Source: Minisyncoccia bacterium (GTDB lineage Bacteria; Patescibacteriota; Minisyncoccia; Moranbacterales; GCA-2747515). From it: DNA of 64,000 nt. Of the stretch, positions 1-64,000 are shown piece by piece; the first letter of the stretch is position 1, and the number at the start of each line of letters is the position of its first letter. The stretch spans positions 63,345 through 127,344 of the forward strand of contig JBGSQF010000013.1 in NCBI GenBank assembly GCA_041738235.1, read 5' to 3'. The notes beneath the pieces were generated by a model. The model was not told where the DNA came from. It saw nothing but the letters and a program-made list of their open reading frames with translations, and did not search any database. Made by a program: the position numbers and the translations under genes.

Positions 1-753
1 GGTATCGAGACATTGGGAGGAGTAGCAACGCCGCTCATCGACAAGAACACCACGATCCCCGCAACGAAATCACAGGTATTTTCTACTGCCGCGGACAATC
101 AGCCGAGCGTTGAGATCCATGTGGTGCAGGGAGAACGTGCGCAAGCATCGGACAACAAGTCTCTCGGACGATTCATTCTTGATGGTATTCCCCCTTCACC
201 AAGAGGTATTCCTCAGATCGAAGTGTCGTTCGATATCGATGCGAACGGGATTCTGAGCGTGAAGGCGCAGGACAAGGCGACGGGAAAAACCCAGTCGATC
301 CGTATCGAAGCATCCAGCGGTCTTTCCAAGGATGAGATCGAGCGAATGAAAAAGGATGCTGAAGCACACGCCGAAGAGGACAAGAAAAAGAAGGAGATGA
401 TCGAGGTGAAGAATATGGCAGACACACTCGCTTATACGACCGAAAAAGCGCTCAAAGATGCCGGAGACAAGATCACTGACGATGAGCGAAAGCCGGTCTT
501 GGAGAAACTTGAGGCGTTAAAACAGGTGAAAGATGGGAGTGACCCTGAAGCGATCAAGAAGGCAACGGAGGAACTCTCTACCGAAGCGCAGAAGATCGGA
601 GAGAAGCTCTATAAGGCGTCTCAGCCGGAGCAGGGTGCCCCACAGGGTCAAGCGACAGGGGACCCTTCGACAAGCTCAGGGCAGGCGACAAATGACCAAC
701 AGCAAACGACCGACGACAAGGGTCCGAAGGACGCAGAGACAGAGAAGAAGTAA
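1..753 (+). CDS. dnaK: Molecular chaperone DnaK, C-terminal fragment (5' end lies outside the window)
   Basis: The reading frame is open from base 1 ([20 protein letters not shown]...). It shows the conserved DnaK substrate-binding and lid regions, with a charged tail ending KDAETEKK. Confidence 0.9.
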
Positions 754-763
754 GACGATCGAA

Positions 764-790
764 AGGGCGGGGGCAACCCCGCCTTTTGTG
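764..790 (+). terminator. Rho-independent terminator after dnaK
   Basis: GC stem GGCGGGG / CCCCGCC with a GCAA loop, followed by TTTT; a TATAAT hexamer sits at 792-797. Confidence 0.6.
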
Positions 791-960
791 TTATAATAGG
801 TCTGCCTAAAGGACCATACATATTGTAATATTTGATATGCAAACTGTTGAGAATTATATGCGGGGGGAATGTAAGATGGAGTGTTTGGGTTGTATGAATA
901 CTGAAAAAAACGAGGAACGTTTGGAATATATAGAGACGCTAGTTCGGTTGCGAAAGGGGT

Positions 961-1194
961 ATGCGTGAAGCATTAGGTATTGAAACGGTTTACTTCTTTC
1001 AGAATGAAGATACCGACCACCATTTCCATCAATGGATGTTTCCACGATATGATTGGATGCTTTCGAAATTTGGGAAAAAGGTCGAGTCCGTACGTCCAAT
1101 TATGCGGTATACACAAGAACAAATGAAGACGCCGGAGAATATCTTGGTGGTAGAGAGCGCAGTAGAAAATATGCGGGGGTGGATGAGTAAGTAA
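961..1194 (+). CDS. Small hypothetical protein with a His-rich HIT-like C-terminal motif; possibly the 3' part of a frameshifted gene
   Basis: DHHFHQWMFPRY resembles the C-terminal region of HIT-family proteins. A 30-aa ORF in another frame (876-968, MECLGCMNTEK..., with CxxC) ends exactly where this ORF starts. Confidence 0.3.
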   Translation: MREALGIETVYFFQNEDTDHHFHQWMFPRYDWMLSKFGKKVESVRPIMRYTQEQMKTPENILVVESAVENMRGWMSK

Positions 1195-1203
1195 AATATT
1201 ATT

Positions 1204-1770
1204 GTGCAGATGAACCGTATGTCCCAACAACAAGAAGAATTCCTGGATGTCGTTGATAAAAACAATAACCCTACCGGAGAAGTGGTTTCAAGAAAGAGGG
1301 TGCATAGCGAGGGGCTTTGGCATCGGGTGGTGCATATGTATGTTTTTCGGAGAAGTAAGGACAGGGATGGTATTGAATTTTTAGTGCACCTCCGGTCACC
1401 ACATAAAGACCACAGTCCGAATAAGTGGGATACGCGCTTTGGAGGACACGTTCAGTCTGGAAAGACGCTTCACGAAAGCGTTGAGACTGAGCTCATGGAG
1501 GAGATAGGAGTGGACGCAAGGATATATGATCTTATTGAGGGAGACTGGATGAGTTGGGATGATTTCCCTAACCGAGAATTTCAGAAAGTATATTATCTTG
1601 AAGTGCAAGAAGAGGTATCAAATATGGTTTTTAACGATGGAGAGGTGCAGGAGGTAAGGTGGATGAGTACCGAGGAAATTCGCAGATCTATAAAGGTCGA
1701 TACTACAAAATGGACAACGAGTCTTGAATGGTTCGTTATAGTTTCGGAATATCTGCATTCAAAAATATAA
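1204..1770 (+). CDS. Nudix hydrolase (IDI-like subfamily)
   Basis: Nudix box variant GGHVQSGKTLHESVETELMEEIGV, plus a GLWHRVVH motif as in the isopentenyl-diphosphate isomerase-like Nudix clade. Confidence 0.75.
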   Translation: MQMNRMSQQQEEFLDVVDKNNNPTGEVVSRKRVHSEGLWHRVVHMYVFRRSKDRDGIEFLVHLRSPHKDHSPNKWDTRFGGHVQSGKTLHESVETELMEEIGVDARIYDLIEGDWMSWDDFPNREFQKVYYLEVQEEVSNMVFNDGEVQEVRWMSTEEIRRSIKVDTTKWTTSLEWFVIVSEYLHSKI

Positions 1771-1776
1771 ATAGTT

Positions 1777-2298
1777 ATGATTACACCTGACCAAAAAAAA
1801 TGGATCGATCATCTTTCGGATATTGATACGATTTGTGTTGTTCCGTATGATAAGGAGGTGGAAAGAATATTTGAAGATGTTCGGATAAAAATAGAGAAAT
1901 TGATCGGTAGCGAGTATTCTATTGAGCATCATGGGGCATCAAGCCTGGGTATTTCTGGGCAAGACGAGATTGATGTGTACGTTCCTGTCGCATCAAGATA
2001 CTTTGATGAGTTAGTATTGAAATTAACGAATTTTCTAGGGGAGCCCAAAAGTCACTATTCTTACAAAAGGGCGCGATTTTCTTTTGTGGAAAATGGGAAG
2101 CGAATCGATATTTTTCCTATAAATCAAGAGAGTGATGACTGGAAGAGAATGCTGACGTTTGAAAACTTTTTAAGAGAGAACACTGATGTGCTTGAGCAGT
2201 ATCGAATACTGAAAGAATCTGGGAATGGGTTGAGTATTCGAGAGTATTATCGACGGAAGATCGAATTTATCAATGATGTTTTGGAAGGTGATAAATAA
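1777..2298 (+). CDS. GrpB-family (UPF0157) nucleotidyltransferase-fold protein
   Basis: HHGASSLGISGQDEIDV matches the GrpB signature (H-[IV]-GST-[AS]-V-P-G...IDI). Confidence 0.55.
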   Translation: MITPDQKKWIDHLSDIDTICVVPYDKEVERIFEDVRIKIEKLIGSEYSIEHHGASSLGISGQDEIDVYVPVASRYFDELVLKLTNFLGEPKSHYSYKRARFSFVENGKRIDIFPINQESDDWKRMLTFENFLRENTDVLEQYRILKESGNGLSIREYYRRKIEFINDVLEGDK

Positions 2299-2317
2299 AT
2301 AATCTATAAATAAAAGT

Positions 2318-2629
2318 ATGAACAACGAAAAACAGAACGCTGGTGGGCAGATGCAGATCAAAGCATCCGACGAAGCGCTTAAAGGGGAGTATTCTAATGT
2401 GGCAAATATTCAACACACAAAGGAAGAGTTCGTACTCGATTTTCTGAATGTGTTTCCACCGACGGGGATACTCAGTAGTCGGGTGATCGTGTCTCCGGGA
2501 CACTTCAAGCGCATGGTTGGGGCGATGGCGGAGAATCTCAAGAAGTACGAAGAGAAGTTTGGTGTTCTTTCCATTTCTCAGTCACCTACTGAGTCAGAAA
2601 GGACGATAGGTTTTCACACCGGTGATTAA
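2318..2629 (+). CDS. DUF3467-family small protein
   Basis: About 100 aa, with the YSNVANIQHTKEEFVLDF motif typical of DUF3467. Confidence 0.5.
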   Translation: MNNEKQNAGGQMQIKASDEALKGEYSNVANIQHTKEEFVLDFLNVFPPTGILSSRVIVSPGHFKRMVGAMAENLKKYEEKFGVLSISQSPTESERTIGFHTGD

Positions 2630-2647
2630 AAAACTTTTCTGAAAAAG

Positions 2648-2947
2648 CTAACTCGACGTCTGGTATGGGCGTCGAGTGGGGGCGGAACATTCTCGAAGGG
2701 CATATTCAAATAAGTCTTCGAAATTCTCCGCGAAAGCCACAATATTCTTCGCGAAATTCTTTCTCATCCACCATGAGGAGCGTGTTTCCGATCGCTGTGG
2801 CCAAATCGGTGTTATAGGGTACGATGTAGTACCAGGATCGGTCGGAACGCCTGCGACTAATGAATCGCCAGCGAAGTACGCTATTTTCGCTACAGGGGAG
2901 GTTAAAAGCTCGATCACTTTTCTTTTTCCCTGGAACAAAAGTGACAT
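2648..2947 (-). pseudogene. Possible N-terminal remnant of an SGNH/GDSL hydrolase
   Basis: KIAYFAGDSLVAG fits the GDSxxxG block I near the N-terminus. The ORF stops after 99 aa with no room for blocks III/V. Several overlapping ORFs in 2650-3216 look like decayed coding sequence. Confidence 0.25.
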
Positions 2948-3334
2948 CCGCCGTGCCCTCGACGAGAATGCTTGGAAGACAAAACTTTACCAGAAAGGAT
3001 CCGTCCTGTTTGAAGCATTCCGCAGGAGTTTCTTTGTCTGATGCTCTTAAGAGGAGACATGCTTGTCTTTTGTGACACGGATCTGGTGAGACAAAGTAAC
3101 AATAGAACGTTGGCAACGTGTGCATAGGGATTTCTCCTCGTTAGGTGGTGCAGGGCGGGATTCGCGTTTTTTGTTAAGGATCTGGCAAGGGGTGGTACGG
3201 TGTATCTAAACATCATTAGAAGAGAGAAGCAGTAATACTGATACTTGTCTGGTTAAGGCAATATTTCATAATCATTGATTTTTTGTTTTAAAAGAGGTAT
3301 TTTAAAGGGGAGGTAATTTTTAAAAGAAAAGTTT

Positions 3335-4318
3335 ATGTTATTTTGGCAATCACTCAAAAGGAGCGTGCATGATCCTGAGTTTTATCGGGAAGTTTCAAAA
3401 CAGTCATTTTCTCAAGGATTTTCGTTCTTTATAAGATATATTCTGTTGCTTTCGGCAATGGTCTCATTGGTCATATTGACGTATTTAGGGATATTCCTTT
3501 TTGGTGGAAAGTTTGATGAAATGATGCGTGATGCTAAGTCATTTTACCCGGACGATCTAGTTGTAACGATCGTGAATGGAAAGATCTCGATCAACCAGGA
3601 GCAACCGTATGCTATTCCTTTGCCAGTGAGCGGAAATATAAAGGACAAAGAGGGTGATTTGAATTACCTAGCAGTTATCGATACGGAGTACCCGATCACG
3701 TTGGAGGCGCTTAAGGAGTACAAGACGGTAACGTTAGTAGGCGAGAGTAGTATCGGATTTCGAGATGACTCCGGAACGCTGAAGATCTATGAAATTCCGA
3801 AAGAAGTGAATATGGTGATCGATCGTTCTTGGGTTGACGGAACTGTTGATAAGGGTATAGGAGCTATTAAGAAAGTGGGTTTTGGAGTTGCTTTTGTAGG
3901 TGTTCCTCTCGCGATCTTTATAGGATTTACTATCGGGGTGATGATGTACCTGATATTTGCCGCACTTATCGTGTGGATTATCGCGCGGGTCAACAATCTT
4001 TCGTATAGTTACAAACAGTCCTATGTCGCGAGTATGTATCTTATTACGGTGCCACAGGCTCTCTCCGTCGTTTTCTTTTGGTTGGCGATAATCATTCCTT
4101 ATTTCCGAACGATCATTTTTATTGTATTGGCGATCCTGAATCTTAAAAAGGATGATCATCAATCAGCGGTAATGGGTCAGCAGCAGGATGGAACACAAAA
4201 CGTGGTAAGTAATACATCCCCGTTTTCTGAAGTTAGGACGGACCTTCCGAATACTCTACCGGAAAAGAACACTGATCGACCAGATGGATCTAAAGAACTT
4301 GAAAAGGAGAAGGAATAA
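3335..4318 (+). CDS. Integral membrane protein, hypothetical
   Basis: Multiple hydrophobic helices and a polar low-complexity C-terminal tail; a GGGGAGG RBS-like element lies upstream. Confidence 0.55.
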   Translation: MLFWQSLKRSVHDPEFYREVSKQSFSQGFSFFIRYILLLSAMVSLVILTYLGIFLFGGKFDEMMRDAKSFYPDDLVVTIVNGKISINQEQPYAIPLPVSGNIKDKEGDLNYLAVIDTEYPITLEALKEYKTVTLVGESSIGFRDDSGTLKIYEIPKEVNMVIDRSWVDGTVDKGIGAIKKVGFGVAFVGVPLAIFIGFTIGVMMYLIFAALIVWIIARVNNLSYSYKQSYVASMYLITVPQALSVVFFWLAIIIPYFRTIIFIVLAILNLKKDDHQSAVMGQQQDGTQNVVSNTSPFSEVRTDLPNTLPEKNTDRPDGSKELEKEKE

Positions 4319-4322
4319 CGCT

Positions 4323-5510
4323 ATGCATGAAAGTATCTCGGCGACAAAGCCAAGAAGAAAAACTCGTGTAGTGATGGTGGGTGATGTTGGCATTGGCGGA
4401 GATGAACCGATCCGAGTGCAGACCATGACCAACACCGATACGCTTGATATTGAGGCAACCGTAGAGCAGATCAAACGGTGCGTGGATGCCGGTTCAGAGT
4501 TGATCCGTTTGACCACTCAGTCGCCAAAACATGCTCGGGCACTTGAGGACATTCGTCAGCAACTCAAGAAGAAATATGCTGTCTCTATTCCTCTTATTGC
4601 TGATGTGCATTTTTCGCCCCCAGCTGCTTTTGAGGCGCTCAAGTGGGCGGATAAGGTGCGCCTTAATCCCGGGAATCTTCTTGATACAAAACTTTTCAAA
4701 AAATTAGAATACGAAACAGGATCGTATGAAAGAGAGCTTGCTCGGATCGAGGAACAGCTTCTGCCATTTATTCAAGCGGCAAAGGATTCTGGTAAATCGA
4801 TCCGTATAGGCGCTAATCACGGATCTCTTTCGGATCGAATATTAAGTCGTTATGGTGATACTCCGGAAGGGATGGTGGAAAGTGCGATGGAATATCTGCG
4901 CATCTTTCATAAAAATCATTACGACGAGATCGTGGTGGCAATGAAGGCGTCGGATCCGCTTATTATGATCGAGGCAAACCGACTCTTGGTGCAAAAGCTG
5001 GATGATGAAGGGATGGACTATCCAATACATTTGGGAGTAACGGAAGCGGGTAATGCAGAGGATGGACGTGCCAAGTCGACGATCGGTATTGGAACGTTGT
5101 TATTGGAAGGGGTGGGGGATACATTACGCGTATCGTTGACCGAGGATCCAGAAAGAGAGATATCGGTATGTTATAGTATCTTGCAGGCAACACGCAGGCG
5201 GATCACCAAAACGGAATTTATCTCATGTCCGTCGTGTGGGCGAACGCTGTACAACATTGAGGAGGTGACAAATAAGATCAAAGAACGAATGGGACATCTT
5301 AAAGGGGTGCGCATCGCAATTATGGGATGTATTGTCAATGGTCTGGGAGAGATGGCGGATGCTGACTTTGGGTATGTGGGAGGTGCACCGGGACAGGTGA
5401 GCTTATACTTCAAAAAAGAACTTGTCCGACGTGGCGTTCCTGAAGCGGAAGCTATTGATGCTTTGGAGGATCTGATCAAGGAGAAGGGATTGTGGGTGGA
5501 TAAAGGGTAA
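4323..5510 (+). CDS. ispG: 4-hydroxy-3-methylbut-2-enyl diphosphate synthase IspG/GcpE (MEP pathway)
   Basis: RKTRVVMVGDVGIGGDEPIRVQTMTNTDT and the C-terminal Fe-S ligands SCPSCGRT...GCIVNG. RBS AAGGAGAAGG precedes the ATG at 4323; the upstream in-frame ATG at 4284 overlaps the previous gene. Confidence 0.9.
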   Translation: MHESISATKPRRKTRVVMVGDVGIGGDEPIRVQTMTNTDTLDIEATVEQIKRCVDAGSELIRLTTQSPKHARALEDIRQQLKKKYAVSIPLIADVHFSPPAAFEALKWADKVRLNPGNLLDTKLFKKLEYETGSYERELARIEEQLLPFIQAAKDSGKSIRIGANHGSLSDRILSRYGDTPEGMVESAMEYLRIFHKNHYDEIVVAMKASDPLIMIEANRLLVQKLDDEGMDYPIHLGVTEAGNAEDGRAKSTIGIGTLLLEGVGDTLRVSLTEDPEREISVCYSILQATRRRITKTEFISCPSCGRTLYNIEEVTNKIKERMGHLKGVRIAIMGCIVNGLGEMADADFGYVGGAPGQVSLYFKKELVRRGVPEAEAIDALEDLIKEKGLWVDKG

Positions 5511-5877
5511 TGGACAAGTAATGGGAGATGGTTGGTGAGAGCGGGAGTGGGGATGAAGACTTGCCAAAAGGCGAGTTTTTTTGTATGAATAGTATACCCA
5601 AAACGAGTGGAGTATAGCCATGTACGATCCGAGTGACCCGAGTAACTTCCCTGTGGAGATCTCTGATCCCAGGATAGACGTTCGGTTGGTGATCAAGCCC
5701 TGTTGTCGGGGGGCTCAAGGACCCTTCATCCCGGGGGGTGACGATGGAACGCCGGACCATGAAGAGCTTATTGGTGCGGATGTGGGTGACGATTAGGATG
5801 TCGTCACGAGTTGGGGGAGAGGGGGTTGGTAGTATCCAGCCCCCTTGAAAGTTTTTGCCTTAAGGAGAGTTGTCAAC

Positions 5878-5906
5878 TTGCTTGCTTTTCCTGGTTTTGG
5901 TATAAT
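5878..5906 (+). promoter_or_regulatory. Sigma70-like promoter for murB (TTGCTT-17 nt-TATAAT)
   Basis: -35 TTGCTT at 5878-5883, a 17-nt spacer, -10 TATAAT at 5901-5906, only 6 nt before the murB ATG at 5913, so a leaderless or near-leaderless mRNA is likely. Confidence 0.45.
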
Positions 5907-5912
5907 TTTACT

Positions 5913-6842
5913 ATGATCACTATACAAGAAAACATACCTTTAGCGCCGTACACCACTTTTAAGATCGGTGGACCAGCGCGGTATTATTTTGAGGCCTCGG
6001 ATACTGAAGAGCTTAAGGAGGCTTTGCATTGGGCGCGAGAACAGAAACAGGAGGTATATATTCTTGGTGGAGGAAGCAATGTTCTTATTTCTGATTCAGG
6101 TTATCCTGGGCTGGTCATTCGACTTGTTGAAACGACGCCGATCGTGGTTGGAAATATGATAACAGCGTTTGCGGGGTGTCCGCTTATGATGGTGGTACAA
6201 ACAGCTCAAAAAAATGCGCTTGCTGGAATGGAACGTATGGCTGGGATTCCCGGGACCATTGGAGGAGCAGCTTATGGAAACGCTGGTGCCTTTGGAACGG
6301 AAATGAAAAATGTTGTGGCAAGTGTCACAGCTGTTCACCTTGAAACAGTGGAAGAAAGAAGGTTTCTTCATGGACAGTGTGAGTTTGGATATCGGAAAAG
6401 TTATTTTAAGACGAATCCGGAGTGGGTCATTGCTCAGGTGGAAGTTTCTTTGGAAGAGGGGAAGGATACAGAATTGTTGGCGATCATGGGGGATACGATC
6501 GCACAACGCAATGCTAAGCAAACCCAGGATGTCAAGAGTGCGGGATCCTATTTTGTAAATCCCGTGATCGAAGATGATATGCTGCGAAAGGAATTTGAGA
6601 AAGAGTCAGGAACAGCATCGAGAGAGAACAAGGTGCCAGCTGGGTGGATCATTGATAAAGCTGGACTTCGAGGGAAAAAGATCGGAGGAGCAATGGTGAG
6701 TCGTGAGCATCCAAACTATATTCTCAATGTTGAAAACGCCACAGCAGAAGACGTGGTGACATTGGAAAGCTTTATAAAACAACAAGTTCGCGACAAATAT
6801 AATGTAGAACTTGAACGAGAGGTTCGGTGTGTTGGATTTTGA
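5913..6842 (+). CDS. murB: UDP-N-acetylenolpyruvoylglucosamine reductase MurB
   Basis: FAD-binding N-terminus PLAPYTTFKIGGPARYYFEA...ILGGGSNVL, and a C-terminal MurB domain with GGAMVS..H. Confidence 0.85.
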   Translation: MITIQENIPLAPYTTFKIGGPARYYFEASDTEELKEALHWAREQKQEVYILGGGSNVLISDSGYPGLVIRLVETTPIVVGNMITAFAGCPLMMVVQTAQKNALAGMERMAGIPGTIGGAAYGNAGAFGTEMKNVVASVTAVHLETVEERRFLHGQCEFGYRKSYFKTNPEWVIAQVEVSLEEGKDTELLAIMGDTIAQRNAKQTQDVKSAGSYFVNPVIEDDMLRKEFEKESGTASRENKVPAGWIIDKAGLRGKKIGGAMVSREHPNYILNVENATAEDVVTLESFIKQQVRDKYNVELEREVRCVGF

Positions 6843-6960
6843 CGGTGGAGTTGTTGATTGCGCTTAAAAAAAGACCGCAGTGGCTGTTGTATTGAAAGAA
6901 ATATTTTATCTCGGATGTGCGTATTAACAGCAGGTAGGAATAATTTCTAGTAAAACACAT

Positions 6961-7320
6961 ATGATGGTACATTTTACATTTTTACGAGGAGTGGAGGTGG
7001 ATGCGGAGACTCGTGGGTACGTTGAAAAAAAGGTTCAGGCGGCAGGAAAGGCTTTGACGGAGGGTCTCGTGGAGGCAAACGTGGAGATCGGTCAGGATAA
7101 AAGAGAGCGATTTTCTGTGGAAGTAATGATTCGATCGGGAAAAGATGTTTTTCGCGCAAAAGAAGATAGAGCTGAAAGCACTGAAGAGGCAATTGATAAG
7201 GTTGAGGAGAAATTGCAAGTGCAGATACGGGAGAATCGTAAGAGAGTGGCGGATCTGGAGGAGCGGGGAGGTCGATCGGTTAAAAAAAGGTTAACGGTTG
7301 ATGAGGGAGCGAGGTTTTAG
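6961..7320 (+). CDS. hpf: Ribosome hibernation promoting factor / ribosomal subunit interface protein (HPF/RaiA)
   Basis: YfiA/HPF fold pattern: VEVDAETRGYVEKKV...ALTEGLVEANVEI......VEV...G. Confidence 0.8.
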   Translation: MMVHFTFLRGVEVDAETRGYVEKKVQAAGKALTEGLVEANVEIGQDKRERFSVEVMIRSGKDVFRAKEDRAESTEEAIDKVEEKLQVQIRENRKRVADLEERGGRSVKKRLTVDEGARF

Positions 7321-7365
7321 CGGATGTTTTGGAGGTCGTTGCGGGTGAGATGTATCAAAGTCTTT

Positions 7366-7393
7366 AAAAGGTGCCTTCTAAGGCACCTTTTTG
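7366..7393. terminator. Bidirectional rho-independent terminator between hpf (+) and the membrane protein gene (-)
   Basis: AAAGGTGCCTT...AAGGCACCTTTTT perfect hairpin flanked by A-runs and T-runs. Confidence 0.6.
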
Positions 7394-7477
7394 AGAAAAT
7401 AAAAAATCGCTTTGTGAGCGAAATATTTGGTTTGGGCGCGGGGGCGACGGATCGTTGATCCATCGCACCCCGCGGGG

Positions 7478-7930
7478 TTATGCGAGTAAGGCTCTGACGG
7501 GGACGGCCCAGAGGAGGGCAGAGCCTGCAAAGAACGCGATCGTGGAAAGCTCCTGCATCCACCGCCACTCCTTCTGAGCGCTTCCGACGGAAACGGGGAG
7601 GCCCATAAAGAACGTGATCACGGTGGCAGTGATCATGTTGACCGTGGTTCCCATCACCTCCCCGTTGTGGGTGAAGTGGAGTAGTAGGAGCCATGGGACC
7701 AAAAATCCGAAGAGAAATCTTGGAAGGGACCCCATGAATATTCCCGTGATCTCACCCCTGGTATCTTTGAGGGTAAGCCCCTTTTTTCCCGCAGTCTGGC
7801 TGTAAATCCAGGTGAGGATCCCTAGGCTTGCAGCTAGGGCCACGAATTGTAGAGCGTAGTTAAAGGTGACGATCAAAACAGCAATCGCCATCTCTTGGAA
7901 CAGTCCGAGGAGTTGGGACAGGATGTCCAT
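7478..7930 (-). CDS. Hypothetical membrane protein (4 predicted TM helices)
   Basis: Hydrophobic segments throughout; it converges on the hpf terminator. Confidence 0.5.
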   Translation of the reverse strand: MDILSQLLGLFQEMAIAVLIVTFNYALQFVALAASLGILTWIYSQTAGKKGLTLKDTRGEITGIFMGSLPRFLFGFLVPWLLLLHFTHNGEVMGTTVNMITATVITFFMGLPVSVGSAQKEWRWMQELSTIAFFAGSALLWAVPVRALLA

Positions 7931-8193
7931 TTTGAGATCCTTTATTTGGGTTTAACTGAGCCTCGGTCTAATGTCGAGGCACCGGTTCTTGTTAAAGAAC
8001 AGAATACTGTGGCATATATCCATAATCTTGTCAATAGTAGAGGCTTGTTGAAGGTTTACTTTAGGGGGAATGGTTGGTATTATGGTGATGGCTCACTCTA
8101 TCAAGAGTATGGGGAATCGTTTATGAAACCGTATTTTTCTAGTATGGGCAATGTTTGTTTTTTAAACAGGGTCATTAAATTATTTGGATCGCT

Positions 8194-10860
8194 ATGTTGA
8201 AATTTTTTACAAAAGTATTTGGTTCCAACGATCGTGAAGTGAACAAAATTCGTCCGATCGTTGAAAGGGTGAATGCTCTTGAGGAGGAAACAAAAAAACT
8301 CACTGATGAACAGCTTCAGGGTAAGACACAGGAGTTTCGAGATCGTATCAAAAAGGGTGAGACTTTGGATGACATTTTGCCGGAGGCGTTTGCGGTGGTC
8401 CGTGAAGGGGCACAGCGCGTGATCGGGCAACGACACTTCGATGTACAAATATTGGGAGGGATCGTACTTCATCGGGGGGCGATCGCTGAGATGAAGACGG
8501 GGGAAGGAAAGACGCTTACCTCAACGCTTGCGGTCTACTTGAATGCATTGACCGGGAAGGGTGTGCACGTAGTGACAGTGAACGATTATTTGGCTAAGCG
8601 TGACTGCAATTGGATGGGTTCGGTGTATCATTTTCTAGGACTCTCTACAGGGTGCATTTTACACGATGGAGGTTTTATCTATGAACCAAAGGTGATCGAT
8701 AAGAACGAGGTGAGCGTGGAACAGGAAAATCTGCGCACAGTAAGTCGTCGAGACGCATACGGCGCTGACGTTACCTACGGAACGAACAATGAATTTGGTT
8801 TTGACTATCTTCGTGACAATATGGTGAGCCGTGCTGAAGAGCGTGTGCAACGACCATTTTCTTTTGCTATCGTGGATGAGGTGGACTCGATATTGATCGA
8901 TGAGGCGCGTACCCCACTGATCATCAGTGCACCGGACAGTGAGTCAACGGATCTCTATAAGAAATTTTCTACGGCGGTACGACATTTGAAGGTTGATGCT
9001 GATTATACCGTTGATGAAAAAATGAAGGCGGTAGCACTGACCGATGAAGGGATTTCGCATGCCGAGAAAGTGTTGGGCATAGCGGATATGTACAGTCCGG
9101 GAAATATTCGTTATGTACATCACTTGGAACAGGCGCTTAAAGCAGAGGTGATCTTTCAGCGCGATCGGGATTATGTGGTAAAGGATGGACAGATCATAAT
9201 TGTGGATGACTTTACGGGAAGGCTCATGCCCGGACGTCGATATAGCGAAGGACTACATCAAGCATTGGAGGCAAAGGAAGGGGTGCAAGTGCAGAAAGAA
9301 TCAAAGACATTGGCTACGATCACATTCCAAAACTTCTTTCGTATGTACGAGAAGCTGTCTGGTATGACAGGGACGGCTCTCACAAGCGCTGAGGAATTTG
9401 CAAAGGTGTATAAATTGGATGTAGTAGAGATCCCAACTAATCAGCCGGCCATACGCAAAGATCTTCCGGATATTATTTACAAGACAGAAGAGGGAAAGTT
9501 CAAGGCGATCGCTGAGCGGATCAAAGAACTGAAAGAAAAGGGTCAGCCAGTGCTGGTGGGAACGATCGCCATCGAAAAGTCCGAATATCTTAGCGCACTT
9601 CTTATGCGTGAGGGAGTAAGTCATGAGGTTCTGAATGCCAAGAATCACGAACGTGAAGCGCAGATCATTTCTGATGCAGGACAAAAAGGATCGGTGACGA
9701 TCGCTACGAACATGGCAGGACGCGGAACCGATATCAAGCTTGGTGAAGGTGTTCGTGAGACCGGAGGGCTGTTTATTTTGGGAACAGAACGACATGAGGC
9801 ACGGCGCATCGATAATCAGTTACGAGGACGAGCCGGACGACAGGGGGACCCGGGTGTGTCGCAATTCTATATTTCTTTGGAAGATGAGCTTGTGCGACGA
9901 TTCGGTGGGGACAAGCTCAAAAATATGATGGACACATTGGGACTGCCTGACGATCAGCCGATCCAGAATGGGATCATCTCTAAGAGCATCGAAAGTGCGC
10001 AAACACGTATCGAGGGATTCAACTTTGACATCAGAAAACACGTCTTGGAATACGATGATGTCATGAACAAGCAGCGTGAAGTGGTATATAAGAAACGTTT
10101 GGAATTCGTTGAGAAATCGAACGTAAAACCGATCGTGTTGGATATGATGTCAGAGGAGGTGGAAACGATCGTGTCCGCGCGTTGTGTGGGAGAACCATAT
10201 GAGTGGGATATTGACGCACTGGTAGAAGACATGAATTTTGCGGGATTTTCCGAGAAAGAGAAAGAAGAGATCAATCGAATGCGGGAAGATACACATATGG
10301 ACGACGCGCACAAAAGGACGAAGGTTCATGAATATATTTTTGACCGCGTCAAGGCCGTATACAACAAGAAGGAAGAAAGTATCGGAGTTGAATCGGTGCG
10401 TCAAATGGAAAAGTATGTAGGTCTTCGAACGATCGATGAGATGTGGATGAATCATCTTGATGAAATGGACTATATGCGTCAAGGTATTGGACTTCGTGGG
10501 TATGCTCAACGCGATCCTCTCGTGGAGTATAAAAAAGAGGCCTTTGGGATGTTTGCGGGACTCATGGACACAGTGCGCAGAAATATCGTTTCGATCTTGA
10601 TGCGTATGGAGAAACAGGTTCAGGCACCTGTGCAACAGTTAGCTGTACAGCCGGCGCAGTTAGTGTATAGCGGTCCTGAAGGGCAACCAGCACAGTTCGG
10701 TGCGCTTGATCAGGGGTCTGGTCAGGTTGCTCAGGGGTCTGGAGAGAGTGCGAAGAAAGAGCAACCAAAACAAAAGCCGATCCATGCGGAACATATCGGT
10801 CGAAATGACCCTTGTCCATGCGGGTCAGGGAAGAAGTATAAGAAATGCCATGGGAAATAA
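8194..10860 (+). CDS. secA: Preprotein translocase ATPase SecA
   Basis: DEAD-like motor motifs ([25 protein letters not shown]) and the C-terminal zinc-binding tail [15 protein letters not shown]. Confidence 0.95.
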
Positions 10861-10861
10861 G

Positions 10862-11308
10862 ATGAAGGCGGTTATTGAGATTCCCAGAGGGGATGATAGA
10901 AGGAGACATCTCAGTAGGGACAAGACTGGGTTCGTTGATCTGGGGCCTCTGAGAGATGTTATTCCTGTCAATGAGGGTATCATGCCGGTTCATTACGGAT
11001 ACATTCCGGGGACGCTGAATGTCAGTGATGGTGATGAGGTTGATGTTCTGGTCTTATCAGGTGCTGAATTGAGGGTTGGACAGGAAGTTGAAATCAAGCC
11101 AATTGCTATAATCATGCGAGAAGACGGGGATGATAAGGTTGTTGCCGTGGATGGATCCAAAAGAAACCTTGAGCAGTGGTGGGAGGATGTAGCAATATCT
11201 GAGAGAGAGCTGATAGAAAAATTCTTTAGCTATCACCACAAAATTCTTTCTGTTAAGGGTGCAGAGCTTGCGGTGCATTATATACATAAAAGACGCCAGT
11301 ACATATGA
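10862..11308 (+). CDS. ppa: Inorganic pyrophosphatase (family I)
   Basis: IEIPRGDDRRRHLSRDKTGFVDLGPLRDVIPVNEGIMPVHYGYIPGTLNVSDGDEVDVLV matches the PPase active-site region. The ATG sits 1 nt after the secA stop. Confidence 0.85.
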   Translation: MKAVIEIPRGDDRRRHLSRDKTGFVDLGPLRDVIPVNEGIMPVHYGYIPGTLNVSDGDEVDVLVLSGAELRVGQEVEIKPIAIIMREDGDDKVVAVDGSKRNLEQWWEDVAISERELIEKFFSYHHKILSVKGAELAVHYIHKRRQYI

Positions 11309-11637
11309 TCACGTACGATGACTTTGAAAAGGTGGATATACGAGTAGGGGAGATTATAAAAGTAGAAGAATTTCCTGAAGCGCGAAAGCCAGCTTATAAA
11401 CTTACGATCGATTTTGGCGAGCATATCGGTGTAAAAAGATCCTCTGTTCAGGTCACAAAGCGCTATACAAGAGATGATCTTGTGGGAAAGATGGTGGTCG
11501 GTGTAGTGAACTTTCCATCAAAACAGATCGGGCCGTTCATTTCAGAAGTGCTGACATTGGGTCTTCCCGATGAAAATGGGGATGTGGCGCTTCTAGTTCC
11601 GGAAAAGAGTGTCCCGAAAGGGGGAAGGGTTTTCTAA
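11305..11637 (+). CDS. tRNA-binding protein (CsaA/Trbp111/EMAP-like OB domain)
   Basis: FEKVDIRVGEIIKVEEFPEARKPAYKLTIDFGE...QVTKRY pattern typical of Trbp111/CsaA. Confidence 0.75.
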   Translation: MITYDDFEKVDIRVGEIIKVEEFPEARKPAYKLTIDFGEHIGVKRSSVQVTKRYTRDDLVGKMVVGVVNFPSKQIGPFISEVLTLGLPDENGDVALLVPEKSVPKGGRVF

Positions 11638-11652
11638 TTGAAAAAAGTTTCT

Positions 11653-12071
11653 ATGGCCGATATAAACAAAAGCGCACTACTTATCTTTAATGAAGATAAA
11701 ACGAAATTCCTTGTGACCAGAAAATCTCCGGAAAGTGTGACGACACAATGGATCATGCCGGGTGGTAGTATCGAGGGGGGGAGACGATAGAAGGATCACT
11801 TGTTCGAGAAATACAAGAAGAACTGTCATGTGGGATCGATGTTTTTAGTCTTGAATTTGTTGGGGAGTACGAAGCGCCGGCAGCAGGACAAACTCACAAG
11901 ATCGTGAATATACAGCTCTATACGGGGACGATAATTGGTGTGCCGGTAGCCAGTTCTGAGATTGTTGATCTTACTTGGTTGGGGCGCGAGGATGTCCATA
12001 ATCAAGAAGCAAGTGAGATCATTCGAAACCATATCATACCGGAACTTATACAACGAAAAATTCTCAAGTAA
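11653..12071 (+). pseudogene. Nudix hydrolase gene interrupted by a frameshift in a G7 homopolymer (11775-11781)
   Basis: The N-terminal frame gives MADINKSALLIFNEDKTKFLVTRKSPESVTTQWIMPGGSIEGG, then hits a stop. Adding one G yields GGSIEGGETIEGSLVREIQEELSCGI (a perfect Nudix box) and continues to the stop at 12069-12071. Confidence 0.6.
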
Positions 12072-12076
12072 CTATT

Positions 12077-12511
12077 ATGTGTATGACCAAGGGTAATGAC
12101 ATTATTCAGGTAGGCGCGGGTGCTGTTATCGTTCGGGACGGGAAGGTTCTTCTCGCTAAGCGAAAGGGTTCTCATGGGGAGGGTTCATACGGTACTGCTG
12201 GAGGACATGTGGAATTCGGTGAAACTCCTACCGAGACAGTCAAACGTGAAGCGATGGAAGAGTTAGGAATAGAGCTCAAGAATGTTCGTTTTGCTTCATG
12301 CACGAATATGCAGAAGTATGGAAAACACTACATTGACATTTCCTTCGTGGCAGAGATCTTGAGGGGTGAGCCGAAGATAATGGAGAGGGAGAAGATCGCA
12401 AGTGTGGATTGGTATGACCTGGAAGATCTTCCGGAACCACTCTTTGAACCTGTACGCATCGTGCTTGAAGCGATGAAGAGTGGAGAGCGGTATTTCGAGA
12501 TACATGAGTAA
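12077..12511 (+). CDS. Nudix hydrolase (MutT-like)
   Basis: Nudix box GGHVEFGETPTETVKREAMEELGI. Confidence 0.85.
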   Translation: MCMTKGNDIIQVGAGAVIVRDGKVLLAKRKGSHGEGSYGTAGGHVEFGETPTETVKREAMEELGIELKNVRFASCTNMQKYGKHYIDISFVAEILRGEPKIMEREKIASVDWYDLEDLPEPLFEPVRIVLEAMKSGERYFEIHE

Positions 12512-12965
12512 TATGGAAGAATTCAAACCAAAACCTGGACAAGTGGATTTTGCTCATATCCGGTGGGCACCGGTGATCAATTATGTCGTTCGATATAAGG
12601 GGAAGATGTTATTGGTCAGACGAAGTAAGGATCTGCACTTTTATCCGGGATATTGGAATGGAGTATCGGGATTTTTGGATGACAAAAAAAGCCTTAAGCA
12701 AAAAGTGGAGGAGGAGATTCGGGAGGAGTTGGGTATTTCTCGGACACATATCCGCAAGATCTCTTTTGGGGCGATATTTCACCAAGACGCACCCAAATAC
12801 AAAAAAACATGGATCGTCCATCCAGTGCTTGTAGAGGTGGATATCGACAAGATCCAACTGGATCGGGAGGGTGTTGAGTATCAATGGGGGACATTCTTGG
12901 AGATACAAAAGTTGAGACTTCTTCCGGGATTGAGCAGGGTTATTGATGAGATAGCTAATCTTTAA
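12504..12965 (+). CDS. Nudix hydrolase
   Basis: Nudix-fold pattern WNGVSGFLDDKKSLKQKVEEEIREELGI; the start may be ATG 12504 or 12513. Confidence 0.75.
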   Translation: MSNMEEFKPKPGQVDFAHIRWAPVINYVVRYKGKMLLVRRSKDLHFYPGYWNGVSGFLDDKKSLKQKVEEEIREELGISRTHIRKISFGAIFHQDAPKYKKTWIVHPVLVEVDIDKIQLDREGVEYQWGTFLEIQKLRLLPGLSRVIDEIANL

Positions 12966-12968
12966 ACG

Positions 12969-13337
12969 TTGCATATGCAAACTATCGTGGTGCTTGGTGC
13001 AAGTAATAACCCTGAGCGATACTCCAATAAGGCGGTCAAGATCCTTAAAGAGAAGGGTTTTCATGTTGTTCCGGTGCACCCATTGCTCAAAGAGGTCGAG
13101 GGCTTGTCGGTTTCGGCATCACTTGATGATGTAAAGGATCCGATCGACGTCTTGTCGGTGTATGTTCGACCCGAGGTATTTTTGTCGATGATCACATCGG
13201 TTGAAGAAGTGAAGCCGAAACGTGTTATACTAAATCCTGGGACCGAATCGCCAGCTATTAAAATGGCGCTGGAGCGATCCTGCATTCCGTATCATACGGG
13301 ATGTACGATCACTATGGCGAAAAACGGGTTACTTTAG
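12969..13337 (+). CDS. CoA-binding domain protein (YccU/YneT family)
   Basis: IVVLGASNNPERYSNKAVKILKEKGFHVVPVHP...IDVLSVYVRPE matches the CoA_binding_2 Rossmann signature. Confidence 0.75.
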   Translation: MHMQTIVVLGASNNPERYSNKAVKILKEKGFHVVPVHPLLKEVEGLSVSASLDDVKDPIDVLSVYVRPEVFLSMITSVEEVKPKRVILNPGTESPAIKMALERSCIPYHTGCTITMAKNGLL

Positions 13338-13856
13338 ATGGGCATGCAAGGAAATTCAGATGTTGTTATGAACAAACTATTTAAATTGTTGTGGGCGTAC
13401 AGACCTTCGTTCGAGGTTTCGGCGGGCTGTGTACTTGTATACCGATCGTCTTTCGGTGCTCGGTATTTGCTACTTCGTTATCCTCACGGACACTGGGACT
13501 TTGTAAAGGGTCACATCGAGAGGGGTGAGAACGAGCAAGAGGCGCTACTGCGTGAGATCGAGGAAGAAACGGGCATATCGCAGGTGGCACTCTCGGTAGT
13601 GCCTGGATTTCGGAAAGACACTTTTTATTTTTATCGCGCCAAGGGATCGGAGTATGAGAAACGTGTCCGTGTTGGTAAGAGAGGCATATTTGTTTTTAAG
13701 CGGGTGATCTACTTTCTTGTCGAAACGACGCAATCAAGTGTCTCGATATCTCACGAACATACGGATTCTGAATGGCTTTCTTATGAACAGGCGTTGGGTC
13801 GACTCACCTTTGCAAGAGCAAAAGAGATATTAAAAGGTGTTGGAGAAAAAAAGTAG
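13338..13856 (+). CDS. Nudix hydrolase (Ap4A-hydrolase-like)
   Basis: Nudix box HWDFVKGHIERGENEQEALLREIEEETGI. Confidence 0.8.
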   Translation: MGMQGNSDVVMNKLFKLLWAYRPSFEVSAGCVLVYRSSFGARYLLLRYPHGHWDFVKGHIERGENEQEALLREIEEETGISQVALSVVPGFRKDTFYFYRAKGSEYEKRVRVGKRGIFVFKRVIYFLVETTQSSVSISHEHTDSEWLSYEQALGRLTFARAKEILKGVGEKK

Positions 13857-13867
13857 AAAAGGAGCAT

Positions 13868-14353
13868 ATGCCACATATTCACACAAAGGAAGGGGAGATC
13901 GACTTTACAGCAGATGTTTTTGTAGTGCATAAGAATAGAGTGCTATTACGAATGCACGACAAGTACCGCATGTGGCTTATGGTTGGGGGGCACATTGAAA
14001 CACATGAGACACCAGAAGAAACAGCTGTTCGTGAGGCAAAAGAAGAAGTGGGACTTGATATAACGATCTGGTCTGGGGATCAAGAAACGGTTCCTGAATC
14101 TTTCTTAAATTCCCAGTTTCGATCGCTTGTTCCACCTATTTTTTTGAATGTTCATAAAATATCCGATACGCATAGACATATTTCGATGATCTATTTTGCG
14201 TTTTCCGATTCAGATGTTATTATAGAGCCAGAAACGCATGAAAAAAGCGGTGGATGTGTCTGGTTTAGTAAGGAGGAACTCCTTGCGGATAAGGATATCG
14301 ATGCACCGATAAAGTACTATGCGCTTAAGGCGTTGGAAGTTTTGGGGAGTTAA
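13868..14353 (+). CDS. Nudix hydrolase
   Basis: Nudix box VGGHIETHETPEETAVREAKEEVGL. Confidence 0.85.
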   Translation: MPHIHTKEGEIDFTADVFVVHKNRVLLRMHDKYRMWLMVGGHIETHETPEETAVREAKEEVGLDITIWSGDQETVPESFLNSQFRSLVPPIFLNVHKISDTHRHISMIYFAFSDSDVIIEPETHEKSGGCVWFSKEELLADKDIDAPIKYYALKALEVLGS

Positions 14354-14377
14354 TACTAAATTGTTGACGTAACTGCT

Positions 14378-15529
14378 ATGATCGGTACTATTGTCTTATT
14401 TTTGGTTATTTTGAGCATCTTGGTCTTTGTGCATGAGGCGGGGCATTTTATTACGGCGCGACGAAATGGTATGCGTGTGGATGAGTTTGGGTTTGGCTTT
14501 CCCCCGAGAGTGGGGGGGTTTGTAAAGAACGAAAAAACTGGAAAATGGGATTTTGTGTGGGGTAATCCTGACAAAGAGTTCGCCAATACGATCTATTCTG
14601 TGAATTGGATCCCCTTGGGAGGATTTGTTCGCATCAAGGGAGAAGATGGTTCTGGTGCGACCGATCCAGATAGTTTTGCCTCCAAATCAACATGGAAGAG
14701 GTTAAAGGTTCTGGCAGCGGGAGTAGTCATGAACTTTGTTCTGGCGTGGGTACTCTTCACTATTATTGCCATGGTCGGTTTTCCAAGAGAGGTGGACACC
14801 TCTAAGGGCATACCGGCAGGATCGTCAGTACAGATATTGAACGTTGCTGATGATACGCCGGCAAAATCCATGGGACTTCAACTGGGAGATACGGTACGTG
14901 GATTTTCTGAAGGGGGCAATATGATACCAGCAAAGTCGGTGGATACTGTAAGGAATTATATCTTGGCACATAAGGGTACATCTATTACGCTATTGATCTC
15001 AAGAGGGAAAGAGCAACTTACGTTAACAGGAACGCCTCGTGTTGAGTATAGCCCAGATCAAGGATCACTTGGTATATCTCTGGCACAAGTAGAGGTAGTA
15101 AAAACACCCTTTTGGAAAGCGCCGTGGGAAGGACTTAAACAGGTGGGCATTCTTATTTGGTTGATCCTGTCATCTTTGTGGGGATTGCTTATTGCTTTGC
15201 TTACGGGGGCTGGAGTTGCTGGGGACGTTTCTGGTCCAGTGGGTATTGCATATATGACCAAGCAAGTATCAGATCTCGGATTCCTGTACCTCTTACAGTT
15301 TATGGCCATTCTCAGCGTCAACCTCGGAGTGCTCAATATTTTGCCAATTCCAGCACTTGATGGGGGAAGGATACTATTTGTTCTCATTGAGATGATCAAA
15401 GGTTCTCCTGTGAGTCAAAAAGCAGAACAATGGATCCATTCGACTGGTTTTATAGCATTGCTCCTTTTGATGCTTGTGGTGACCGTATATGATTTTAGTC
15501 GATTCCATATATTTGATAGGTTTTTCTAG
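14378..15529 (+). CDS. rseP: RIP site-2 zinc metalloprotease RseP with PDZ domain
   Basis: HEAGHF (HExxH) in TM1, a central PDZ-like segment, and C-terminal LNILPIPALDGG. Confidence 0.85.
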   Translation: MIGTIVLFLVILSILVFVHEAGHFITARRNGMRVDEFGFGFPPRVGGFVKNEKTGKWDFVWGNPDKEFANTIYSVNWIPLGGFVRIKGEDGSGATDPDSFASKSTWKRLKVLAAGVVMNFVLAWVLFTIIAMVGFPREVDTSKGIPAGSSVQILNVADDTPAKSMGLQLGDTVRGFSEGGNMIPAKSVDTVRNYILAHKGTSITLLISRGKEQLTLTGTPRVEYSPDQGSLGISLAQVEVVKTPFWKAPWEGLKQVGILIWLILSSLWGLLIALLTGAGVAGDVSGPVGIAYMTKQVSDLGFLYLLQFMAILSVNLGVLNILPIPALDGGRILFVLIEMIKGSPVSQKAEQWIHSTGFIALLLLMLVVTVYDFSRFHIFDRFF

Positions 15530-15609
15530 TGGGTCTGTAGATCTCACAAGGTCAAGGAGGATGAGTGGAATGTTTGTATATCTCTAACTTTTTAATCTTT
15601 GCTGTTTCT

Positions 15610-16878
15610 ATGCGCCAATCAGAGCTTTTTACTAAAACGAGAAAGGATTTTCCAAAGGATGAAACAAGCTGTAACGCTCAGCTTCTTATACGTGCTGGGT
15701 ATGTGTATAAGGAAATGGCGGGAGTGTATGCTTATCTTCCACTGGGACTCCGTGTACTGCATAATATAAAGAAGATTATACGGGAAGAGATGAACTCTAT
15801 AGGAGGGCAGGAGATCATTATGACCTCGCTACAGCGCAAGGATCTATGGGAAAAGACGGATCGCTGGAGTGATGACAAAGTGGATGTTTGGTTCAAGTCG
15901 AAACTCAAAAATGGTGTGGATGTTGGTTTTGGTTGGTCGCACGAAGAGCAGATCACAGAGATGATGCATTACTATGTTTCTGGGTTTCGTGATCTTCCTG
16001 TTTCGGTATATCAATTTCAAACGAAACTTCGTAACGAGCTTCGTGCCAAAAGTGGTATTATGCGTGGACGTGAGTTTTTGATGAAGGATCTGTATTCGTA
16101 TTCACGAAATGATAAAGAACATGACATTTTTTATCAACAGGTTATTGATGCGTATCTACGAATTTTTAGGCGTGTTGGACTTGGAGATGACACTTTTCTT
16201 ACTTTTGCTTCCGGGGGTGCATTTACACAGTTTAGTCATGAATTTCAGACGATCACAGACGCTGGAGAGGATATCGTATATCTTGATCGAAAAAGAAAAC
16301 TTGCAATAAATAAAGAGGTACTGACTGATAAAGTGCTGGAGCAACTGGATGTAAAAAGGGAGGATCTCGAAGAGGTAAAGACTTCTGAGGTGGGCAACAT
16401 ATTCAGTTTTGGGGGAAAGAAATGTGAGCAGTTGGGGCTTTATTTTATGGATGAACGGGGAGTGAAACAGCCTGTTGTTCTTGGATCGTACGGTATCGGA
16501 ATTACTCGTCTTATGGGGGTGATCGTAGAAAAGTTTCATGACGAAAGGGGTATTATTTGGCCTGAGACAGTAGCGCCTTATCAGGTGCATCTTCTCAAGA
16601 TCACCTCGGGGGGCAAGCAGTCAACGAGTACGGATAAGCAGGCGGAAGAGGTGTACCAAAAACTGAAACGTTCAAATATATGGGTTCTCTATGATGATCG
16701 CGAAGGAGTGAGCGCGGGAGAAAAATTTGCTGATGCCGACCTTTTAGGTTTGCCTACCCGTATTGTGGTAAGTGATCGATCTCTTGAAGCGGGAGGTGTT
16801 GAAGTAAAGAGGCGAACAGAAAAGGAGTCCAAGATAATGTCGGTTGAGGATTTTATCAAACAATTTGCCAATAACTAG
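15610..16878 (+). CDS. proS: Prolyl-tRNA synthetase (short bacterial form lacking the editing insertion)
   Basis: MRQSELFTKTRKDFPKDETSCNAQLLIRAGYV is the ProS N-terminal signature; class II motifs 2/3 and a C-terminal anticodon-binding domain follow. Confidence 0.85.
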   Translation: MRQSELFTKTRKDFPKDETSCNAQLLIRAGYVYKEMAGVYAYLPLGLRVLHNIKKIIREEMNSIGGQEIIMTSLQRKDLWEKTDRWSDDKVDVWFKSKLKNGVDVGFGWSHEEQITEMMHYYVSGFRDLPVSVYQFQTKLRNELRAKSGIMRGREFLMKDLYSYSRNDKEHDIFYQQVIDAYLRIFRRVGLGDDTFLTFASGGAFTQFSHEFQTITDAGEDIVYLDRKRKLAINKEVLTDKVLEQLDVKREDLEEVKTSEVGNIFSFGGKKCEQLGLYFMDERGVKQPVVLGSYGIGITRLMGVIVEKFHDERGIIWPETVAPYQVHLLKITSGGKQSTSTDKQAEEVYQKLKRSNIWVLYDDREGVSAGEKFADADLLGLPTRIVVSDRSLEAGGVEVKRRTEKESKIMSVEDFIKQFANN

Positions 16879-16887
16879 TGGCACGTT

Positions 16888-16916
16888 AAAAAAAGACGCA
16901 TAAGCGTCTTTTTTTA
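16888..16916. terminator. Bidirectional rho-independent terminator (proS / SPFH gene convergence)
   Basis: AAAAAAGACGC-ATAA-GCGTCTTTTTTT. Confidence 0.6.
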
Positions 16917-16953
16917 ATTTTCAAAAATAGAGTCTTATTTTTTAGGGTGTTAT

Positions 16954-17838
16954 TTATTCTTTTGTTTCCATTGAGGCGACAAGCTGTTGCATAAGGTCTT
17001 GGGTCTTTTTGATATTAGTGTCCATGAAGATCACCTTAGCGTTATTTCCCATCCCAATCGATTTGAGTGTATCAAGGTATTGCGTGAGATTCAGTATAGC
17101 GAGGATCTCACTAGAAGATTGTTTGGTTGCTTCTTGGACGGTTTCGATCGATTTCTTGAGTCCTTCAGCGATCGCTTCTCGTTCTAGGGCAATTCCTTCT
17201 CCCTGAAGACGTTTACGTTCTTTCTCTGCTTCAGCCTCTTTGATAGCTTGGATCTTTATGGCCTCCCCCTTATTTTCAGCCGCTTTGCGAAGCTGTTGGG
17301 AAGCAACTACCTCACTCATTGCGTCGGTTATGGTGGTGGGGAAGGTGACATTTGTTATTTGAAAACTGCGAATAAGCATTCCCCATTCGCTAAATTGTTT
17401 TTCGAGATCGCCTTGGATGTGAAGGGCGAGCTCCTCTTTCTTTTCGAGAATACCTTCGTGGGTCTCTTTGGCAATATAGGTTCGAAGAGAGTTTTCAATG
17501 ATGGCACCTATGGATCCGTGCGGATCAAGGAGAACATAGGTATATCGTTGTATACCATCTTCTGTTGGATTGACGGCATAGATGAGATTGGTAGTAATGT
17601 CCACGATCACTTTGTCTCCAGATGGATATTTGCCTTCATTGGAGAAATTTTGTTGACGAAGGGATACCCGGTTTGATACACGTTCAAAGAGGGGAATCTT
17701 CATATTGAAGCCTGCTGTCATAATTCGGCTGTATTTTCCCAGGAATTCGATAACATAAACATTGTTCTGTTGAACGATGCGGATACTTGTAACAAGCAGT
17801 AGTAAACACACGCCGAGGAATAGGTAGGATATGAACAT
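16954..17838 (-). CDS. SPFH/Band-7 (stomatin/prohibitin-like) membrane protein
   Basis: N-terminal TM helix followed by an SPFH domain and a coiled-coil EAEAEKERKRLQGEG region. Confidence 0.85.
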   Translation of the reverse strand: MFISYLFLGVCLLLLVTSIRIVQQNNVYVIEFLGKYSRIMTAGFNMKIPLFERVSNRVSLRQQNFSNEGKYPSGDKVIVDITTNLIYAVNPTEDGIQRYTYVLLDPHGSIGAIIENSLRTYIAKETHEGILEKKEELALHIQGDLEKQFSEWGMLIRSFQITNVTFPTTITDAMSEVVASQQLRKAAENKGEAIKIQAIKEAEAEKERKRLQGEGIALEREAIAEGLKKSIETVQEATKQSSSEILAILNLTQYLDTLKSIGMGNNAKVIFMDTNIKKTQDLMQQLVASMETKE

Positions 17839-18012
17839 AGAATTATATTGAGTGATTTATATTTTTAATAGTAGTCGTTCTTGGCTGAATAATCAAGCAG
17901 TTAAAAAGGGTTGGTCTTCCTATTTTTCTTGATTTTTTGGGTATTTTTCGCTATGGTGGGAGCGATGGTCATCTGAAGGGTGGCTCCGTATCTACAAACC
18001 GTGAGGTGTGCC

Positions 18013-18861
18013 ATGAGAAATTTCCGTTTGATGCTTGCAGCTCGAGTGAGCAAGGGATTTAGTGTCGTTGTCGGGCTAGATACTGAGTTTGATCGAATCC
18101 CTAAGCGATCGAACATTTGGGGGTGGGTCTACCTCCTTCTCGTGCTCATGGGCCTTCGTTGGATCGTGATCTATTGGTTCAATAGGCGTATTGTAGATGC
18201 TACGAGTGATAGTATTTGCGCCTACAAGATCAATAATGCTTTCTACGCGATGGAGGGAATGGGAGGTGTTATTGCATTGCTACTCACCGTCCGGTACATT
18301 CTTCGGGTTGCACCGGATATCCCGATACTTCTCGATGCCAAGTATGGGGATACTCGTAACACCAATGTTCGTAACGCGAGAACAGCGTTCGATGTCCTGG
18401 GTGTGGATGCGGTGACGGTGCTTCCGTACTTCGGGGGTGAGTCGCTTGAGCCGTTTCTTGAGCGGAGTGACAAGGGAGTATTCGTGACCTGTCATACGGC
18501 ATTTCCAGGGTCACAAGATTTTCAGGACAGGGTGGGTTATGAGAACGAGCCCCTCTATCGGGTTGTCGCACAACACGTCACCAGGCAATGGAATAAGAAT
18601 GGAAATTGTGCGGTGGTTGTCGGTTCGCCACAACCGTACGACTTGAGCAGGATTCGCGATGTGGTGGGCGAGATCCCAATTCTTGTTTTGGGTGAGGGTG
18701 CTAGGGCTGAGCATCTGGCGCAAACCGTCCCAGCGGGCGGATCAAAGGCTCTCTTTGGTCAATCCCGAGGCATCATCTACGCCTCGAGCGGTCCGGATTT
18801 TCCGGAAGCTGCTCATCGGGCAGTTGGAAAGCTCCAGACCCTCATTGATCAATATCGATAA
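18013..18861 (+). CDS. pyrF: Orotidine-5'-phosphate decarboxylase, type 2
   Basis: VVVGLDTEF near the N-terminus, ILLDAKYGDTRNT (catalytic Lys/Asp), and a length of about 280 aa. Confidence 0.7.
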   Translation: MRNFRLMLAARVSKGFSVVVGLDTEFDRIPKRSNIWGWVYLLLVLMGLRWIVIYWFNRRIVDATSDSICAYKINNAFYAMEGMGGVIALLLTVRYILRVAPDIPILLDAKYGDTRNTNVRNARTAFDVLGVDAVTVLPYFGGESLEPFLERSDKGVFVTCHTAFPGSQDFQDRVGYENEPLYRVVAQHVTRQWNKNGNCAVVVGSPQPYDLSRIRDVVGEIPILVLGEGARAEHLAQTVPAGGSKALFGQSRGIIYASSGPDFPEAAHRAVGKLQTLIDQYR

Positions 18862-18957
18862 GGGAGGACGGCTTATAGAACATGTGGGTTTGATCGAGGG
18901 GTTGCCCAGCGGGCCACCCCTCTTTCCTTTTTTAGAAAAAAGAGATACCTTGATGAT

Positions 18958-20169
18958 ATGAAGAATCAAGAAAATATTTTTTCTCAACCGCTGGCGGATC
19001 GGGTAAGACCGGGGCGACTTGATGATTTTATGGGACAGAAGAATGCCGTTGGCCCGGGGTCTTTTTTGCGTTCTGCCATTGAGACGGACGTTGTTCCATC
19101 GCTGATCTTGTGGGGCCCGCCGGGGACGGGAAAAACGACGCTTGCTCGTATTGTAGCCAACGAAACAAAGGCAAAGTTTGTTCAACTGTCGGCTACTTTA
19201 GCAGGAAAGAAAGATCTGAAAGCTGTTGTGGTTGAAGCAGAAGGATTGGTGCGGTCAGGAACACGAACGATCGTTTTTATCGATGAGATCCATCGTTGGA
19301 ACAAGGCGCAACAAGATGCACTACTTCCCAGTGTGGAAGATGGAACGGTGATCCTTATCGGCGCCACAACGGAAAATCCGAGTTTTCAAGTTAACGCTGC
19401 TTTGCTTTCTCGGTGCCGAGTCATTGTGCTCGATCGGTTGGAGGCTGAAGATATTGAAGAGATACTTTCGCGTGCACTCAAAGACAAAAAGACCGGGCTG
19501 GGAAATGTGTCCGTGAAGAAGGGGAAAGGCGTTTTGAGATTTCTTGCAAACCTCTCCAATGGAGATGCTCGGTTTGCTTTGAATGTTCTGGAAACGGCTG
19601 TGACCCAAAATACAAATCTTACAAAAGAGCTCCTCAAAAAAGTGCTTCAAAAGTCACATCTTTTGTACGACAAGAACGGTGAAGAACACTATAACATTAT
19701 TTCGGCTTTGCATAAATCGATGCGTGGAGGGGATGCTGATGCAGCGGTCTATTGGGTGGTGAGGATGCTTGAAGGTGGTGAGGATCCATTGTATATCGCG
19801 AGGCGTTTGGTACGGTTTGCGAGTGAGGACATTGGCTTGGCGAATAATACCGCTGTGCTTTTGGCCAATGCGGTCTTTGAGGTGTGCCATAAACTGGGCA
19901 TGCCGGAGTGTGGAGTGCATTTAGCACACTGTGCGATCTATCTTGCCAAGTCGCCCAAGAGTGTTTCTGCTTATGATGCCTATGAATTAGCTCGAAAGGA
20001 CGTTTTACAATACGGGAATCTTCCAATTCCTCTGCACATACGAAACGCTCCAACAAAACTTATGAAGGATCTGGGATATGGGAGGGGATATAAGTATACT
20101 CCGAAGGAAGAGAGTGCGGGACAAGAATATCTGCCGGGGCAACTTAAAGGGAGAAAATATGTGAAGTAG
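18958..20169 (+). CDS. rarA: Replication-associated recombination protein A (AAA+ ATPase RarA/MgsA)
   Basis: LADRVRPGRLDDFMGQ, Walker A GPPGTGKTT, Walker B IVFIDEIHRWNKAQQDALLP, and a C-terminal MgsA helical domain. Confidence 0.9.
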   Translation: MKNQENIFSQPLADRVRPGRLDDFMGQKNAVGPGSFLRSAIETDVVPSLILWGPPGTGKTTLARIVANETKAKFVQLSATLAGKKDLKAVVVEAEGLVRSGTRTIVFIDEIHRWNKAQQDALLPSVEDGTVILIGATTENPSFQVNAALLSRCRVIVLDRLEAEDIEEILSRALKDKKTGLGNVSVKKGKGVLRFLANLSNGDARFALNVLETAVTQNTNLTKELLKKVLQKSHLLYDKNGEEHYNIISALHKSMRGGDADAAVYWVVRMLEGGEDPLYIARRLVRFASEDIGLANNTAVLLANAVFEVCHKLGMPECGVHLAHCAIYLAKSPKSVSAYDAYELARKDVLQYGNLPIPLHIRNAPTKLMKDLGYGRGYKYTPKEESAGQEYLPGQLKGRKYVK

Positions 20170-20202
20170 GAAATATGAGTTAATGATGCTAAGAAGTTTA
20201 CG

Positions 20203-20964
20203 ATGGGCATAGGTTTTATGAACATGCAATTTATACCAATTAAAACGAGAACGATGATGCCACCGAAAGATGATATTTTTTCGGTATTAGACGAATCACT
20301 GATGGAGATCCGCGAGAGGGATATTGTGATGATCACTTGCAAGGTGTTGTCGATCCATCAGGGAAGATGTGTAAAGAAAGATGGGCAGGTGTCGCGTGTA
20401 GGGTTGGGAAAACAAGAGTCTGATTGGTATATCAATTATGGAAATGATAGAGACCATGGTCATATTCCTACGATCAAAAAGTATGCGTTTCTTGGTTCTG
20501 CAGGTGTGGATGCGAGTAATGGGAATGGGTATTTTATTCTTCCTCCGGAAAATGTTAGTGATCTTTGTCAGAAAGTGTGGGCTTATCTTCGAAAGAAATT
20601 TAATTTGAAGGAACTGGGAGTTATGGCTGTGGACAGTCACACATTGCCGTTTCGATATGGTGTGACAGGTGTGACATTGGGACTCTTTGGACTTGATCCA
20701 ATTCGTCGATATAGGTATGCGCGGGACATATTTGGAGGAAAATTCAAAGAAACAGTGAACATTGCTGATGCGCTCGCAGCCACCACGACGCTTCTATTTG
20801 GTGAAGGAGATGAAAAAACCCCGATACTTATTGCTCGGGGTATTGAAGGAGTGGAGTTTGTCCAACGGGAATCATTTTCGTCTTTGTGTGTTCCAGAGGA
20901 AAAGGATATCTTTTGGCCAATATTTCAAGTGTTTCGGAAGGGGGGGAGGCGAGAGGAGAGGTAG
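20203..20964 (+). CDS. CofE/F420-0:gamma-glutamyl ligase-like protein (PF01996 homolog)
   Basis: VMITCKVLSIHQGR...LGSAGVDASNGNGYFILPPENVSD matches the CofE family AGIDxSN / LP motifs. Confidence 0.6.
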   Translation: MGIGFMNMQFIPIKTRTMMPPKDDIFSVLDESLMEIRERDIVMITCKVLSIHQGRCVKKDGQVSRVGLGKQESDWYINYGNDRDHGHIPTIKKYAFLGSAGVDASNGNGYFILPPENVSDLCQKVWAYLRKKFNLKELGVMAVDSHTLPFRYGVTGVTLGLFGLDPIRRYRYARDIFGGKFKETVNIADALAATTTLLFGEGDEKTPILIARGIEGVEFVQRESFSSLCVPEEKDIFWPIFQVFRKGGRREER

Positions 20965-20969
20965 TTGTA

Positions 20970-21197
20970 TCATGCTTTTTGTTCATCATTTTTTTCTGCT
21001 GTGGCTCTGTCGGCACCTGAACCGTTTTTCCAACGTCCCAGTTCTTTCTTTTGGGTTCCTTGTGCGGGTTGGGGCGTTGTCTCCGAGGCAGCGGGATAGT
21101 TCTTGCTATCGGCAGCAAGGAGTTCTGCTTCGCGTATCTCTTGTTCGATCTCTTCTCTTCTTTCGGGAGTGATATCGCCTAGTGTTTCTTTTGCCAT
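20970..21197 (-). CDS. Small acidic hypothetical protein
   Basis: AGGAGG RBS 13 nt upstream of the ATG (MAKETLGDITPERREEIEQ...); the stop faces the end of the CofE-like gene. Confidence 0.4.
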   Translation of the reverse strand: MAKETLGDITPERREEIEQEIREAELLAADSKNYPAASETTPQPAQGTQKKELGRWKNGSGADRATAEKNDEQKA

Positions 21198-21345
21198 ACG
21201 TAGCCACCTACCTCCTGGATCTGTCATAGGATTCTGTTACAGATTATAACTTTAGTATACCATATACAATATGATACAATGAAAAAGAATATCACTGAAA
21301 TGTAGAAAATTTAGCTAAAATCCTTATGACCTAGTCGATAAAGTA

Positions 21346-22251
21346 ATGTCAAAAACAGGCAAAAAAAATTCTTTTGAACAAAGGGTACTTGAGGTGGTTT
21401 CACGCATCCCTCGGGGTCTTGTTATGACCTATCGTGAGGTGGCGGAAGTCATCAATGATTCGAAGAGCGCTCGAGCAGTTGGTTCTGTACTGAGAAAGAA
21501 CAGGAATCCGGATACCCCTTGTTTTCGTGTGGTCAGATCAGATGGGTCTCCGGGACAATATAATCGGGGAAAGAAAAAAAAAGAACTTCTTTTGCGTGCA
21601 GAAGGATCATTGGACTCTCGCGGTAGGGTCCGTCGATACTTTTCTGATAGGTTTACACCGCTTTCTCAGGAAGCGGCGATGCAAAAATTACGATCGGGAG
21701 GTGTTGGGGTTATTCCAACAGACACGATCTATGGGGTGGTGTGTCGTGCAGAAGATTCGATCTCTGTCGCACGTGTTTACCAACTCAGAAAAAGGAATCC
21801 GCATAAGCCTTGCATCATTCTTATTTCTGACTATCGGGAGATGAACAACTTTGGAGTGTCGATGGATGCTGTTGACAAGCGTGTGTTTCGGGCAGTATGG
21901 CCCGGTCCAGTGAGCGTTATCGTTCCGTGTACGGAGGAACGATTTACGTATTTGCATCGTGGTGTACAAGCGCTCGCTTTTCGTTTGCCTGACGATGAAG
22001 ACCTTTTGGGGATATTGCGTGCGACAGGTCCGCTTTTGGCGCCGAGTGCTAATATTGAAGGACGGCCAGCAGCCAAAACAGTTCGGGAGGCTTATACTGT
22101 ATTTGGTCGTGGGGTAGATGTGTACATTGACGGCTTGGTTCGGGTTGGTCAATGGTCCACATTGATTGCCTGTGAAAAAGGTGGTATAGTGCTAAAACGT
22201 CCTGGAAAGGTGGATTTTTCGGATATTCAGAAGAAACTAAAGAAACTATAA
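21346..22251 (+). CDS. Fusion protein: N-terminal Ogt/MGMT-like methylated-DNA-protein-cysteine methyltransferase DNA-binding domain + C-terminal L-threonylcarbamoyladenylate synthase TsaC/YrdC domain
   Basis: N-terminal domain IPRGLVMTYREVAEVI...AVGSVLRKNRNPDTPCFRVVRSDGS is the MGMT fold with PCFR in place of PCHR. C-terminal domain GVGVIPTDTIYGVVCRAEDSISVARVYQLRKRNPHKPCIILISD is the YrdC/Sua5 signature. Confidence 0.7.
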   Translation: MSKTGKKNSFEQRVLEVVSRIPRGLVMTYREVAEVINDSKSARAVGSVLRKNRNPDTPCFRVVRSDGSPGQYNRGKKKKELLLRAEGSLDSRGRVRRYFSDRFTPLSQEAAMQKLRSGGVGVIPTDTIYGVVCRAEDSISVARVYQLRKRNPHKPCIILISDYREMNNFGVSMDAVDKRVFRAVWPGPVSVIVPCTEERFTYLHRGVQALAFRLPDDEDLLGILRATGPLLAPSANIEGRPAAKTVREAYTVFGRGVDVYIDGLVRVGQWSTLIACEKGGIVLKRPGKVDFSDIQKKLKKL

Positions 22252-22255
22252 AAAT

Positions 22256-22705
22256 ATGAAAAAAGGAGTTTTTTCTCGGGTTGGTGCTATCGTTGTTTTC
22301 TCATGTGCGGCGATCGGAACTCTTTATTCAGGAATCTTGGCGTATGGGAAATTGACGACGGGTGTATGCGTTCTTGGGTCCTCATGTCCTCTTCTTTTTG
22401 GGATACCCGTATGCGTATTTGGTTTCTTTGGATTTTTGAGCGTGCTGCTTCTGTTCGGTGCGTCATACTATACTAATCGGTGGAGATCAAAAGGGGTGGT
22501 AGTCGAACTTTTCTGGATATCTTTGGCAGGAACCTTGTTTGCGCTCTACTTTTTGATTCAGGAGCTATTTTTTATTCCGGGTGCGAGTAGTGGTTTTTCA
22601 AATATTGGTCTCGGGTACCCAAGTTGCTTATATGGTCTGGTACTATTTGGAATAATATTCTTGTTCTCTCGATATGCCCTTATACATTCGGAAGATAATC
22701 TGTAA
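22256..22705 (+). CDS. VKOR-like (vitamin K epoxide reductase family) membrane protein with a degenerate CxxC
   Basis: The loop GVCVLGSSCPLLFGIPVCVFG matches the VKOR Cys-pair / FGIPxA motif. The usual TM4 CxxC is reduced to a single Cys (YPSCLYG). Confidence 0.4.
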   Translation: MKKGVFSRVGAIVVFSCAAIGTLYSGILAYGKLTTGVCVLGSSCPLLFGIPVCVFGFFGFLSVLLLFGASYYTNRWRSKGVVVELFWISLAGTLFALYFLIQELFFIPGASSGFSNIGLGYPSCLYGLVLFGIIFLFSRYALIHSEDNL

Positions 22706-22716
22706 CAAATACTGCT

Positions 22717-24126
22717 ATGAAGTTTCGAACAATAACTCAACTGGCCAAAGAGAAGGGTGCGCAGATTCGATTTCATGAAGGGAACAATGTACACCGTTTA
22801 ACGACAGAGAAATCGGGAGATATTTTGGATATTGCAGTTCCCAAAAAAGAGGAACGTACTCGATGGAAGATGATGATGCTAGCAAGAACGATCGTAACGG
22901 TCGCTCGCCGATATGAGATAGTTAAGCTTATTCTTGTTTGGAAGGATTTCGTAGCGCTTTTTGAGGAGGAGGGGTATGACGCACAAGATCTTTTGGAGGC
23001 CTTCGTGGTCAATGCCGATATGGCGAACTATCAGTACAATCGTTACAAAGAAAAGCCGAAGGAGGGGTGGAAGATCGTGGAAGATATAGCAATACTTGTG
23101 TCATCTCAAGGACGAACAAAATTGGAAGAAACTCTCGGGCATGCAAAAAAAGTGGCTGAGGCGGTGACCATCTCGCGTGATCTCTCCAATACACCTGGTG
23201 GACACATGACGCCTGATATTTTGGCACAATCGATCAAGCGAATTATTCACGGATTACCCATACGATATAAAGTTCTCAAGGATAAGGAAATGAAACGCCT
23301 TGGTATGGGTGGAGTATTGGGTGTGGCTCAGGGTTCAAAGGCTCGTCCACGATTTATTGTTTTAGAGTACACTGGGTCCAAGAATTTGAAAGAAAAGCCG
23401 GTGGTACTTGTGGGAAAGGGTGTAACATACGATTCTGGCGGAATTGATATCAAGCCTTCCCCATATGGTCTTGAGATGAATATGGATATGTCTGGTGGGG
23501 CGGCCGTAGCTGCTTCGCTTGTAGCGCTGGCAAGGATGAAAGTAAAGAAGAATATCGTGGTGTTGATCCCTGCTGTAGAAAATATGCCTTCCGGGGAGAG
23601 CTATCGTCCGGGAGATGTGCTCAAATCCCTTTCCGGGAAAACGATCGAAGTGCTGAATACGGATGCAGAAGGAAGGATTATCTTGGCAGATGCTTTGGCA
23701 TATGCTAAGCGGTACGATCCGAAAGCCGTGATCGATGTAGCGACACTTACAGGGGCCGCGGAGGTGGCTTTGGGAAAGCGGGCTTCGGCAATATTTTCAC
23801 CCCAAGAAGATCTTTTGGAAGAGGCAAAGAAGTGTGGGGAAGAGTCAGGGGATCGTGTATGGCCCCTTCCTCTCTGGGAAGAATATGAAGGGGATGTCGC
23901 GGGTAATTTTGGAGATGTAGCTAATATGCAGACCAAGGGGTCTTGGCGTGAAGGGGGTACGATAATTGGTGCGGTATTCTTGTGGCAGTTTGCGAAGGAT
24001 CTTCGTAGGTGGTTGCACGTTGATATGGCACCTCGAATGACCCCATCGCATGACGAAATGCTCGCAAAGGGAGCAGCTGGCGCGCCAGTTCGATTTCTTA
24101 TAAGATTTGTAGAGCATTACCTCTAA
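22717..24126 (+). CDS. pepA: Leucyl aminopeptidase (M17)
   Basis: NTDAEGRIILADALAYA and VGKGVTYDSGGIDIKP signatures. Confidence 0.9.
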   Translation: MKFRTITQLAKEKGAQIRFHEGNNVHRLTTEKSGDILDIAVPKKEERTRWKMMMLARTIVTVARRYEIVKLILVWKDFVALFEEEGYDAQDLLEAFVVNADMANYQYNRYKEKPKEGWKIVEDIAILVSSQGRTKLEETLGHAKKVAEAVTISRDLSNTPGGHMTPDILAQSIKRIIHGLPIRYKVLKDKEMKRLGMGGVLGVAQGSKARPRFIVLEYTGSKNLKEKPVVLVGKGVTYDSGGIDIKPSPYGLEMNMDMSGGAAVAASLVALARMKVKKNIVVLIPAVENMPSGESYRPGDVLKSLSGKTIEVLNTDAEGRIILADALAYAKRYDPKAVIDVATLTGAAEVALGKRASAIFSPQEDLLEEAKKCGEESGDRVWPLPLWEEYEGDVAGNFGDVANMQTKGSWREGGTIIGAVFLWQFAKDLRRWLHVDMAPRMTPSHDEMLAKGAAGAPVRFLIRFVEHYL

Positions 24127-24136
24127 ACTATTTTGT

Positions 24137-24853
24137 ATGGATCAAGATCAAACACAAAATGAAGCAATCGTGCAGAGCACACCAAAGAGAGAGCCAGGAT
24201 CTCGGGAACGTCTGTTGCGTATTGCGGATGAGATGGAAAAAGGATTTCGTTTTGCGGAAACATTTGATGAAACACGTGTCGTGACGGTGTATGGAAGTGC
24301 AAGAACCAAACCTGAGGAGCAATGTTATAAAGCTGCATACGAATTAGGTAAATTGCTCGTGCAAGATGATAGCTCTATATCAGTGGTAACTGGAGGTGGT
24401 CCCGGCATCATGGAGGCAGCAAATAAGGGTGCTTTTGAGGGTGGGGGATTTTCTGTAGGATTGGGTATTCAGTTGGATCACATAGTGGAGAAACCAAATC
24501 CTTACACGACACATCGACTCGACTTTTACTATTTTTTTGCGCGAAAGGTGATCTTAGCACATATCGCACAAGGTTATGTTTTTTTCCCTGGTGGGTTTGG
24601 TACTATGGATGAGTTCTTTGAATTATCGACACTGGTAGCGACCAAGAAGATCGAGACGGTGCCAACTATTATCTTGGTCGGAAAGACCTATTGGGAAGGG
24701 TTATTTGATTGGGTTCAAAGATGTCCAATAGAAAAGTACCGCACCATATCGGAAGGTGCGCTTGATATATATACCATCACCGATGATGTTGAGGAGGCAT
24801 ATCATCTGCTTGATAAGATGCCTCTTCGTATCGGTCGTTCAGATGTTGTGTAA
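24137..24853 (+). CDS. LOG-family (TIGR00730) cytokinin-riboside-5'-monophosphate phosphoribohydrolase-like protein
   Basis: VTVYGSAR...VVTGGGPGIMEAANKGA...FPGGFGTMDEF (PGGxGTxxE motif). Confidence 0.85.
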   Translation: MDQDQTQNEAIVQSTPKREPGSRERLLRIADEMEKGFRFAETFDETRVVTVYGSARTKPEEQCYKAAYELGKLLVQDDSSISVVTGGGPGIMEAANKGAFEGGGFSVGLGIQLDHIVEKPNPYTTHRLDFYYFFARKVILAHIAQGYVFFPGGFGTMDEFFELSTLVATKKIETVPTIILVGKTYWEGLFDWVQRCPIEKYRTISEGALDIYTITDDVEEAYHLLDKMPLRIGRSDVV

Positions 24854-24886
24854 GAGGAGATTCATAATTATGCATAGGTCTATTGT

Positions 24887-25738
24887 ATGGTCTATATTGG
24901 CGCGCACGTATCGGCATCTGGAGGTGTAGATAAATCTATCCAAAATGCTCTAGAGATCGGTGCGAATGCGGTACAAATTTTTGGTTCTTCTCCAAGGCAA
25001 TGGGCTGTTCGGCAGATCCCAGAACAAGAGATAGGGGAATTCAAGCGCGCCTCTCTGCGTGCTAAGATGGGACCTACTTTTTTTCATGCCCCGTATCTTA
25101 TCAATCTAGGTAGTCCAAATGTAGAACTTCGAAAGAAATCGGAGAAAATGCTTTTAGAAAACTATCAAAATGCGGTAAATCTTGGTATTGCGGGGGTAAT
25201 ATTTCACATCGGTTCACGAAAAGAACTTCCTTGGGAGGAGGCAAAAGGATACGTAGTAGGATCACTCAGGCAGATATTGAAGACCGTTCCTGGGAATACG
25301 TTCCTGGCGATAGAAAATAGTGCCGGGGGAGGAAATACGGTCGGATCCACGTTGGAAGAGGTGGGAGAGGTCGTGCAGTTAGTAGATGATGAACGCCTTG
25401 CTTTTTGTTATGATACAGCGCACGGATTTGAGTCTGGTATGATCGAGCAATACACTCCAGGATCAGTGAAGGATCTCTTTTCTCGGATAGAGTATATCGT
25501 GGGAAAAGGGCGTCTTGTTGCGGTACACCTCAATGATAGTAAAACCCCATACAAGTCCAATAGCGATCGACATGAGAATATTGGAGAGGGACACATTGGT
25601 AGAGAGGGAATCAAAGCATTTGTTCAGAATAAAGATTTTCAAAAGGTTCCTTGGTATTTGGAGGTTCCCGGATTTGATGGCACAGGACCGGATAAAAAAA
25701 ATATCGAAAGAGTAAAGAATCTCATGATGGGTAAATAA
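24887..25738 (+). CDS. nfo: Endonuclease IV (AP endonuclease family 2)
   Basis: IGAHVS, HAPYLINLGSP, AIENSAGGGN, DTAHGFESG, HLNDSK: the metal-binding signature of Nfo. Confidence 0.9.
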   Translation: MVYIGAHVSASGGVDKSIQNALEIGANAVQIFGSSPRQWAVRQIPEQEIGEFKRASLRAKMGPTFFHAPYLINLGSPNVELRKKSEKMLLENYQNAVNLGIAGVIFHIGSRKELPWEEAKGYVVGSLRQILKTVPGNTFLAIENSAGGGNTVGSTLEEVGEVVQLVDDERLAFCYDTAHGFESGMIEQYTPGSVKDLFSRIEYIVGKGRLVAVHLNDSKTPYKSNSDRHENIGEGHIGREGIKAFVQNKDFQKVPWYLEVPGFDGTGPDKKNIERVKNLMMGK

Positions 25739-25745
25739 GATCCTT

Positions 25746-26084
25746 ATGTGTCCCATAATACGCAAGATCCTTCTTTTCTTCTTGGGAGTCTTCTTCTTTT
25801 TCTTGGGGGTTGTTGTGGTATTATTTGTGTTCTTTGTGAGGGTGATCGACGCAAATCACACAGAGATATATAAAACAGAAAAAGCTATTACAGTTATTCA
25901 CGATGGAGGGCATGTGAGATCGGTCATTATGTCTAATGAGGTGAAACCATGGTTCAAGTGGGTTGTGCAGAATATGGCTGGATTCATTTATCACGAGGCG
26001 ACCATCCATAATCCCAAGGGTGATGTGTTGCCGGACTCGATCGATGATACGCTTAAGGGATACATAAAAGAAAAGGTGCAATAA
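25746..26084 (+). CDS. Hypothetical membrane-anchored protein
   Basis: An N-terminal Phe-rich TM segment followed by a soluble domain. Confidence 0.4.
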   Translation: MCPIIRKILLFFLGVFFFFLGVVVVLFVFFVRVIDANHTEIYKTEKAITVIHDGGHVRSVIMSNEVKPWFKWVVQNMAGFIYHEATIHNPKGDVLPDSIDDTLKGYIKEKVQ

Positions 26085-26088
26085 GCCT

Positions 26089-26310
26089 ATGATTATAAAG
26101 GTAGAGGTCAAAACGGGTCGATCCAAAGAAAGCGTGCAAGAGATAGAAAAGGGGCGATATGTTGTTTCATTGATTGTTCGTCCTATTGAGGGAAAGGCAA
26201 ATAAAGCTCTTCAAGGGCTTATTGCTCAGTATTTTGGGGTAGCTCCTTCTTGTGTGGTGATCAATAAGGGAAAGAACAGCCGAGTAAAGAGTATCGAAGT
26301 GACTTTCTAA
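26089..26310 (+). CDS. DUF167/YggU-family protein
   Basis: 73 aa, IKVEVKTGRSKESV......VSLIVRPIEGKANKAL...FGVAPSCVVINKGKNSRVK matches UPF0235. Confidence 0.7.
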   Translation: MIIKVEVKTGRSKESVQEIEKGRYVVSLIVRPIEGKANKALQGLIAQYFGVAPSCVVINKGKNSRVKSIEVTF

Positions 26311-26391
26311 AGACTTGCCTTTTATCTTAAAATAGTATATTCTCTTAAAAGAACGGAGCTTCGTGTTTTTTGTTTTTATTGCCAGATGTAT

Positions 26392-26465
26392 AGCGGGGTA
26401 GAGCAGCCAGGCAGCTCGTCGGGCTCATAACCCGGAGGTCGTGGGTTCGAATCCCACCCCCGCAA
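26392..26465 (+). tRNA. Initiator tRNA-Met (CAU)
   Basis: Cloverleaf AGCGGGG-TA-GAGC...GCTC; anticodon arm with three G-C pairs (GGG-CTCATAA-CCC); A1:A72 mismatch; T-arm GTGGG-TTCGAAT-CCCAC; very close to E. coli tRNA-fMet; no encoded CCA. Confidence 0.8.
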
Positions 26466-26512
26466 CAAAATGTGACAATTAAAGAGGTTGGGTGAAGAAC
26501 CTGTTTGTTCTT

Positions 26513-26586
26513 GGCAGGGTAGCTCAGTTGGTTAGAGCGTGGGACTCATAAGCCCGAGGTCGAGAGTTCGAATCTCTCCCCTGCTA
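26513..26586 (+). tRNA. tRNA with CAU anticodon (elongator Met or lysidine-modified Ile2)
   Basis: GGCAGGG-TA-GCTC-AGTTGGTTA-GAGC, anticodon loop CTCATAA, T-arm GAGAG-TTCGAAT-CTCTC, acceptor CCCTGCT; one A31:G39 mismatch in the anticodon stem. Confidence 0.75.
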
Positions 26587-26609
26587 CAAAGAGGAGAGAG
26601 GATATAATA

Positions 26610-27026
26610 GTGATTTACGACTCAAGTATGTCTTTTGACAAGGGACCAAGAAAAGAAACGGTAAGTGGACTGTATGTACACGGTCTCGCCGACAGTAGAA
26701 AGTCTGTGGGTGCTGAGGATCGGGAAGGAAAAAAGCTTTCCGTAACGGAGCAGGTACTGGCCTCATTTAGAAATAATGAGCTCCCATCATTGGATGGAGC
26801 CCGGGTTGCTGTTGATCACATGTTGGCTCATTCCGGTATTAGTGAGAAGGACTTTTTGGAGTTTGCTACGACACATCAGGAGTCGATGAAAGAGTTTATA
26901 GAACAAGCATTACGGATCATGAGTCGAATTGATGGAGGAAGAGAGAAGGATTCCAAGGTGTTATTTGAACGATTGAGAAATACGATACCCTCCTCTGAGG
27001 AAGTTGATTATAGAAAGGCAGCCTAG
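26610..27026 (+). CDS. Hypothetical soluble protein
   Basis: GTG start preceded by a strong GAGGAGAGAGGA RBS; no recognisable motif. Confidence 0.5.
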   Translation: MIYDSSMSFDKGPRKETVSGLYVHGLADSRKSVGAEDREGKKLSVTEQVLASFRNNELPSLDGARVAVDHMLAHSGISEKDFLEFATTHQESMKEFIEQALRIMSRIDGGREKDSKVLFERLRNTIPSSEEVDYRKAA

Positions 27027-27048
27027 AATAGAAGTGTTTTGAAAATTT

Positions 27049-27125
27049 GGACCGGTAGCTCAGTTGGTTACCCGCCCGTACCGAACGGACTCGGTACGTT
27101 CGGGCGGGGATCATCGCCCTGTCAC
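27049..27125 (+). pseudogene. Degenerate partial copy of tRNA-Asp (5' half to the anticodon loop) with a 39-nt hairpin replacing part of the D-arm
   Basis: GGACCGGTAGCTCAGTTGGTTA is identical to positions 1-22 of the tRNA-Asp at 27379. A perfect hairpin follows at 27071-27109 (CCCGCCCG...CGGGCGGG). Then ATCGCCCTGTCAC matches the anticodon-stem 5' strand plus loop, and the copy ends there. Confidence 0.6.
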
Positions 27126-27136
27126 TGTATGGTTCT

Positions 27137-27373
27137 ATGTACACCGTTTATGTTTTGCAAGATGATTCTGGAAAGTTATACAAAGGTATGACGAGTGATC
27201 TGAACAGAAGATTTGCAGAACATAGCCGGGGTAAAACGAAGACAACGAGCAAAATGAAAGATATTTTCGTTGTCTACACTGAAGAATACGTTACTCGGCT
27301 GGAAGCGCGCGCAAGAGAGAAATACCTCAAGACAGCTGCAGGTAGAAGATTTTTGAAGAAAAAGTTGCAATAA
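27137..27373 (+). CDS. GIY-YIG nuclease family protein (small UPF0213/YhbQ-like)
   Basis: YTVYVLQDDSGKLYKGMTSDLNRRFAEH is the GIY-YIG catalytic motif (GIY...YxG...R...E...H/N). The ORF fills the 253-bp gap between the partial and intact tRNA-Asp copies. Confidence 0.8.
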   Translation: MYTVYVLQDDSGKLYKGMTSDLNRRFAEHSRGKTKTTSKMKDIFVVYTEEYVTRLEARAREKYLKTAAGRRFLKKKLQ

Positions 27374-27378
27374 TATTT

Positions 27379-27452
27379 GGACCGGTAGCTCAGTTGGTTA
27401 GAGCATCGCCCTGTCACGGCGAGGGTCGCGAGTTCGAGTCTCGTCCGGTCCG
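27379..27452 (+). tRNA. tRNA-Asp (GUC)
   Basis: GGACCGG-TA-GCTC-AGTTGGTTA-GAGC-A-TCGCC-CTGTCAC-GGCGA-GGGTC-GCGAG-TTCGAGT-CTCGT-CCGGTCC-G; canonical cloverleaf; no encoded CCA. Confidence 0.9.
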
Positions 27453-27462
27453 CAGAAATCTA

Positions 27463-27495
27463 AAAACGGAGTCCTTAGGGATTCCGTTTTTAGTT
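27463..27495 (+). terminator. Hairpin plus T-run after tRNA-Asp
   Basis: AAAACGGAGTCC-TTA-GGGATTCCGTTTTT (one G-U pair). Confidence 0.5.
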
Positions 27496-27499
27496 TCCT

Positions 27500-27720
27500 T
27501 GAGGAGACGGAACGAGACGAGAACAGGGAAAGGAATCGGGGGAAAACGGGAGTTTTTCCGTTGCGGAAAGTAGGACGAAGTCCGCTCCAAACCGAGGGGT
27601 TTTTAAGGAGCGAAGCGACGTGAGATCGTCTCGTCTGTCTTACCGAAGTTTTACGTAGGCAGGTCCGGTCCGCTAAACGCGAAAGCAGTACCAAGAGGTG
27701 CTATTTTTGGATTTTGAACA
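27500..27720 (+). ncRNA. Candidate structured ncRNA (possible SRP-RNA-like element)
   Basis: About 220 nt with no ORF. It shows 9-bp long-range complementarity (ACGAGACGA at 27512-27520 with TCGTCTCGT at 27626-27634), a duplicated GTCCGCT(C/A)AAAC motif, and CAGGUCCGG...GAAAGCAG resembling SRP RNA domain IV. Confidence 0.25.
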
Positions 27721-27760
27721 GCGAGTAGAATCTTTTTTTGCTTTATGATACTATTAAGAT

Positions 27761-28162
27761 ATGGAAAATTATGCTGAGTATCAACAGCTCATAAGACCGT
27801 CTTGGGCACCGACTTCTTGGCTGTTTGGTCCCGTTTGGACCGTACTGTATGCTGTAATTGCGGTTACTTTTGGATATGTTGCCTATCTTTTTATTAAAAA
27901 ACAGATTCCCTTTATAGTCCTTTTTCCCTTCGCTCTCAACCTTTTGTTTAATGTTGCATTCACTCCAATACAATTTGGTTTGAAGAATAATTACTTGGCC
28001 ACCATTGATATCGTGTTTGTCCTTATTACATTGATTTGGGCGCTTACCTCGATCCATCCCCATGCTCGTTGGGTGTCGTATGCCAATATTCCCTATCTTC
28101 TTTGGGTTGTGTTTGCGACAGGGCTCCAAATCACAATAACCTTTATGAACTGGAAGCTGTAG
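27761..28162 (+). CDS. tspO: TspO/MBR (translocator protein) family membrane protein
   Basis: Trp-rich five-TM pattern PSWAPTSWLFGPVWTVLYAVIA...NLLFNVAFTPIQFG...ANIPYLLWVVFATGL characteristic of TspO. Confidence 0.8.
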   Translation: MENYAEYQQLIRPSWAPTSWLFGPVWTVLYAVIAVTFGYVAYLFIKKQIPFIVLFPFALNLLFNVAFTPIQFGLKNNYLATIDIVFVLITLIWALTSIHPHARWVSYANIPYLLWVVFATGLQITITFMNWKL

Positions 28163-28274
28163 GTGGAGGAAAATAATAGCTGTATAAGTGCGTAGCTCAG
28201 GAAAGAGAGGAAATATTGAAAATAATACGAGACACTGGAAAATTCAATAGGATGACTCTTGATACAATGGGGAT

Positions 28275-28781
28275 ATGAGAAAAAAAGTATTTGTCAACGA
28301 TGCGTTCCAAAAAAACTATACATACGAACGGGTTGAGCCAGTTGGAAAAAATTTTCATCGAGATTTTGCGCCACATCTTACCCCACAACAAATGCTGGCG
28401 CTCGGTGTCTTCGATGGTGTCTATTTTGGCGATAAACCAAAAGAGTTTCCGGTGACCTGGTTTAGGAAAGCGAAGCTGGCAAAAAATCATAAGCGAGACC
28501 AATCGATCAACTATTTTGGTGTTTCAGCAAGTAAACCGCTCTCGTATTGGCGCGAAAAGGGATGGATTCATCCGGATGATCCGCGCGGGTGGTTTCAGTG
28601 GTACGCTCGCTATTACCTCGGGCGACGTCACGAAGATGATGCGCGTCAGATCAAAAGATGGAAAGCATTTCGCAGACATTGGGTGCCCGTAGAAAAAATG
28701 TGCCGAACAGGAGATTTTTCGTGTCGCACAAGGCAACGACAAGCTCTCTTGCATTGGGCATACGATAGTCGTAAGATCTAG
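28275..28781 (+). CDS. Conserved hypothetical protein (W/Y/R-rich motif GWFQWYARYYLGRR...RQIKRW)
   Basis: A distinctive aromatic/arginine motif resembling an uncharacterised DUF, which I cannot name with certainty. Confidence 0.5.
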   Translation: MRKKVFVNDAFQKNYTYERVEPVGKNFHRDFAPHLTPQQMLALGVFDGVYFGDKPKEFPVTWFRKAKLAKNHKRDQSINYFGVSASKPLSYWREKGWIHPDDPRGWFQWYARYYLGRRHEDDARQIKRWKAFRRHWVPVEKMCRTGDFSCRTRQRQALLHWAYDSRKI

Positions 28782-28809
28782 TGCTTGTCAAAAGTAAAGA
28801 GTATTATAT

Positions 28810-29592
28810 ATGGAATATCGACTATTGAAGGCACGGGTGCAACATCGGCGAGAGAAACCGACAAAAAATGCCTTCGCCTATAATGTTTTCTATGTGTCTG
28901 TTCCTATTGAGAAAAAAACAAATCCGGGAGTGAGACTGTTCTCTTGGAACCGGTTTAATGTGTTGAGCGTTTCTGCACGGGATCATGGTAGGCGTGATGG
29001 GTCATCTCTTTATGCGTGGATTCATGAAAGCTTTCGGAAAGTCGGCGTGGACATAAGGGAGGATGACTTGGTAGAACTGATCACGCACCCGCGGATCTTC
29101 GGGTATGTCTTTAACCCGATATCGTTTTGGGTGTTGCGAAATGCGGAGAATCTTGTAAAAGCGGTGCTTTGCGAAGTGAATAATACATTTGGCGACGACC
29201 ATAACTATATACTTGCTCGGAGTGGTGGTGCGACGATAACCGCTCGAGACCGATTTCGCGCTGAAAAAAAACTTTTTGTCTCTCCCTTTACTCCTATGGA
29301 GGGGCATTATATATTCAATCTATCGATAGAAGAAAATCATTTTGGGGTAACGATTGTATATTATACAGGAGAAGAAGTGACACTCTCAACGCATATGGGG
29401 GGAAAATATATCCCTATGCAAAATAGGACAATCTTGAGGATGTTTTTGACACACCCTCTGATGACATGCATGGTTGTTGGACGCATCCATTGGCAAGCTA
29501 TAAAACTCTTTTTTAAGAGAGTGCCTCCGCAACTGACAACTCGTCCGGGAAAAATGCACGGAGGAGTAACGCTCGCAAGATTAGTAGAATAA
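28810..29592 (+). CDS. DUF1365-family protein (usually in cfa / amine-oxidase operons)
   Basis: YNVFYVSVPI...HPRIFGYVFNPISFW...FVSPFTPMEGHY pattern of DUF1365; it sits immediately upstream of cfa as in proteobacterial clusters. Confidence 0.75.
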   Translation: MEYRLLKARVQHRREKPTKNAFAYNVFYVSVPIEKKTNPGVRLFSWNRFNVLSVSARDHGRRDGSSLYAWIHESFRKVGVDIREDDLVELITHPRIFGYVFNPISFWVLRNAENLVKAVLCEVNNTFGDDHNYILARSGGATITARDRFRAEKKLFVSPFTPMEGHYIFNLSIEENHFGVTIVYYTGEEVTLSTHMGGKYIPMQNRTILRMFLTHPLMTCMVVGRIHWQAIKLFFKRVPPQLTTRPGKMHGGVTLARLVE

Positions 29593-29603
29593 AAAGAATA
29601 TGT

Positions 29604-30743
29604 ATGACGGGAGTGGAGAAATTTAAACATTCGCTCAATACCATACTTGGTGAGTCGGACGTTATAATAAATGGTGAACGTCCATGGGATCCGCAGATTC
29701 GGGATAACCGCGTTTTTGAGGAGATCATGCAAAAGGGGTATCTCGCAGTGGGTGAGTCTTTTGTGGATGGTATGTGGGATGTTGAATCATTGGACGCATT
29801 GGTGGCGAGGGTGCATAGAAATGATGATCGTTGGGAATCGCTTTTCTCGGCAGGGCTTTTTTGGCATTGGCTCAAGGGAAAAATATGGAACCGACAAAAA
29901 AAGAGTCGTGCTTTTGATGTGGGGGAACAGCACTATGATCTCGGTAATGATTTGTATTCGGTGATGCTTGATGCGAGAATGACCTATACGTGCGCCTATT
30001 GGAAAAATGCGAACACGCTGGATTCTGCGCAAGAAGCTAAGCTGGATCTTATTTGTCGCAAACTCAATCTTCAGCCGGGGCAACATATTCTTGATATTGG
30101 TTGCGGGTGGGGAAGTTTTATGCGGTTTGCAGTTGAGCGCTATGGTGTTCGGTGCGCCGGCCTTACCGTCTCGAAAGAACAGGCGAAAATGGGGCGTGAG
30201 ATGTGTAAGGGACTTCCAATCGAATTTATTATTCAGGATTATCGTGAATATGCTCCGGCTGAGCCGTTTGACCATATTGTCTCTATAGAAATGTTTGAGG
30301 CTGTGGGGCATAAGAATTTCCGTGAATATATGAGAAGGGCACATGAGTGGCTGAAGCCCGGGGGATTGTTCTTGCTCCAAACGATTACTTCTACAGCAAA
30401 GCGACAGGTTTCTGACCCATGGATTGATAAATATATTTTTCCCAACGGAATTTTGCCCCACAAGAGGCAAGTAGAGGCTTCTGCGCGAGGTTTGTTTGAT
30501 GTGATAGATTTGCACGAGATTGGAAAGAATTATGATCCAACGCTTATGGCATGGTGGAGAAATTTTAGCGAAAACTATTCTTCATTGGATCATGCAAGAT
30601 ATAACAAGACGTTTTATCGTGTGTGGAAATATTATCTCCTTTCGTGTGCAGGTGGGTTCCGAAGCGGAGTGTGGAACGACTGGCAAATGCTTATGATGCG
30701 CGTAGAAGATGAAGACAAAATAAAATATAACAAAATCAGATGA
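29604..30743 (+). CDS. cfa: Cyclopropane-fatty-acyl-phospholipid synthase
   Basis: GESFVDGMWDVESLD, SAM-binding LDIGCGWGSF, and a C-terminal CFA-synthase region. Confidence 0.9.
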   Translation: MTGVEKFKHSLNTILGESDVIINGERPWDPQIRDNRVFEEIMQKGYLAVGESFVDGMWDVESLDALVARVHRNDDRWESLFSAGLFWHWLKGKIWNRQKKSRAFDVGEQHYDLGNDLYSVMLDARMTYTCAYWKNANTLDSAQEAKLDLICRKLNLQPGQHILDIGCGWGSFMRFAVERYGVRCAGLTVSKEQAKMGREMCKGLPIEFIIQDYREYAPAEPFDHIVSIEMFEAVGHKNFREYMRRAHEWLKPGGLFLLQTITSTAKRQVSDPWIDKYIFPNGILPHKRQVEASARGLFDVIDLHEIGKNYDPTLMAWWRNFSENYSSLDHARYNKTFYRVWKYYLLSCAGGFRSGVWNDWQMLMMRVEDEDKIKYNKIR

Positions 30744-32023
30744 CACAGAAAAGAATTGCCATCATTGGAACGGGAATAGCGGGAATAACGACCGCATGGT
30801 TTTTGAAAGACGCCCATGACATTGAGGTTTTTGAAAAGAATGACTATATAGGCGGGCACACTAATACGCGTGAAGCTCGTTTTGGAGATGTAACCGTTCA
30901 CGCTGATACCGGATTTATGGTTTTTAACAAGGCGACCTATCCTCACTTTACAAAACTTCTCGAATATCTCGATATTCCGGCAATTAAAACGGATATGTCG
31001 TTTGGAATAGCGTTGCCTCATGAGAATTTTGAATTCTATTCCGATTCGGCCTTTGCCAAAAAAAGTGATTTTGTAAACATACGACATTGGCGAATACTTT
31101 TGGACATTGTGCGGTTTAATCGTGATTCTGAGCGGGTTGTTTCACATATGGAGAAGGGAAGTACGCTTGGTGAGCTGGCAAATACGATGCATCTCTCAAA
31201 AGATTTTCTCCATCGGTATCTTTTACCTATGGCCGGGGCAATATGGAGTACGGACCAGAAGAATATGGCCGAATATCCAGCAAGAAGCTTTGTAACGTTT
31301 TTTCAAAACCACGGACTTTTAACACCAAAAAGTGTAAACCCCTTTAAGATGGAGGAGGGAAGGGTTCAGTGGTATACTATACCGCGCGGTGCGCAGACAT
31401 ATGTCCAAAAGATTGTACGTGATATCGAGAGGCATGTGCATCTGAGTCGGGGAGTTCGTTCGGTAAATCACGTGAAGGGTCATATAGAAATTGTGGACGA
31501 ACAAGGTATAAAAAGCTCTTTTGATGCGGTGGTCCTTGCTTGTCATCCTGATCAAGCGAGAAACATCTTGAGCGATGAATTTGGTCAACACAAAAAAGCC
31601 CTAGCGCCATTTCATTACAGTAATCATGATGTTGTCATGCATAGCGATGTTAGTTGTATGATGAAAAAAAAGAAATTATGGCCTTCCTGGACGTATCGTG
31701 AGGGGGACTCCGGTTCGGTCGAACTGTCGTACAATATGAATAAGCTACAACACATTGATGGGCAATATCCTACTTTTGTGACACTTGATCCCAAGAAGAA
31801 TATTCCGGAAAAGAATATTTTTTACCAAGTACAGTATGAACATCCATTATTTACCCCTGACACCGAAGAGGGTCAGAAACAAATCGAACGCATACAGGGA
31901 AAACAGGGGATATATTTTTGTGGAGCATGGCTTCGATATGGATTTCATGAGGATGGGCTTGTATCGGCTGTGCGTCTGAGTAATTTATTAGGAGGCCACG
32001 TCCCATGGGATAAAAAAGGGTAG
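30740..32023 (+). CDS. FAD/NAD(P)-dependent amine-oxidase-like oxidoreductase
   Basis: N-terminal dinucleotide fold IAIIGTGIAGITTAWFL...EVFEKNDYIGGHTNT, about 430 aa. A 4-nt overlap with cfa suggests translational coupling. Confidence 0.85.
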   Translation: MTQKRIAIIGTGIAGITTAWFLKDAHDIEVFEKNDYIGGHTNTREARFGDVTVHADTGFMVFNKATYPHFTKLLEYLDIPAIKTDMSFGIALPHENFEFYSDSAFAKKSDFVNIRHWRILLDIVRFNRDSERVVSHMEKGSTLGELANTMHLSKDFLHRYLLPMAGAIWSTDQKNMAEYPARSFVTFFQNHGLLTPKSVNPFKMEEGRVQWYTIPRGAQTYVQKIVRDIERHVHLSRGVRSVNHVKGHIEIVDEQGIKSSFDAVVLACHPDQARNILSDEFGQHKKALAPFHYSNHDVVMHSDVSCMMKKKKLWPSWTYREGDSGSVELSYNMNKLQHIDGQYPTFVTLDPKKNIPEKNIFYQVQYEHPLFTPDTEEGQKQIERIQGKQGIYFCGAWLRYGFHEDGLVSAVRLSNLLGGHVPWDKKG

Positions 32024-32102
32024 GGAATGGGCGAGGGCGGAAGATCGACGCAAGGACGCGTTTTTTGCCAAACGGATTTTCCGGGATAAGGAAGATCTGA
32101 TG

Positions 32103-32150
32103 TGAGCAGGGATGCCCGACAATCAACTGATTGCCGGGCTCGTTTTATTG
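32103..32150 (+). repeat. Repeat element copy 1 (GTGAGCAGGGAYGCYCG + hairpin + T-run)
   Basis: GTGAGCAGGGATGCCCGACAATCAACTGATTGCCGGGCTCGTTTT; other copies at 32537 and 34222. Confidence 0.45.
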
Positions 32151-32536
32151 TAAAGAGTCTTTTTGGAGATATTCTTAGGGGGTTGACAAAATCCTCTATT
32201 CTGGTAATTTCTCTCTATCGTCCGCCGGACGATCATGAATCTTTTAGAGGTGGGATATCGTGGAAACAAAAAAAACCAGCCTAACCTATTTCCAACTCCT
32301 TGATGAGTGTTCAAAACATCCAAACAATTTGATGACTGTCGTCTGTCACCAGCCATCCTCATTGACGAGAATGCGTTTCATGTACGTGAGTTGCGCCAAG
32401 GTGGGCGAAGTGACCATTTCGGTGGATGGAATGTGTTGGGACAGAGGAGACGCCGGCAGCAGGCACTTTGTCCCGTGTACCATTCGTGACGTTCCCCCCT
32501 GTGGGTACGAGATCGTCGAACAGTAGAAGGAGAAGC

Positions 32537-32588
32537 GAAGTGAGCAGGGACGCTCGGACAATGATCCGTAGCGTTCATTGTTTTTGTA
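32537..32588 (+). repeat. Repeat element copy 2
   Basis: GTGAGCAGGGACGCTCGGACAATGATCCGTAGCGTTCATTGTTTTT; the first 11 nt are identical to copy 1 and a hairpin CAATGA/TCATTG follows. Confidence 0.45.
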
Positions 32589-32722
32589 GGGGTTTTTAGG
32601 TAAATATGATCTTTTGAGAACACCAGAGTATTAATAAATAAGTGGTAACGGATCTTTTTTGGAAGCTGGGGTATGCTAGTTTATATAATAAGTTGGTTGG
32701 ATAATGGGAAATTGTAGAAAGT

Positions 32723-32980
32723 ATGTATTATCTTTATATTCTTCAGTGTGCTGATGGGACGCTCTATGTTGGGATCACTACTGATCTGGCACGCAGGATA
32801 AAAGAACATAATAGCTCTACGCTTGGGGCAAAATACACTCGGACTCGACGGCCGGTTAAAGTGGTTTTTTCGAAGTCATTCCCCGATCGGTCACTTGCTT
32901 CACGGGAAGAGTTTCGTGTTAAGAAGCTCTCTCGCGTTGAAAAGCTTGAATTGATCCGAAAAAGCAAGAGTAACAATTGA
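32723..32980 (+). CDS. GIY-YIG nuclease family protein (UPF0213/YhbQ-like)
   Basis: YYLYILQCADGTLYVGITTDLARRIKEHN...AKYTRTRRPVKVVF is the canonical COG2827 GIY-YIG signature; TATAAT at 32683. Confidence 0.85.
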   Translation: MYYLYILQCADGTLYVGITTDLARRIKEHNSSTLGAKYTRTRRPVKVVFSKSFPDRSLASREEFRVKKLSRVEKLELIRKSKSNN

Positions 32981-33160
32981 AAGAAGAATAGGATAAAGGA
33001 CATTATTTTTTCGGGGTCTTGTAAGGGCTATATATGTGAAAGCCAACAGTGGGTTGCTGTCGGCTTTATGTTGACGGGTCTTTTTGGGGCCAACCGAGCT
33101 CGGCTGGTCCTATGCGGTTCTGCGATTTCTTTCTATCGGGTCGGTTCAATACCGCCTCGA

Positions 33161-33649
33161 TTATCTGGGAGGCTTTCCTGGCCCGCCACCACCGGGACCT
33201 CTTTGTGGGGGTCCAGCGTGGGGTCGTTGAGGTTGGGGCCTTTGCTGGGGTGGTCTGAAGCCACCTCCGCCGGGACCTCGCTGTGGCCGATGTTGTGCCG
33301 GTGGCGGTCCCCCGGGAGGAACTCTCCGTGGGGGTCTCGGTCTGAGTTCCAAACCAGGAGGGCGATGTTCTGGGCCTACTCCGATCTGGATTCCTGGTCC
33401 AGACGAAACCAAGCGATCCTGGACGACGTTGATGGTCAACGCCTTCCTGATTCGTTTCTTGCTGATGTAGACCTGATCCGTTCCATTAATCGGGTAGTAA
33501 TACAGCCCGTCCTTCTGGACGTAGGTGTCCCCCGGATTGATGGTGTATGCTACCGTCTCCCTGACGGCATACACGCAACCAGTGAGCACCATGACGGTCA
33601 ATACGAGGATTGCGATCGCCAGACCCCTGGCGGTGTTATTCGTCTGCAT
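33161..33649 (-). CDS. Lipoprotein with a Pro/Gly/Arg-rich C-terminal tail (high-GC island)
   Basis: Signal peptide with lipobox LTGC, GGGGGAGAG RBS, and a tail of PGGGG/PQRP repeats. Confidence 0.5.
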   Translation of the reverse strand: MQTNNTARGLAIAILVLTVMVLTGCVYAVRETVAYTINPGDTYVQKDGLYYYPINGTDQVYISKKRIRKALTINVVQDRLVSSGPGIQIGVGPEHRPPGLELRPRPPRRVPPGGPPPAQHRPQRGPGGGGFRPPQQRPQPQRPHAGPPQRGPGGGGPGKPPR

Positions 33650-33858
33650 CGTTTTCTCTCCCCCGGTTCTTCCGGTTTTGTTGATGCACGCGAACTATTA
33701 GCCATAAAGATGAGTTTGTCAAGGGTAGGCAGTATGTTTTGTAAGTTACTTTTGGGAGGGATATCTTGACGGAAATACAAAGTTGGTGTTATTTTATGGT
33801 ATCGTCCAGCTCTGGGCGATCGTGATAATTCACGACACTTTTTGTTTAGGGGGTTTTT

Positions 33859-34179
33859 ATGGACGGTTCGACGGGTATGGCTGTTGGGATCGATCGGCGG
33901 CCCTGGCAACGGGATCGGCACACCTTCTTCCAGATGGAGGCGGGGTGCATCGGAGCCAAGAACATTACACTTCGGTTCTCCTATGTTCCTAAGGGCGGGG
34001 GTGAGGAAAGCCGGACCACTCTGGGCTTCCGATGGGTCGAGGAAGATCTCACCGCCACGGATGGGACCCGAGTGAAGGTTTCGGGTCTCTATGTTGAAGG
34101 GCACAGCGGGGTCATGGAACCCCTCAATGAGAAGGCGTTTCCGGCAAACGGGTACGTCCTCGTCGAGAAGGGGGACTAG
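33859..34179 (+). CDS. Hypothetical protein (high-GC island)
   Basis: AGGGGG RBS 7 nt upstream, and TTGACG at -35 distance. Confidence 0.4.
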   Translation: MDGSTGMAVGIDRRPWQRDRHTFFQMEAGCIGAKNITLRFSYVPKGGGEESRTTLGFRWVEEDLTATDGTRVKVSGLYVEGHSGVMEPLNEKAFPANGYVLVEKGD

Positions 34180-34221
34180 GCTCAGGCCCGAACAATGGTT
34201 GCTGCCTATGGATGGGCAGTA

Positions 34222-34265
34222 GAGAAAAAGCAGGGACGCTCAAGAACCATTGGGCGTTCTTTTTG
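34222..34265 (+). repeat. Repeat element copy 3
   Basis: GCAGGGACGCTCAAGAACCATTGGGCGTTCTTTTTGT shares a 12-mer and the hairpin + T-run architecture with copies 1-2. Confidence 0.4.
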
Positions 34266-34349
34266 TTCGTACGGGGGCGAGATTTGATACTCCAAAAGAA
34301 TGAATCGTGTTATGATTAAAAGGCTTAGGGGTCTTATAAATAAAAACCT

Positions 34350-34628
34350 ATGCTACGTTGTTATTGGTTTCGACCGAAGAGATTTTGGGGATATTTTGCT
34401 TTTTATTATCCCTCCTCAAAAGAGGGATGGATAATAACGCTTGTTTTGGTCGTAAGCGCTTCAGAGATATTTTTGTTCATCGATGGGCGGTCACACTCGG
34501 TATCGGATACTTTGATCGGATTTGCGCCTTGGGGTGTTGTTATGGCAGCGTTATTTGACCTGCTCTGTTTTCGCTTTGGGGAGTATCCGAGTTGGTGGAA
34601 GCGCCATGGGAAGAAATTGGAGAAGTAG
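34350..34628 (+). CDS. Small hypothetical membrane protein
   Basis: Two hydrophobic helices; no RBS seen. Confidence 0.35.
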   Translation: MLRCYWFRPKRFWGYFAFYYPSSKEGWIITLVLVVSASEIFLFIDGRSHSVSDTLIGFAPWGVVMAALFDLLCFRFGEYPSWWKRHGKKLEK

Positions 34629-34804
34629 TAGATGGGATCTTGTTGTTTTAAGTATAACGAAAGAACGATATTTGGGGTGCGTATAGTAAAAGCGTACGAG
34701 GTAAGATAGGAAGAGTTTTTCATTTTCAGTGAGAGAGCGTGTCTATCTGAAAAACAGGTAATTTTCTGAGTATATAAATACAATTTAATAGATACAACAG
34801 ATGT

Positions 34805-36010
34805 ATGGTAGGAAAGATCTTTTCATTGTCGGGGAGAAAAAAATATGTATGGGCGGTGGTCGTGATTTTTGTAGTGATCGGAGGGTATTATTGGCATGCC
34901 AAGAGTCAAACTACTACAACACAGCCTCAATATGTTACGGGGCAAGTGGAGAAAGGAACAGTAGTGCAGTCTGTTTCTACGAGTGGAAATGTTGTCGTTG
35001 ATCAGTTGGCGTCTGTTGATCCAACGATCTCGGGGACGGTAGAAAATCTTTCGGTCAATGTCGGAGACTCTGTTAAAAAAGGACAAGCGCTCTTTGATAT
35101 CAAAAATGATCAGTTGAGTGTGAGTGCAGCACAGGCAGTTGCTTCTCTTCAGCAGTCACAGAATTCTTTGAAAAATGCAAAGATATCCCTTGATCAAGCA
35201 AGGGTAGATTATAAAACTATCAAAGATCAAAGTGTTTCCGTTCTAAAAAAAAATATAGCGGAGGATAAAGTGAGTGCTGCAAAAGATGGTGTAATGGGGG
35301 CAGAAAAGAGTTATGCAGCAGCTCAGGAAAGTTATAATAACCAGATCTCGACGGCCAATGAGCGTCATGTAGTTTCTCCTATTAGTGGAACGGTCAATGA
35401 AGTAAATATCAAAAATGGTGATGATCTTGGGGCATCCTCGAATTCTACGCATCAGGCGCCGATCATTGTGGGTGATCTTACAACGATGAAGGTTCAGGTT
35501 CAGGTCAATGAAGTAGATATTCCAAACATTTCTGTTGGGCAGAGAGCCATTCTGACATTTGACGCGATTGATAGTTTGAGTTTGACGGGAAAGGTAGAAA
35601 AGATGGATTCATTGGGGACGGTGACCCAGGGTGTTGTGACATATAATGTTGTTATCGGACTTGATACGATCGATCCACGTATTAAGCCTGGGATGAGTGC
35701 TACCGCTGCTATCACGACACAAGTAAAACAGGACGTGCTGATGGTTCCCAATAGTGCTGTGAAGAGTCAAGGAGGGAGTTCTTATGTGGAAGTGCTGAGT
35801 AATGGTGCTCCACAACAAAAGTTGGTAGAGGTGGGCATATCCAACGATATGGATACAGAGATCGTGAATGGTTTAAATGCTGGTGATTTGGTGATCACTC
35901 AAACAATACTTCCTTCCACAACAATAGCTTCGCCCGCAGCATCAAGCACATCCCGATCTTCTCAGAATTCCAGTATTCGTATCCCAGGTCTTACTGGGGG
36001 AGGTAGGTAA
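34805..36010 (+). CDS. HlyD/MacA-type periplasmic adaptor (membrane fusion protein)
   Basis: N-terminal TM anchor, biotinyl-lipoyl-like hairpin (GTVENLSVNVGDSVKKGQALFDI), a long coiled-coil, and a beta-barrel C-terminal domain. Confidence 0.85.
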   Translation: MVGKIFSLSGRKKYVWAVVVIFVVIGGYYWHAKSQTTTTQPQYVTGQVEKGTVVQSVSTSGNVVVDQLASVDPTISGTVENLSVNVGDSVKKGQALFDIKNDQLSVSAAQAVASLQQSQNSLKNAKISLDQARVDYKTIKDQSVSVLKKNIAEDKVSAAKDGVMGAEKSYAAAQESYNNQISTANERHVVSPISGTVNEVNIKNGDDLGASSNSTHQAPIIVGDLTTMKVQVQVNEVDIPNISVGQRAILTFDAIDSLSLTGKVEKMDSLGTVTQGVVTYNVVIGLDTIDPRIKPGMSATAAITTQVKQDVLMVPNSAVKSQGGSSYVEVLSNGAPQQKLVEVGISNDMDTEIVNGLNAGDLVITQTILPSTTIASPAASSTSRSSQNSSIRIPGLTGGGR

Positions 36011-36021
36011 AGAAAAACCAT

Positions 36022-36705
36022 ATGGCCCTCATTGAATGCAAGGACATAAAAAAGATCTACCGGAGCGGGGACGTTGAAACGATGGCGCTCAAAGGGGTTA
36101 CCTTTTCGATCGAGAAGGGGGAGTTTGTGGCGATCATTGGACCATCTGGTTCGGGAAAGTCAACATTAATGCATATTCTTGGTGCTTTGGATACCCCGAC
36201 GAGCGGGACGTATTTTCTGGAAGGACAAGAGGTTTCGAAATTGGATGACGATCAACTGTCGGAATTTCGGCGTGATAAGATAGGGTTTGTGTTCCAGTCA
36301 TTTAATCTTCTCCCGCGAGCCACGGTGCTTCGTAATGTGATGTTACCACTCTTATACAGTTCGGTTTCTGAGAAGGATCGAGAAAAGAGGGCTCGGGCGT
36401 CACTTCAGTATGCTGGACTTGAGGAAAATAAATATTATAATCTTTCCAACCAACTTTCAGGAGGGCAGATGCAGCGTGTGGCGATTGCACGTGCGTTGAT
36501 CAATGAGCCCGCTATTATATTAGCGGACGAACCAACGGGGAACCTGGATACCAAGACAAGTCACGTGGTGATGTCGACACTCCAAGAACTTCATCAGAAG
36601 GGGCATACAGTCATACTGATCACGCATGAAGACGAAGTGGCGGCATTTGCTCGGCGGTCTATTTCCATCCGAGATGGTCTAATTGAAAAAGACATAAAGC
36701 AATGA
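36022..36705 (+). CDS. ABC transporter ATP-binding protein (MacB/LolD-like)
   Basis: Walker [10 protein letters not shown], signature [15 protein letters not shown], Walker [12 protein letters not shown]. Confidence 0.9.
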
Positions 36706-37916
36706 TCAGCGATCTTTTTAAAGAAATACTTTGGTCTCTGTCGGGCAATAAGGTAAGATCCGGATTGACCATCTTGGGTATTGTTATTGGGATCGCTTCG
36801 GTGATCACTATGGTATCTATTGGTCAGGGTGCCAAAAATTCGATAGAAAGTAATATTGAGGCAATCGGGTCAAATCTTATTATTGTTATGCCTGGAACAC
36901 AACGCAACGGGGGTTTTTCTGGTGGGCGCGGAAGTGCGCAGACACTGACCATGGCGGATGTGACTGCTTTGCAAAAAGATGCAGTGGATGTTTCAGCTGT
37001 GGCGCCAGATATTAGTCGACGGTATCAAGTGACCGCAAAAGGTACAAATACGAATACGGAAGTAGTCGGCACTACAGCGGATTATCTGGTGGCTCGAAAT
37101 ATCAAAATGGATACGGGAACATTTATCACTGAAAGGAATATTCAAACGTCGGCCAAAATTGCCATTCTTGGTCCAACCACGCGTGATGATCTTTTTGGTG
37201 TAGGCGCCAACCCCATAGGACAAACGGTCCGTATCAATAACGTGAACTTCAACGTTGTGGGGGTAGCACAGGCAAAAGGGGGATCAGGGTTTAATAATCC
37301 TGATGATGCTATCTACATTCCTGTTACAACAGCGCAGCACTTTCTTGCTGGAAGCGAGTATGTGAACACGATCAGTGTTTCGGCCCAAAGTCAGTCGGTG
37401 ATGGCTCAGGCGCAACAAGAAGTTCAAGACATCCTTTTGAGACAACATAAGATCTCTGACATGGCTTCGGCAGATTTCAATATTCTCAATCAAAATGATA
37501 TTATCGCTACTGCAACGAGCGTAACTGGGACCTTTACTATTCTTCTTGCTTCTATTGCGGGTATATCTCTTTTGGTGGGAGGAATTGGTATTATGAATAT
37601 GATGCTTACTACAGTAACGGAGCGAACGAGGGAAATAGGTTTACGAAAGGCTATGGGAATCAAGAAGTTTTATATAAACATGCAGTTTTTGGGAGAAGCG
37701 GTTGTATTGACCTTCTTGGGTGGGGGTATTGGGGTTTTGTTGGGGTGGTTGGCATCTATCGGTATTTCTCGCTTTGCCGGACTTTCTACACAAATATCCT
37801 TTTCAGCTATTCTTCTGGCTTTCGGTGTTTCGGCTGCGGTAGGGATCGTGTTTGGTTTTTATCCGGCACGACGGGCAGCTAATCTCAGTCCGATCGAGGC
37901 ATTGCGATACGAGTAG
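36702..37916 (+). CDS. ABC transporter permease (FtsX/MacB-type)
   Basis: N-terminal TM helix, a large periplasmic domain, a C-terminal FtsX 3-TM bundle, and a 4-nt overlap with the ATPase gene. Confidence 0.9.
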   Translation: MISDLFKEILWSLSGNKVRSGLTILGIVIGIASVITMVSIGQGAKNSIESNIEAIGSNLIIVMPGTQRNGGFSGGRGSAQTLTMADVTALQKDAVDVSAVAPDISRRYQVTAKGTNTNTEVVGTTADYLVARNIKMDTGTFITERNIQTSAKIAILGPTTRDDLFGVGANPIGQTVRINNVNFNVVGVAQAKGGSGFNNPDDAIYIPVTTAQHFLAGSEYVNTISVSAQSQSVMAQAQQEVQDILLRQHKISDMASADFNILNQNDIIATATSVTGTFTILLASIAGISLLVGGIGIMNMMLTTVTERTREIGLRKAMGIKKFYINMQFLGEAVVLTFLGGGIGVLLGWLASIGISRFAGLSTQISFSAILLAFGVSAAVGIVFGFYPARRAANLSPIEALRYE

Positions 37917-37987
37917 ATCCTGCATGTTGAAAGAATTTTTATCGAGTTGCGTATCGAAGTGTGCAAACTAACAAATAATATAAGGGT

Positions 37988-38437
37988 ATGAATGTAAGAT
38001 ATGTTTCTGCGGTGACGGGACTGGTGGTTCTTGTTGGTGCAGGAGCTTTCTATGGGGGGGCAGCCTACGAAAAAAGTAGCCTGTCGAGTCAAGGACTTCT
38101 GAGAAGCGGAACTTCTAACGGGGCCAACTTTCAGCGAGGTTCGGGTCCAGATGGACAACCAGGACAGAGAATTCCCGGACAACGTCCTAGTCGGAATGGT
38201 GGTGGCAACTTTATCATGGGTGAGGTGCTTTCTAAAGATGATAAAAGTATTACCATAAAAACACAGGACGGGAGTTCGAGAGTTGTTTATTTCTCAGGTT
38301 CTACTATGATTGGGAAGGCAACGGCTGGGAGTATTGATGATGTGACAAACGGTGAACAGGTGACGGTGGGGGGGACGTCCAACCCGGATGGAAGTTTGTC
38401 GGCCCAAAACATACAGATCCGTCCAATACAGCAGTAA
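37988..38437 (+). CDS. Secreted/anchored Gly-rich protein with a DUF5666-like beta-rich C-terminal domain
   Basis: N-terminal hydrophobic segment, a Gly/Gln/Pro-rich linker, and a SITIKTQDGSSRVVYFSG...GEQVTVGG...DGSLSAQNIQI repeat pattern. Confidence 0.5.
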   Translation: MNVRYVSAVTGLVVLVGAGAFYGGAAYEKSSLSSQGLLRSGTSNGANFQRGSGPDGQPGQRIPGQRPSRNGGGNFIMGEVLSKDDKSITIKTQDGSSRVVYFSGSTMIGKATAGSIDDVTNGEQVTVGGTSNPDGSLSAQNIQIRPIQQ

Positions 38438-38457
38438 CGGTTAGCCTTTAGGTAATG

Positions 38458-38488
38458 CAAAAACAGGGATTTCGTATCCCTGTTTTTG
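38458..38488 (+). terminator. Rho-independent terminator
   Basis: AAAACAGGGAT-TTCGT-ATCCCTGTTTTT. Confidence 0.7.
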
Positions 38489-38540
38489 TATGATATACTA
38501 ATATGATATATTTAAATATAATAAGTTTAATAAGATATAT

Positions 38541-38912
38541 ATGAGCACTATTCTTATTGTTGAGGATGAAAGCGTTTTGAGAAAGGCATTGAGAATGAAA
38601 CTTGAAGGAAGTAAATATTCTGTCTTAGAGGCGCGAGATGGAGTGGAAGCGCTTGAGGTGCTTTCTCGAGAAACGCCTGATGTTATTTTGCTCGATGTGG
38701 TCATGCCGAGAATGGATGGGATTACGTTTTTGCGTCAGTGGAGAACACAACAAAACGAGAAGCAAAATATTCCAATCATCATTCTCAGTAATCTTGCTGA
38801 TGGAGAAAAGGTAAAAAATTGTATTGAAAATGGCGTGTATGATTATCTGATTAAGTCAGATTGGTCTTTGGAGGATGTTTTGGAAAAGGTCGAATCAAAA
38901 TTGAAAAAATAA
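38541..38912 (+). CDS. Single-domain response regulator (CheY-like receiver)
   Basis: ILIVEDE...DVILLDVVMPRMDG...PIIILSN...K are the receiver-domain Asp/Lys residues. Confidence 0.9.
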   Translation: MSTILIVEDESVLRKALRMKLEGSKYSVLEARDGVEALEVLSRETPDVILLDVVMPRMDGITFLRQWRTQQNEKQNIPIIILSNLADGEKVKNCIENGVYDYLIKSDWSLEDVLEKVESKLKK

Positions 38913-38928
38913 AAAGTATTAGTCTTTT

Positions 38929-40269
38929 ATGAAGATAAAACCTCTTCCTCCCTATCTGGATGCCTGTTTTTTTTTGAGTGTCCTATTCGCTTTGCTTCCT
39001 ATATTTACGGTTGTCTACGCGGAATTTATAGGTCTTACATCGCTCCTGAGTGTCCTGATATTGATTCTTTATGTTGTAATGGCACTGCTATTTTTATCGC
39101 TTTCTCTTTCGCTCAAACGAAAAATGTTCTCAAAGCTCGCACATCAGGAGCAAACGCTCAAAGCCTCTGTTCAGGAGCTTAAGAAATTTAAACTTGCTGT
39201 GGATAATGCGTCAGACCATATTGCTATTACAGACGAAAATGGAATGATCCTGTATGCTAACAAGGCGGTCGAAAATGTTACGGGATTCTCTCAGAGTGAG
39301 ACGATAGGAAAGAAAGCTGGTGGAAAAGATCTATGGGGGGGAAGTATGGGTTCTGGTTTTTATAGGAAGCTTTGGGAAACTATCAAGGAAAAGAAACAAG
39401 TTTTTCGCGGAGAAGCTCACAATAGAAGAAAAAACGGAGATGAATATGTGGCGGCTCTAAGTATTGCGCCCGTTCTTGATAAAGAAAGGAACGTGGGGTT
39501 CTTTGTAGGCATTGAAAGAGATATTACAAAAGAAAAAGAGATCGACAAAGCAAAGACAGAATTTGTGTCTCTTGTGGCTCATCAGTTACGTTCCCCGTTG
39601 ACTGTTGTTCGTTGGTATGTGGAAATGTTGCTTAACCGAGAGCAGGGCGATATTACTAAGGAGCAAAAGCAGTCATTGCAGGAGATACAAGAAGGAAACC
39701 AAAGAATGACAGACCTGGTCAATATGTTTCTTAATATCTCACGTATCGAGATGGGAACGTTCTCTGTTTCTCCCGAGGAAGTACGCCCAAGTTTGGTCGT
39801 GAAGAGCGTGCTTGACGAGCTCAAGAGCATATATCAAAAGAAGCAGGTATCTATTGAGACGGAACTCGTGTCTGCCGAACGTGTGTATCTGCTTGATGTT
39901 GTTTTATTTCGTATTATAGTCCAGAACTTGATATCAAATGCGGTAAAGTATACTCCGGTAGAGGGTTCTGTTAGAATCCGGATCTACGAGGGGGAGGAGT
40001 CTTTGGTCTTTTCCGTCTCGGATACGGGCATAGGTATTCCGGAGAAGGATAGAAAATTCTTGTTTTCAAGAATGTTTCGTGCCAAGAACGCAGTTAATAT
40101 AGATGCTCAAGGGAATGGACTTGGGCTATACATTGTGAAGGAGATAGTAGAAACTTCTGGGGGATCTATTACTTTCACTTCGGAAGAGAACAAAGGATCC
40201 ACTTTTATCGTCCAGTTTCCAGTGACGGGAATGCGACGCAAAGAGGGGACAAAAAAGTTATCAGTGTAA
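38929..40269 (+). CDS. Sensor histidine kinase (TM - PAS - HisKA - HATPase_c)
   Basis: Two N-terminal TM helices, a PAS domain (ITDENGMILYANKA), H-box LVAHQLRSPLT, N-box NLISNAVKYT, G-boxes DTGIGI and GNGLGLYIV. Confidence 0.9.
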   Translation: MKIKPLPPYLDACFFLSVLFALLPIFTVVYAEFIGLTSLLSVLILILYVVMALLFLSLSLSLKRKMFSKLAHQEQTLKASVQELKKFKLAVDNASDHIAITDENGMILYANKAVENVTGFSQSETIGKKAGGKDLWGGSMGSGFYRKLWETIKEKKQVFRGEAHNRRKNGDEYVAALSIAPVLDKERNVGFFVGIERDITKEKEIDKAKTEFVSLVAHQLRSPLTVVRWYVEMLLNREQGDITKEQKQSLQEIQEGNQRMTDLVNMFLNISRIEMGTFSVSPEEVRPSLVVKSVLDELKSIYQKKQVSIETELVSAERVYLLDVVLFRIIVQNLISNAVKYTPVEGSVRIRIYEGEESLVFSVSDTGIGIPEKDRKFLFSRMFRAKNAVNIDAQGNGLGLYIVKEIVETSGGSITFTSEENKGSTFIVQFPVTGMRRKEGTKKLSV

Positions 40270-40311
40270 AATTTCTTGATTAATTGCTTTTTTTACTATA
40301 GCGTTAAACGT

Positions 40312-41778
40312 ATGAGAGAAGACATATTACAAACACGACTTCAAAAACTTGAAATGTTTCGTCAATCCGGACGTGATCCGTATCCGGAGAAGACAGACCG
40401 AAATACGATCGTGGCGGATGTAGCCGCATCGTTTTCCGCGTGGTCGGAATCGGGAAAAGAAGTGATATTAGCAGGTCGGGTACGATCGATGCGTGTTATG
40501 GGAGCAGTGGCATTTGCACATGTCGAGGACGAATCGGGTAAGATGCAGATCTTTTGTAAAAAGGATATTTTAGGCGTTGATGAGTTCGGTCTTTTGAAAA
40601 GCACTGTTGAGATCGGGGATTTTATTGAAGTGACCGGGATACTTTTTTTAACCAAGCAAGAGGAAAAAACTGTAGAAGTACATTCTTGGAAGATGCTTGC
40701 GAAAGCCACGCGTCCTATACCTACGGAACATTTTGGGATCAAAGATGAGGAAATACTTTTGCGAAAACGATATTTGGATCTTTTACTCAATCCTGAAACG
40801 CGCGAATTGTTTCGTAAGAAGAACATATTTTGGCAAACAGTTCGTACGTTCCTTGCGGAGCGAGGATTTCTTGAGGTGCAAACGCCGGTTTTGGAGAATA
40901 TTCCTGGTGGCGCTGATGCGGAACCATTTACTACTCATCACAATGCCCTAGATCGTGATTTTTATATGCGTATCTCCTTGGAACTTTCCTTAAAGCGTCT
41001 TTTGGTGGGAGGATACGAAAAGGTATTTGAGATCGGGAGGCTTTTTCGAAATGAAGGAGTGGATCGGGAACATTTGCAGGAATATGATGATGTGGAATTT
41101 TACTGGGCATACGGGGATCTTGAGAAGGGAATGAAACTTTGTGAGGATCTGTTCCGATCTCTTGTAAAAAATGTTTTGGGCGGATATGAACATACCTTTG
41201 AGGGAGAAACGATCGATTGGGAGAAGCCGTTCTTAATGATCGATTATTTTGAGGCTTTTAAGAATGAAACAGGGATCGACCTTTCCAGGGATGTGTCCAT
41301 AGAAGATCTCAAAAAGAAGGCGGATGCATTAGGGATCAAATATGAGGCATCATATGGGAAGGGCAGAATGATCGATACTCTGTATAAAAAAACCGTTCGA
41401 CAAAAGCTTATCCAGCCGTGTTTTTTGGTAGGTCATCCTATTGAGGTGTCACCGTTGGCTAAAGCTGATCCCCAAAATCCTAAACGAGTTCTTCGCATGC
41501 AGATCGTAGCAGGGAGATCGGAGCTGTGTAATACTTTTGCCGAATTGAATGATCCGATCGAGCAGCGTCGTCGATTTGAGGATCAAATGAAACTTCGTGA
41601 AGCGGGGGACGCTGAGGCGCAGATGCTCGATGAGGACTTTGTAGAGGCTTTGGAATATGGCATGCCCCCAGCATTTGGTTTTGGGATGAGCGAGCGATTT
41701 TTTGCCTTTCTTGTGGGTCGGTCAGTGCGAGAGACGGTCATATTTCCTCCAATGAGAGAGGCGGAGAATGATAAGTAA
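40312..41778 (+). CDS. lysS: Lysyl-tRNA synthetase (class II)
   Basis: LRKRYLDLLLNPE...FLEVQTPVLENIPGGADAEPFTTHHNALDRDFYMRISLELSLKRLLVGGYEKVFEIGRLFRNEG is near-identical in pattern to bacterial LysS. A TTG at 40276 is in frame, but the ATG at 40312 is preferred. Confidence 0.9.
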   Translation: MREDILQTRLQKLEMFRQSGRDPYPEKTDRNTIVADVAASFSAWSESGKEVILAGRVRSMRVMGAVAFAHVEDESGKMQIFCKKDILGVDEFGLLKSTVEIGDFIEVTGILFLTKQEEKTVEVHSWKMLAKATRPIPTEHFGIKDEEILLRKRYLDLLLNPETRELFRKKNIFWQTVRTFLAERGFLEVQTPVLENIPGGADAEPFTTHHNALDRDFYMRISLELSLKRLLVGGYEKVFEIGRLFRNEGVDREHLQEYDDVEFYWAYGDLEKGMKLCEDLFRSLVKNVLGGYEHTFEGETIDWEKPFLMIDYFEAFKNETGIDLSRDVSIEDLKKKADALGIKYEASYGKGRMIDTLYKKTVRQKLIQPCFLVGHPIEVSPLAKADPQNPKRVLRMQIVAGRSELCNTFAELNDPIEQRRRFEDQMKLREAGDAEAQMLDEDFVEALEYGMPPAFGFGMSERFFAFLVGRSVRETVIFPPMREAENDK

Positions 41779-41798
41779 ATTTTTGGGTCCTTAATGTT

Positions 41799-42788
41799 AT
41801 GAAGACCGTGATGATATTTGGGACATTCGATGGTTTGCATGAGGGGCATCGATCACTTTTTCGCCAGGCTAAGAAGCATGGCGATTTTTTGATCGTTGTA
41901 GTGGCGCGTGACACGACCGTGATGTTGGTGAAAAAACGCTTGCCTAAATATCGTGAGTGCGTTCGATACGCGATGCTTTGTGGTGAAGAACACGTCGATA
42001 AAGTGGTCCTAGGTGATGAGAAGGATAAATACGCAGTTATAAGAGCTCATAATCCGGATGTAATATGTTTAGGTTATGACCAAGAGAAGTTTGTTCAGAA
42101 ATTATATGAAAAGTTTCCCGGGGAGATCGTTCGACTTCTGCCATTTCAACCAGAAAAGTATAAATCTTCTAAGATAGAAAAAGAGGATCATATTTACCCA
42201 GCAGCTAAGAATGTTTTGCGCAGACATCTTTTTATCAAAAGAACGGAAATCCCCTTGGAAAAGAGAAAGAGAGATTCTCAATCGATAGTCTCTGCACTTT
42301 TCTCTCTTTCAGAAATACGGCGAGCTTCTGTCATTGCTCTTTATTATCCTATGCGGGCTGAAGTAGATATACGCGAACTTTTATGGAAATTCTTAGAAGA
42401 GGAAAAAATAGTCCTTGTTCCTTTGATGAAAAGAGGGGATCAAATGATCTTTTCTCAAATTACGAAGGAAACAGAATTTAGAAAAGGCGAGGGTGGATTT
42501 AGAGTTCCGCTTCACGTATCTCCGTACAATGGCGATATAGATGTCTGTATTGTTCCATGTGTGGGCTTTGACGCACGGGGAAATCGTCTGGGTCGTGGAA
42601 AGGGATGTTATGATCGTATCTCAGCGGAGTATCTTAGGACTTTTTTTGTAGGAGTTGCTTTTGAGGAGCAGGAGGTTTTGTGTCTTCCAGTTGAGTCTCA
42701 TGACAAGCGAATGGATGTTCTTTGTACTGCAGAAAAGGGTTTGCCTGTGATACGAAGATATGATACTCTCGTTACGGAAAACGCTTAA
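41799..42788 (+). CDS. Fusion: cytidylyltransferase-like nucleotidyltransferase (HxGH, FAD-synthetase/RibL-like) + 5-formyltetrahydrofolate cyclo-ligase
   Basis: N-terminal IFGTFDGLHEGH...IVVVARD (HxGH nucleotidyltransferase). C-terminal YYPMRAEVD...PCVGFDARGNRLGRGKGCYDR (5-FTHF cyclo-ligase GxGxGYYD motif). Confidence 0.7.
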   Translation: MKTVMIFGTFDGLHEGHRSLFRQAKKHGDFLIVVVARDTTVMLVKKRLPKYRECVRYAMLCGEEHVDKVVLGDEKDKYAVIRAHNPDVICLGYDQEKFVQKLYEKFPGEIVRLLPFQPEKYKSSKIEKEDHIYPAAKNVLRRHLFIKRTEIPLEKRKRDSQSIVSALFSLSEIRRASVIALYYPMRAEVDIRELLWKFLEEEKIVLVPLMKRGDQMIFSQITKETEFRKGEGGFRVPLHVSPYNGDIDVCIVPCVGFDARGNRLGRGKGCYDRISAEYLRTFFVGVAFEEQEVLCLPVESHDKRMDVLCTAEKGLPVIRRYDTLVTENA

Positions 42789-42804
42789 CAATAAGTTATT
42801 TTGT

Positions 42805-43254
42805 ATGGAATTTAGGCATCAGCCCGAAAAGACACCATTGAGGATCCTTACGTCACCGTTTATCTTATTTATGATCGTGCCTTTTGTTTTTCTTGATATT
42901 TGTTTGGAAGTGTATCATCGAATATGTTTTCCTGTTTACGGTATTTCACTTGTAGATCGAAGGAAATATATTCGTATTGATCGGCATAAACTTTCTTATC
43001 TTAAGGGGGTTGAAAAGGTATTTTGTGTATATTGTGGATATGCAAATGGACTTTTGCAGTATGCAACAACTGTTGCGGCCGAAACCGAGAGATACTGGTG
43101 TGGGATCAAGCATAGCCCAGCAGTGGGACTTATAGATCCCCCGCACCATAAGGATTTTCTTCCCTATGCGGATAAGGGAGCATTTGAAAATTTCGTCTCT
43201 CAGAAGGTTCCTACGCGGGAAAAAGACGCCCACTCAGCGGTTGAAGAAACATAA
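42805..43254 (+). CDS. Hypothetical protein with an N-terminal TM segment and a Cys-rich (CVYCGY...C) region
   Basis: Coding-like ORF filling the gap before the AlkD-like gene; no family assignment. Confidence 0.45.
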   Translation: MEFRHQPEKTPLRILTSPFILFMIVPFVFLDICLEVYHRICFPVYGISLVDRRKYIRIDRHKLSYLKGVEKVFCVYCGYANGLLQYATTVAAETERYWCGIKHSPAVGLIDPPHHKDFLPYADKGAFENFVSQKVPTREKDAHSAVEET

Positions 43255-43310
43255 TATCTGGAGAGTCTAGTCATGAACACCCATCGCACATGTGTGCACA
43301 AATAAAAAAA

Positions 43311-44018
43311 ATGAGTGGTCAGATATACAAAGAGCTCAAATTGTATGCAGATCCTACGAGGGCCAAACATTCATTGAGATTTTTTAAGTGTGGAAAGGGA
43401 CAGTATGGGGAAGGAGACCTTTTTCTGGGAATAACAGTGCCCCAGTTACGAAAAACTGCGAAGAAATATTTTCAAGACATTTCATTTGAACCTGTTCAGG
43501 AGCTTTTGGAGAGTGTATACCACGAACATCGCTTGTTAGGTCTACTCTTTTTGGTGTACAAGTTTGATAGATCTACTGAAAAAGAGCAGGCGAAAATATA
43601 CCGTTTTTATAAAAAGAACATTCGTCGGATCAATAACTGGGACCTAGTCGATGTTACCACACCTCGCATTGTAGGAGAGTATCTTTGGGATCACGTTGGT
43701 GAACGAAAGATCTTGAAGCGATGGACCACTGCGAAGAATATGTGGGAAAGGCGTATTGCAGTACTCGCTACATTCGCTTTCATAAAAAGAGGAAGATTCC
43801 AGGAGTCCTTCGATATCGCCAAGGCACTTTTACAAGATCCGGAGGATCTTTTGCACAAAGCCGTTGGTTGGATGTTACGAGAAGTGGGCAAGCGTGATCA
43901 GGTCGTATTGGAAAAGTTTCTTCTTGAGCGTGGGGCGCATATGCCACGCACAACACTTCGATATGCTATTGAGAGGTTTGATGAGAAGAAGAGAAAAGAA
44001 TATCTTTTATTAAAATAA
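43311..44018 (+). CDS. DNA alkylation repair protein (AlkD/AlkC-like HEAT-repeat glycosylase family)
   Basis: VPQLRKTAKKY...NWDLVDV...PRIVGEYL...WERRIAVLATFAFIKRG...HKAVGWMLREVGKRD matches the DNA_alkylation family. Confidence 0.7.
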   Translation: MSGQIYKELKLYADPTRAKHSLRFFKCGKGQYGEGDLFLGITVPQLRKTAKKYFQDISFEPVQELLESVYHEHRLLGLLFLVYKFDRSTEKEQAKIYRFYKKNIRRINNWDLVDVTTPRIVGEYLWDHVGERKILKRWTTAKNMWERRIAVLATFAFIKRGRFQESFDIAKALLQDPEDLLHKAVGWMLREVGKRDQVVLEKFLLERGAHMPRTTLRYAIERFDEKKRKEYLLLK

Positions 44019-44029
44019 AAATACTTACC

Positions 44030-44758
44030 ATGAAAGGAAAAAATGGTGAACAAGACGGGATAAAGATATTCTTGTCAACTCGAGATGACGGGAATATGGC
44101 TTTTTATGCAGGGGAAGAGCGTGGGAGGTCTTTTGAGAATAGAGAATGTTTTTTTCAAGAGAGGGGCCTTGATCTTTCTCGGGCTGTTTTCTTGCAGCAA
44201 ACGCATAGTGATCATATTTTGGTGGTTGGAAAAGAAAATGCTGGACGAGGGGTGAGTAGTCATGAAGACGCCTTGTCAGACGCGGACGCACTTGTAACTG
44301 ATGTTCCTGGAATCACCTTGTGTGTTCAGGTGGCTGATTGCGCGCCTATATTGCTTTTTGATCCGGTCCGTCGAGTGATCGCCGCGGTGCATTCCGGGTG
44401 GCGAGGCACCTTACAGAACATTGTAGGAAAAACTGTCTTGAAAATGGCTGACACTTTTGGCTCGGAGGCAAAGGATATACAAGTGTGGATCGGTCCAGCC
44501 ATAGAAGGTTCTTGTTTTGTTGTCGACGATCGGATCGCTGATCCAGTGAAAGCGAATGGTTTTTTAGGGCTTTCTGATGATGAAACGCATTGGGACATTT
44601 CGGTAGCTTGTAGGGGGCAACTTGTTCGGGAGGGCGTCAGAGAAGAGAACATCGATATGTCAGGGGAGTGTACGGTATGTAACAAAGAACAATATTTTTC
44701 TTATAAAAGGGAAGGAGATCATGCGGGTAGAATGTTGGGGGGTATCGTGCTTATTTAG
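44030..44758 (+). CDS. pgeF: PgeF/YfiH (DUF152, LACC1-like) purine-nucleoside-processing / peptidoglycan-editing factor
   Basis: LQQTHSDHILVV...ADALVTDVPGITLCVQVADCAPILLFDP...AAVHSGWRGT, with the conserved C/H metal-site residues. Confidence 0.85.
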   Translation: MKGKNGEQDGIKIFLSTRDDGNMAFYAGEERGRSFENRECFFQERGLDLSRAVFLQQTHSDHILVVGKENAGRGVSSHEDALSDADALVTDVPGITLCVQVADCAPILLFDPVRRVIAAVHSGWRGTLQNIVGKTVLKMADTFGSEAKDIQVWIGPAIEGSCFVVDDRIADPVKANGFLGLSDDETHWDISVACRGQLVREGVREENIDMSGECTVCNKEQYFSYKREGDHAGRMLGGIVLI

Positions 44759-44858
44759 GGTATGTGGACTGTGATATACTAAAGTGCATGGTGGGGGGAG
44801 ATTTATGAGCTGGTGGTAAGCCGTGGAGGTTAGCGCGACATAGATAGCTAAAAACCTT

Positions 44859-45362
44859 ATGAAACTTCTTCAAGAACTTCGAGAATCAGATCTGGGAATA
44901 GAGCCGAAAGAAAGCGCGGGTTTTTTGGAGGTGCGTAATGCGGTGCGAGCAGTGGTGTTTGATGCGGAGGGTCGGGTGGGCGTGGCGCATGTGGCCGATG
45001 GAAATTATTGGAAGATCCCCGGAGGGGGCGTTGAGAAGGGAGAGAGTTTTGTGCAAGCCCTGGAAAGAGAGCTTATGGAGGAGGCGGGAGTGAAGGCAAC
45101 CGTGGAGGGAGAGATCGGGGTAATCATCGAGCATCGCGATCAATGGAAGCAACTGCAAATTTCATACTGCTATCGGGCGCGTGTAGAGGGGGAAAAGCAG
45201 GTCCCAAAATTTGATGAGACAGAACGGGAAGAAGGATTTTCGTTTCACTGGTTACCCTACGGGGAAGCACTGCAAAAGTTTCGAGGAAACACCTCGCTAA
45301 CCTATGAATCACAATTTATGCAAACGCGGGATGGGATCTTTTTAAAGAAGGTCCCTATATAG
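44859..45362 (+). CDS. Nudix hydrolase
   Basis: Nudix box GGGVEKGESFVQALERELMEEAGV. Confidence 0.8.
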   Translation: MKLLQELRESDLGIEPKESAGFLEVRNAVRAVVFDAEGRVGVAHVADGNYWKIPGGGVEKGESFVQALERELMEEAGVKATVEGEIGVIIEHRDQWKQLQISYCYRARVEGEKQVPKFDETEREEGFSFHWLPYGEALQKFRGNTSLTYESQFMQTRDGIFLKKVPI

Positions 45363-45371
45363 AGCAACTTT

Positions 45372-45719
45372 ATGAGAGCATTTCTGAGAAAAATTTATAC
45401 TTGGCATAGAAACAACGGATGGGCTCCGGCACTATGCCTAATGATTACCTTTTTTCTCGTGGGGCAGGTTACGCAGATATTTGTAGGGTCTCCTCGTAGA
45501 TCAAGCGAGACATTGTTTCCTGTTTACCTTGCTCTTTTTAGTTTTTTCTTTGTGCTGATCGCGGTACAGGCAATTGGAACTGCATTATCAGGGGTATATC
45601 AGTTTCGACAAAATCGGTTACTCGTTGGGGCCTTGAATATTTTATTAGGCATCGGTATTATATTACTTTTTGGGTTCGTGATATTGGTATTTGTAATTCA
45701 TCCGCCAGGAGTAAACTAA
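45372..45719 (+). CDS. Hypothetical membrane protein (3 TM helices)
   Basis: Hydrophobic helices only. Confidence 0.45.
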   Translation: MRAFLRKIYTWHRNNGWAPALCLMITFFLVGQVTQIFVGSPRRSSETLFPVYLALFSFFFVLIAVQAIGTALSGVYQFRQNRLLVGALNILLGIGIILLFGFVILVFVIHPPGVN

Positions 45720-45731
45720 AAAGCAAGGCAT

Positions 45732-47024
45732 ATGGAAATTCTTTTTCATGGAGCGGGGAGAGAGATCGGGAAGAGTTGTATTGAGATCAAGAGTCAAGGG
45801 CAGCGTTATTTGTTAGATGCCGGAGTGAAGTTTGTCGGTGGAGGGATACAATATCCTCAATATCTTGAAGAGGTGGAGGAGGTGGATGCGGTATTCCTTT
45901 CACATGCACATCTCGACCATTCCGGAGCGCTGGCGTTCTTTGAGCATAAACGCTTGGGATCTTCGATATATAGTACGGAGTTGACCTGGACGATCACGCG
46001 GATGTTACTTGAAGACACACGGCATCTTGAGCAACTTCGTCGTGTTCGACCAACGTTTAGTGCTAAGGATATTGATCGAGTTGAGCAAGACATCGTGTAT
46101 GTAGAGTATGATAAACGGTATCAAACCAAAGATGGAAAGGTGAATTTTCAGTTTCTTAACTCTGGACATATACCTGGGGGCGCTTCAGTTCTTCTTGAAT
46201 TGGAAGGGAAGAAAGTTCTCTATACGTCAGATATAAATACACAGGAGACTCGGCTAATGATACCGTCGGTAGTTCCTACACAATGCCCTGAGGTGGATGC
46301 ATTGATCATTGAAGGGACCTACGGCGCGCGCAGTCATCCTGATCGAAAACTTACGGAGGAAGGGTTCATCAAGTCTATCCGGACATGTATGGAAGGTGGC
46401 GGATCGGCACTTGTTCCAGTTTTTGGAGTAGGAAGAAGTCAGGAAGTACTTATGGTGCTTGATGCCTTGCGAGGGGAATACCCGATCTATTTGGACGGTA
46501 TGGCCCGTGGACTTCTTGATGAAACACTGCGATCGGACGATCCCTATATTCGTGGAAATGATGTATTGCGTAAGATGGCTCGATATGTAAAGAAGGTACA
46601 ACGTCATGATCGTGAGAGGCTTCTTAAAGAAAAAAATGCTATCATTGTCTCTACTTCGGGTATGGTAGAGGGCGGTCCTTCTACCTTTTATGCGAGGAGT
46701 TTTATAGAAAAGAAGGAAAACTTTATCATCCTTACGGGATACCAAGCCAATGGTACACAGGGAAGGTCGCTCTACGATGACCATGTGTTCTTTGAAAACG
46801 GTGAGCCGATCCCCGCTAAATGCCATATGCGCAAGTTTAGTTTTTCGGCACATCTTGACCAGGGGGCACTCCACGATTTTGTGAATGCGATCAAACACAA
46901 GGACCTTATTTTGCAGCACGGAGATACGGACTCTTTGGATGTATTTTCGGCTTATGCCGTGGAGAATCTTCCTTCAACGAAAGTACATGTTCCGCATGTG
47001 GGCGAGACGATCCGTATTGAATAA
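45732..47024 (+). CDS. MBL-fold beta-CASP ribonuclease (CPSF/RNase J-like)
   Basis: MBL motif SHAHLDHSGAL, IEGTYG, beta-CASP motifs, and a C-terminal H..H. Confidence 0.8.
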   Translation: MEILFHGAGREIGKSCIEIKSQGQRYLLDAGVKFVGGGIQYPQYLEEVEEVDAVFLSHAHLDHSGALAFFEHKRLGSSIYSTELTWTITRMLLEDTRHLEQLRRVRPTFSAKDIDRVEQDIVYVEYDKRYQTKDGKVNFQFLNSGHIPGGASVLLELEGKKVLYTSDINTQETRLMIPSVVPTQCPEVDALIIEGTYGARSHPDRKLTEEGFIKSIRTCMEGGGSALVPVFGVGRSQEVLMVLDALRGEYPIYLDGMARGLLDETLRSDDPYIRGNDVLRKMARYVKKVQRHDRERLLKEKNAIIVSTSGMVEGGPSTFYARSFIEKKENFIILTGYQANGTQGRSLYDDHVFFENGEPIPAKCHMRKFSFSAHLDQGALHDFVNAIKHKDLILQHGDTDSLDVFSAYAVENLPSTKVHVPHVGETIRIE

Positions 47025-47035
47025 CGTAAAAGGGT

Positions 47036-47695
47036 ATGAAGAAAATCAAGGGAGTGTTATTTGATTTTGATGGGGTGATCCACAATACCTTTCATACGCA
47101 CCTCAGAAATATACGTGAGTTTTCAGGGTATCCTCTTACGGAACAGGAATATCGTGATATGCATAATGGGAATTTTCATGGGCATTCTCTTGATGGTTTA
47201 AAGGATATGGATTGGTTGGCCTACCGAAATTTTGTTCGAAAACATTTTGGAGAGCTTGTGATCGATCCAGAGGTGCAAAACTCTCTCAGGGAACTTGCGA
47301 GGGAACGGGAATTGTTTATTGTGAGTTCTGGTGGAGAGAGTGTTATACGAGAATATCTTGAGAGGAATGGTGTTTTGGAGATCTTTCGGACAGTGCTGGG
47401 AAGGGAATTCCATGCGTCCAAAGTGGATAAGTTCAAGTATATTTTTCAGCATTATGGATTTGGAAGTCGTGAAAGCGTGTTTGTGACGGATACTTTGGGG
47501 GATATTTTGGAGGCGAACGTTGTAGGACTCGAAACGATCGCCGTGGATTTTGGTTTTCATTCGAGAGAAAAGTTGCAAGAAGGAAATCCTTATTCGATCG
47601 TTTCTGACTTTAAAGACATAATTACTGTCGTAGAATCCTATGAATCAAGAGAGCAGACCGAGCGTTGGGATCGGAGTGATCATTCTCCGAGATAA
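47036..47695 (+). CDS. HAD-superfamily hydrolase
   Basis: Motif I VLFDFDGVI; motifs II/III present (S.G....D). Confidence 0.75.
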   Translation: MKKIKGVLFDFDGVIHNTFHTHLRNIREFSGYPLTEQEYRDMHNGNFHGHSLDGLKDMDWLAYRNFVRKHFGELVIDPEVQNSLRELARERELFIVSSGGESVIREYLERNGVLEIFRTVLGREFHASKVDKFKYIFQHYGFGSRESVFVTDTLGDILEANVVGLETIAVDFGFHSREKLQEGNPYSIVSDFKDIITVVESYESREQTERWDRSDHSPR

Positions 47696-48053
47696 TAAGG
47701 TGCTTATGGGACTTCGGAAGGGACCTCATGGGAAAGGGGCGTGGTCCTTTCCCGGAGGACACTTGGAGCATGGAGAGACCCCGGAGGAGTGTGCCGTTCG
47801 TGAAACGTTGGAGGAAACAGGCGTGCATATAGGAACGGTTCAACGGGGACCATTTACGAATGATATTTTTGAGGAAAGTGGGAAACATTACGTAACGCTC
47901 TATATGATCGCTTTTGGCATACAGGGAGATCCGAAGGTAATGGAACCGGAAAAGTGGGATCGATGGGAGTGGTTTCCGTGGGACACAATGCCTGAGAACC
48001 TATTCCTTCCGATACAGCATCTTTTGGAGTTGGGGTATCATCCAAAGAATTGA
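47640..48053 (+). CDS. Nudix hydrolase (MutT-like)
   Basis: Nudix box GGHLEHGETPEECAVRETLEETGV; it overlaps the HAD gene by 56 nt. Confidence 0.85.
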   Translation: MNQESRPSVGIGVIILRDNKVLMGLRKGPHGKGAWSFPGGHLEHGETPEECAVRETLEETGVHIGTVQRGPFTNDIFEESGKHYVTLYMIAFGIQGDPKVMEPEKWDRWEWFPWDTMPENLFLPIQHLLELGYHPKN

Positions 48054-48100
48054 CGAAGGAGTGCTTACGCGGTAATATTGTTCTATAGAATCAAAAAAAT

Positions 48101-49402
48101 ATGCTTGATATCCAATTCATTCGAGAAAATCCCGATGTGGTACAGCGCGCCATCGAGCATAAGCGAATTTCATTGCATATAGACGATGTGCTTTCGGCAG
48201 ACAAGAAACGCATTGACCTTCAGAAAGAGATAGAAGAACTTAAGGCGGAAAAGAATCGCTTGAGCGAACGGATCGCCCAGGCCTCTTTGGAAGATCGCCC
48301 CGCTTTGATCGACGGGGGTAAGAAAGTCAAGGAAAAATTGGATGCTTTGGAACCGACGTTTCGTGATGCAGAACTGATCTATCAGGAGATCATGCTTCGG
48401 GTTCCTAATATCCCTTCAGAAGATACGCCGGTGGGAAATGATGAAAATGGGAATGTCGTGATCCGGCAGGTGGGAAAGAAACCGGAGTTTCATTTTGCGC
48501 CCAAGGAGCACTGGGAGATTGGAGAAGCGCTTGATCTCATTGATTCTGAGCGGGCAGTGAAGGTAAGTGGTGCACGTTTCAATTATCTCAAAGGAGATCT
48601 AGTAATGCTAGAGTTTGCTTTAATGCAATTTGGATTGTCTGTATTGACGAGCGAAGAAAAGATCCGAGAAATCTCCAAGAATGCTGGGCTGGATATTTCC
48701 ACAAAACCTTTTGTTCCAGTGTTGCCTCCAGTGATGATGCGGCCTGAGATGATGATGCGTATGGCACGTCTTAATCCAGAGGAAATGTATCAAATGAAAG
48801 AGGATGATCTGGTGCTTGTAGGAAGTGCTGAGCATACTTTAGGTTCGATGTATGCCGATGAGATATTGGAAGAAAACGATCTGCCGATCCGTATGGTAGG
48901 CTTTTCGACGGCCTTTCGTCGGGAGGCGGGAACGTATGGAAAGGACACGAAGGGCATGCTTCGCGTGCACCAATTCAATAAGCTTGAAATAGAGACCTTT
49001 TCTACTCCGGAAATGGCCCGCGCTGAGCAGGATCTTAATGTGGCTATCCAGGAATATTTGATGCAGCAACTTGGTATTCCGTACCAGGTGGTGGCAGTGT
49101 GCACCGGGGATATGGGAAAGCCGGATGTCCGACAGATGGATATTGAGGCATGGATGCCGGGACAGAACACATATCGAGAAACCCACACCGCTGATCTTAT
49201 TGGGGAGTTTCAGGCACGACGCTTGAACACGCGTGTGCGACGATCGGATGGAATGTTACAATGTGTACATATGAATGACGCAACGGCCTTCTCTGAGAGA
49301 CCATTGATCGCAATATTGGAAAATTATCAACAGGAAGACGGCAGCGTATTGGTACCAGAGGTGTTGCAGAAATGGGCAGGAAAAGATACAATACGACTAT
49401 GA
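48101..49402 (+). CDS. serS: Seryl-tRNA synthetase
   Basis: N-terminal coiled-coil tRNA-binding arm plus a class II core (motif 2 FRREAG..G.D..G..RVHQF). Confidence 0.9.
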   Translation: MLDIQFIRENPDVVQRAIEHKRISLHIDDVLSADKKRIDLQKEIEELKAEKNRLSERIAQASLEDRPALIDGGKKVKEKLDALEPTFRDAELIYQEIMLRVPNIPSEDTPVGNDENGNVVIRQVGKKPEFHFAPKEHWEIGEALDLIDSERAVKVSGARFNYLKGDLVMLEFALMQFGLSVLTSEEKIREISKNAGLDISTKPFVPVLPPVMMRPEMMMRMARLNPEEMYQMKEDDLVLVGSAEHTLGSMYADEILEENDLPIRMVGFSTAFRREAGTYGKDTKGMLRVHQFNKLEIETFSTPEMARAEQDLNVAIQEYLMQQLGIPYQVVAVCTGDMGKPDVRQMDIEAWMPGQNTYRETHTADLIGEFQARRLNTRVRRSDGMLQCVHMNDATAFSERPLIAILENYQQEDGSVLVPEVLQKWAGKDTIRL

Positions 49403-49493
49403 AATATTTTTGCGTCCAAAACAACAACAGTATCATTATTATAAGCTCCTCTATCGGAAGGTTGTTTTGAGATGTTTTCCCCCAGACACTTCA

Positions 49494-49524
49494 AAAGAGC
49501 CCTCCGAGTCGAGGGCTTTTTTTT
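49494..49524 (+). terminator. Rho-independent terminator after serS
   Basis: AAGAGCCCTC-CGAGTC-GAGGGCTTTTTTTT. Confidence 0.7.
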
Positions 49525-49545
49525 CATCCTAACTTTGGAGGAGAT

Positions 49546-49740
49546 GTGAACGTGAGCGAGCAAGGTGGGATAAAGCGAGAAGTGCGTCCCATAAGAATGC
49601 CGCAGTGTAGTACCTGTTGGCATCGTGGGCACAGCACTTGCCAGTCTATCAATTGTCCAAAGCCATCTCATACCTCGGAGATAAACCAGGCAGTGACCTG
49701 GCAAAGTGCCGTACGGACAGCATCAATGGATTGGGAATGA
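49546..49740 (+). CDS. Candidate small Cys/His-rich protein (64 aa)
   Basis: GTG start 6 nt after GGAGGAG, a CSTCWHRGHSTCQSINC motif (C-x2-C-x-H-x2-H-x2-C-x4-C), and its own hairpin (GCGCAAC/GTTGCGC) downstream. Confidence 0.3.
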   Translation: MNVSEQGGIKREVRPIRMPQCSTCWHRGHSTCQSINCPKPSHTSEINQAVTWQSAVRTASMDWE

Positions 49741-49799
49741 TTCTCTAAACGGGGCGCAACTTATCACGGTTGCGCTTCTTCTTATTGTGTCTTAGGCTA

Positions 49800-49828
49800 T
49801 TGACAGGAAGTGATAAATATGCTATATT
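49800..49828 (+). promoter_or_regulatory. Sigma70-like promoter (TTGACA-17-TATATT) for the Wzz-like gene
   Basis: Consensus -35, a 17-nt spacer, and a good -10, 28 nt before the ATG at 49856. Confidence 0.45.
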
Positions 49829-49855
49829 ATACGGTTATTTACTAATCATATCACT

Positions 49856-50635
49856 ATGTCGATATTTTCCCTTATGAAAGCCAATAAAGCGAATATGGTA
49901 CTTTCGGGGTTGGCAGTCGCAACGGCGGTATTTTTGGGATTGGTGTTCCTGGCGAATGATTATTCTGTGCAAACCGATTATTTGGTGATCCAAGGATCGG
50001 CAGACAAGCAGGACTTCTATACGCTTTCTAAGAGTGTTGAGTATTCAGGAAATATTCTTAAGGAAGCGATCGCGAGTGACTTATTCTTCTCTGAGGCCGC
50101 TAACACCAAATACTTTGACGCTTCTGTATTTCCGAGTGATGAGCTTGAAAAGTTGAAGGAGTGGCGCAAGTCGATCAAGGTGACGCAACGATCCGGCGCA
50201 GGTATCTTGGAGGTCACCGTTAAGCGTCGTACGCAATCTGAAGCATTAGGCATCGCACGCGCCGTTTCTGATGTGCTGATTCAAAAAAATAATCTTTTTC
50301 GATCCGGTACGCCGGAGAGTCTTACGATCAAAACCATATCTGGACCGATCGTAGAACAGAACCCAACTATCAAACAGTTGATCACTGGATCGGTCGCAGG
50401 GTTTATTCTTGGAGTAGCGCTCTTTCTTCTTTGGAAGTTGTCGCGAGGACCAACCGTCTCAAAGAAATCGGATCAACTGTTCTTCTCTTCTGAGAGAGAA
50501 TTGGATGAGTATCGTAATCGTTTGCAGGTATCATTAGAAATCTCAAAGGGACCGTTCGATGAAAGTTTAGTAGGGGAGGGTAATGCGGTTCCTGAGAATT
50601 TGCCACACTTGACCCAAACGGGGTATACTCAGTAG
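49856..50635 (+). CDS. Wzz/chain-length-determinant-like protein (polysaccharide co-polymerase topology)
   Basis: N-terminal and near-C-terminal TM helices flanking a periplasmic domain; ILEVTVKRRTQSEALGIARAVSDVLI resembles the Wzz N-terminal motif. Confidence 0.55.
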   Translation: MSIFSLMKANKANMVLSGLAVATAVFLGLVFLANDYSVQTDYLVIQGSADKQDFYTLSKSVEYSGNILKEAIASDLFFSEAANTKYFDASVFPSDELEKLKEWRKSIKVTQRSGAGILEVTVKRRTQSEALGIARAVSDVLIQKNNLFRSGTPESLTIKTISGPIVEQNPTIKQLITGSVAGFILGVALFLLWKLSRGPTVSKKSDQLFFSSERELDEYRNRLQVSLEISKGPFDESLVGEGNAVPENLPHLTQTGYTQ

Positions 50636-50781
50636 TTCTTAAAAAAACGCATAGTGGTATATCTGCGAGAAGGAGAGAAGAGGATTCTCTCTTTCCGCGG
50701 GCATAGCCCCGAAGGTTCGTTAACAACTTCTTTCTTTTTCGTAAAATCAGAAGACCCCCAATGGGGGCAGGAGGCATAACC

Positions 50782-51528
50782 ATGGATAAAACCATGGCGA
50801 AACTCATTAGCATCATCTTCGCCGGGCTGGTCCTGGTGGGGTGTGCGACGACTCCCCCCGGGGAGACGTTGGGTTTGAAGGGCGAGGCGATGGAACGCCT
50901 TGCCAACGCGACGACGTTCGTGGCTCCGCCGCCGGTCGAAACGGCGCGGGGCTTCGAGATCGCTCTGCCACAGGATGTGGCACGAGAAATGGGGTGCAAG
51001 GAGTACCCCACGATAGACCACTCGACCGTTTCGGTGTGTCGGAAGTCATTTCGCGCGCGCCTGGACGGTTTGGAGGCGTCTGCTTACCCCTTCGGGGGGA
51101 AGTGGTATGTCTTCATTGCTGGGAAACCCTCTCGGGTGGAGATCCTCTCCGCTCGGGGGGCGAGGCATAACGCTTCGGTCGTCGGTGAGATCGGTCGCTC
51201 CCAAGTAACCGAAATCTATGCCGACATCGGCGCGACATTCCCGTCCGTTTCCGGGGTCATTCCCGGGACGGCGGGGACGCGCCTGCTTTATGGGCAGGAT
51301 GCCCTGAATGCGCTCCGCGTCCCGTCGCTTGTCGATTGGAAGGAGCGTGCGGCGGTGTGTGGGTTGGGGTCCGTGTCGTCCACTGAGCTAATCGGTGTGG
51401 CGACCGGGAACCCCTTGCCCGCAGTTGGGAAGGTTTTGCAGGGCGTTTGTGCCCTGCGCCAAGAACCCCGGCTCCTCGTGGGGTCGGGATCCGCAACACA
51501 ACCCGGGGCAACCCCCCAGGAGAAGTAA
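50782..51528 (+). CDS. Lipoprotein, hypothetical (high-GC island)
   Basis: AGGAGG RBS 7 nt upstream; signal peptide with LVGC lipobox; about 60% GC. Confidence 0.55.
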   Translation: MDKTMAKLISIIFAGLVLVGCATTPPGETLGLKGEAMERLANATTFVAPPPVETARGFEIALPQDVAREMGCKEYPTIDHSTVSVCRKSFRARLDGLEASAYPFGGKWYVFIAGKPSRVEILSARGARHNASVVGEIGRSQVTEIYADIGATFPSVSGVIPGTAGTRLLYGQDALNALRVPSLVDWKERAAVCGLGSVSSTELIGVATGNPLPAVGKVLQGVCALRQEPRLLVGSGSATQPGATPQEK

Positions 51529-51529
51529 G

Positions 51530-53269
51530 ATGAAACGCTTGAATGCGTTCTTCGTCCTCGCGGGGCTCGTCCTCGCGTTGACGATCACTACCACCCCCGC
51601 GGAGGCGGGGAGCTACACGGTGTCCAAGTCGGACTACCGTGGATTGTCCTCTATCGGGCGCAAGCTCGGTGTGGATTGGCTTTCGATCGCGAAGACGAAC
51701 GGGATTAAACCCCCGTATCGGATTCGGGTCGGTCAGGTGCTCACCATTCCGGAAGGCGAAAGCCAACCGGCGGTGGCACAGACCGAAGCAACCCCCGCCA
51801 AGGCCCCCGTGGCCACGGCGGAGATCCCTGCCTCTCCTGCTGGCGTCCGCCAGTGGAAGAAGGTAGGTGGAGACCCCCTCCTTCCGCTCCGTATGCGGAA
51901 GGCTTGGCACAAGGCCGAGGAGCTTCGGCTCACCTCGGAGCAAGCCAACCGGCTGGCTCAATTTGGGCTCTCTGAGTCCCAGATCGAGCAGGTCCGCAAG
52001 GATCTGGCTGGCGGCCAGTGCCAAGCGACGGCTCGTCCCGTAGGGTATCCTTGGGACGGCATGGCGATGGGGCGTGGCAATTGGAACGCCACAGAGAATG
52101 CAACTGGCGACAGCATCATGGTCTGGGCTTGCCCGGAACAGGATGACATACAGGTCGACATCGCGATGGGCTGTGGCAATGTGGCGTGGAAACGTCATGC
52201 GCCCAAGCCCGTAACGCCAACCCCGCAGGAGAAAAAGGCGGGGCTCGAGTGTGAGATGGTCGGAGCCTTGTGGGCGCAGGTCGGAGGGCATGGTGAGTCG
52301 GGTTCGGCCCGGTTCAGCTGTCTTGTCCCGGTCGGCGATCACTGGAAGGTCGGACCGTCTGTTGGTATGTCTGGGTCTCGGTTCGGCAATGGCGAGTGGG
52401 TAGAGGTATCCAACTTCGTCGGCGCCGGTATCGAGGCGCGGGGATCCGATATCGCCGGCCTGGACGCCGTCGAATTCGTGGTTCTCGTGGGGCAAGGGTC
52501 GGCACGTGGTTACTCCACCGATGGAATGGTGGAAAAGCTCAAAGCGTCCGGTATGGACGCTCGTCTCGCGATCCAACTCCGGAAGCGTTTCGCGATCTCC
52601 CCTCAAACGGGAGTGACCGTGCGCTTTATGCCCTGGGTGGACGTGCCACTCACGGGCGCTTCGACCGACATCCTCTGGAAGGGGGGTAAAGTTGGAGAGG
52701 AGCGCGGAAGGCATGTGGTCGTAGGAGCGATCCTGCGGCTTGAGATGGATCGGGCTGACTGGAACGTCAAGCCTGAGCTTACCCTGGGCGTCTGGCACAT
52801 CTCGGATGTGCAAGAGCCGATTGGCGCGAAGATCCTCCTCGGTGTCGCCACGAAGGATGACGTGTGGCGTATCGGAGCGGGCGTACAGTTCCCCAATCCC
52901 CACTGGATAGTGGAGGTTGAGTGGAATCCTGGTCTGGGATGGCTTCATGCCAATACCCAGGTTGCCACCACGGCACTGCTTGCGGGGTCAACACCCACGG
53001 AGCAGTACCTCGGCGTCAAGGCCTCTAAATCGGCCAAAACGTCGCAACCCACAACCGCAACCCCCGCCAAGGCCGAGACGCAAGTCAAGGTCAAGGCGGA
53101 GAAATCTGGAAGTAGCCCGTTTGGTTGGGCTGCCGATATCCAGACAGCAGCACAGTCCACCAGTTCCGGAGCTTCTGGAAATGGCGGACACACAACTTCC
53201 TTAACCTCAACCCCGACAGGATCGTCGGGTTCGACAGTCGACGCGGCCCTCGGGCTGTTCGCCGGCTGA
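51530..53269 (+). CDS. Secreted LysM-domain protein (high-GC island)
   Basis: ATG 1 nt after the preceding stop, a signal peptide MKRLNAFFVLAGLVLALTITTTPAEA, LysM YTVSKSDYRGLSSIGRKLGVDWLSIAKTNGIKPPYRIRVGQVLTIP, and a Thr/Ser-rich tail. Confidence 0.6.
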   Translation: MKRLNAFFVLAGLVLALTITTTPAEAGSYTVSKSDYRGLSSIGRKLGVDWLSIAKTNGIKPPYRIRVGQVLTIPEGESQPAVAQTEATPAKAPVATAEIPASPAGVRQWKKVGGDPLLPLRMRKAWHKAEELRLTSEQANRLAQFGLSESQIEQVRKDLAGGQCQATARPVGYPWDGMAMGRGNWNATENATGDSIMVWACPEQDDIQVDIAMGCGNVAWKRHAPKPVTPTPQEKKAGLECEMVGALWAQVGGHGESGSARFSCLVPVGDHWKVGPSVGMSGSRFGNGEWVEVSNFVGAGIEARGSDIAGLDAVEFVVLVGQGSARGYSTDGMVEKLKASGMDARLAIQLRKRFAISPQTGVTVRFMPWVDVPLTGASTDILWKGGKVGEERGRHVVVGAILRLEMDRADWNVKPELTLGVWHISDVQEPIGAKILLGVATKDDVWRIGAGVQFPNPHWIVEVEWNPGLGWLHANTQVATTALLAGSTPTEQYLGVKASKSAKTSQPTTATPAKAETQVKVKAEKSGSSPFGWAADIQTAAQSTSSGASGNGGHTTSLTSTPTGSSGSTVDAALGLFAG

Positions 53270-53870
53270 GCACAAGGAAGTACTGAAGTAACCACCCCCT
53301 CATAGGAGAGGGGAGACGTCAGTCGAAGAACTGACGAAGGAGTAGTGAAACGCAACACCGCCCGTCTGGAAGACCGGCGAGATAAGTAAAGGCGAGAACA
53401 CTCCGCCTTTCGCCCCTGAGAAATCAAGGGTTCGGGCACGGTGCCCAAGAGTGCTCCCTTTTCGGTTGTGAAAAGGGTACCCGTTCCAGTGAGGACGGTT
53501 GAAAAAGGAAAGAAGGGATCGTAGCATATCCCTTGACAAGCCTGTCAAAGTATGCTAGGATTGAACATTAAATAAGGAAAGAACCTTGTATCTATGGACG
53601 CCCAGGAAAGAGTATTTGTAAATCGGTCGACACGATTTACTTATGTTCTTTCCTTGGGCATTAGCTTTAGCTTTTGATATTTTGTGTTCAGTATTTTGTA
53701 TCTTCTTATGAGGGTGCAAATAGGGAATACAAGAGAGTGAGTTTTTCGAGAGATCAACGGATATACGCATGAAGCGCGTGTCCATCGTCCCCCGAAAAGG
53801 AGGTCGAGAATAGTTACAGGAGTTTTTTAAAACCATGGCCATTTGAGGGAAACCCCCTCGGGAGAACGCC

Positions 53871-54224
53871 ATGAACCGCAAGTACTTGATCCTGATCGCC
53901 GCCCTGATCGCCACCGCCGCCAGTACCACCGCCATCGCCGGCAAGTACGACGGGGCCTCCTGGGGCACCGCCTCGAACAATGTCCAGGTCATCAACTACG
54001 ACCCGGTCCGGTGTGAGGTGTGCCGGGCCGAAAACGGCCAGGCTACCATGACCGAGTGCAACAGCCCCTCGGCCATGCAGGCCGGCCTACCGTACGTCAT
54101 CTATTGCGGGGGCGGGGTCTGGGGGGAGGCTGGCTCCGCGCCCGGGACGACCCGCGTCGGACCCGGCGGACATGTCGGCTCGTTCCGGGCCGGCCAGAAG
54201 GACTACTGGACGGTCAAGCAGTAA
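53871..54224 (+). CDS. Small secreted Cys-containing protein (high-GC island)
   Basis: Signal peptide MNRKYLILIAALIATAASTTAIAG and six Cys residues. Confidence 0.5.
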   Translation: MNRKYLILIAALIATAASTTAIAGKYDGASWGTASNNVQVINYDPVRCEVCRAENGQATMTECNSPSAMQAGLPYVIYCGGGVWGEAGSAPGTTRVGPGGHVGSFRAGQKDYWTVKQ

Positions 54225-54409
54225 CGCTGCCGAACCGCCCCTAGAAGTCCGAGACCGTCGGAGAGATTCAGAATGTCAATGCAAAGCGCAACGCGCTTCT
54301 GCCACGACTTCTGTCTCCTCTCCGACGGTCTTTAAATTGTTTCTCAAAATTCCGATCTTGCCAGAAACAATTAACCCCGCTGTATGGCGGGGTATTCTCT
54401 TTTGTGAAT

Positions 54410-55762
54410 TTATTTTTCTTCTGCCGTTCTTCCATAAACGCTTAGCGCCCCCCCGATCATTGCCCAGAGGATCCACTGCACCATAGTAGAGCGCAGTACG
54501 TGGTCGGTTGCACTGAGAAGAAGAAGTGAAATTGTAAGACAAAGAAGAATAAGGAAGGTATCGTGCTCAACCGGTGTTTTGGAAGCTTTCCAATTTTTAT
54601 AGAGGATGAAAATAGGAGCGAAGGAAAAGAAGAGAAAAACAGCGAGTCCAACCACACCTCCTTCTACGAAGGAACGGACGAATTCATTATGTGGGGCATT
54701 GACGACAAAACGGATCCCACGAACGCTTTCGGCGATGATCTCGAATGTACCAAGTCCGTACCCAAGGAGCGTATTTTGGTCGGCGATCGTTTTATGGATG
54801 GTGTCATTCCAAATGGTTATGCGCCACGCGAGAGAACTGGAAGGACCGAGGTTCAGTCCTTCGGTGATCCGTCCCTGTATGCTGGGTAAGGCAAGGAACA
54901 GTACGATAGGAATAAGTAAAAGAGCCGGGAGTATCTTGAAGTATTTGACCGAGGCGATAAGACCAAGAAAGAGAAAAAATGTTGCCCAAGCTGCCCGAGC
55001 GTAGGTCATTATAAGGATCGCAGTAACGGTAAAGAAGGCAACAAGAGAAATGTTTTTTGCTCTTTCTTTCGTGTACGTAAAGAACATAAGTAGAAGCGCC
55101 GCAAGGACCACCACTAGATAGAGGGCAAATATGTTGGGATGAGCAAATGTTCCATAGATGCGCGGAACCGCAAAAGCATCGTCGACATAACCAATATTGA
55201 AGATAAACTGATACATGGCTGTGGCAATGGGAATGATCGCCGATAAAGAGGAGATCAGCAGAAGTTTGAAAAATCTTTCTTTGGTGTTGATGACAAAGTA
55301 AGAAAGGAGGAATATAAAGAGTATTGAAAAGAGACGAAGGATCTCATAGAGCGTTTGGGAAAAACTGACCGAATAGAGAAGTGTTCCTGTGCCCCATAGA
55401 AGCAGTACCAGGAACGGATAAAAAAGAGGGACATTCAAGACCTTCTGTATTCGGGGGGCGAGATAGAGGATCCCAAGAAATACCGTAAGTAAGCCAAATG
55501 CTTGGGCCACTGTAATGATCCGGGTTGGGTCAAAAGGCATTGAAAAGTTGAGTATCTCAGAGAGTCGATCAAGGGAGGGTCGAATGAAGATCAGAGAAAA
55601 AAGAAGGAGATAGGGAGAATAGAGCAAAAGAAAAAATGACCAAGGAAATAGTCCGGCGAGCACGGATCCAGTAATTGACAATCCCAAGAAAAGAGAGACG
55701 ATAATAAGACCGACTGAAGCGATGAGGGTTATGATAAAAATTCGGGAAAATCGAGCATTCAT
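54410..55762 (-). CDS. O-antigen ligase / Wzy-type polymerase family membrane protein
   Basis: More than 10 TM helices; Wzy_C-like YGTFAHPNIFALYL and a periplasmic loop NAPHNEFV. Confidence 0.8.
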   Translation of the reverse strand: MNARFSRIFIITLIASVGLIIVSLFLGLSITGSVLAGLFPWSFFLLLYSPYLLLFSLIFIRPSLDRLSEILNFSMPFDPTRIITVAQAFGLLTVFLGILYLAPRIQKVLNVPLFYPFLVLLLWGTGTLLYSVSFSQTLYEILRLFSILFIFLLSYFVINTKERFFKLLLISSLSAIIPIATAMYQFIFNIGYVDDAFAVPRIYGTFAHPNIFALYLVVVLAALLLMFFTYTKERAKNISLVAFFTVTAILIMTYARAAWATFFLFLGLIASVKYFKILPALLLIPIVLFLALPSIQGRITEGLNLGPSSSLAWRITIWNDTIHKTIADQNTLLGYGLGTFEIIAESVRGIRFVVNAPHNEFVRSFVEGGVVGLAVFLFFSFAPIFILYKNWKASKTPVEHDTFLILLCLTISLLLLSATDHVLRSTMVQWILWAMIGGALSVYGRTAEEK

Positions 55763-55768
55763 AGTATA

Positions 55769-56992
55769 ATGGAGAGTATGAAAATATTACTGGTCAACAA
55801 ATATCACTATGTAAAGGGTGGTGCCGAACGGGCCTATTTTGATACGGCTCGTGTTCTAGAAGATCACGGACACGAAGTGGCATTTTTTTCTATGCATCAT
55901 CCGATGAACGTGAAAACTCGATGGTCGAAGTACTTTATCGACTCGGTCGATTATCACGATAATCCAAGCATACGCCAAAAAGTGAGAATTGTGAAGAATA
56001 TCCTTTGGAATAGACAGGCACAAGAAAATCTCAGGTCTCTGATTGAGGAATTCCAACCTGACGTAGCGCATCTCCATAATGTTTACCACCAGATCTCTCC
56101 TTCGATCATCGCTACTCTCAAAAGGCATCGCGTACCTGTGGTGATGACACTTCATGACTATAAGCTTATTTGTCCCAACTACTCGATGTATGTTCGAGGT
56201 CGTATTTGGGAAGGCGGCGCGTTACGTTGCGCTCTCGATCGATGTGTGCAGGATTCATATTCAAAAAGTCTTGTATGTGCCGTGGAGTCGATGTTTCATC
56301 AATTGATCGGGATATATGACCGGGTAGATGCTTATATTGCACCCAGTCAGTTTCTAAAGGAAAAATTTAGGGAGCATGGTTTTCAGAAGAAGATCACTCA
56401 TATCGCACAGCCTTTGTTCAAGGAGGATCTTCTTGAAAGTGTTCCATTCGATGTTTCGGCGCCAATCCTTTTTGCTGGGAGATTGTCTATCGAGAAAGGG
56501 GTTGAAACGATCATTCGAGCGATGGCTTTATGTCCCGGTGAAAAACTGGAGATCGCTGGATCTGGTCCTGAAGAAAGAGCCCTGAAGGAACTTGTCCGAT
56601 CTTTAGGGGTTCAAGAACGAGTGTCCTTTTTGGGACACCTTTTGGGTAAAGATCTTCGCCCAAGGATCCAGAAAGCCAAAGCCGTTATCATAACATCGGT
56701 GTGGTTTGAGAATATGCCGTATGCACTTTTGGAGGCGTTGGGCGCAGGAAAAGTAGTGATCGCTTCTCGTATTGGAGGAATGACTGAACGTATCGTTGAT
56801 GGTGAGAACGGTTTTCTTTTCACAGCGGGGGATGTGGAAGATCTTGCGCATACCATAGAGAAGATAAGCCCAAAGAATGTGGAAGATATTCAATACAAAG
56901 CGAGACAAAGCGTTCAAGATATCTCTCCAGAGGAGTATTACAAAAAGGTACTCTCTGTGTACCAAAAGGTTGTGGGGAAAAATAAGAAATAA
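55769..56992 (+). CDS. Glycosyltransferase family 4
   Basis: GT-B fold; FAGRLSIEKGVETIIRAM (EX7E region); the alternative start 55778 (MKILLV) follows GGAGAG. Confidence 0.9.
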   Translation: MESMKILLVNKYHYVKGGAERAYFDTARVLEDHGHEVAFFSMHHPMNVKTRWSKYFIDSVDYHDNPSIRQKVRIVKNILWNRQAQENLRSLIEEFQPDVAHLHNVYHQISPSIIATLKRHRVPVVMTLHDYKLICPNYSMYVRGRIWEGGALRCALDRCVQDSYSKSLVCAVESMFHQLIGIYDRVDAYIAPSQFLKEKFREHGFQKKITHIAQPLFKEDLLESVPFDVSAPILFAGRLSIEKGVETIIRAMALCPGEKLEIAGSGPEERALKELVRSLGVQERVSFLGHLLGKDLRPRIQKAKAVIITSVWFENMPYALLEALGAGKVVIASRIGGMTERIVDGENGFLFTAGDVEDLAHTIEKISPKNVEDIQYKARQSVQDISPEEYYKKVLSVYQKVVGKNKK

Positions 56993-57006
56993 ATTGATAT
57001 AAAAAA

Positions 57007-57036
57007 AGGCTCTACAAAGCCTTTTTTTAGTTGCAG
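57007..57036 (+). terminator. Rho-independent terminator
   Basis: AAAAAAGGCT-CTACA-AGCCTTTTTTT. Confidence 0.6.
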
Positions 57037-57099
57037 TTGGGGTATTGACAAGGAACTAGAAATATGCTATGTTTCTAGGTTAATTTCTATTACTTAATT

Positions 57100-58038
57100 A
57101 TGCATATATCTTTACGGAGCAGGGTGTTTTTGGCGGTTGGTGCGTTCGCGTTCCTGGGTGCAGTTGTTTTCCCGTTCGTTTCTATGGGAAGTAGTCGCCA
57201 TGAGTTGTATGTTGATAAGAATGTGAGTGGTGATCAGGATGGATCTTCTGCTCATCCATACAAGACAATCTGGCAGGCTTTGGACAAGGCTGATGAGGGA
57301 ACCGATATATTTGTAGCGAAAGGAGAATATAAAGAAAATATCACCATTGGAAAAGATATACGCGTGTATGGAGCTGGTGCCGACAAAACAACTATCAAGG
57401 CCAAGGAGGATGATGATGCCGTGGTGACCATGAAACACAAAGCTCGCTTGGAAAGTGTAACGGTCAAAGGTGGTGATGAAGGCATCTTGGTAAAGGAAGA
57501 CAGTCGAGCCAATATCGTCAAGGTAACTGTCAAGGATAATGACAGTGAAGGAATACTTATTTTGAAGGGTGATACCGACAGTGATCACAAAGTGAGCATT
57601 GTTGACTCTTTGATCAAGGAAAATGGTAAGGCTGGAGTTTATTCAAGAAAGCGAAATGTGGTAGTAACCGATTGCACCATTCAGGACAATAGTGGTGACG
57701 GGATCGTTTTCGAGAAAGATGTTACCGCATGGCTTGAGAATAACACCATCAAGGAAAACAAGAAGAGTGGGATCGTGGCTATTTTGGATAAGTCGGATAT
57801 CGGGATCAAGAAGAACAGTGTGTATCGAAATGGTCGAGAGGGTATGGAGATCTCAACGTATGGAGAAGCAGGAAAGATCAATCTTGATAAATCAAAATTT
57901 TACGAGAATGGTCGTTATGGAGTTGCTCGTGTTTCACGATCAGGATCTTCGACGGTTTGGAATGGACTTACCATTCAAGTAAATGTTGAGTATTGGGGGA
58001 ATGTATTTGGGAGTTTGTCGAGAATCCTCTGGATATAA
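57100..58038 (+). CDS. Secreted right-handed parallel beta-helix (PbH1/DUF1565-like) protein
   Basis: Signal peptide, GSSAHPYKTIWQAL (DUF1565-like motif), then repeated ..G..V....I..N...GI.. beta-helix coils. Confidence 0.7.
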   Translation: MHISLRSRVFLAVGAFAFLGAVVFPFVSMGSSRHELYVDKNVSGDQDGSSAHPYKTIWQALDKADEGTDIFVAKGEYKENITIGKDIRVYGAGADKTTIKAKEDDDAVVTMKHKARLESVTVKGGDEGILVKEDSRANIVKVTVKDNDSEGILILKGDTDSDHKVSIVDSLIKENGKAGVYSRKRNVVVTDCTIQDNSGDGIVFEKDVTAWLENNTIKENKKSGIVAILDKSDIGIKKNSVYRNGREGMEISTYGEAGKINLDKSKFYENGRYGVARVSRSGSSTVWNGLTIQVNVEYWGNVFGSLSRILWI

Positions 58039-58078
58039 TAGGGGATAGTCGGTATTTGTAGGTCTGTATTGTACTTGT

Positions 58079-59269
58079 ATGAAAATTGCTTTTATTGGAC
58101 AAAAAGGAATACCCACGAAGTCTGGAGGTGTGGAGCGACATGTTGAAGAGCTCGCGCTGAGACTTCGTCGTGAAGGACATGCTGTGACCGTCTACGGACG
58201 TCAGAGTTATGGTCTTCCAAAAGAAAGCTTTTATAAAGGCGTTCGTGTTTTGGCTGTGCCGAGTATTTCAACGAAGAACCTAGATGCTATTACAGCGACC
58301 TTTCTGGGCATACTGCATATCTTGTTCCATTCATATGATGTAGTACATTTTCATTCTATTGGTCCAGCATCGCTTGCTTGGATCGTTCGATTGCTGAAAC
58401 GCCGTACTGTGATCATCGGAACGTTCCACAGTCAGGATTACGATCATGCGAAGTGGGGGTGGTTTGCTAAGAAGTATCTTCATTTTGGGGAGTACGTTAT
58501 GTGTACTGTTCCTCACAAGACGATCGCCATTAGTCGATCTATGCGCCGATATGCGTTCAAAAAGCATGGAAAACATACGGTATATATTCCAAATGGATGC
58601 AATGCTCAACCGATCGATTCGGAGAAGGCTTTGCAACGATATGGACTTAAAAAGCAACGCTATCTGCTTTCTGTAAGTCGATTGGTAAAGCACAAGGGAA
58701 TCCATTTTTTGATAGAGGCTTTCAAAAGATTGGAGGATACGAATAAGATCCCCAATAACTTTAAGTTGGTCATTGTAGGAACTTCTTCACAAACAGATGA
58801 ATATGTAAAATATCTCAAATTCATCAGCCGAGGTCGAAAGAATATCATCTTTACCGGGGAAAAGTCAGGTGTTGCACTTCGAGAGATCTTTTCACATGCT
58901 TACGCTTTTGTGCAGCCATCAATGGCTGAAGGTCTTTCGATAGCGCTGTTGGAAGCAATGGGATACGGACTTGCCCCACTTGTGAGTGACATTGTGGAAA
59001 ATAAAGAAGCAATTGGAGAATGTGGTTTTGAATTCCGATCGGGAAATACCGACTCCCTTCAAGAAAAACTTGCTTATGTTCTCAATAAGCCAAAAGAGGT
59101 GGAACGTGTTGCAAAACTTGCCCAGAAGAGAGCTCTCACTGAATATCATTGGGATGCTATTGCTAAGAAGACCGGAAGTCTTTATCGTGAAGTTTGGAAA
59201 GAGCGCTTTGGTCAAAAATTAAAAAATAATAGAACGCAGCTTGTAAAACTTGGAACTCATAACTCCTAA
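58079..59269 (+). CDS. Glycosyltransferase family 4
   Basis: KIAFIGQKGIP..SGGVERHVEEL and a C-terminal EGLSIALLEAMGYGLAPLVSD motif. Confidence 0.9.
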   Translation: MKIAFIGQKGIPTKSGGVERHVEELALRLRREGHAVTVYGRQSYGLPKESFYKGVRVLAVPSISTKNLDAITATFLGILHILFHSYDVVHFHSIGPASLAWIVRLLKRRTVIIGTFHSQDYDHAKWGWFAKKYLHFGEYVMCTVPHKTIAISRSMRRYAFKKHGKHTVYIPNGCNAQPIDSEKALQRYGLKKQRYLLSVSRLVKHKGIHFLIEAFKRLEDTNKIPNNFKLVIVGTSSQTDEYVKYLKFISRGRKNIIFTGEKSGVALREIFSHAYAFVQPSMAEGLSIALLEAMGYGLAPLVSDIVENKEAIGECGFEFRSGNTDSLQEKLAYVLNKPKEVERVAKLAQKRALTEYHWDAIAKKTGSLYREVWKERFGQKLKNNRTQLVKLGTHNS

Positions 59270-59281
59270 TGTGAGAATAGT

Positions 59282-60310
59282 ATGAGTCAAGAATGGCAAA
59301 AAATCCTTATCCGAGTTGTGTTGATCTTTTCGATAGTCTCTCTTGGGATTCTTTTTGTCTTGGGCGAAACAGGATCATCAAACTACCAAGGTTCTACGAT
59401 ATTTGTGGTTTTTGCGAGAACCGAGGTGGCCGCACAGCAATTGTCCACAACAACCCAGAACATAGGGCTTATACTGAAAAGTGATCTTTTTAAGAGATCG
59501 GTATCCGGAGATCTCTATCAGGCAACGGAGGAATGGAAACAGTTTTTACTTGATATAAAAAATCCTGCTGGATCGGTTTTTGTGATCTCTTATAGGGACA
59601 ATTCGACCGATCCGCATGCTGTTCGTGAGGCCTTACAGATCGCTCGTATGGAGGCGGTTAGAACGATCGCCAAAAACTATGATCTTTCTCGGGATCTTTC
59701 TCTACGTTTTCTAGATGAGGGGATCGTTGCAGAGTCAAAGGAAAGTACTCGCACTATCTATATCGCTTTCCTTGTGGCCTTTGCGGCTGTTTTGATCGTT
59801 GAGGGTGGAGTGTATTGGCGATCTACAAAAGAGTTGGAGGAGAAGTTTCGCTTGGCAGTGGAAGAACGATTGAAGGAGAAGAGCGAACTGCCAGAATGGT
59901 GGAGGAACTATGAACCTAAAAATACGGAGAAAGAACTACTCCCGACCTTTGAGGATAAGCACGAGATAAAGAGAGTGATTCCAGAGGAAGAGGTAAACAC
60001 ATCCTTGCCAAGCGACACTGTGATCTTAGAGTCGTCGACTCCGGAGGTTCCAAAAGCTCGAGTAGTTTTGCCACGAAGGTCGGCAACTGCGGCTGCACCA
60101 GCTAATCTTCCCATTGCTACAGAGATGCCAGAGGTGTTTAAATCGTACACGAAAACTATCAAATCGGAAGATATTTCCACAGATGAACTGCCTGATCCGG
60201 ACGTGATGGTGTCACATAGAGCTATCGTAGAAGCTCCTGTTGTCAACCCTGAACCTTCAGTAGAAGAACTTAAGGCGCGACTCAATAAATTGCTTCGAGG
60301 TGAGTTATAA
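59282..60310 (+). CDS. Hypothetical membrane protein (2 TM helices, acidic C-terminal region)
   Basis: Topology reminiscent of polysaccharide co-polymerases; no motif. Confidence 0.5.
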   Translation: MSQEWQKILIRVVLIFSIVSLGILFVLGETGSSNYQGSTIFVVFARTEVAAQQLSTTTQNIGLILKSDLFKRSVSGDLYQATEEWKQFLLDIKNPAGSVFVISYRDNSTDPHAVREALQIARMEAVRTIAKNYDLSRDLSLRFLDEGIVAESKESTRTIYIAFLVAFAAVLIVEGGVYWRSTKELEEKFRLAVEERLKEKSELPEWWRNYEPKNTEKELLPTFEDKHEIKRVIPEEEVNTSLPSDTVILESSTPEVPKARVVLPRRSATAAAPANLPIATEMPEVFKSYTKTIKSEDISTDELPDPDVMVSHRAIVEAPVVNPEPSVEELKARLNKLLRGEL

Positions 60311-60368
60311 TGGTTAGGTGTGAATACATATTTTGTAATGGGCATAGTTACAGAAGAGCATACTATTT

Positions 60369-61739
60369 ATGAAAAAACATTCGACACGATTCTGGATCAT
60401 ATTTTGGGTAGTATCTGCTATTCTCCTTTCGATATGGTATGTTTTTTTGCAAGTCTATAATAAGGGTTTTTCGGGTCTCCGCTCTTCTGTGGGGGTACTT
60501 CCTCTTTCTTCAGAAATGAAAGGTGATCTACAGGCCACTCTTTCTCTTATGGATTATGCGCTTGCCGCTGATGAAAAACCCAAGACATTTCTTCTTTTAT
60601 TTCAGAATAACTGGGAGCTTCGACCGGGGGGCGGTTTTATCGGATCTTTCGGGATCCTTACCATCAAGAACGGGCATATTGAAAAGTTGGAGATTCACGA
60701 TACGGGAAACTTTGATGGTCGCATTCCAAATGTTGAGCAACCCCCTTATCCAATGAAAGAATATCTTCGTATACCTTCTTGGCAGATGCGAGATTCTAAC
60801 TACTCTCCGGATTTCCCAACGAATGCTCAGAAGGCGGAATATTTCTATCACCTTGGCCAAGGAGAGGAGCAATTTGATGGTGTGGTAGGGGTTACCACCA
60901 ATGTGCTCATCGCACTTCTTCGTGTGACGGGTCCTGTGCAGTTGGAGGGGTATCCTGGAACGTATGATTCCGAGAATGCTATTTACACGCTTGAGCATCA
61001 AGTAGAGCAGGCGTATTTGGAACAAGACATTCAGAAGGGCGATAGGAAAGAGGTGATGCGGGCTCTTGCTGAGGCTATACTACAAAAGTTACAACCCCTA
61101 ACATTGTCACAAAAAATACGTTTGGCACAAGTTGCTTTGGAAGAACTGAAAAATAAGAATATTCAGGTATTTTTTCACGACGAAAATATCCAAAAGGTCG
61201 TAGCAGGGCGGGGATGGTCAGGCAGTGTGGATCCTCTCTGGCAGAATGATTTTCTTATGCTTGTAGATGCTAACCTTGGAGCATTTAAGAGCGATTCGCT
61301 TATGAAGCGTGAAATACATTACACATTGGATATGTCTGGTGAGTCGTCTCAGGCAACGGTGGAAGTAACCTATTCTCATACGGGGACCGAAAAGAATTGG
61401 CTTATCAACAACTATACTTCTTATCTTCGACTGTATACCCCAAAGGGAAGTTGGTTGGATTCGATCGAGGGAGGCGAGGGAAAAACGCAGTATGGGGAAG
61501 AATTCAACAAGCGTGTTTTTGGAACGGTAGTTCGGGTTTCTATTGGTTCTTCTAAAACGATAGTTTTTCACTACACACTTCCCAAGACCATCGATCCTGA
61601 TTTCTATGATCTGAAGGTCCAGAAACAGGCTGGTCTCATGGACCCAAACTATACTATTACCACAATTGATAAGAAGGGAATGAAAAAAGAGCAACAGTTC
61701 GTGCTTTCTCATGATCAGGTCTTGAGCGAAGAGCTGTAG
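60369..61739 (+). CDS. DUF4012-domain protein (cell-wall polysaccharide locus associated)
   Basis: N-terminal TM; QNNWELRPGGGFIGSFG is the hallmark DUF4012 motif. Confidence 0.75.
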   Translation: MKKHSTRFWIIFWVVSAILLSIWYVFLQVYNKGFSGLRSSVGVLPLSSEMKGDLQATLSLMDYALAADEKPKTFLLLFQNNWELRPGGGFIGSFGILTIKNGHIEKLEIHDTGNFDGRIPNVEQPPYPMKEYLRIPSWQMRDSNYSPDFPTNAQKAEYFYHLGQGEEQFDGVVGVTTNVLIALLRVTGPVQLEGYPGTYDSENAIYTLEHQVEQAYLEQDIQKGDRKEVMRALAEAILQKLQPLTLSQKIRLAQVALEELKNKNIQVFFHDENIQKVVAGRGWSGSVDPLWQNDFLMLVDANLGAFKSDSLMKREIHYTLDMSGESSQATVEVTYSHTGTEKNWLINNYTSYLRLYTPKGSWLDSIEGGEGKTQYGEEFNKRVFGTVVRVSIGSSKTIVFHYTLPKTIDPDFYDLKVQKQAGLMDPNYTITTIDKKGMKKEQQFVLSHDQVLSEEL

Positions 61740-61776
61740 AGTATCGGTGGTTATTTTAGAAAAAAAGTGGTATAAT

Positions 61777-61808
61777 AAAGACACCCTATTAAGTGTCTTT
61801 ATTATTTT
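61777..61808 (+). terminator. Hairpin plus T-rich tract after the DUF4012 gene
   Basis: AAAGACAC-CCTATTAA-GTGTCTTT followed by ATTATTTT. Confidence 0.55.
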
Positions 61809-61810
61809 GT

Positions 61811-62452
61811 ATGAAAGAATATCTCAAGAAAAATGCATTGGTCGTGATCGCTTTTTCTGTCCCTATTGTTTTTGTGGGGATTATTTTTTTGATGACAGCA
61901 TTGCCGTCAATGTTCTTTTCAACACAATACAATTTTGTGTATGCGGTATGTAACGACCCTACATCGATCGATCATTATAACAATCAGCGTTGTCAAGAAT
62001 ATCTCAAAAAGAAGGTGTCTGTTGTTGATGGGCGGATCTCTATAAAAGAGGATCCTACCTATACTGATACTGCCTATGGATATCCTGATGCTTTCATCGA
62101 TGAAGTGGGACCAAGAAGGATGATCCCCATTGAAAGAACGTATTCTTACGAGAAAGAGCTTGGATATAAGCTTCGACTTCTTTTGTATGATGTTCGTATC
62201 GGACAGTCTCGAGAGATATCTCAAGAAGAAGCGAAGAGTATGCATTTCAGTGACCTTATTACGTCGCCTGAGGGCGTTTCGATAGAATCAGGATATGATT
62301 CCACTTATAATTCTCCTTTCTTTTTTGACACCTCATCTTCTTACAATCGCTACCTCAAAAAGGGAAATCAAAAGAAAAAACTCAATCTTCTGGATCAATC
62401 GGATCGATATTATAATGGTAACTTTCAATTTGTGGGATGGGTAATCCCTTAA
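61811..62452 (+). CDS. Hypothetical membrane-anchored protein
   Basis: N-terminal TM then a Tyr/Ser-rich domain; start taken as MKEYLKK because the earlier ATG lies inside the terminator hairpin. Confidence 0.45.
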   Translation: MKEYLKKNALVVIAFSVPIVFVGIIFLMTALPSMFFSTQYNFVYAVCNDPTSIDHYNNQRCQEYLKKKVSVVDGRISIKEDPTYTDTAYGYPDAFIDEVGPRRMIPIERTYSYEKELGYKLRLLLYDVRIGQSREISQEEAKSMHFSDLITSPEGVSIESGYDSTYNSPFFFDTSSSYNRYLKKGNQKKKLNLLDQSDRYYNGNFQFVGWVIP

Positions 62453-62462
62453 GTGTAACTAT

Positions 62463-63464
62463 ATGGATAATAAAGAGTTGCTTCAAGAAGTGCTTGCGCG
62501 GCTTGAGCGAGGGGAGATACAAAAGAGCGAGATACAAGAGATCTTGAATCTCATTGCTCCAAGTGAGAATATTCGTTTAAAGGACCAAAAAGCTGGCTGG
62601 AGAAATCTTGACCTCACGAAGGTGCTTTATATTATCGGTGCGGCCATAGTGCTTTTGGGTATTGTGTTCTTTGTGGGGCAGCTTTGGGACGACATGGGGT
62701 CCTTTGGAAGGATATTCGTAACGTTCATTTTGGGAGTTGTTTTGGTTGGAACAGGTTCATTATTGCATCAGAAACAAGAGAGAGTTTCTCTGGGGAATGT
62801 TTTCCATGCGATGGGATCGATCCTGCTTTTGGGAGGGTCCTTCGTGGTTGTCGATGAGATGGGTCTTGACGTAACGGCCGGAGTCGCTACATTTCTTTTT
62901 GGTGCACTTTTTGTTTTTCACGTATTGCTTGCTTTGTACCACAAAAGTGTGTTGCATAGTTTTTTTTCGGTGGCTTACGGTACGAGTTTTCTTTATGCTC
63001 TCATTGAGTTTATTTTGCCTGGGTATGCGTATGAACATGATGCCGTATATGTTTATCTGACAATGCTCTTTGGGGGGAGCTATCTTTTGCTTTCGCGAGC
63101 TCTTCGATATACCTGGAACGTGGCACTCGTGGGGTTGCTTAATTTCTTTGGAACACTTGGTTTTATGGGGGCTATGGCCAATCGAGCTTGGGAAGGATCG
63201 GGTTTTTGGGAGGTCTTCTACTTTCTTTTCCTTTTTGGGGGAGTATACCTTTCGATATATCTCAAGAGTCGGGCGGTGCTTGTTGTGAGTGTTCTTTTTC
63301 TTATTGCACATATTATTTATATCACAAGCAACTATTTCGCGGACTCTTTGGGATGGCCCATCTCTTTGGTGTTTCTTGGAATGGTGATATTGGGACTGGC
63401 CTATTTCTCTGTCAATCTCAATAAAAAATACTTGCAAGCAGGGTCTTCTGACACAGTTTTATGA
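62463..63464 (+). CDS. Polytopic membrane protein (DUF2157-like)
   Basis: Soluble N-terminal approx. 50 aa followed by about 9 TM helices. Confidence 0.55.
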   Translation: MDNKELLQEVLARLERGEIQKSEIQEILNLIAPSENIRLKDQKAGWRNLDLTKVLYIIGAAIVLLGIVFFVGQLWDDMGSFGRIFVTFILGVVLVGTGSLLHQKQERVSLGNVFHAMGSILLLGGSFVVVDEMGLDVTAGVATFLFGALFVFHVLLALYHKSVLHSFFSVAYGTSFLYALIEFILPGYAYEHDAVYVYLTMLFGGSYLLLSRALRYTWNVALVGLLNFFGTLGFMGAMANRAWEGSGFWEVFYFLFLFGGVYLSIYLKSRAVLVVSVLFLIAHIIYITSNYFADSLGWPISLVFLGMVILGLAYFSVNLNKKYLQAGSSDTVL

Positions 63465-63548
63465 GGGCACACAGTTAAAGAAAGAAGAGCAGATGACGAA
63501 AACAGCACCCAAGGGGGTGCGTTTTTATCTGTATAAAAGGTGTCTGTC

Positions 63549-63609
63549 CGCGCCGCGTTTTGGGTTTTTGGGGAGAGCTCTCCTCATATTCCAAAATGCG
63601 GCGCGGTGC
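63549..63609. repeat. GC-rich 16-bp inverted repeat (long hairpin)
   Basis: CCGCGCCGCGTTTTGG...27 nt...CCAAAATGCGGCGCGG (one G-U). Confidence 0.4.
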
Positions 63610-64000
63610 CATAGCCCCTAGTCAGTCGTCATCATCGGGAAGGTAGGCGAGTCTTGTCCTTGGTGATGTGGTACCCAGCCGGCAGCCTCTTGCTGTGCCA
63701 GCGTTACTGGTTGGTAGACCATTTTCCAACGATGGTCTCGCGATACCTCATCTTCGACGACGATCGGGGGTTCACTTGTGGACGCATCCACGGATGTTTC
63801 TCCTGTTTGAGCCGAAATGGCCTTCTTACTGTACCTCTTATGAGGCACTATCGTCAAGAAACGAGATAGAGAACAAGGTGTACGCTATTACACCGAACAG
63901 TAGGTGTTTAGATGCTCACACAGTTTTCTATACGTAATGGTGGCAACTCCCGTCACTTTATCGGCGCCACCATAGTACACAAAAAGTTTCTTTCCTCGCA

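Follow-up and report, generated by a model that had tools for sequence, protein, structure and literature searches.

A run of Nudix hydrolase genes lies behind secA in a Minisyncoccia bacterium, a member of the Patescibacteria (CPR) with Moranbacteria/Paceibacteria as its allies, within a stretch of 64,000 nucleotides that was analyzed as a whole and is referred to here as the window. The genes around it are tightly packed on the forward strand in the order secA-ppa-csaA-N2ψ-N3-N4-CoAbd-N5-N6-rseP-proS, and every intergenic gap from secA to proS falls between -8 and +35 nt. The upstream end is formed by hpf (6961–7320), which encodes a ribosome hibernation factor (PF02482, 47 bits) and belongs to a conserved hpf-secA backbone, followed by secA (8194–10860, an ORF of 888 aa), which anchors the Nudix cluster in its position. 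One nucleotide past the secA stop starts ppa (10862–11308), the gene of a short family I inorganic pyrophosphatase (PF00719, 59.7 bits) whose product contains DGDEVDV, in keeping with the family I signature. The ppa stop is overlapped by 4 nt by a csaA-like gene with a tRNA-binding domain (11305–11637). The array had been predicted to lie directly after genes for a pyrophosphatase and a tRNA-binding protein, and both neighbors indeed pass their family models. The csaA-like protein exceeds the cut-off of the NCBIfam tRNA-binding model NF007495 (176 versus 117 bits), but it also exceeds that of TIGR02222, the SecA-associated "export-related chaperone CsaA" (156.5 versus 119.65 bits), and secA is a more plausible partner of this gene than the Nudix genes are.

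Profile search of the window ORFs places five Nudix genes in the following 2.7 kb, interrupted by a CoA-binding gene of family PF13380. N2 (11653–12074) is MutT-like, frameshifted and a pseudogene as sequenced. N3 (12077–12511; PF00293, 75 bits) is of the NUDT15/AtNUDX1 type and is overlapped by 8 nt by N4 (12504–12965; PF00293, 41 bits), which belongs to a highly conserved Nudix family of Patescibacteria whose box is variant. The CoA_binding_2 gene (YccU/YneT-like, 12969–13337) is separated by 3 nt from N4 and by 0 nt from N5 (13338–13856), a putative asymmetrical Ap4A-hydrolase-type gene with similarity to NUDT2. N6 (13868–14353; PF00293, 56 bits) has a canonical box. Downstream, the backbone gene rseP (14378–15529; PF02163, 184 bits), encoding a site-2 protease, and the prolyl-tRNA synthetase gene proS (15565–16878; PF00587 and PF03129) close the packed string. 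The other Nudix genes of the window lie outside the array on the same strand: N1 (1204–1770; PF00293, 52 bits), YfcD/DR0079-like, its variant box having K and T; N7 (44859–45362; 64 bits), whose box is canonical but which fits no particular subfamily; and N8 (47640–48053; 82 bits), a NUDT15/NUDX1-type paralog of N3 that shares 56 nt with the HAD hydrolase gene before it.

Tight packing does little by itself to indicate an operon, because nearly all genes of the window lie on the forward strand with short gaps. A promoter-like site is located upstream of secA (8055–8083), and the scan returned none between the Nudix genes and one in the N6-rseP gap (14364–14391); the sole forward-strand terminator-like match falls within the N6 coding sequence. 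The clustering of the Nudix genes exceeds chance (at least five in a six-gene run, permutation p = 0.002, with 8 Nudix genes among 64), and elsewhere the 679 kb covered by 80 N5-family-anchored loci contain only 3 additional Nudix genes.

Eight Nudix proteins of different subfamilies

All eight ORFs named in the original prediction, with N2 scored after repair of its frame, reach 41.2–82.4 bits against Pfam NUDIX PF00293, for which the gathering cut-off is 21.1 bits, and an HMM made from the eight and run over all six frames recovered the same eight and zero further Nudix genes in the window. Pairwise identity among them is 17–29%, the sole exception being N3 and N8 (42.6% over 122 aa), and the nearest relatives of the array members all differ: MutT-like proteins for N2, NUDT15/AtNUDX1-like proteins for N3, a Patescibacteria-wide orphan family for N4, asymmetrical Ap4A hydrolases for N5 and the 3f6a family for N6. 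These relationships support the predicted picture of old, probably substrate-diversified paralogs of different subfamilies rather than recent duplicates. The Nudix box is canonical (G-x5-E-x7-R-E-U-x-E-E-x-G-U) in N3, N5, N6, N7 and N8, and that of N2 is canonical only with one G added, S replacing its last G. The box variants read earlier in the 1204 and 12504 genes are present as described: N1 carries GHVQSGKTLHESVETELMEEIGV (E to K, R to T) and N4 carries GFLDDKKSLKQKVEEEIREELGI (E to K, R to E), both keeping all three glutamates of the RE-x2-EE core.

Since none of the eight proteins reached an NCBIfam equivalog cut-off, the enzyme assignments given here are by similarity only. Against the MutT equivalogs TIGR00586/NF008044 (cut-off 97.9), N2 scored 46.9, N3 45.5 and N8 42.9 bits. 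The best PDB matches of N3 are 4kyx, AtNUDX1 and NUDT15 (E 1e-21 to 1e-19); N6 matches 3f6a, a NUDIX family hydrolase (6e-24); N1 matches DR0079 (7e-8) and YfcD (4e-7); and N7 has weak matches only. Isopentenyl-diphosphate isomerase is the JGI name on many N4 homologs and the top NCBIfam match of N1. Against the models of the type 1 enzyme (NF002995/TIGR02150, cut-off 127 bits), however, N1 reaches only 56.3 and N4 only 28 bits.

N5 is similar to human NUDT2 (E 3.6e-13), relative to which it has an 18-residue insertion, and to the Ap4A hydrolase of C. elegans (4.9e-12), and several sources call its homologs bis(5'-nucleosyl)-tetraphosphatase. Its Tyr97 aligns to the NUDT2 tyrosine in GFKRELNY, the ApnA-specificity residue; this tyrosine lies about 17 residues after the Nudix box, and the role of the motif has been described (PMC5389931). 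By sequence relationship and by this tyrosine, N5 is a putative asymmetrical Ap4A hydrolase of the NUDT2 type.

The N4 family comprises more than 1000 homologs at about 60–65% identity, with names including Parcubacteria, Colwellbacteria and Falkowbacteria, and its box, G-x5-[K/R]-x7-x-E-x2-E-E-x-G, is variant family-wide. The AF2 model of N4 (pLDDT 87.5) has a generic Nudix fold. In this strain N4 carries C27Y and W121R, both at family-invariant positions, and all five SNPs in N4 between two strains are non-synonymous, as compared with 4 of 14 in the CoA-binding gene, N5 and rseP together.

The gene between N4 and N5 had been called a YccU-type CoA-binding gene, and this identification is upheld by a full-length PF13380 match (91.3 bits against a cut-off of 22.8; profile positions 2–113 of 116) and by the solved homologs 1y81, 1iuk and 3ff4 (E 1e-16 to 1e-14); the product is a putative CoA-binding protein.

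A frameshift in N2

The ORF at 11653 had been read as a whole Nudix gene, overlooking that its frame is broken inside the Nudix box at a G7 homopolymer (11775–11781, forward strand), with a stop at 11788–11790 and the remainder of the protein in the -1 frame to 12074. Each of the two pieces (11638–11790 and 11769–12071) matches the Nudix HMM, and G8 instead of G7 would give back ...GGSIEGGETIEGSLVREIQEEL... in a repaired protein that scores 49.5 bits against PF00293 and has MutT as its top NCBIfam match (46.9 bits, cut-off 97.9). N2 orthologs are intact (137–143 aa, 55–69% identical), and their alignments run ungapped through the site of the break. An independent assembly, the Logan contig L013, has the same G7 at 100% identity over 451 nt, and six further G7/C7 runs in the window each lie within an intact ORF. 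Because of this break, the predicted array of five holds as five PF00293 genes in 2.7 kb, but comprises four intact Nudix genes and one frameshifted gene.

Programmed -1 frameshifting, or phase variation by slippage on G_GGG_GGG, would make the break functional rather than a sign of gene death. Read in the 0 frame, the run formally matches an X_XXY_YYZ heptamer at which a -1 slip yields exactly the ortholog-like protein, the 0-frame stop comes 6 nt after the heptamer, the 98 codons downstream are still stop-free, and the G7 recurs in a second assembly. We nevertheless regard a functional shift as very improbable, for a stimulatory RNA structure is absent downstream of the run (MFE weaker than that of shuffled sequences, z = +1.48), all 20 N2 homologs detected are single intact ORFs of 137–148 aa, and the second assembly possibly comes from the same study and population as L002.

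Conservation and turnover behind secA

The full array is common to same-species contigs only (L001, L002 and L013); the runs of L013 and L002 are numbered consecutively (SRR28170473 and SRR28170474) and may share study and population. The closest relative, L007 (SecA 93% identical), has the order secA-ppa-possible csaA remnant-GNAT-CoAbd-N5-N6 remnant-rseP, without N2–N4. Its ppa ortholog is 72% identical and lies downstream of secA, its N6 is truncated to residues 78–161 with the Nudix box gone, and the possible 44-aa csaA remnant is a weak 13-aa match (E = 0.077). L008 retains just N5-rseP-proS of the string (proS 84% identical), and rseP follows N5 or N6 in both L007 and L008. N5 orthologs elsewhere lie by murC in L003, by a GH1 gene in L005 and after alaS in L009. 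Gene set or order thus differs from that of the window in L007, L008, L003 and L005, and three RseP-anchored Moranbacteria/Paceibacterota loci have no Nudix gene within 10 kb. N5, with orthologs in L003, L005, L007, L008, L009 and L014, is the array member most persistently kept among close relatives.

Several Nudix genes of varying subfamilies lie just downstream of secA in four more distant Patescibacteria, all of them reached through Nudix homologs with three different Nudix anchors rather than by a secA-anchored sample. L014 (SecA 67%) has an N8-type gene directly upstream of secA, and MTH1-type and N5 genes after it. L094 (SecA 52%) has the order hpf-secA-...-N2-type-ASCH-double Nudix, and L095 (SecA 50%) hpf-secA-3 small genes-Nudix-N1-type-N4-type. 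The Falkowbacteria locus L096 (SecA 52%) has hpf-...-secA-N4 (62%)-MTase-ppa (60%)-DUF1653-Nudix-Nudix-65aa-Ham1/ITPase. hpf-secA adjacency recurs in L094, L095 and L096, and N7-like genes lie within the clusters of L094 and L096. The first Nudix gene begins 793 nt after secA in the window and 2 nt to 2.1 kb after it in these four loci, so that a Nudix gene on the same strand, a few kb downstream of secA, is found in the window, in all four loci and in E. coli. Look-ups of N2 or N4 orthologs likewise ended within 4 kb of secA in 3 of 3 cases. A tblastn search of the window with the Ham1 protein of L096 recovered no homolog. The idea of a sanitising battery associated with ppa therefore gains from multi-Nudix clusters behind secA in four distant Patescibacteria, one of which also holds ppa, N4 and Ham1/ITPase, but the exact five-gene array is not conserved.

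Comparison with known systems

In E. coli K-12, secM-secA-mutT lie on one strand with a gap of 59 nt between secA and mutT, an order also given in PMC5493296. Like this string, the window has Nudix genes that follow secA on one strand, the MutT-like N2 among them. It differs in having five Nudix genes of different subfamilies instead of one, in the interposed ppa and csaA and the PF13380 gene inside the array, in lacking secM, and in that N2 is frameshifted and under the MutT equivalog cut-off (46.9 versus 97.9 bits). The original description of the array as not a standard operon needs qualifying, since secA-mutT adjacency is classical in E. coli.

The window proteins share the fold and the Nudix box, or close variants of it, with MutT, NUDT15/AtNUDX1 and NUDT2/RppH-like enzymes, whereas N4 and N6 belong to families without a characterised member. 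House-cleaning Nudix genes are scattered in model organisms but contiguous in the window. Deinococcus radiodurans and the Bacillus cereus group possess many diversified Nudix paralogs, read as extended house-cleaning capacity. These expansions are not known to form contiguous secA-linked arrays, and they occur in large genomes, whereas 8 Nudix genes are found here in 64 kb of a reduced genome. Another point of comparison is sanitation by Ham1/RdgB together with a pyrophosphatase: NTP pyrophosphohydrolases release PPi, which PPase removes. L096 joins Nudix genes, ppa and Ham1 behind secA, and the window joins Nudix genes with an orthologous ppa, for which adjacency suggests a functional coupling.

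Discussion

What could have brought these genes together? The region behind secA may be an insertion/deletion hotspot at which small genes accrete neutrally, Nudix genes being the commonest small accessory genes and their co-location unselected. What lies between secA and the housekeeping gene that follows does differ in every lineage (GNAT, methyltransferases, ASCH, peptidase S41, DUF1653 and small unassigned ORFs), and such unrelated genes fit a neutral hotspot equally well. The pseudogenes and remnants (N2 in the window; N6 and possibly csaA in L007) also speak for it, as does the fact that the array Nudix proteins are not each other's closest relatives. We nonetheless consider neutral accretion rather unlikely, given that L096 has kept ppa and N4 orthologs (60–62%) beside secA at a SecA identity of only 52% and adds Ham1/ITPase, a non-Nudix house-cleaning analogue, that Nudix genes dominate the region behind secA in five independent lineages, and that secA and mutT are linked in E. 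coli. An improbable alternative is a module linked to CoA or NAD, in which the Nudix enzymes and the CoA-binding protein would act on CoA, dephospho-CoA or NAD derivatives or decap RNAs that carry NAD, dpCoA or Np4A. It would account for the CoA-binding-fold gene wedged between N4 and N5 and for the CoAbd-N5 pair in L003 and L007. The top Foldseek matches of the N4 model are to the NudC catalytic domain (TM 0.60–0.64), some of them in complex with NAD or dpCoA; they also point this way, but score barely above many other Nudix folds. Among the weak PDB matches of N5 is RppH, one of the Ap4A-hydrolase-type enzymes that act on the 5' ends of RNA. Against such a module, none of the eight Nudix proteins matches a regular expression for the CoA-pyrophosphatase (NudL/NUDT7 type) motif upstream of the box, which we take to be [LM][LIVMF][LF]TxR[SA]x3[RK]x3Gx3FPGG in PROSITE style, or contains the NudC motif SQPWPFPxS downstream of the box, and their top score against NudC NF001299 is 52.8 bits (N3; cut-off 158). 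The N4 orthologs of L095 and L096 have no CoA-binding neighbor, and the CoA-binding gene is missing from L008, L009 and L005, is found with N5 in close relatives alone (those whose N5 is 70% identical or more) and occurs at none of 80 wider N5-family loci. A tie of the array to CoA or NAD, as originally proposed, is thus not supported.

A defence or counter-defence island against phages, built from Nudix effectors, is scarcely credible. The PADLOC candidate model PDC-S07 matches each of the eight Nudix proteins (22–60 bits), but its 135 positions are matched as by any generic Nudix domain, and no other defence family was matched among the eight, the CoA-binding protein and CsaA. Variation of the region between relatives also speaks for an island; its neighbors, however, are the core housekeeping genes secA, ppa, rseP and proS, the orthologs of N2, N4 and N5 are widespread and vertically conserved, and zero N4 family members were found in 2.9 million viral contigs.

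The array is not a fixed multi-step pathway operon. It is probably a cluster conserved in position but fluid in composition, made up of pyrophosphohydrolases that sanitise the nucleotide pool independently of one another and are expressed together with a pyrophosphatase, and erosion of the cluster in this lineage is the best reading of its present state. Co-transcription would start from the secA promoter region, and each enzyme would act as an independent house-cleaning pyrophosphohydrolase on its own nucleoside-diphosphate-X class: N5 may cleave Ap4A and other Np4N, N3 may split (d)NTPs that are oxidised or non-canonical into (d)NMP and PPi, and N2 may once have been an 8-oxo-(d)GTPase. The PPi released by the Nudix reactions would be cleared by the co-encoded inorganic pyrophosphatase. 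The cluster would then represent an expanded form of the secA-Nudix linkage seen as secA-mutT in E. coli, located at a site just downstream of hpf-secA that appears to recur across distant Patescibacteria while its membership turns over.

Results

Eight diverged Nudix genes, five of them packed behind secA

All eight open reading frames that the original prediction had called Nudix genes (N1 to N8, at 1204, 11653, 12077, 12504, 13338, 13868, 44859 and 47640) belong to the NUDIX family (PF00293), scoring 41-82 bits against a cut-off of 21.1 in a Pfam scan, and when an HMM made from these eight was run over the window in six frames, no ninth appeared. The Pfam scan also agreed with the calls of a CoA-binding gene at 12969-13337 (CoA_binding_2, PF13380, 91 bits; CoAbd below) and of an inorganic pyrophosphatase gene, ppa, directly after secA (PF00719, 59.7 bits). 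Judged by the source names of homologs, the organism appears to belong to the Patescibacteria (CPR), close to Moranbacteria/Paceibacteria.

From 10.8 to 14.4 kb, the ORF listing and translations show small genes strung along one strand, and the local order is hpf, secA, ppa, csaA, N2 (frameshifted), N3, N4, CoAbd, N5, N6, rseP, proS, with 873 nt between hpf and secA and gaps of -8 to +35 nt throughout from secA to proS. A run of six genes holding five Nudix genes is unlikely by chance (p = 0.002, permutation; 8 Nudix among 64 genes). The Nudix genes have no promoter-like sites between them; the gap from N6 to rseP has one (14364-14391), and the + strand gives a single terminator-like match, located within the coding sequence of N6. 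The tightly packed genes are probably co-transcribed. Within the hpf-secA gap (7320-8194), only opposite-strand ORFs occur (7317-7694 and 7478-7930), together with a promoter-like site with an extended -10 at 8055-8083. The gene previously described as a tRNA-binding protein also passes the TIGR02222 cut-off for the export-related chaperone CsaA and, because CsaA is a partner of SecA in Bacillus, probably goes with secA rather than with the Nudix genes.

The Nudix paralogs are only 17-29% identical to one another, except for N3 and N8 (42.6%), a pair split between the array (N2 to N6) and a site 35 kb away. These identities, together with closer homologs in other organisms for each member, rule out recent tandem duplication and uphold the earlier view of old, diversified paralogs. 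The box variants had also been read correctly: N1 carries K and T, and N4 carries K and E, at the first-glutamate and arginine positions, with the E...EE core intact in both.

Subfamily affinities and substrate clues

None of the eight proteins reaches an NCBIfam equivalog cut-off, and their nearest relatives differ. N1 is YfcD/DR0079-like; N2 is MutT-like (TIGR00586, 46.9 bits, below the 97.9 cut-off); N3 is closest to NUDT15, AtNUDX1 and 4kyx (E ~1e-21); N5 is closest to asymmetrical Ap4A hydrolases (human NUDT2, 3.6e-13), its Tyr97 aligning with the ApnA-specificity tyrosine; N6 is closest to the uncharacterised 3f6a (6e-24); N4 is an orphan among solved structures (best 3grn, 1e-5); and N7 has no assigned nearest subfamily. 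CoA-pyrophosphatase and NADH-pyrophosphatase motifs are absent from all eight, which speaks against the CoA or NAD link that had been suggested. N1 adjoins a GrpB-domain gene (PF04229) and lies 2.5 kb from ispG/gcpE (PF04551; span 1204-5510). Weak NCBIfam matches make it IDI/YfcD-like, and an isoprenoid link is unsupported because N1 falls below the IDI cut-offs.

N4 has more than 1000 homologs at ~60-65% identity, from sources that name Parcubacteria, Colwellbacteria and Falkowbacteria, and the whole family shares the variant box G-x5-[K/R]-x7-x-E-x2-E-E-x-G; no member was found in viral contigs. Its AlphaFold model is confident (pLDDT 87.5) and shows a generic Nudix fold, but no substrate can be called from it because the Foldseek matches (NudC, NudI, 3grn, YfcD and NUDT15; TM 0.6-0.73) are spread too evenly over several Nudix types. 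Between the window strain and the same-species contig L001, nucleotide identity is 99.4% with 19 SNPs (window 12504-12965, that is N4, aligns with L001 296-754). Each of the five SNPs in N4 changes the amino acid, versus 4 of 14 in CoAbd, N5 and rseP (one-sided hypergeometric p ~0.011, from the SNP counts), and the family-invariant Cys27 and Trp121 are replaced in the window strain and kept in L001. The pattern points to a loosening of constraint on N4, a Patescibacteria protein otherwise very conserved, or to a shift in its function.

N2 is probably a recent pseudogene

The 11653 ORF is a Nudix gene as predicted, but it is not intact. Its Nudix box contains a G7 run (11775-11781), shortly after which the frame closes with a stop codon (11788-11790); the remaining protein sequence is encoded in a different frame, up to 12074. 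Adding one G yields a 139-aa protein that aligns gap-free with intact orthologs of 137-143 aa (55-69% identical) from sources that name Uhrbacteria and other Patescibacteria. Sequencing error is an unlikely cause: the identical G7 occurs in the separately assembled same-species contig L013 (100% identical over 451 nt), although the populations may not be wholly independent, since the run numbers of L013 and contig L002 are adjacent, and the window has six further G7/C7 runs, all in intact ORFs. A programmed frameshift would find no stable RNA structure downstream of the G7 (z = +1.48), and the shift is not conserved in orthologs. Given the recurrent G7, the intact runs elsewhere and the missing structure, N2 is most likely a recent pseudogene.

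The array is lineage-specific

The array is common to the same-species contigs L001, L002 and L013 and differs in relatives. In the sister lineage L007 (SecA 93%, N5 86% identical), the order is secA, ppa, a 44-aa ORF, GNAT, CoAbd, N5, an N6 fragment and rseP. The 44-aa ORF matches CsaA weakly (E 0.077) and is a possible csaA remnant, and the N6 fragment retains residues 78-161 only, without the box; with the N2 frameshift in the window, these remnants are signs of erosion. At L008 (N5 ~70% identical, 69-71%), two opposite-strand OMP-decarboxylase-family genes precede N5, rseP and proS; at L003 (N5 70% identical), the order is murC, CoAbd, N5; elsewhere N5 adjoins a GH1 gene (L005) or follows alaS (L009). 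The synteny of N5 orthologs therefore rules out a conserved five-gene operon. Among 80 wider N5-family metagenome loci, the anchor is the sole Nudix gene in 78, so that the array is not a general trait of this Ap4A hydrolase family, and none has a CoA-binding neighbour, a further point against the CoA link. Judged from these relatives and metagenome loci, the five-gene array is peculiar to this lineage, and CoAbd is paired with N5 in close relatives only.

Nudix genes recur downstream of secA in distant lineages

Comparison loci were all reached through Nudix homologs (three Nudix anchors) and not through secA. Reached from N5, L014 (SecA 67% identical) has an N8-type gene on one side of secA and an MTH1-type gene and N5 on the other. 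The N2 ortholog led to L094 (SecA 52%), with RRF, rseP, hpf, secA, GNAT, S41, a 169-aa ORF with no Pfam hit, an N2-type gene, ASCH, a double Nudix gene and, further on, ileS. N4 orthologs led to L095 (SecA 50%), with hpf, secA, three small genes, a Nudix gene, N1-type and N4-type genes, secD and secF, and to the Falkowbacteria locus L096 (SecA 52%), with RRF, rseP, hpf, an opposite-strand gene, secA, an N4-type gene (62%), MTase, ppa (60%), DUF1653, two Nudix genes (the second N7-like), a 65-aa ORF, Ham1/ITPase and ileS. The opposite-strand gene of L096 occupies the same hpf-secA place as the opposite-strand ORFs of the window. In L094, the double Nudix gene (8765-9694), after an ASCH/DUF3850 gene, encodes 309 aa with an MTH1-like N-terminal domain (GRFNGFGGK) and an N7-like C-terminal domain.

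All three look-ups with an N2 or N4 ortholog landed within 4 kb of secA, a placement that we estimate, rather than compute, at ~1% per look-up for a random gene in a ~1-Mb genome. Six of seven window Nudix subfamilies, including the N1, N7 and N8 types, recur in another lineage's cluster or directly beside its secA; N6 was met elsewhere only as the L007 remnant. An RseP-anchored genome scan, of a collection outside which the window's own genome lies, gave three loci (Moraniibacteriota/Paceibacterota, 38-51% identical) with no Nudix gene or secA nearby.

Other features of the window

A second nucleic-acid and nucleotide maintenance run (43290-49402) comprises AlkD-like DNA alkylation repair (PF08713), YfiH/PgeF-type Cu-oxidase_4 (PF02578), N7, a 115-aa unknown, a beta-CASP/RNase J-like nuclease, a HAD hydrolase, N8 and serS. 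An RppH-like role for N7 is conceivable from its place beside the RNase J-like gene. N8 overlaps the HAD gene by 56 nt, and the two together might process NTP to NMP and on to nucleoside. Further nucleotide or DNA-care genes lie at 17980-25738 (OMP-decarboxylase-family, MgsA/RarA, LOG/'lysine decarboxylase'-family (SLOG) and an AP endonuclease 2 TIM-barrel), and a single ORF at 21346-22251 fuses, unusually, a 6-O-methylguanine-DNA methyltransferase DNA-binding domain (PF01035) with Sua5/YciO/YrdC (PF01300). Three tRNA genes occupy 26392-27452. The region 50000-54000 has a GC content of 0.56-0.57 versus ~0.44 elsewhere, long ORFs on both strands and no rRNA; it may be horizontally acquired, and the 624-aa protein of its + strand ORF 51395-53269 has a LysM domain and ends rich in Ala, Pro, Thr and Ser. 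GC skew is positive across 1-64000 (0.07-0.30 per 2 kb, about +0.2), the cumulative skew rises monotonically, and nearly all genes and long ORFs lie on the + strand; the window is on one replichore, with extreme gene-strand bias.

Discussion

The best-supported reading is that the Nudix genes encode independent house-cleaning pyrophosphohydrolases co-expressed with a pyrophosphatase, in a neighbourhood downstream of secA that is conserved in position and fluid in composition. The chief competing reading is that this place is a neutral hotspot where small accessory genes gather. Turnover and decay of members among relatives, with genes as varied as GNAT, S41 and DUF1653 near secA, are what such a hotspot could leave; on the other side stand the recurrence of diverse Nudix subfamilies at this position in distant lineages and the presence of an orthologous ppa and of Ham1, a non-Nudix house-cleaning NTP pyrophosphatase, which together lend the neighbourhood functional coherence. 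Functional coupling with ppa is plausible under the house-cleaning reading, and the substrates would differ by subfamily. Three further readings have weak support or are contradicted: the CoA/NAD link, the programmed frameshift, and a defence role, for which a generic PADLOC match was the only lead and which we rejected.

The Nudix superfamily is very well known, and so is the linkage of secA and mutT: in E. coli K-12, secM, secA and mutT lie on one strand with a 59-nt gap, which makes secA-Nudix linkage itself an old observation. The window cluster looks like an expanded form of this linkage, and the two may share ancestry. Our literature searches found no account of multi-subfamily Nudix clusters in Patescibacteria, and nothing relevant on Nudix expansions in CPR/Patescibacteria or on tandem Nudix genes in prokaryotes. 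A wider proposal, which we offer tentatively and hold to be rather doubtful, is an ancient Patescibacteria 'nucleotide-hygiene' neighbourhood after hpf-secA, combining several Nudix subfamilies with inorganic pyrophosphatase and sometimes Ham1/ITPase, continuous with secA-mutT of Proteobacteria and kept for constitutive, co-expressed sanitation of scavenged nucleotides; it would include the Patescibacteria-wide, ~60-65% conserved N4-type orphan family, with its K/x box and a new substrate.

The window's array is a lineage-specific, partly decaying instance of modest individual importance; the leads most worth having are two, the conserved orphan N4 family and the 'nucleotide-hygiene' neighbourhood linked to secA. 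Because genomes in the CPR/Patescibacteria are tiny and de novo nucleotide synthesis is mostly absent, the genes that are retained there are informative. If true, the recurrent linkage of diverse Nudix genes, pyrophosphatase and ITPase to secA would give comparative context to the long-known but unexplained secA-mutT adjacency of E. coli, would offer a genomic handle for predicting the substrates of orphan Nudix proteins, above all of the highly conserved N4 type, and would point to sanitation of scavenged nucleotide pools as a function that is maintained.

Follow-up and report, generated by a model that had tools for sequence, protein, structure and literature searches.

Recurrent fusion of a single-domain AGT/MGMT-family module to the t6A enzyme TsaC in ultra-small CPR bacteria, with a Cys-retaining, His-lacking active site in one clade

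The t6A37 modification, among the few universal modifications of tRNA, begins with the synthesis of threonylcarbamoyl-AMP from threonine, bicarbonate and ATP by TsaC. O6-alkylguanine alkyltransferases (AGTs), on the other side of the protein considered here, are textbook suicide repair proteins, and their C-terminal domain, which binds DNA and carries the active site, is the Pfam family PF01035 (DNA_binding_1). The YrdC-fold adenylate-forming domain of TsaC tolerates appended domains, as seen in Sua5 (TsaC plus SUA5), HypF, TobZ, TsaN and the TsaC/HemK protein of M. genitalium, and the partners in known fusions of the TsaC/Sua5 family belong to the same pathway or chemistry (Kae1-like, SUA5, TcdA) or to translation (HemK), none of them to DNA repair. 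[quoted passage not shown] In these proteins the C-domain is paired with modules for DNA repair, chromatin or regulation, whereas the partner here is a tRNA-modification enzyme, which is not listed among AGT fusion partners in the AGT review (PMC10779285). The ATL proteins, which consist of a single domain, are defined by replacement of the active-site Cys and by a missing Asn hinge (PMC10779285). Neither this review nor those on t6A draw a connection between t6A and AGT or mention an MGMT-TsaC fusion, and we found no description of such a fusion in the searchable literature.

The gene under study lies in a 64 kb stretch of DNA from a Minisyncoccia bacterium, hereafter called the window. Its ORF is unbroken from the ATG at 21346 to the stop at 22249-22251, and the product of 301 aa is organized as follows.

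21346..22251, + strand: MGMT-TsaC fusion gene, 301 codons plus stop (Pfam and NCBIfam matches; architecture identical in P0002-P0007)
21370..21606, + strand: single-domain AGT/MGMT-family module, residues 9-87 (PF01035, AGT and Ada-C equivalences, fold, invariant residues)
21517..21528, + strand: PCFR motif, P58 C59 F60 R61, codons 58-61, with the Cys present and the canonical His changed to Phe
21607..21666, + strand: structured connector, residues 88-107 (SLDSRGRVRRYFSDRFTPLS), with clade-invariant residues and pLDDT ~97
21667..22248, + strand: TsaC-type (YrdC fold) domain without SUA5 domain, residues 108-301 (PF01300, TIGR00057, PDB matches, fold)
21718..21738, + strand: T125-D-T-I-Y-G-V, the N-terminal TsaC motif (PTDTxYG), from invariant residues
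21787..21795, + strand: R148-K149-R150, the KxR half of the KxR/SxN tetrad, here RxR (HMMER alignment)
22045..22053, + strand: S234-A235-N236, the SxN half of the tetrad (alignment)

An earlier note on this DNA had read the product as an MGMT/Ogt-like DNA-binding domain followed by a YrdC/TsaC domain and had proposed a profile search for the two; each clears its cut-off. PF01035 matches residues 10-87 (E 4.1e-24, 84.7 bits vs a cut-off of 27) and PF01300 (Sua5_yciO_yrdC) residues 114-287 (E 6.1e-36, 124 bits vs 25.1), the latter match spanning positions 2-178 of the 178 in the profile. The NCBIfam models TIGR00589 (ogt superfamily domain; 71.8 vs 46.4) and TIGR00057 (L-threonylcarbamoyladenylate synthase, equivalog; 135.6 bits vs 123.2) are also above their cut-offs, and the two parts match the folds of AGT and of Sua5/TsaC, respectively. 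The note's further observations, namely that a PCFR variant retains the catalytic Cys and that a Sua5-type C-terminal domain is absent, are equally borne out: codons 58-61 read P-C-F-R, and the protein stops about 14 residues past the YrdC domain, lacking the SUA5 domain of about 100 residues, and is thus of the TsaC type.

The N-terminal module contains the helix-turn-helix, Tyr29, the Arg finger R43, the Asn hinge N52, the active-site loop, Tyr72 and Glu86. When aligned to human AGT with HMMER, Y29, R43, N52, Y72 and E86 correspond to Y114, R128, N137, Y158 and E172, and P58-C59-F60-R61 to P144-C145-H146-R147, the His being the sole replacement among the aligned key residues. The active-site context reads T-P-C-F-R-V-V, compared with (I/V)PCHR(V/I)(V/I) in AGT, with Cys59, Arg61 and Glu86 kept. 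Foldseek superposes the N-terminal part on human AGT and Ada-C with an rmsd of 1.2-2.0 A over 79-84 residues. [quoted passage not shown] The module therefore has in common with canonical Ogt, MGMT and Ada-C the fold, the HTH, the Arg finger, the equivalents of Tyr114 and Tyr158, the Asn hinge, Pro-Cys-x-Arg and the equivalent of Glu172, but differs from them in having no N-terminal domain, PCFR in place of PCHR and a distance between Asn hinge and Cys that is one residue shorter.

Conservation follows the same lines, for Y29, R43, N52, P58, C59, R61 and Y72 are invariant in 15 fused proteins with two junction types, while F60 and E86 are invariant across the seven members of the PCFR clade. 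Within this clade the mean pairwise identity is 61% for the N-module vs 54% for TsaC; the module is thus at least as conserved as its partner, which indicates that it is under selection and not decaying. PCHR is found in 136 of the 149 nearest representatives, and aromatic replacements of its His recur elsewhere (PCYR, PCFR, PCFK) with the Cys kept, a recurrence that may point to a changed chemistry instead of a loss. In AGT the Cys is activated by H146 and E172 (PMC10779285); a report on an H146 mutant of AGT was not found in the open literature.

ATL proteins such as S. pombe Atl1 and E. coli YbaZ/eATL resemble the module in being single domains with no AGT N-domain, and in combining a crippled catalytic centre with retained lesion-binding residues. 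ATLs further have a C-terminal extension loop that contacts DNA, to which the extension following the module may correspond, and they pass the bound lesion on to nucleotide excision repair (UvrA/UvrC). The pattern is inverted, however: ATLs have lost the Cys (replaced by Trp or Ala) and the Asn hinge while keeping the His, whereas the fusion module has lost the His and keeps Cys59 and Asn52, both invariant, unlike what defines an ATL. Structurally, S. pombe Atl1 aligns by Foldseek over more columns than human AGT (94 vs 83) but with an rmsd of 3.8 A. A clade-specific active site with Cys kept and His lost, mirroring that of ATL, could show how the AGT family shifts between catalysis and pure lesion sensing.

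The nearest relatives of residues 1-108 are stand-alone MGMT-family proteins of 90-130 aa with 45-60% identity, for which we found no characterized examples; given these single-domain relatives, the identification of the N-module as a truncated Ogt was rejected. These proteins contain PF01035 only and share with the fusion module a shortened Asn-hinge loop and, in many cases, the C-terminal tail 'EG-x-x-D-x-x-G-x-V', but they are free, and with few exceptions their Cys is followed by His (PCHR), in contrast to the Phe of the fusion module. The other fusion partners of the module are MPG (methylpurine) glycosylase, EndoV (endonuclease V), RNase HII, NUDIX and DUF1801, which are mostly enzymes of DNA repair or nucleotide sanitation.

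A conserved extension of 20 residues follows the last helix of the AGT-like module and forms the connector to TsaC. Its residues S88, D90, G93, R97 and Y98 are invariant across the PCFR clade, and AF2 models it with a pLDDT of ~97 and a beta element at 97-99. The connector is equivalent to the C-terminal extension of stand-alone MGMT-family relatives, with similar tails in P0132, P0217 and P0236, and is missing from compact fusions. The AF2 model of the 301-aa protein has a mean pLDDT of 96.2 and a pTM of 0.91, the latter value being obtained also for a compact relative, and the fusion protein is predicted to be one rigid body.

In the C-terminal domain, residues T125, D126, T127, Y129 and G130 are invariant (alignment A2). 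The KxR/SxN tetrad has served as an orthologue filter (PMC10321239), and HMMER aligns the KNR of S. tokodaii Sua5 to RKR, that is Lys to Arg with a Lys adjacent; the two arginines, R148 and R150, do not vary among 15 fused homologues. Since the KxR of the TsaC/Sua5 family reads RxR in the present lineage, TsaC activity is to be regarded as putative, and surveys filtered by this motif may undercount TsaC in CPR genomes. The best PDB sequence matches are Sua5/TsaC proteins, with the YciO paralogues far weaker (1e-7 vs 1e-21), and Foldseek superposes the C-terminal part on the Sua5 of S. tokodaii and P. abyssi with an rmsd of 2.0 A over 190-194 columns and on E. coli YrdC with a TMt of 0.81. A conserved internal start that would yield free TsaC was considered for Met112 and discarded, this residue not being conserved in the PCFR clade.

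The earlier note had also called the fusion a non-standard architecture and suggested looking for it in other genomes. It does occur there: six other assemblies have it, and of the 120 homologue clusters that match best, 86 carry both Pfam domains, all apparently from Patescibacteria and mostly auto-annotated as TC-AMP synthase; hence the architecture is indeed non-standard for the literature but common in the sequence databases for Patescibacteria/CPR. The pairing is recurrent in these ultra-small CPR bacteria and apparently new to the literature. Junctions are of at least four types, including one with reversed domain order: compact fusions have a single helix that is both the last of AGT and the first of TsaC, while the junction type of the window has a separate TsaC helix besides the 20-residue connector. 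From this diversity TsaC appears to have been captured by the module at least four separate times, and the repeated evolution of a rigid fusion among CPR bacteria is Rosetta-stone evidence, of the classic kind, that the two functions are linked. PCFR is restricted to a small clade of seven clusters, most fused relatives having the canonical PCHR. Unfused members nest with the PCFR clade in the TsaC tree, and locus L001 shows identical synteny with the MGMT sequence absent; since such close syntenic relatives lack the N-domain, the module is, on comparative grounds, dispensable for TsaC. An unfused MGMT gene adjoining tsaC, as expected for a fusion precursor, was found in none of 80 genome loci.

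The genes that accompany the fusion gene were assigned with Pfam.

22256-22705, + strand: VKOR-like membrane protein, downstream
22717-24126, + strand: M17 aminopeptidase, downstream
24137-24853, + strand: LOG-family protein, downstream
24887-25738, + strand: endonuclease IV/Nfo-type AP endonuclease, downstream
43290..44018, + strand: AlkD-like DNA alkylation repair gene (PF08713, E 7e-65)

The four downstream genes (22256..25738) are separated from the fusion gene and from each other by 4, 11, 10 and 33 nt and are likely co-transcribed with it. All relatives examined, whether their tsaC is fused or unfused, have the same gene order after it, Nfo included. In sister lineages the orthologue of the AlkD-like gene directly precedes tsaC or overlaps with it: the gene of the window is 57% identical to that overlapping the start of the MGMT-TsaC gene in L090, and an AlkD-like gene precedes unfused tsaC in L002/L003, this operon association being confined to one sub-lineage. 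HMM searches of the six-frame translation found no second tsaC, sua5 or ogt in the 64 kb window, which contains no uvr gene either; TsaD, TsaB and TsaE were absent from the approximately 60 window ORFs scanned with Pfam.

With moderate confidence, we interpret the protein as a working TsaC that carries a module for DNA-alkylation damage, with TsaC as its scaffold and not as a cargo to be delivered to tRNA. A single gene produces a two-domain protein that is modelled as rigid; its C-terminal two thirds are read as the TsaC of the cell, and its N-terminal third is a single-domain member of the AGT/ATL superfamily, of the type that also occurs free at 90-130 aa and is often attached to DNA-repair enzymes. 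The module retains the AGT residues for binding the minor groove and for flipping and holding O6-alkylguanine, together with Cys59 and Glu86, while in the PCFR clade Phe takes the place of the His that belongs to the cysteine-activating Glu-His-water-Cys relay. It would act on alkylated DNA, whether by accepting an alkyl group slowly and only once or by binding lesions in the manner of ATL proteins, and its role would be other than bringing TsaC to tRNA; TsaC would be a stable, constitutively expressed scaffold replacing the missing N-terminal domain of AGT, and the protein would be expressed from the operon ending in the AP endonuclease Nfo. This interpretation is supported by the AlkD-like genes that overlap the fusion gene (L090) or stand before unfused tsaC (L002/L003) and by Nfo in the operon. 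Against it, TsaC is not a DNA-repair enzyme and no mechanism accounts for its choice over other housekeeping proteins; moreover, its capture on at least four separate occasions hints at a link more specific than scaffolding.

The alternatives differ in what they make of the module. An ORF created by read-through of two genes, or an N-module that is a pseudodomain being lost, might be suspected from the change of a catalytic-position His to Phe and from the loss of the module in near relatives, yet both are scarcely credible: the junction is common to seven independent assemblies and the predicted structure is confident along the whole protein. Read-through is excluded because the six further proteins (P0002-P0007, 49-63% identical, with 66-67 residues from Cys to TDT) share architecture and spacing, the linker residues are invariant and the linker pLDDT is ~97; decay is rejected because conservation of the N-module exceeds that of TsaC in the clade. 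It is unlikely, though less so, that the protein is an uncoupled bifunctional enzyme in which the module, its Phe notwithstanding, still works as a usual Ogt-like suicide transferase, its fusion being a neutral product of genome streamlining. Retention of Cys, Glu, Arg finger, Tyr and Asn hinge would fit this, as would the promiscuity of the module as a fusion partner, and recurrent aromatic residues for His with the Cys kept suggest that the His is not indispensable in the subfamily. However, the His belongs to the relay activating the Cys (PMC10779285) and is kept in the great majority of the nearest representatives, at least four independent captures of one partner are not what neutral fusion would lead one to expect, and the surveyed loci show no unfused MGMT gene beside tsaC. 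We find it improbable that the module is an RNA-directed accessory domain, namely a nucleotide-flipping tRNA binder (or a device for repair of alkylated RNA) that brings TsaC to its substrate or to TsaD as the extra domain of Sua5 may do. A rigid fusion to a tRNA-modification enzyme does recur in both domain orders, Sua5 shows that an additional domain can be accommodated and put to use by TsaC, and proximity could help since TC-AMP is unstable (PMC7913687); but TsaC itself does not act on tRNA, syntenic relatives dispense with the module, and generic RNA binding needs neither the invariant residues of DNA-lesion recognition nor an acceptor Cys. Strict conservation of the lesion pocket and Cys, together with DNA-repair enzymes as the other partners of the module, tilts the evidence against generic targeting of TsaC to nucleic acids, one of the two functional ideas in the earlier note.

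The other idea of the note, that alkylation sensing is coupled to t6A synthesis, could take the form of a switch in which irreversible alkylation of Cys59 destabilizes the module and thereby reduces TC-AMP synthesis or leads to degradation of the whole protein, throttling t6A and translation. Alkylation is known to destabilize AGTs and disrupt domain contacts, and Ada provides a precedent for alkylation signalling (PMC10779285); the two-domain models are predicted to be rigid, given the shared helix of compact fusions, one domain is not expected to unfold without consequences for its partner, and independent fusions repeatedly pick TsaC. Nonetheless we hold this switch to be rather unlikely, since close relatives lack the module, the change of His to Phe in the clade of the window should slow the very reaction required, and the junction of the window, with its own TsaC helix and 20-residue connector, is coupled more loosely than the compact forms. 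A broader version, a one-shot sensor wired to translation in which either alkylation of Cys59 or ATL-like capture of a lesion alters TsaC activity or stability, so that under alkylation stress t6A and the decoding of ANN codons fall in these minimal-genome bacteria, is something of a long shot; if true, it would parallel the Ada response at the post-translational level and explain why TsaC was captured at least four times. More generally, the fusion would provide a concrete way to test whether damage to DNA by alkylation is connected with the capacity for translation in organisms that have next to no machinery for regulation.

Upstream of the fusion gene there is a small minus-strand ORF (20970-21227), which is not conserved with its counterpart in L092. 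A promoter scan of the upstream region gave no match, and a candidate extended -10-like element, TGATACAAT, was spotted by eye at 21272-21280.

The fusion gene is an uninterrupted open reading frame that encodes two recognizable domains, with the coordinates and features listed here.

Features of the fusion gene
21346-22251, + strand: 301 codons, from the ATG at 21346 to the stop codon at 22249-22251
Residues 10-87: DNA_binding_1 (PF01035), Pfam E 4e-24
Residues 114-287: Sua5_yciO_yrdC (PF01300), Pfam E 6e-36
21517-21528, + strand: active-site tetrapeptide P58-C59-F60-R61

PF01035 is the C-terminal DNA-binding and active-site domain of O6-alkylguanine alkyltransferases, hereafter abbreviated as AGT. 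In NCBIfam searches the protein scores above the cut-off of the ogt superfamily domain model and reaches 135.6 bits (cut-off 123.2) with TIGR00057, the equivalog model of L-threonylcarbamoyladenylate synthase; the AGT-like N-part joined to a YrdC/TsaC domain, as proposed in the earlier note, is thus recovered by PF01035, PF01300 and TIGR00057. Sequence searches of the PDB match the C-part to Sua5/TsaC (1e-21 to 1e-15) and the N-part to Ada-C, human AGT and archaeal OGTs (about 1e-9 to 1e-10), with no single chain spanning both parts.

The AlphaFold2 model of the protein, based on 77 homologues, has a mean pLDDT of 96.2, and the inter-domain segment (residues 88-107) is modelled with a confidence equal to that of the domains; given a pTM of 0.91, the relative placement of the two domains is predicted with confidence. 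By Foldseek, residues about 108-300 superpose on Sua5/TsaC structures (rmsd about 2.0 A, 190-194 columns) and residues about 7-90 on human AGT, Ada-C and archaeal OGTs (rmsd 1.2-2.0 A, 79-84 columns). Six homologues from independent assemblies (P0002-P0007, 49-63% identity) share this architecture, the PCFR motif and the distance of 66-67 residues between the Cys and the TDT motif of TsaC, and together with the window protein, as the PCFR clade, they keep S88, D90, G93, R97 and Y98 of the linker invariant. Because of this shared architecture, spacing and linker, the artefactual read-through of two genes that the earlier note had envisaged is excluded.

HMMER alignment of the N-module with human AGT, from which all residue equivalences are taken, pairs Y29 with Y114, R43 with the Arg finger R128, N52 with the Asn hinge N137, P55 with P140, C59 with C145, F60 with H146, R61 with R147, Y72 with Y158 and E86 with E172. 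Among these known functional residues the His alone is altered, and the Cys is kept while Phe replaces the His of the canonical PCHR motif, just as had been read from the sequence. Across 15 fused proteins of two junction types, F10, I21, G24, Y29, R43, N52, P58, C59, R61, V62, G70 and Y72 are invariant. Members of the PCFR clade conserve the module better than TsaC (mean pairwise identity 61% vs 54%) and keep C59, F60 and E86 invariant, which rules out a decaying remnant. The Cys of AGT is activated via deprotonation by H146 and E172 (PMC10779285); since Phe cannot take the role of His in this step, Phe60 should be unable to activate the Cys, and alkyl transfer would be slowed or lost. The open literature yielded no data on H146 mutants. 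The 149 nearest representatives of the module carry PCHR in 136 cases, PCYR in three and PCFR in one, and a further relative has PCFK; an aromatic residue in place of His, with the Cys retained, is therefore rare but recurrent. The situation is the inverse of that in alkyltransferase-like (ATL) proteins, which have lost the Cys and the Asn hinge but kept the His, whereas the window module retains Cys and Asn hinge and lacks the His; on strict definitions it is neither an AGT nor an ATL.

The TsaC domain covers the whole PF01300 profile, passes the equivalog cut-off and adopts the YrdC fold, with intact PTDTxYG and SxN (S234-A-N236) motifs. In the alignment R148-K149-R150 occupies the KxR position of the diagnostic tetrad, and R148 and R150 are invariant in 15 fused homologues. 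KxR to RxR appears to be a conservative, lineage-wide change, and we take the domain to be active on its sequence. KxR/SxN has been used as an orthologue filter in a published survey (PMC10321239), and tsaC has been found less conserved in CPR (PMC12641178); owing to their RxR, proteins of this kind may be missed by both surveys.

Both Pfam domains are present in 86 of the 120 best-scoring homologue clusters (90% identity) of a collection of 5.8 billion proteins, the named members among them being Parcubacteria, 'bacterium HR35' and similar. Among GTDB species representatives, 578 TsaC relatives were retrieved; 80 of these were listed, and nearly all have the titles of Patescibacteria-type MAGs. 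Seven of these 80 listed loci carry an MGMT (AGT) domain. The fusion is therefore frequent in metagenomes, yet confined to a minority of species. It occurs with four types of junction.

Junction types of MGMT-TsaC fusions (Cys-to-TDT spacing; clusters; motif)
Type a, compact N-terminal fusion: exactly 39 residues; 74 clusters; almost all PCHR, few PCYR, FCHR, LCHR
Type b, clade of the window protein, with an extra connector and TsaC's own first helix: 66-67 residues; 7 clusters; all PCFR
Type c, P0008: 36 residues; 1 cluster; PCHR
Type d, P0009 and P0013, order reversed (TsaC then MGMT): spacing not applicable; 2 clusters; PCHR

In type a the AGT part ends and the TsaC part begins with one shared helix, W-x-K-A-A-x-L-L-K-E-G. 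Neighbour-joining trees of the TsaC and MGMT domains, built from short alignments without support values, agree in placing the compact forms in one clade and the PCFR clade, P0008 and the reversed forms apart, amid unfused TsaCs and free MGMT-family proteins. Evidence independent of the trees is given by the differing anatomy of the junctions, confirmed by a second AlphaFold2 model: compact P0010 (pTM 0.91) has one bridging helix at residues 69-81, whereas the window protein passes from helix 76-85 through a beta element to helix 108-116. Four compact fusions (P0103, P0113, P0111 and P0077) contain long low-complexity insertions of 50-90 residues, within TsaC or between the MGMT HTH and active-site loop; these may be genuine or may stem from faulty assembly or annotation.

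TsaC is not dependent on the module. Its closest unfused relative, P0017 (52% identity across TsaC), has the gene order of the window (CofE-like, tsaC, VKOR-like, M17 aminopeptidase, LOG, Nfo), and at this locus the CofE-like gene abuts tsaC, with MGMT sequence in no frame. In the TsaC tree unfused P0018 clusters with fused P0007, and its downstream genes are the same. Either the lineages of P0017 and P0018 lost the module, or there was more than one gain of it. Acylphosphatase genes (PF00708) lie at 3757-4023 of locus L004 and 5617-5901 of L008; such a gene overlaps the 5' start of unfused tsaC in a Daviesbacteria genome, and another lies directly 3' of the reversed fusion, a neighbourhood reminiscent of HypF, in which acylphosphatase and YrdC are combined.

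With residues 1-108 as query, 1.84 billion cluster representatives gave 15,023 hits. Leaving aside the representative of the clade itself, the best 149 are in their great majority free proteins of about 90-130 aa with 45-56% identity. Many free relatives share the tail EG-x-x-D-x-x-G-R-V, which forms the connector in the window protein. Longer relatives are fused to methylpurine-DNA glycosylase (in both orders), endonuclease V, RNase HII (two cases), NUDIX hydrolases (two cases), DUF1801 or, in tandem, a second copy of the module. The module is thus a mobile unit habitually joined to enzymes of DNA repair and nucleotide sanitation. Proteins with such fusions are P0155, P0173, P0175, P0182, P0202, P0226, P0259, P0268 and P0170, among which P0155 and P0175 combine the module with NUDIX in other organisms. 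The 2023 review of the AGT family covers endonuclease V, histone-like and Ada fusions and considers the AGT N-terminal domain 'not strictly required', with no mention of TsaC as a partner or of RNase HII and NUDIX fusions (PMC10779285).

A gap of 381 nt precedes the fusion gene, and the genes that follow it are closely spaced.

Genes downstream of the fusion gene
1st, gap 4 nt: VKOR-like membrane protein
2nd, gap 11 nt: M17 aminopeptidase
3rd, gap 10 nt: LOG-family protein
4th, gap 33 nt: endonuclease IV-type AP endonuclease (Nfo)

This block is kept in all relatives examined, fused and unfused. At locus L090 the beginning of the MGMT-TsaC gene is overlapped by an AlkD-like DNA-alkylation-repair gene (PF08713), which at L002/L003 lies 20 nt upstream of unfused tsaC; its orthologue in the window (57% identity, 43290-44018) is 21 kb from the fusion gene. 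In Parcubacteria the fused gene is flanked by cysS and a DUF72 gene, and its vicinity lacks repair genes; the association with repair genes is therefore real but restricted to certain lineages. The 64-kb window holds no second TsaC/Sua5 or MGMT domain, and TsaD, TsaB and TsaE are absent from its scanned ORFs. A small divergent ORF beside the fusion gene (20970-21227, - strand) has a GGAGG-like site before an internal ATG, giving a candidate product of about 74 aa, without similarity to the small divergent ORF in the same place at L092.

The reading we favour, slightly more likely than not, is a functional TsaC carrying a DNA-alkylation-damage module, which in the PCFR clade would act as a slow alkyl acceptor or an ATL-like lesion binder, with TsaC as a stable, constitutively made scaffold standing in for the AGT N-domain. 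A scaffold role by itself does not account for the capture of TsaC on at least four occasions; this is the weak point of the reading, and it leaves room for rivals. It is unlikely that the protein is a fully active bifunctional enzyme with functionally uncoupled domains. An alkylation-triggered switch acting on TsaC is rather improbable, and an RNA- or tRNA-directed role of the module a slightly longer shot still. In yeast, Sua5/KEOPS is reported to be linked to telomeres or DNA repair (PMC3695523, PMC6582355), which is a lead only. Given the homologues and the conservation of the module, we attach almost no weight to an artefact or decaying remnant.

Both domains are already known, as are fusions of the AGT C-domain as a kind, and the present fusion is abundant in databases though unremarked. 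Neither TsaC as a partner nor the recurrent rigid junctions nor the PCFR active site is described in the t6A reviews and the AGT review consulted, or turned up in full-text searches of literature outside subscription journals, an absence that does not amount to proof. The fusion offers a clean, testable Rosetta-stone link.

Other features of the window deserve mention. The AlkD-like gene has a Cu-oxidase_4 (YfiH/PgeF-type) gene immediately downstream, the pair spanning 43290-44758, and ORF 41799-42788 is another unusual fusion, of a cytidylyltransferase-like/FAD-synthetase-like N-part and a 5-formyltetrahydrofolate cyclo-ligase domain. Seven separate NUDIX hydrolase genes are present (1204-1770, 12077-12511, 12480-12965, 13338-13856, 13868-14353, 44859-45362 and 47640-48053), four of them in a single run at 12-14.4 kb. 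The region 50700-53300 has a G+C of 0.56-0.57 (about 0.44 elsewhere), no Rfam match even at E 0.01, a 255-aa ORF at 50761-51528 and a 624-aa ORF at 51395-53269 whose start resembles a signal peptide and which contains a LysM domain; the region has the look of an island gained by horizontal transfer that codes for a secreted protein binding the cell wall. Almost every credible gene lies on the + strand, and the GC skew stays positive across 1-64000; the window therefore falls inside a single replichore whose genes are strongly biased to one strand. At 26392-27453 there are two tRNA-Met(CAT) genes and a tRNA-Asp gene.

What the first reader, a model, noticed from the sequence alone, without database searches (positions are those of the whole stretch)
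27043..27454. tRNA-Asp 5'-half duplication with hairpin insertion, flanking a GIY-YIG nuclease gene
Two copies of the tRNA-Asp 5' half are present, 27049-27125 and 27379-27417, each preceded by the same ATTTGG. The upstream copy stops precisely in the anticodon loop (after CTGTCAC). Its D-arm is replaced by a perfect 39-nt hairpin at 27071-27109. The 253 bp between the copies is filled by a 78-aa GIY-YIG ORF that starts 12 nt after the partial copy and ends 5 nt before the intact tRNA. This is the footprint expected if a minimal selfish GIY-YIG (homing-endonuclease-like) gene inserted by recombination in the tRNA anticodon-loop region, carrying its own tRNA 5' half and displacing the original one. 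It is not a simple group I intron: no 3' exon follows directly, and the ORF leaves no room for a ribozyme core.
Basis: seen in the sequence. Interest (0 to 1): 0.7.

Follow-up and report, generated by a model that had tools for sequence, protein, structure and literature searches.

The report
Small nuclease gene lodged in tRNA-Asp
A tiny nuclease gene sits between a broken extra copy of the front half of tRNA-Asp and the working tRNA-Asp gene, and this same three-part layout, with a conserved DNA hairpin in the broken copy, recurs next to many different tRNA genes across ultra-small (Patescibacteria) bacteria and was not described in any paper I could search.

Summary
The sequence facts hold with one correction. 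The tRNA-Asp 5' part (positions 1-39) is duplicated at 27049-27125. The copy is interrupted, not replaced, by a 38-nt bulged palindrome (27071-27108) inserted in the D-loop. It is followed by a 78-aa GIY-YIG ORF and the intact tRNA-Asp.

This is not a one-off footprint. Of 80 related loci (549 relatives matched among GTDB species-representative genomes), 72 have the ORF abutting a same-strand tRNA of about 12 amino-acid identities. About 78% carry a 5' partial copy of that same tRNA upstream. 74 of 80 have the same hairpin family within 500 nt, a 212-fold enrichment.

The ORF is under strong purifying selection (dN/dS 0.05-0.15) and is inherited syntenically. Even so, decayed copies, tandem arrays, and a present/decayed/absent series for a paralogous ORF at tRNA-Met show that such ORFs are gained and lost.

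The protein is a single-domain nuclease with a UPF0213/Slx1-like fold. It most resembles the recently described Ssn nucleases, which pair with hairpin repeats, but here it sits inside a tRNA operon.

Verdict: a new variant of a known kind. The mechanism is unresolved.

The parts
26392..26466 (+). tRNA-Met(CAT), first gene of the tRNA cluster
   Evidence: ARAGORN; Rfam 59.9 bits. The Met-Met-[module]-Asp order is shared with many relatives.
26513..26587 (+). tRNA-Met(CAT), second gene. The 46-nt spacer before it (26467-26512) is an empty site: relatives L203/L204 carry a second GIY-YIG ORF there.
26610..27026 (+). 138-aa hypothetical ORF, lineage-specific, lying between tRNA-Met and the partial tRNA-Asp
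   Evidence: No Pfam or NCBIfam hit. Only 2 homologues in 5.8 billion proteins (77% and 62% identity). They served as anchors to find relatives L203 and L204.
27049..27070 (+). Partial tRNA-Asp copy, positions 1-22 (acceptor 5' strand, D-stem 5' strand, D-loop)
   Evidence: 22/22 identical to 27379-27400.
27071..27108 (.). 38-nt GC-rich bulged palindrome (CCCGCCCG...CGTT-CGGGCGGG), one copy of a conserved repeat family, inserted in the D-loop of the partial copy
   Evidence: Only true copy in the 64-kb window. DNA fold -14.5 kcal/mol, z=-3.4. Found within 500 nt of the ORF in 74/80 relatives, 212-fold enriched. Both orientations occur.
27109..27125 (+). Partial tRNA-Asp copy, positions 23-39 (D-stem 3' strand with one mismatch, anticodon-stem 5' strand, anticodon loop)
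   Evidence: 16/17 identical to 27401-27417.
27137..27373 (+). 78-aa single-domain GIY-YIG nuclease gene (UPF0213/Slx1-like fold)
   Evidence: Pfam PF01541. Y5, Y15, R25, H29 and E61 are invariant in 27 homologues. AlphaFold2 pLDDT 94.9. Nearest solved structures are UPF0213 (1ZG2, 1YWL) and Slx1 (6SEH, TM 0.69). dN/dS 0.05-0.15.
27379..27453 (+). Intact tRNA-Asp(GTC), the only tRNA-Asp in the window
   Evidence: ARAGORN; Rfam 70.1 bits, full length.
27460..27503 (+). Terminator-like hairpin with T-run directly after the tRNA. No such site lies between 27026 and 27379.
27501..27626 (+). About 126 nt of non-coding 'X' element, also found after other tRNA genes in relatives
   Evidence: 82% identical over 68 nt to the sequence after tRNA-Met in L203. 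Further matches after tRNAs in L014 and L024, and matches in L082 and L016 whose position was not examined.
27627..27673 (+). Degenerate 3' fragment of tRNA-Asp: a T-stem-like CGTCTCGTC, a 27-nt insert, then GTCCGGTCCGC, which is an exact copy of the tRNA's last 11 nt
   Evidence: (repeat D7). Clearer 17-18-nt 3'-end copies occur in the same place in L007, L022 and L074.

Best explanation
The window holds one copy of a module that is widespread in Patescibacteria.

Layout: a minimal single-domain GIY-YIG nuclease gene is lodged inside a tRNA transcription unit, between a truncated 5' copy of the tRNA (upstream) and the intact tRNA (downstream). The truncated copy carries one or more copies of a conserved GC-rich bulged palindrome.

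Most likely history and working:
1. Inferred: an ancestor of the ORF entered the tRNA-Asp gene region in an event that duplicated the tRNA's 5' part, so that one intact tRNA survived.
2. Shown: the module has since been inherited vertically at this site under strong purifying selection. Related ORFs occupy the 5' side of at least a dozen other tRNA identities and are sometimes lost or decayed.
3. Inferred: the ORF has no terminator before the tRNA and is transcribed by read-through with it. In most relatives its stop codon is the tRNA's own U8-A9-G10.
4. The partial copy stays identical to its own tRNA (shown). This is probably by gene conversion (inferred).
5. Inferred, by analogy with the Ssn family of small GIY-YIG nucleases that bind and cut single-stranded DNA next to their own hairpin repeats: the palindrome is the nuclease's cognate hairpin. 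It can land only in the redundant tRNA copy because insertion in the working copy would be lethal. By interrupting the direct repeat it may also protect the ORF from being deleted by recombination between the two copies.
For: Family-wide architecture:
- 549 relatives were found among GTDB species-representative genomes.
- In 72 of the best 80 loci the ORF abuts or overlaps the 5' end of a same-strand tRNA: Asp, Thr, Ala, Val, Ile, Phe, Arg, His, Lys, Pro, Met.
- The distance from the conserved C-terminal motif to tRNA +1 is modally 17 nt in 7 tRNA types.

Partial copy:
- The median alignment score of the ORF's upstream 140 nt to its own tRNA is 19.7, against 6.7 for 50 control tRNAs. 78% against 12% reach a score of 15.
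- 54 of 61 partial copies start at position 1 and end at positions 19-47, mode 39. The ATG follows 0-14 nt later in most.
- The acceptor strand is identical to the locus's own tRNA in 52/54 loci, but to other loci's tRNA of the same type in only 1-25% of comparisons.

Hairpin link:
- 74/80 loci have a hairpin within 500 nt of the ORF: 1.26 per kb near the ORF against 0.006 per kb elsewhere.
- Insertion sites cluster at the D-stem edges: after positions 9, 12-14 and 20-22.
- Multiple and nested copies occur and both orientations are found.
- ORF-less partial copies found without reference to hairpins (L009, L032, L026) carry none. ORF loci lacking a partial copy (L011, L044, L046, L079) still have a hairpin nearby.

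Selection and inheritance: dN/dS is 0.05-0.15. Flanks are syntenic in L029/L048 and L004/L012/L013. The partial copy and hairpin start in L203 are identical to the window's.

Gain and loss:
- ORF remnants occur in L024 and L009.
- L156 has a tandem [partial copy - ORF] x2 array.
- L204 has an empty tRNA-Asp site.
- The paralogous ORF at tRNA-Met is present in L203, decayed in L204 and absent in the window.

Nuclease type: single domain, invariant catalytic residues, UPF0213 and Slx1 folds. The Ssn precedent is PMC11893778.
Against: - No experiment shows nuclease activity, hairpin binding or transcription.
- The hairpins do not match the published Ssn repeat consensus (0 hits in the window, 2 in the 80 loci). 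Assignment to the Ssn CDD family (cd10448) could not be tested.
- A hairpin-first metagenome scan found most hairpins (about 79 of 88) far from any GIY-YIG gene or tRNA. So the pairing could instead reflect a very hot insertion target.
- How a matched tRNA 5' duplication arises at each new tRNA type is not explained.
- The partial copy's 3' end is variable (19-47). This fits erosion of a longer duplication as well as it fits a defined insertion site.
- Strong purifying selection with vertical descent would also fit a host-beneficial gene rather than a selfish one.
Confidence: 0.6

Rival explanations
1. Classical free-standing homing-endonuclease cassette. The nuclease makes a double-strand break in an ORF-less tRNA gene. 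Repair copies in [ORF + element-borne tRNA 5' half] and displaces the native 5' half. The hairpins are unrelated later colonists of the dead copy.
For: - The ORF sits at about a dozen tRNA identities.
- Decayed and absent states exist.
- T4 SegB, a GIY-YIG enzyme, recognises a conserved tRNA-gene motif and drives homing (PMC2330249).
- Fungal mitochondrial mobile ORFs carry a duplicated gene end (PMC3630166).
- Hairpins also occur far from any such ORF.
Against: - There is no DNA-binding domain in 78 aa.
- The intact tRNA, the presumed target, remains adjacent and uncut.
- The partial copy always matches the local tRNA, so an element-borne half would have to be re-made for each tRNA type.
- Synteny and dN/dS near 0.1 argue for long residence, not recent invasion.
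- Hairpins track the ORF rather than partial copies as such.
- No relatives were found in viral contigs.
Confidence: 0.2
2. A single insertion of an element that carries a whole replacement tRNA. The resident tRNA-Asp gene was split at about position 39/40 by [ORF + complete tRNA-Asp + terminator + X]. The fragments at 27049-27125 and about 27627-27673 are then the two halves of the old gene, and no duplication step is needed.
For: - The upstream fragment ends at position 39. The downstream remnant aligns from about position 41 to 75.
- L007 has a 1-19 fragment and a 40-75 fragment. L022, L074 and L017 also have 3' fragments after the tRNA.
Against: - The downstream similarity in the window is weak apart from the 11-mer (score 13.4 against a control maximum of 11.6).
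- The X element with a 3'-end duplication occurs on its own after tRNA-Met in L203, and X-like sequence follows tRNAs in L014 and L024. So it is a separate insertion.
- Most loci show no 3' fragment.
- In L019 the upstream and downstream fragments overlap (positions 23-34 in both).
- The ORF-to-tRNA junction is the same in unrelated tRNA types.
Confidence: 0.1
3. The upstream fragment is functional RNA. It could be part of a split or permuted tRNA, or a leader that pairs with the tRNA's 3' half to control processing or ORF translation.
For: - The fragment ends at the canonical intron position region of the anticodon loop.
- Its acceptor strand co-varies with the tRNA in 52/54 loci.
- It lies in the same transcription unit.
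Against: - A complete, high-scoring tRNA follows (70 bits).
- In many relatives the fragment is cut back to 19-30 nt.
- The number, position and orientation of the hairpins vary.
- The fold of the fragment is not exceptional (z=-1.68).
- Gene conversion explains the co-variation.
Confidence: 0.05

Closest known systems
Ssn family of single-domain GIY-YIG nucleases with their hairpin repeats (NTS/SRM), Chenal et al. 2025, PMC11893778
   Same: - A small (<100 aa) single-domain GIY-YIG protein with no DNA-binding domain.
- The gene is flanked by 20-50-nt hairpin-forming inverted repeats that also occur elsewhere in the genome.
- The spacing of catalytic residues is similar (SsnA Y6/Y17/E64; here Y5/Y15/E61).
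   Different: - The hairpin sequence is unrelated to the published SRM consensus.
- CDD family membership (cd10448) was not testable. The nearest solved structures are UPF0213.
- The gene is embedded in a tRNA operon with a partial tRNA duplication. tRNA is not mentioned in that paper.
- The hairpins lie mostly on the 5' side only (68 of 80 loci; both sides in 10 of 80).
- The host phylum is Patescibacteria.
REP elements and their RAYT transposases, and IS200/IS605 (from my own knowledge; also discussed in PMC11893778)
   Same: A single vertically inherited nuclease gene next to its own palindromic repeat, with further copies of the repeat dispersed in the genome. Insertion sites relate to DNA hairpins.
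   Different: The enzyme here is a hydrolytic GIY-YIG nuclease, not an HUH tyrosine transposase. No strand-transfer chemistry is expected. tRNA genes are the landing site.
Phage T4 SegB, a free-standing GIY-YIG homing endonuclease in a tRNA gene cluster (PMC2330249)
   Same: A GIY-YIG gene lying among tRNA genes. The enzyme recognises a conserved tRNA-gene motif and cuts many tRNA genes.
   Different: SegB is a larger, multi-domain, phage-encoded enzyme that cuts near tRNA 3' ends. It creates no partial tRNA duplication and has no hairpin repeat. No viral relatives of the ORF here were found.
Fungal mitochondrial mobile ORFs with a duplicated gene end (Allomyces atp6; Glomus atp6, atp9, cox2, nad3; PMC3630166)
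   Same: An endonuclease ORF inserted in an essential gene together with a replacement copy of the displaced gene part. The displaced part stays behind as a fragment.
   Different: Those cases involve protein genes, the 3' end and a foreign (diverged) replacement copy. Here it is a tRNA gene, the 5' part, and the two copies are kept nearly identical.
Integrative elements in tRNA genes (att-site duplication of a tRNA part; from my own knowledge)
   Same: Direct repeats of part of a tRNA flank the inserted DNA, and the tRNA stays intact.
   Different: Those elements duplicate the 3' part and encode an integrase. Here the 5' part is duplicated, the insert is about 250 bp, and no recombinase gene lies among the flanking ORFs that were scanned.
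Rickettsia palindromic elements (from my own knowledge)
   Same: Short palindromic repeats inserted in frame in housekeeping proteins, and also in RNA genes and intergenic DNA.
   Different: The family, size (28-60 nt) and phylum differ. Here the elements are always read as PAR...(R)SGG.

Membership tests
GIY-YIG nuclease superfamily | Match to the GIY-YIG catalytic domain profile above the curated cut-off | tested here: met
   PF01541: 43.2 bits against a cut-off of 22.6, E=4.9e-11, residues 1-69.
GIY-YIG nuclease superfamily | Conserved catalytic residues (two Tyr, Arg, His, Glu) and the three-strand/helix fold | tested here: met
   Y5, Y15, R25, H29 and E61 are invariant in 27 sequences. 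The AlphaFold2 model has pLDDT 94.9 with a beta-beta-alpha-beta-alpha-alpha order. It matches Slx1 (6SEH, TM 0.69, rmsd 2.3) and the UvrC N-terminal domain.
UPF0213 / YhbQ-like small GIY-YIG proteins | Sequence similarity to solved UPF0213 proteins | tested here: met
   Profile against PDB: 1YWL E=1.6e-9 and 1ZG2 E=2.4e-7. These are also the top Foldseek hits.
Ssn nucleases (cd10448) | Single-domain GIY-YIG protein shorter than 150 aa | tested here: met
   78 aa, one domain.
Ssn nucleases (cd10448) | Assignment to CDD family cd10448, or BLAST similarity to N. meningitidis SsnA | not testable with these tools
   No CDD library and no SsnA sequence were available. The paper's supplements are not held.
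Ssn nucleases (cd10448) | Gene flanked by 20-50-nt hairpin-forming repeats that recur in the genome | tested here: met
   74/80 loci have a hairpin within 500 nt, with 212-fold enrichment. Both flanks carry one in only 10/80. Dispersed copies were seen in metagenome contigs. Copy number per genome was not measured.
Ssn nucleases (cd10448) | Flanking repeat fits the published SRM consensus HGTCWY...RNCYNB | tested here: not met
   0 matches in window 26901-27800, and 2 matches in all 80 loci.
Ssn nucleases (cd10448) | Site-specific cleavage of single-stranded DNA next to the hairpin | not testable with these tools
   Needs a biochemical assay.
Free-standing homing endonuclease gene | Presence/absence polymorphism at the same site in close relatives | tested here: inconclusive
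   For this ORF at tRNA-Asp, all syntenic relatives found carry it. The one empty tRNA-Asp (L204) lies in a rearranged context. For the 38%-identical paralogue at tRNA-Met the series is present (L203), decayed (L204) and absent (window).
Free-standing homing endonuclease gene | Separate DNA-binding domain giving a long recognition site | tested here: not met
   The whole 78-aa protein is the catalytic domain.
Free-standing homing endonuclease gene | The target site is destroyed or altered in the ORF-bearing allele | tested here: not met
   A complete tRNA-Asp, identical to the partial copy over 38 of 39 bases, lies next to the ORF. Only the partial copy is interrupted, by the hairpin.
Group I intron in a tRNA gene | Ribozyme core detectable, with a 3' exon directly following | tested here: not met
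   No intron family hit in 26300-27800 at E<=10. The ORF fills the interval. A full tRNA follows rather than a 3' exon.

The most novel reading that the evidence does not exclude
The small GIY-YIG nuclease and the CCCGCCCG...CGGGCGGG palindrome form an autonomous/non-autonomous pair of mobile DNA. It would be a hydrolytic-nuclease counterpart of IS200/IS605 with REP/RAYT. It would act on folded single-stranded DNA and use the stem-loop edges of tRNA-gene cloverleaves as landing sites. In doing so it would generate the partial tRNA duplications. Its hairpins would also be tolerated in frame inside essential proteins such as GyrA, RecG and UvrD.
Probability: 0.25. Interest if true: 0.85.

Novelty: new variant of a known kind. 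Interest (0 to 1): 0.66.

Why it matters
- It gives a genomic context, and so a testable function, for a very common family of tiny GIY-YIG proteins (UPF0213-like) that has had solved structures since 2005 and no known role.
- It extends the newly described pairing of small GIY-YIG nucleases with hairpin repeats to Patescibacteria. It also adds a link to tRNA genes that was not reported.
- It shows that tRNA genes in these reduced genomes act as nesting sites for at least three kinds of small inserts: the ORFs, the palindromes and a non-coding 'X' element of about 120 nt. Each comes with a partial tRNA duplication that keeps one tRNA intact.
- In most relatives the stop codon lies inside the tRNA. 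RNase P processing should then leave a stop-less mRNA, which is a simple, testable coupling of tRNA maturation to expression of the nuclease.
- For annotation: these partial tRNA copies and in-frame palindromes can mislead tRNA finders and gene callers.

Tried and rejected
- Group I intron or another known RNA: Rfam at gathering score finds only the three tRNAs. At E<=10 it adds only a sub-threshold 'ylbH leader' match in the X region (31.7 bits against 50). This was treated as chance.
- MAFFT alignment of the two copies failed to open the 38-nt gap. It was redone with a gap-tolerant local alignment.
- Strain-level presence/absence: exact-protein look-ups of the ORF and its neighbours returned only the same strain (L001, L002) or nothing.
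- Phage origin: no relatives were found in IMG/VR.
- Target-site consensus for the palindrome: flanks are dominated by tRNA context in the ORF loci and show no strong motif in metagenome copies. No target-site duplication was seen.
- Ssn repeat consensus: not matched.
- A strict fixed-length target duplication model: rejected as the sole explanation. The partial copies end anywhere from position 19 to 47. L069 and L035 keep a full tRNA upstream with the damaged copy downstream.
- ORF phylogeny as a clean guide to tRNA identity: only partly informative. The nearest neighbour has the same tRNA type in 34/67 cases against 17% by chance. Within-type identity (65%) barely exceeds between-type identity (62%).
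- Literature: seven full-text searches found no description of the tRNA-linked module or of the palindrome family in Patescibacteria. Subscription-only papers were not searched.
Full report
**1. What is in the window**

ARAGORN and Rfam find three tRNA genes: tRNA-Met at 26392-26466, tRNA-Met at 26513-26587 and tRNA-Asp(GTC) at 27379-27453.

A gap-tolerant alignment shows a partial copy of tRNA-Asp upstream:
- 27049-27070 is identical to tRNA-Asp positions 1-22.
- 27109-27125 matches positions 23-39 with one mismatch.
- The homology stops at the last base of the anticodon loop.

Between the two blocks lies a 38-nt insert (27071-27108). Both D-stem strands are still there, so the D-arm is interrupted, not replaced. 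The insert is a bulged palindrome, not a perfect one. It has an 8-bp outer stem CCCGCCCG/CGGGCGGG, a 4-nt bulge and an inner stem. As DNA it folds at -14.5 kcal/mol, z=-3.4.

The 78-aa ORF 27137-27373 is a GIY-YIG domain. There is no terminator-like site between 27026 and the tRNA. One follows the tRNA directly, at 27460-27503.

No intron or other known RNA family is detectable.

The sequence is reproduced in two independent assemblies.

**2. The arrangement is a family trait**

All close homologues of the ORF (60-75% identity, 77-81 aa) come from Patescibacteria. A scan of one genome per GTDB species found 549 relatives, and I fetched the best 80 loci.

- In 72 of them the ORF abuts or overlaps the 5' end of a same-strand tRNA gene. 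The tRNA is Asp (20), Thr, Ala, Val, Ile, Phe, Arg, His, Lys, Pro or Met.
- The distance from the conserved C-terminal motif to tRNA +1 is most often 17 nt, in seven tRNA types. The stop codon is then the tRNA's own T8-A9-G10. The window copy has 29 nt and its own TAA, in the same reading frame.
- Upstream of the ORF, most loci hold a partial 5' copy of that same tRNA. The median local alignment score is 19.7, against 6.7 for 50 control tRNAs in the same loci.
- Of 61 clear partial copies, 54 begin exactly at tRNA position 1. They end between positions 19 and 47 (mode 39, as in the window). The ATG usually follows within 0-14 nt.
- The acceptor strand of the partial copy equals that of its own tRNA in 52 of 54 loci. 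It equals that of other genomes' tRNA of the same type in only 1-25% of comparisons.

**3. The hairpin is a repeat family tied to the ORF**

Nearly every partial copy is interrupted by one to three inserts with the same outer stem and bulge. The common forms are CCCGCCCG-AACG-TACCG..CGGTA-CGGGCGGG and CCCGCCCG-AACG-ACTGA..TCAGT-CGGGCGGG, and their reverse complements.

- They sit after tRNA positions 9, 12-14 or 20-22, which are the edges of the D-stem strands.
- They can be nested (L021, L067, L080).
- They occur in both orientations (48 against 31).
- Orthologous loci differ in hairpin site and type, so the hairpins turn over faster than the module.
- 74 of 80 loci have a hairpin within 500 nt of the ORF. 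The density is 1.26 per kb there, against 0.006 per kb in the remaining 336 kb. The 64-kb window has just this one true copy.
- Partial tRNA copies that lack an ORF and were found without reference to hairpins (L009-Met, L032-Met, L026-Pro) have none.
- ORF loci lacking a partial copy still have a hairpin nearby.

A scan of metagenome contigs for the hairpin itself gave a different picture. About 79 of 88 copies lie far from any such ORF or tRNA. They sit in the centres of other palindromes, in simple repeats, and in frame inside GyrA, RecG-like and UvrD-like proteins. In proteins they are always read as PAR...(R)SGG, and their lengths are multiples of three. So the palindrome is a mobile repeat in its own right.

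**4. Age, selection, gain and loss**

- Pairs of loci at the same tRNA have syntenic flanks of 70-81% identity and modules of 77-86% identity.
- dN/dS of the ORF is 0.05-0.15, at dS 0.3-1.
- A relative whose neighbouring protein is 77% identical (L203) has the identical partial copy and hairpin start.

So at tRNA-Asp the module is old and vertically inherited.

Turnover is nevertheless visible:
- L024 and L009 keep a partial copy plus only the last codons of the ORF.
- L156 has two tandem [partial copy - ORF] units before tRNA-Arg.
- L069 and L035 keep the full tRNA upstream and a damaged, hairpin-bearing copy downstream.
- L204 has a tRNA-Asp with nothing attached.
- A 38%-identical paralogous ORF directly upstream of the second tRNA-Met is intact in L203, degenerate in L204 and absent from the window's 46-nt spacer.
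- ORF similarity follows tRNA identity only partly (34/67 nearest neighbours against 17% by chance). This implies repeated moves between tRNA genes, some of them to a neighbour in the same cluster (L024, L016).

**5. What the protein is**

Y5, Y15, R25, H29 and E61 are invariant. The AlphaFold2 model is confident (pLDDT 94.9). The nearest solved proteins are two UPF0213 structures of unknown function, followed by the nuclease domain of Slx1, a structure-specific enzyme. There is no room for a DNA-binding domain.

The closest described system is the Ssn family (PMC11893778). These are 94-aa single-domain GIY-YIG enzymes that bind and cut single-stranded DNA next to their own hairpin repeats. 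The repeats flank the gene and are dispersed in the genome.

The present hairpins do not fit that family's repeat consensus, and CDD membership could not be tested. I therefore claim 'works like', not 'is a member'.

**6. Explanation, and what is shown versus inferred**

Shown:
- the architecture and its breadth;
- the link between hairpin and ORF;
- purifying selection and synteny;
- concerted identity of the partial copy with its own tRNA;
- decay and absence states.

Inferred:
- The ORF entered tRNA genes in events that duplicated the 5' part.
- It is expressed by read-through with the tRNA.
- Gene conversion keeps the copies alike.
- The palindrome is the nuclease's cognate hairpin, and it persists only in the redundant copy.
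- Interrupting the 39-bp direct repeat into 22 + 17 bp lowers loss of the ORF by repeat recombination.

The step that creates a matched duplication at each new tRNA is not explained. Variable ends (19-47), together with L069 and L035, fit erosion of a longer tRNA-ORF-tRNA structure at least as well as a fixed insertion point.

**7. Rivals**

- A classical homing cassette remains possible (0.2). It is weakened by the missing DNA-binding domain, the intact target next door, and the age of the locus.
- A single insertion carrying a whole tRNA would neatly make the 5' fragment and the 3' remnant at 27627-27673 the two halves of the old gene. However, the X element with its own 3' duplication occurs alone after tRNA-Met in L203, and X-like sequence follows tRNAs in L014 and L024. 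Most loci also lack a 3' fragment (0.1).
- A functional split tRNA or leader is unlikely (0.05).

**8. Novelty**

Seven full-text searches found no description of this tRNA-linked module or of the palindrome family. The recent survey of tRNA introns in Patescibacteria does not mention them.

I rate it a new variant of a known kind: a small GIY-YIG nuclease with a hairpin repeat, and a mobile ORF with a duplicated gene part. It is of above-average interest, and the mechanism is open.

Noticed in passing
window 27501-27673; L203 592-745; L014 2287-2348; L024 1041-1087; L082 1621-1665; L016 3989-4027: A conserved non-coding 'X' element of about 110-126 nt (core GAGAACAGGGAAAGG..TCGGG.AAAACGG.AGTTTT.CCGT ... 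GAAGCGACG.TGAGAT). It follows tRNA genes (Asp in the window and L024; Met in L203 and L014) and in the window and L203 is itself followed by a repeat of the tRNA's 3' end (11 nt exact in the window; about 22-30 nt including flank in L203). L082 and L016 carry matches whose position relative to tRNAs was not examined. It looks like a second kind of small insert at tRNA genes, on the 3' side. The only Rfam hit is a sub-threshold 'ylbH leader' match (31.7 bits against 50).
   Followed up: partly
L124 (GyrA, two sites), L094 (RecG-like), L152 and L111 (UvrD/PcrA-like), L160, L131: The same palindrome family is inserted in frame in housekeeping proteins. It is always translated as PAR...(R)SGG, and its lengths are 30, 33 or 36 nt. 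The 32-nt form is found only in non-coding DNA. It also sits in the exact centre of other palindromes (L138, L143, L155, L161). This resembles the Rickettsia palindromic elements.
   Followed up: partly
window 26467-26512 versus L203 54-514 and L204 31-435: Relatives carry a second, 38%-identical small GIY-YIG ORF directly upstream of the second tRNA-Met. It is intact in L203 and frameshifted in L204. It has different upstream repeats (CTCGTGGCACGCACA...) and no partial tRNA copy. The window has only a 46-nt spacer there.
   Followed up: partly
L003-L082, junction of ORF and tRNA: In about 60% of relatives the ORF's stop codon is the tRNA's own T8-A9-G10 (or a TAG in the D-loop). RNase P cleavage at +1 would then leave an mRNA without a stop codon. 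In the window an earlier TAA (27371-27373) ends the ORF 5 nt before the tRNA, in the same frame.
   Followed up: partly
L156 7700-8800 (minus strand); L055/L056 downstream of tRNA-Val; L032 2230-2490: There are tandem arrays built on tRNA-part repeats: two [partial tRNA-Arg + hairpin + ORF] units of 317 nt; two [80-nt element + tRNA-Val positions 42-75] units; and two partial tRNA-Met copies before the intact gene. This suggests unequal recombination between the repeats.
   Followed up: no
window 26610-27026: A 138-aa ORF with no family match and only two homologues in 5.8 billion proteins. It sits where most relatives have about 90-160 nt between tRNA-Met and the partial tRNA-Asp. It may be a further lineage-specific insertion in the tRNA cluster.
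   Followed up: partly
L072 3392-3500; L079 3405-3600; L035 2779-2870: Full-length or nearly full-length extra tRNA copies (Ile, Val, Arg) carry the palindrome in the D-loop and lie next to an intact copy. Whether such copies are expressed or processed is unknown.
   Followed up: no
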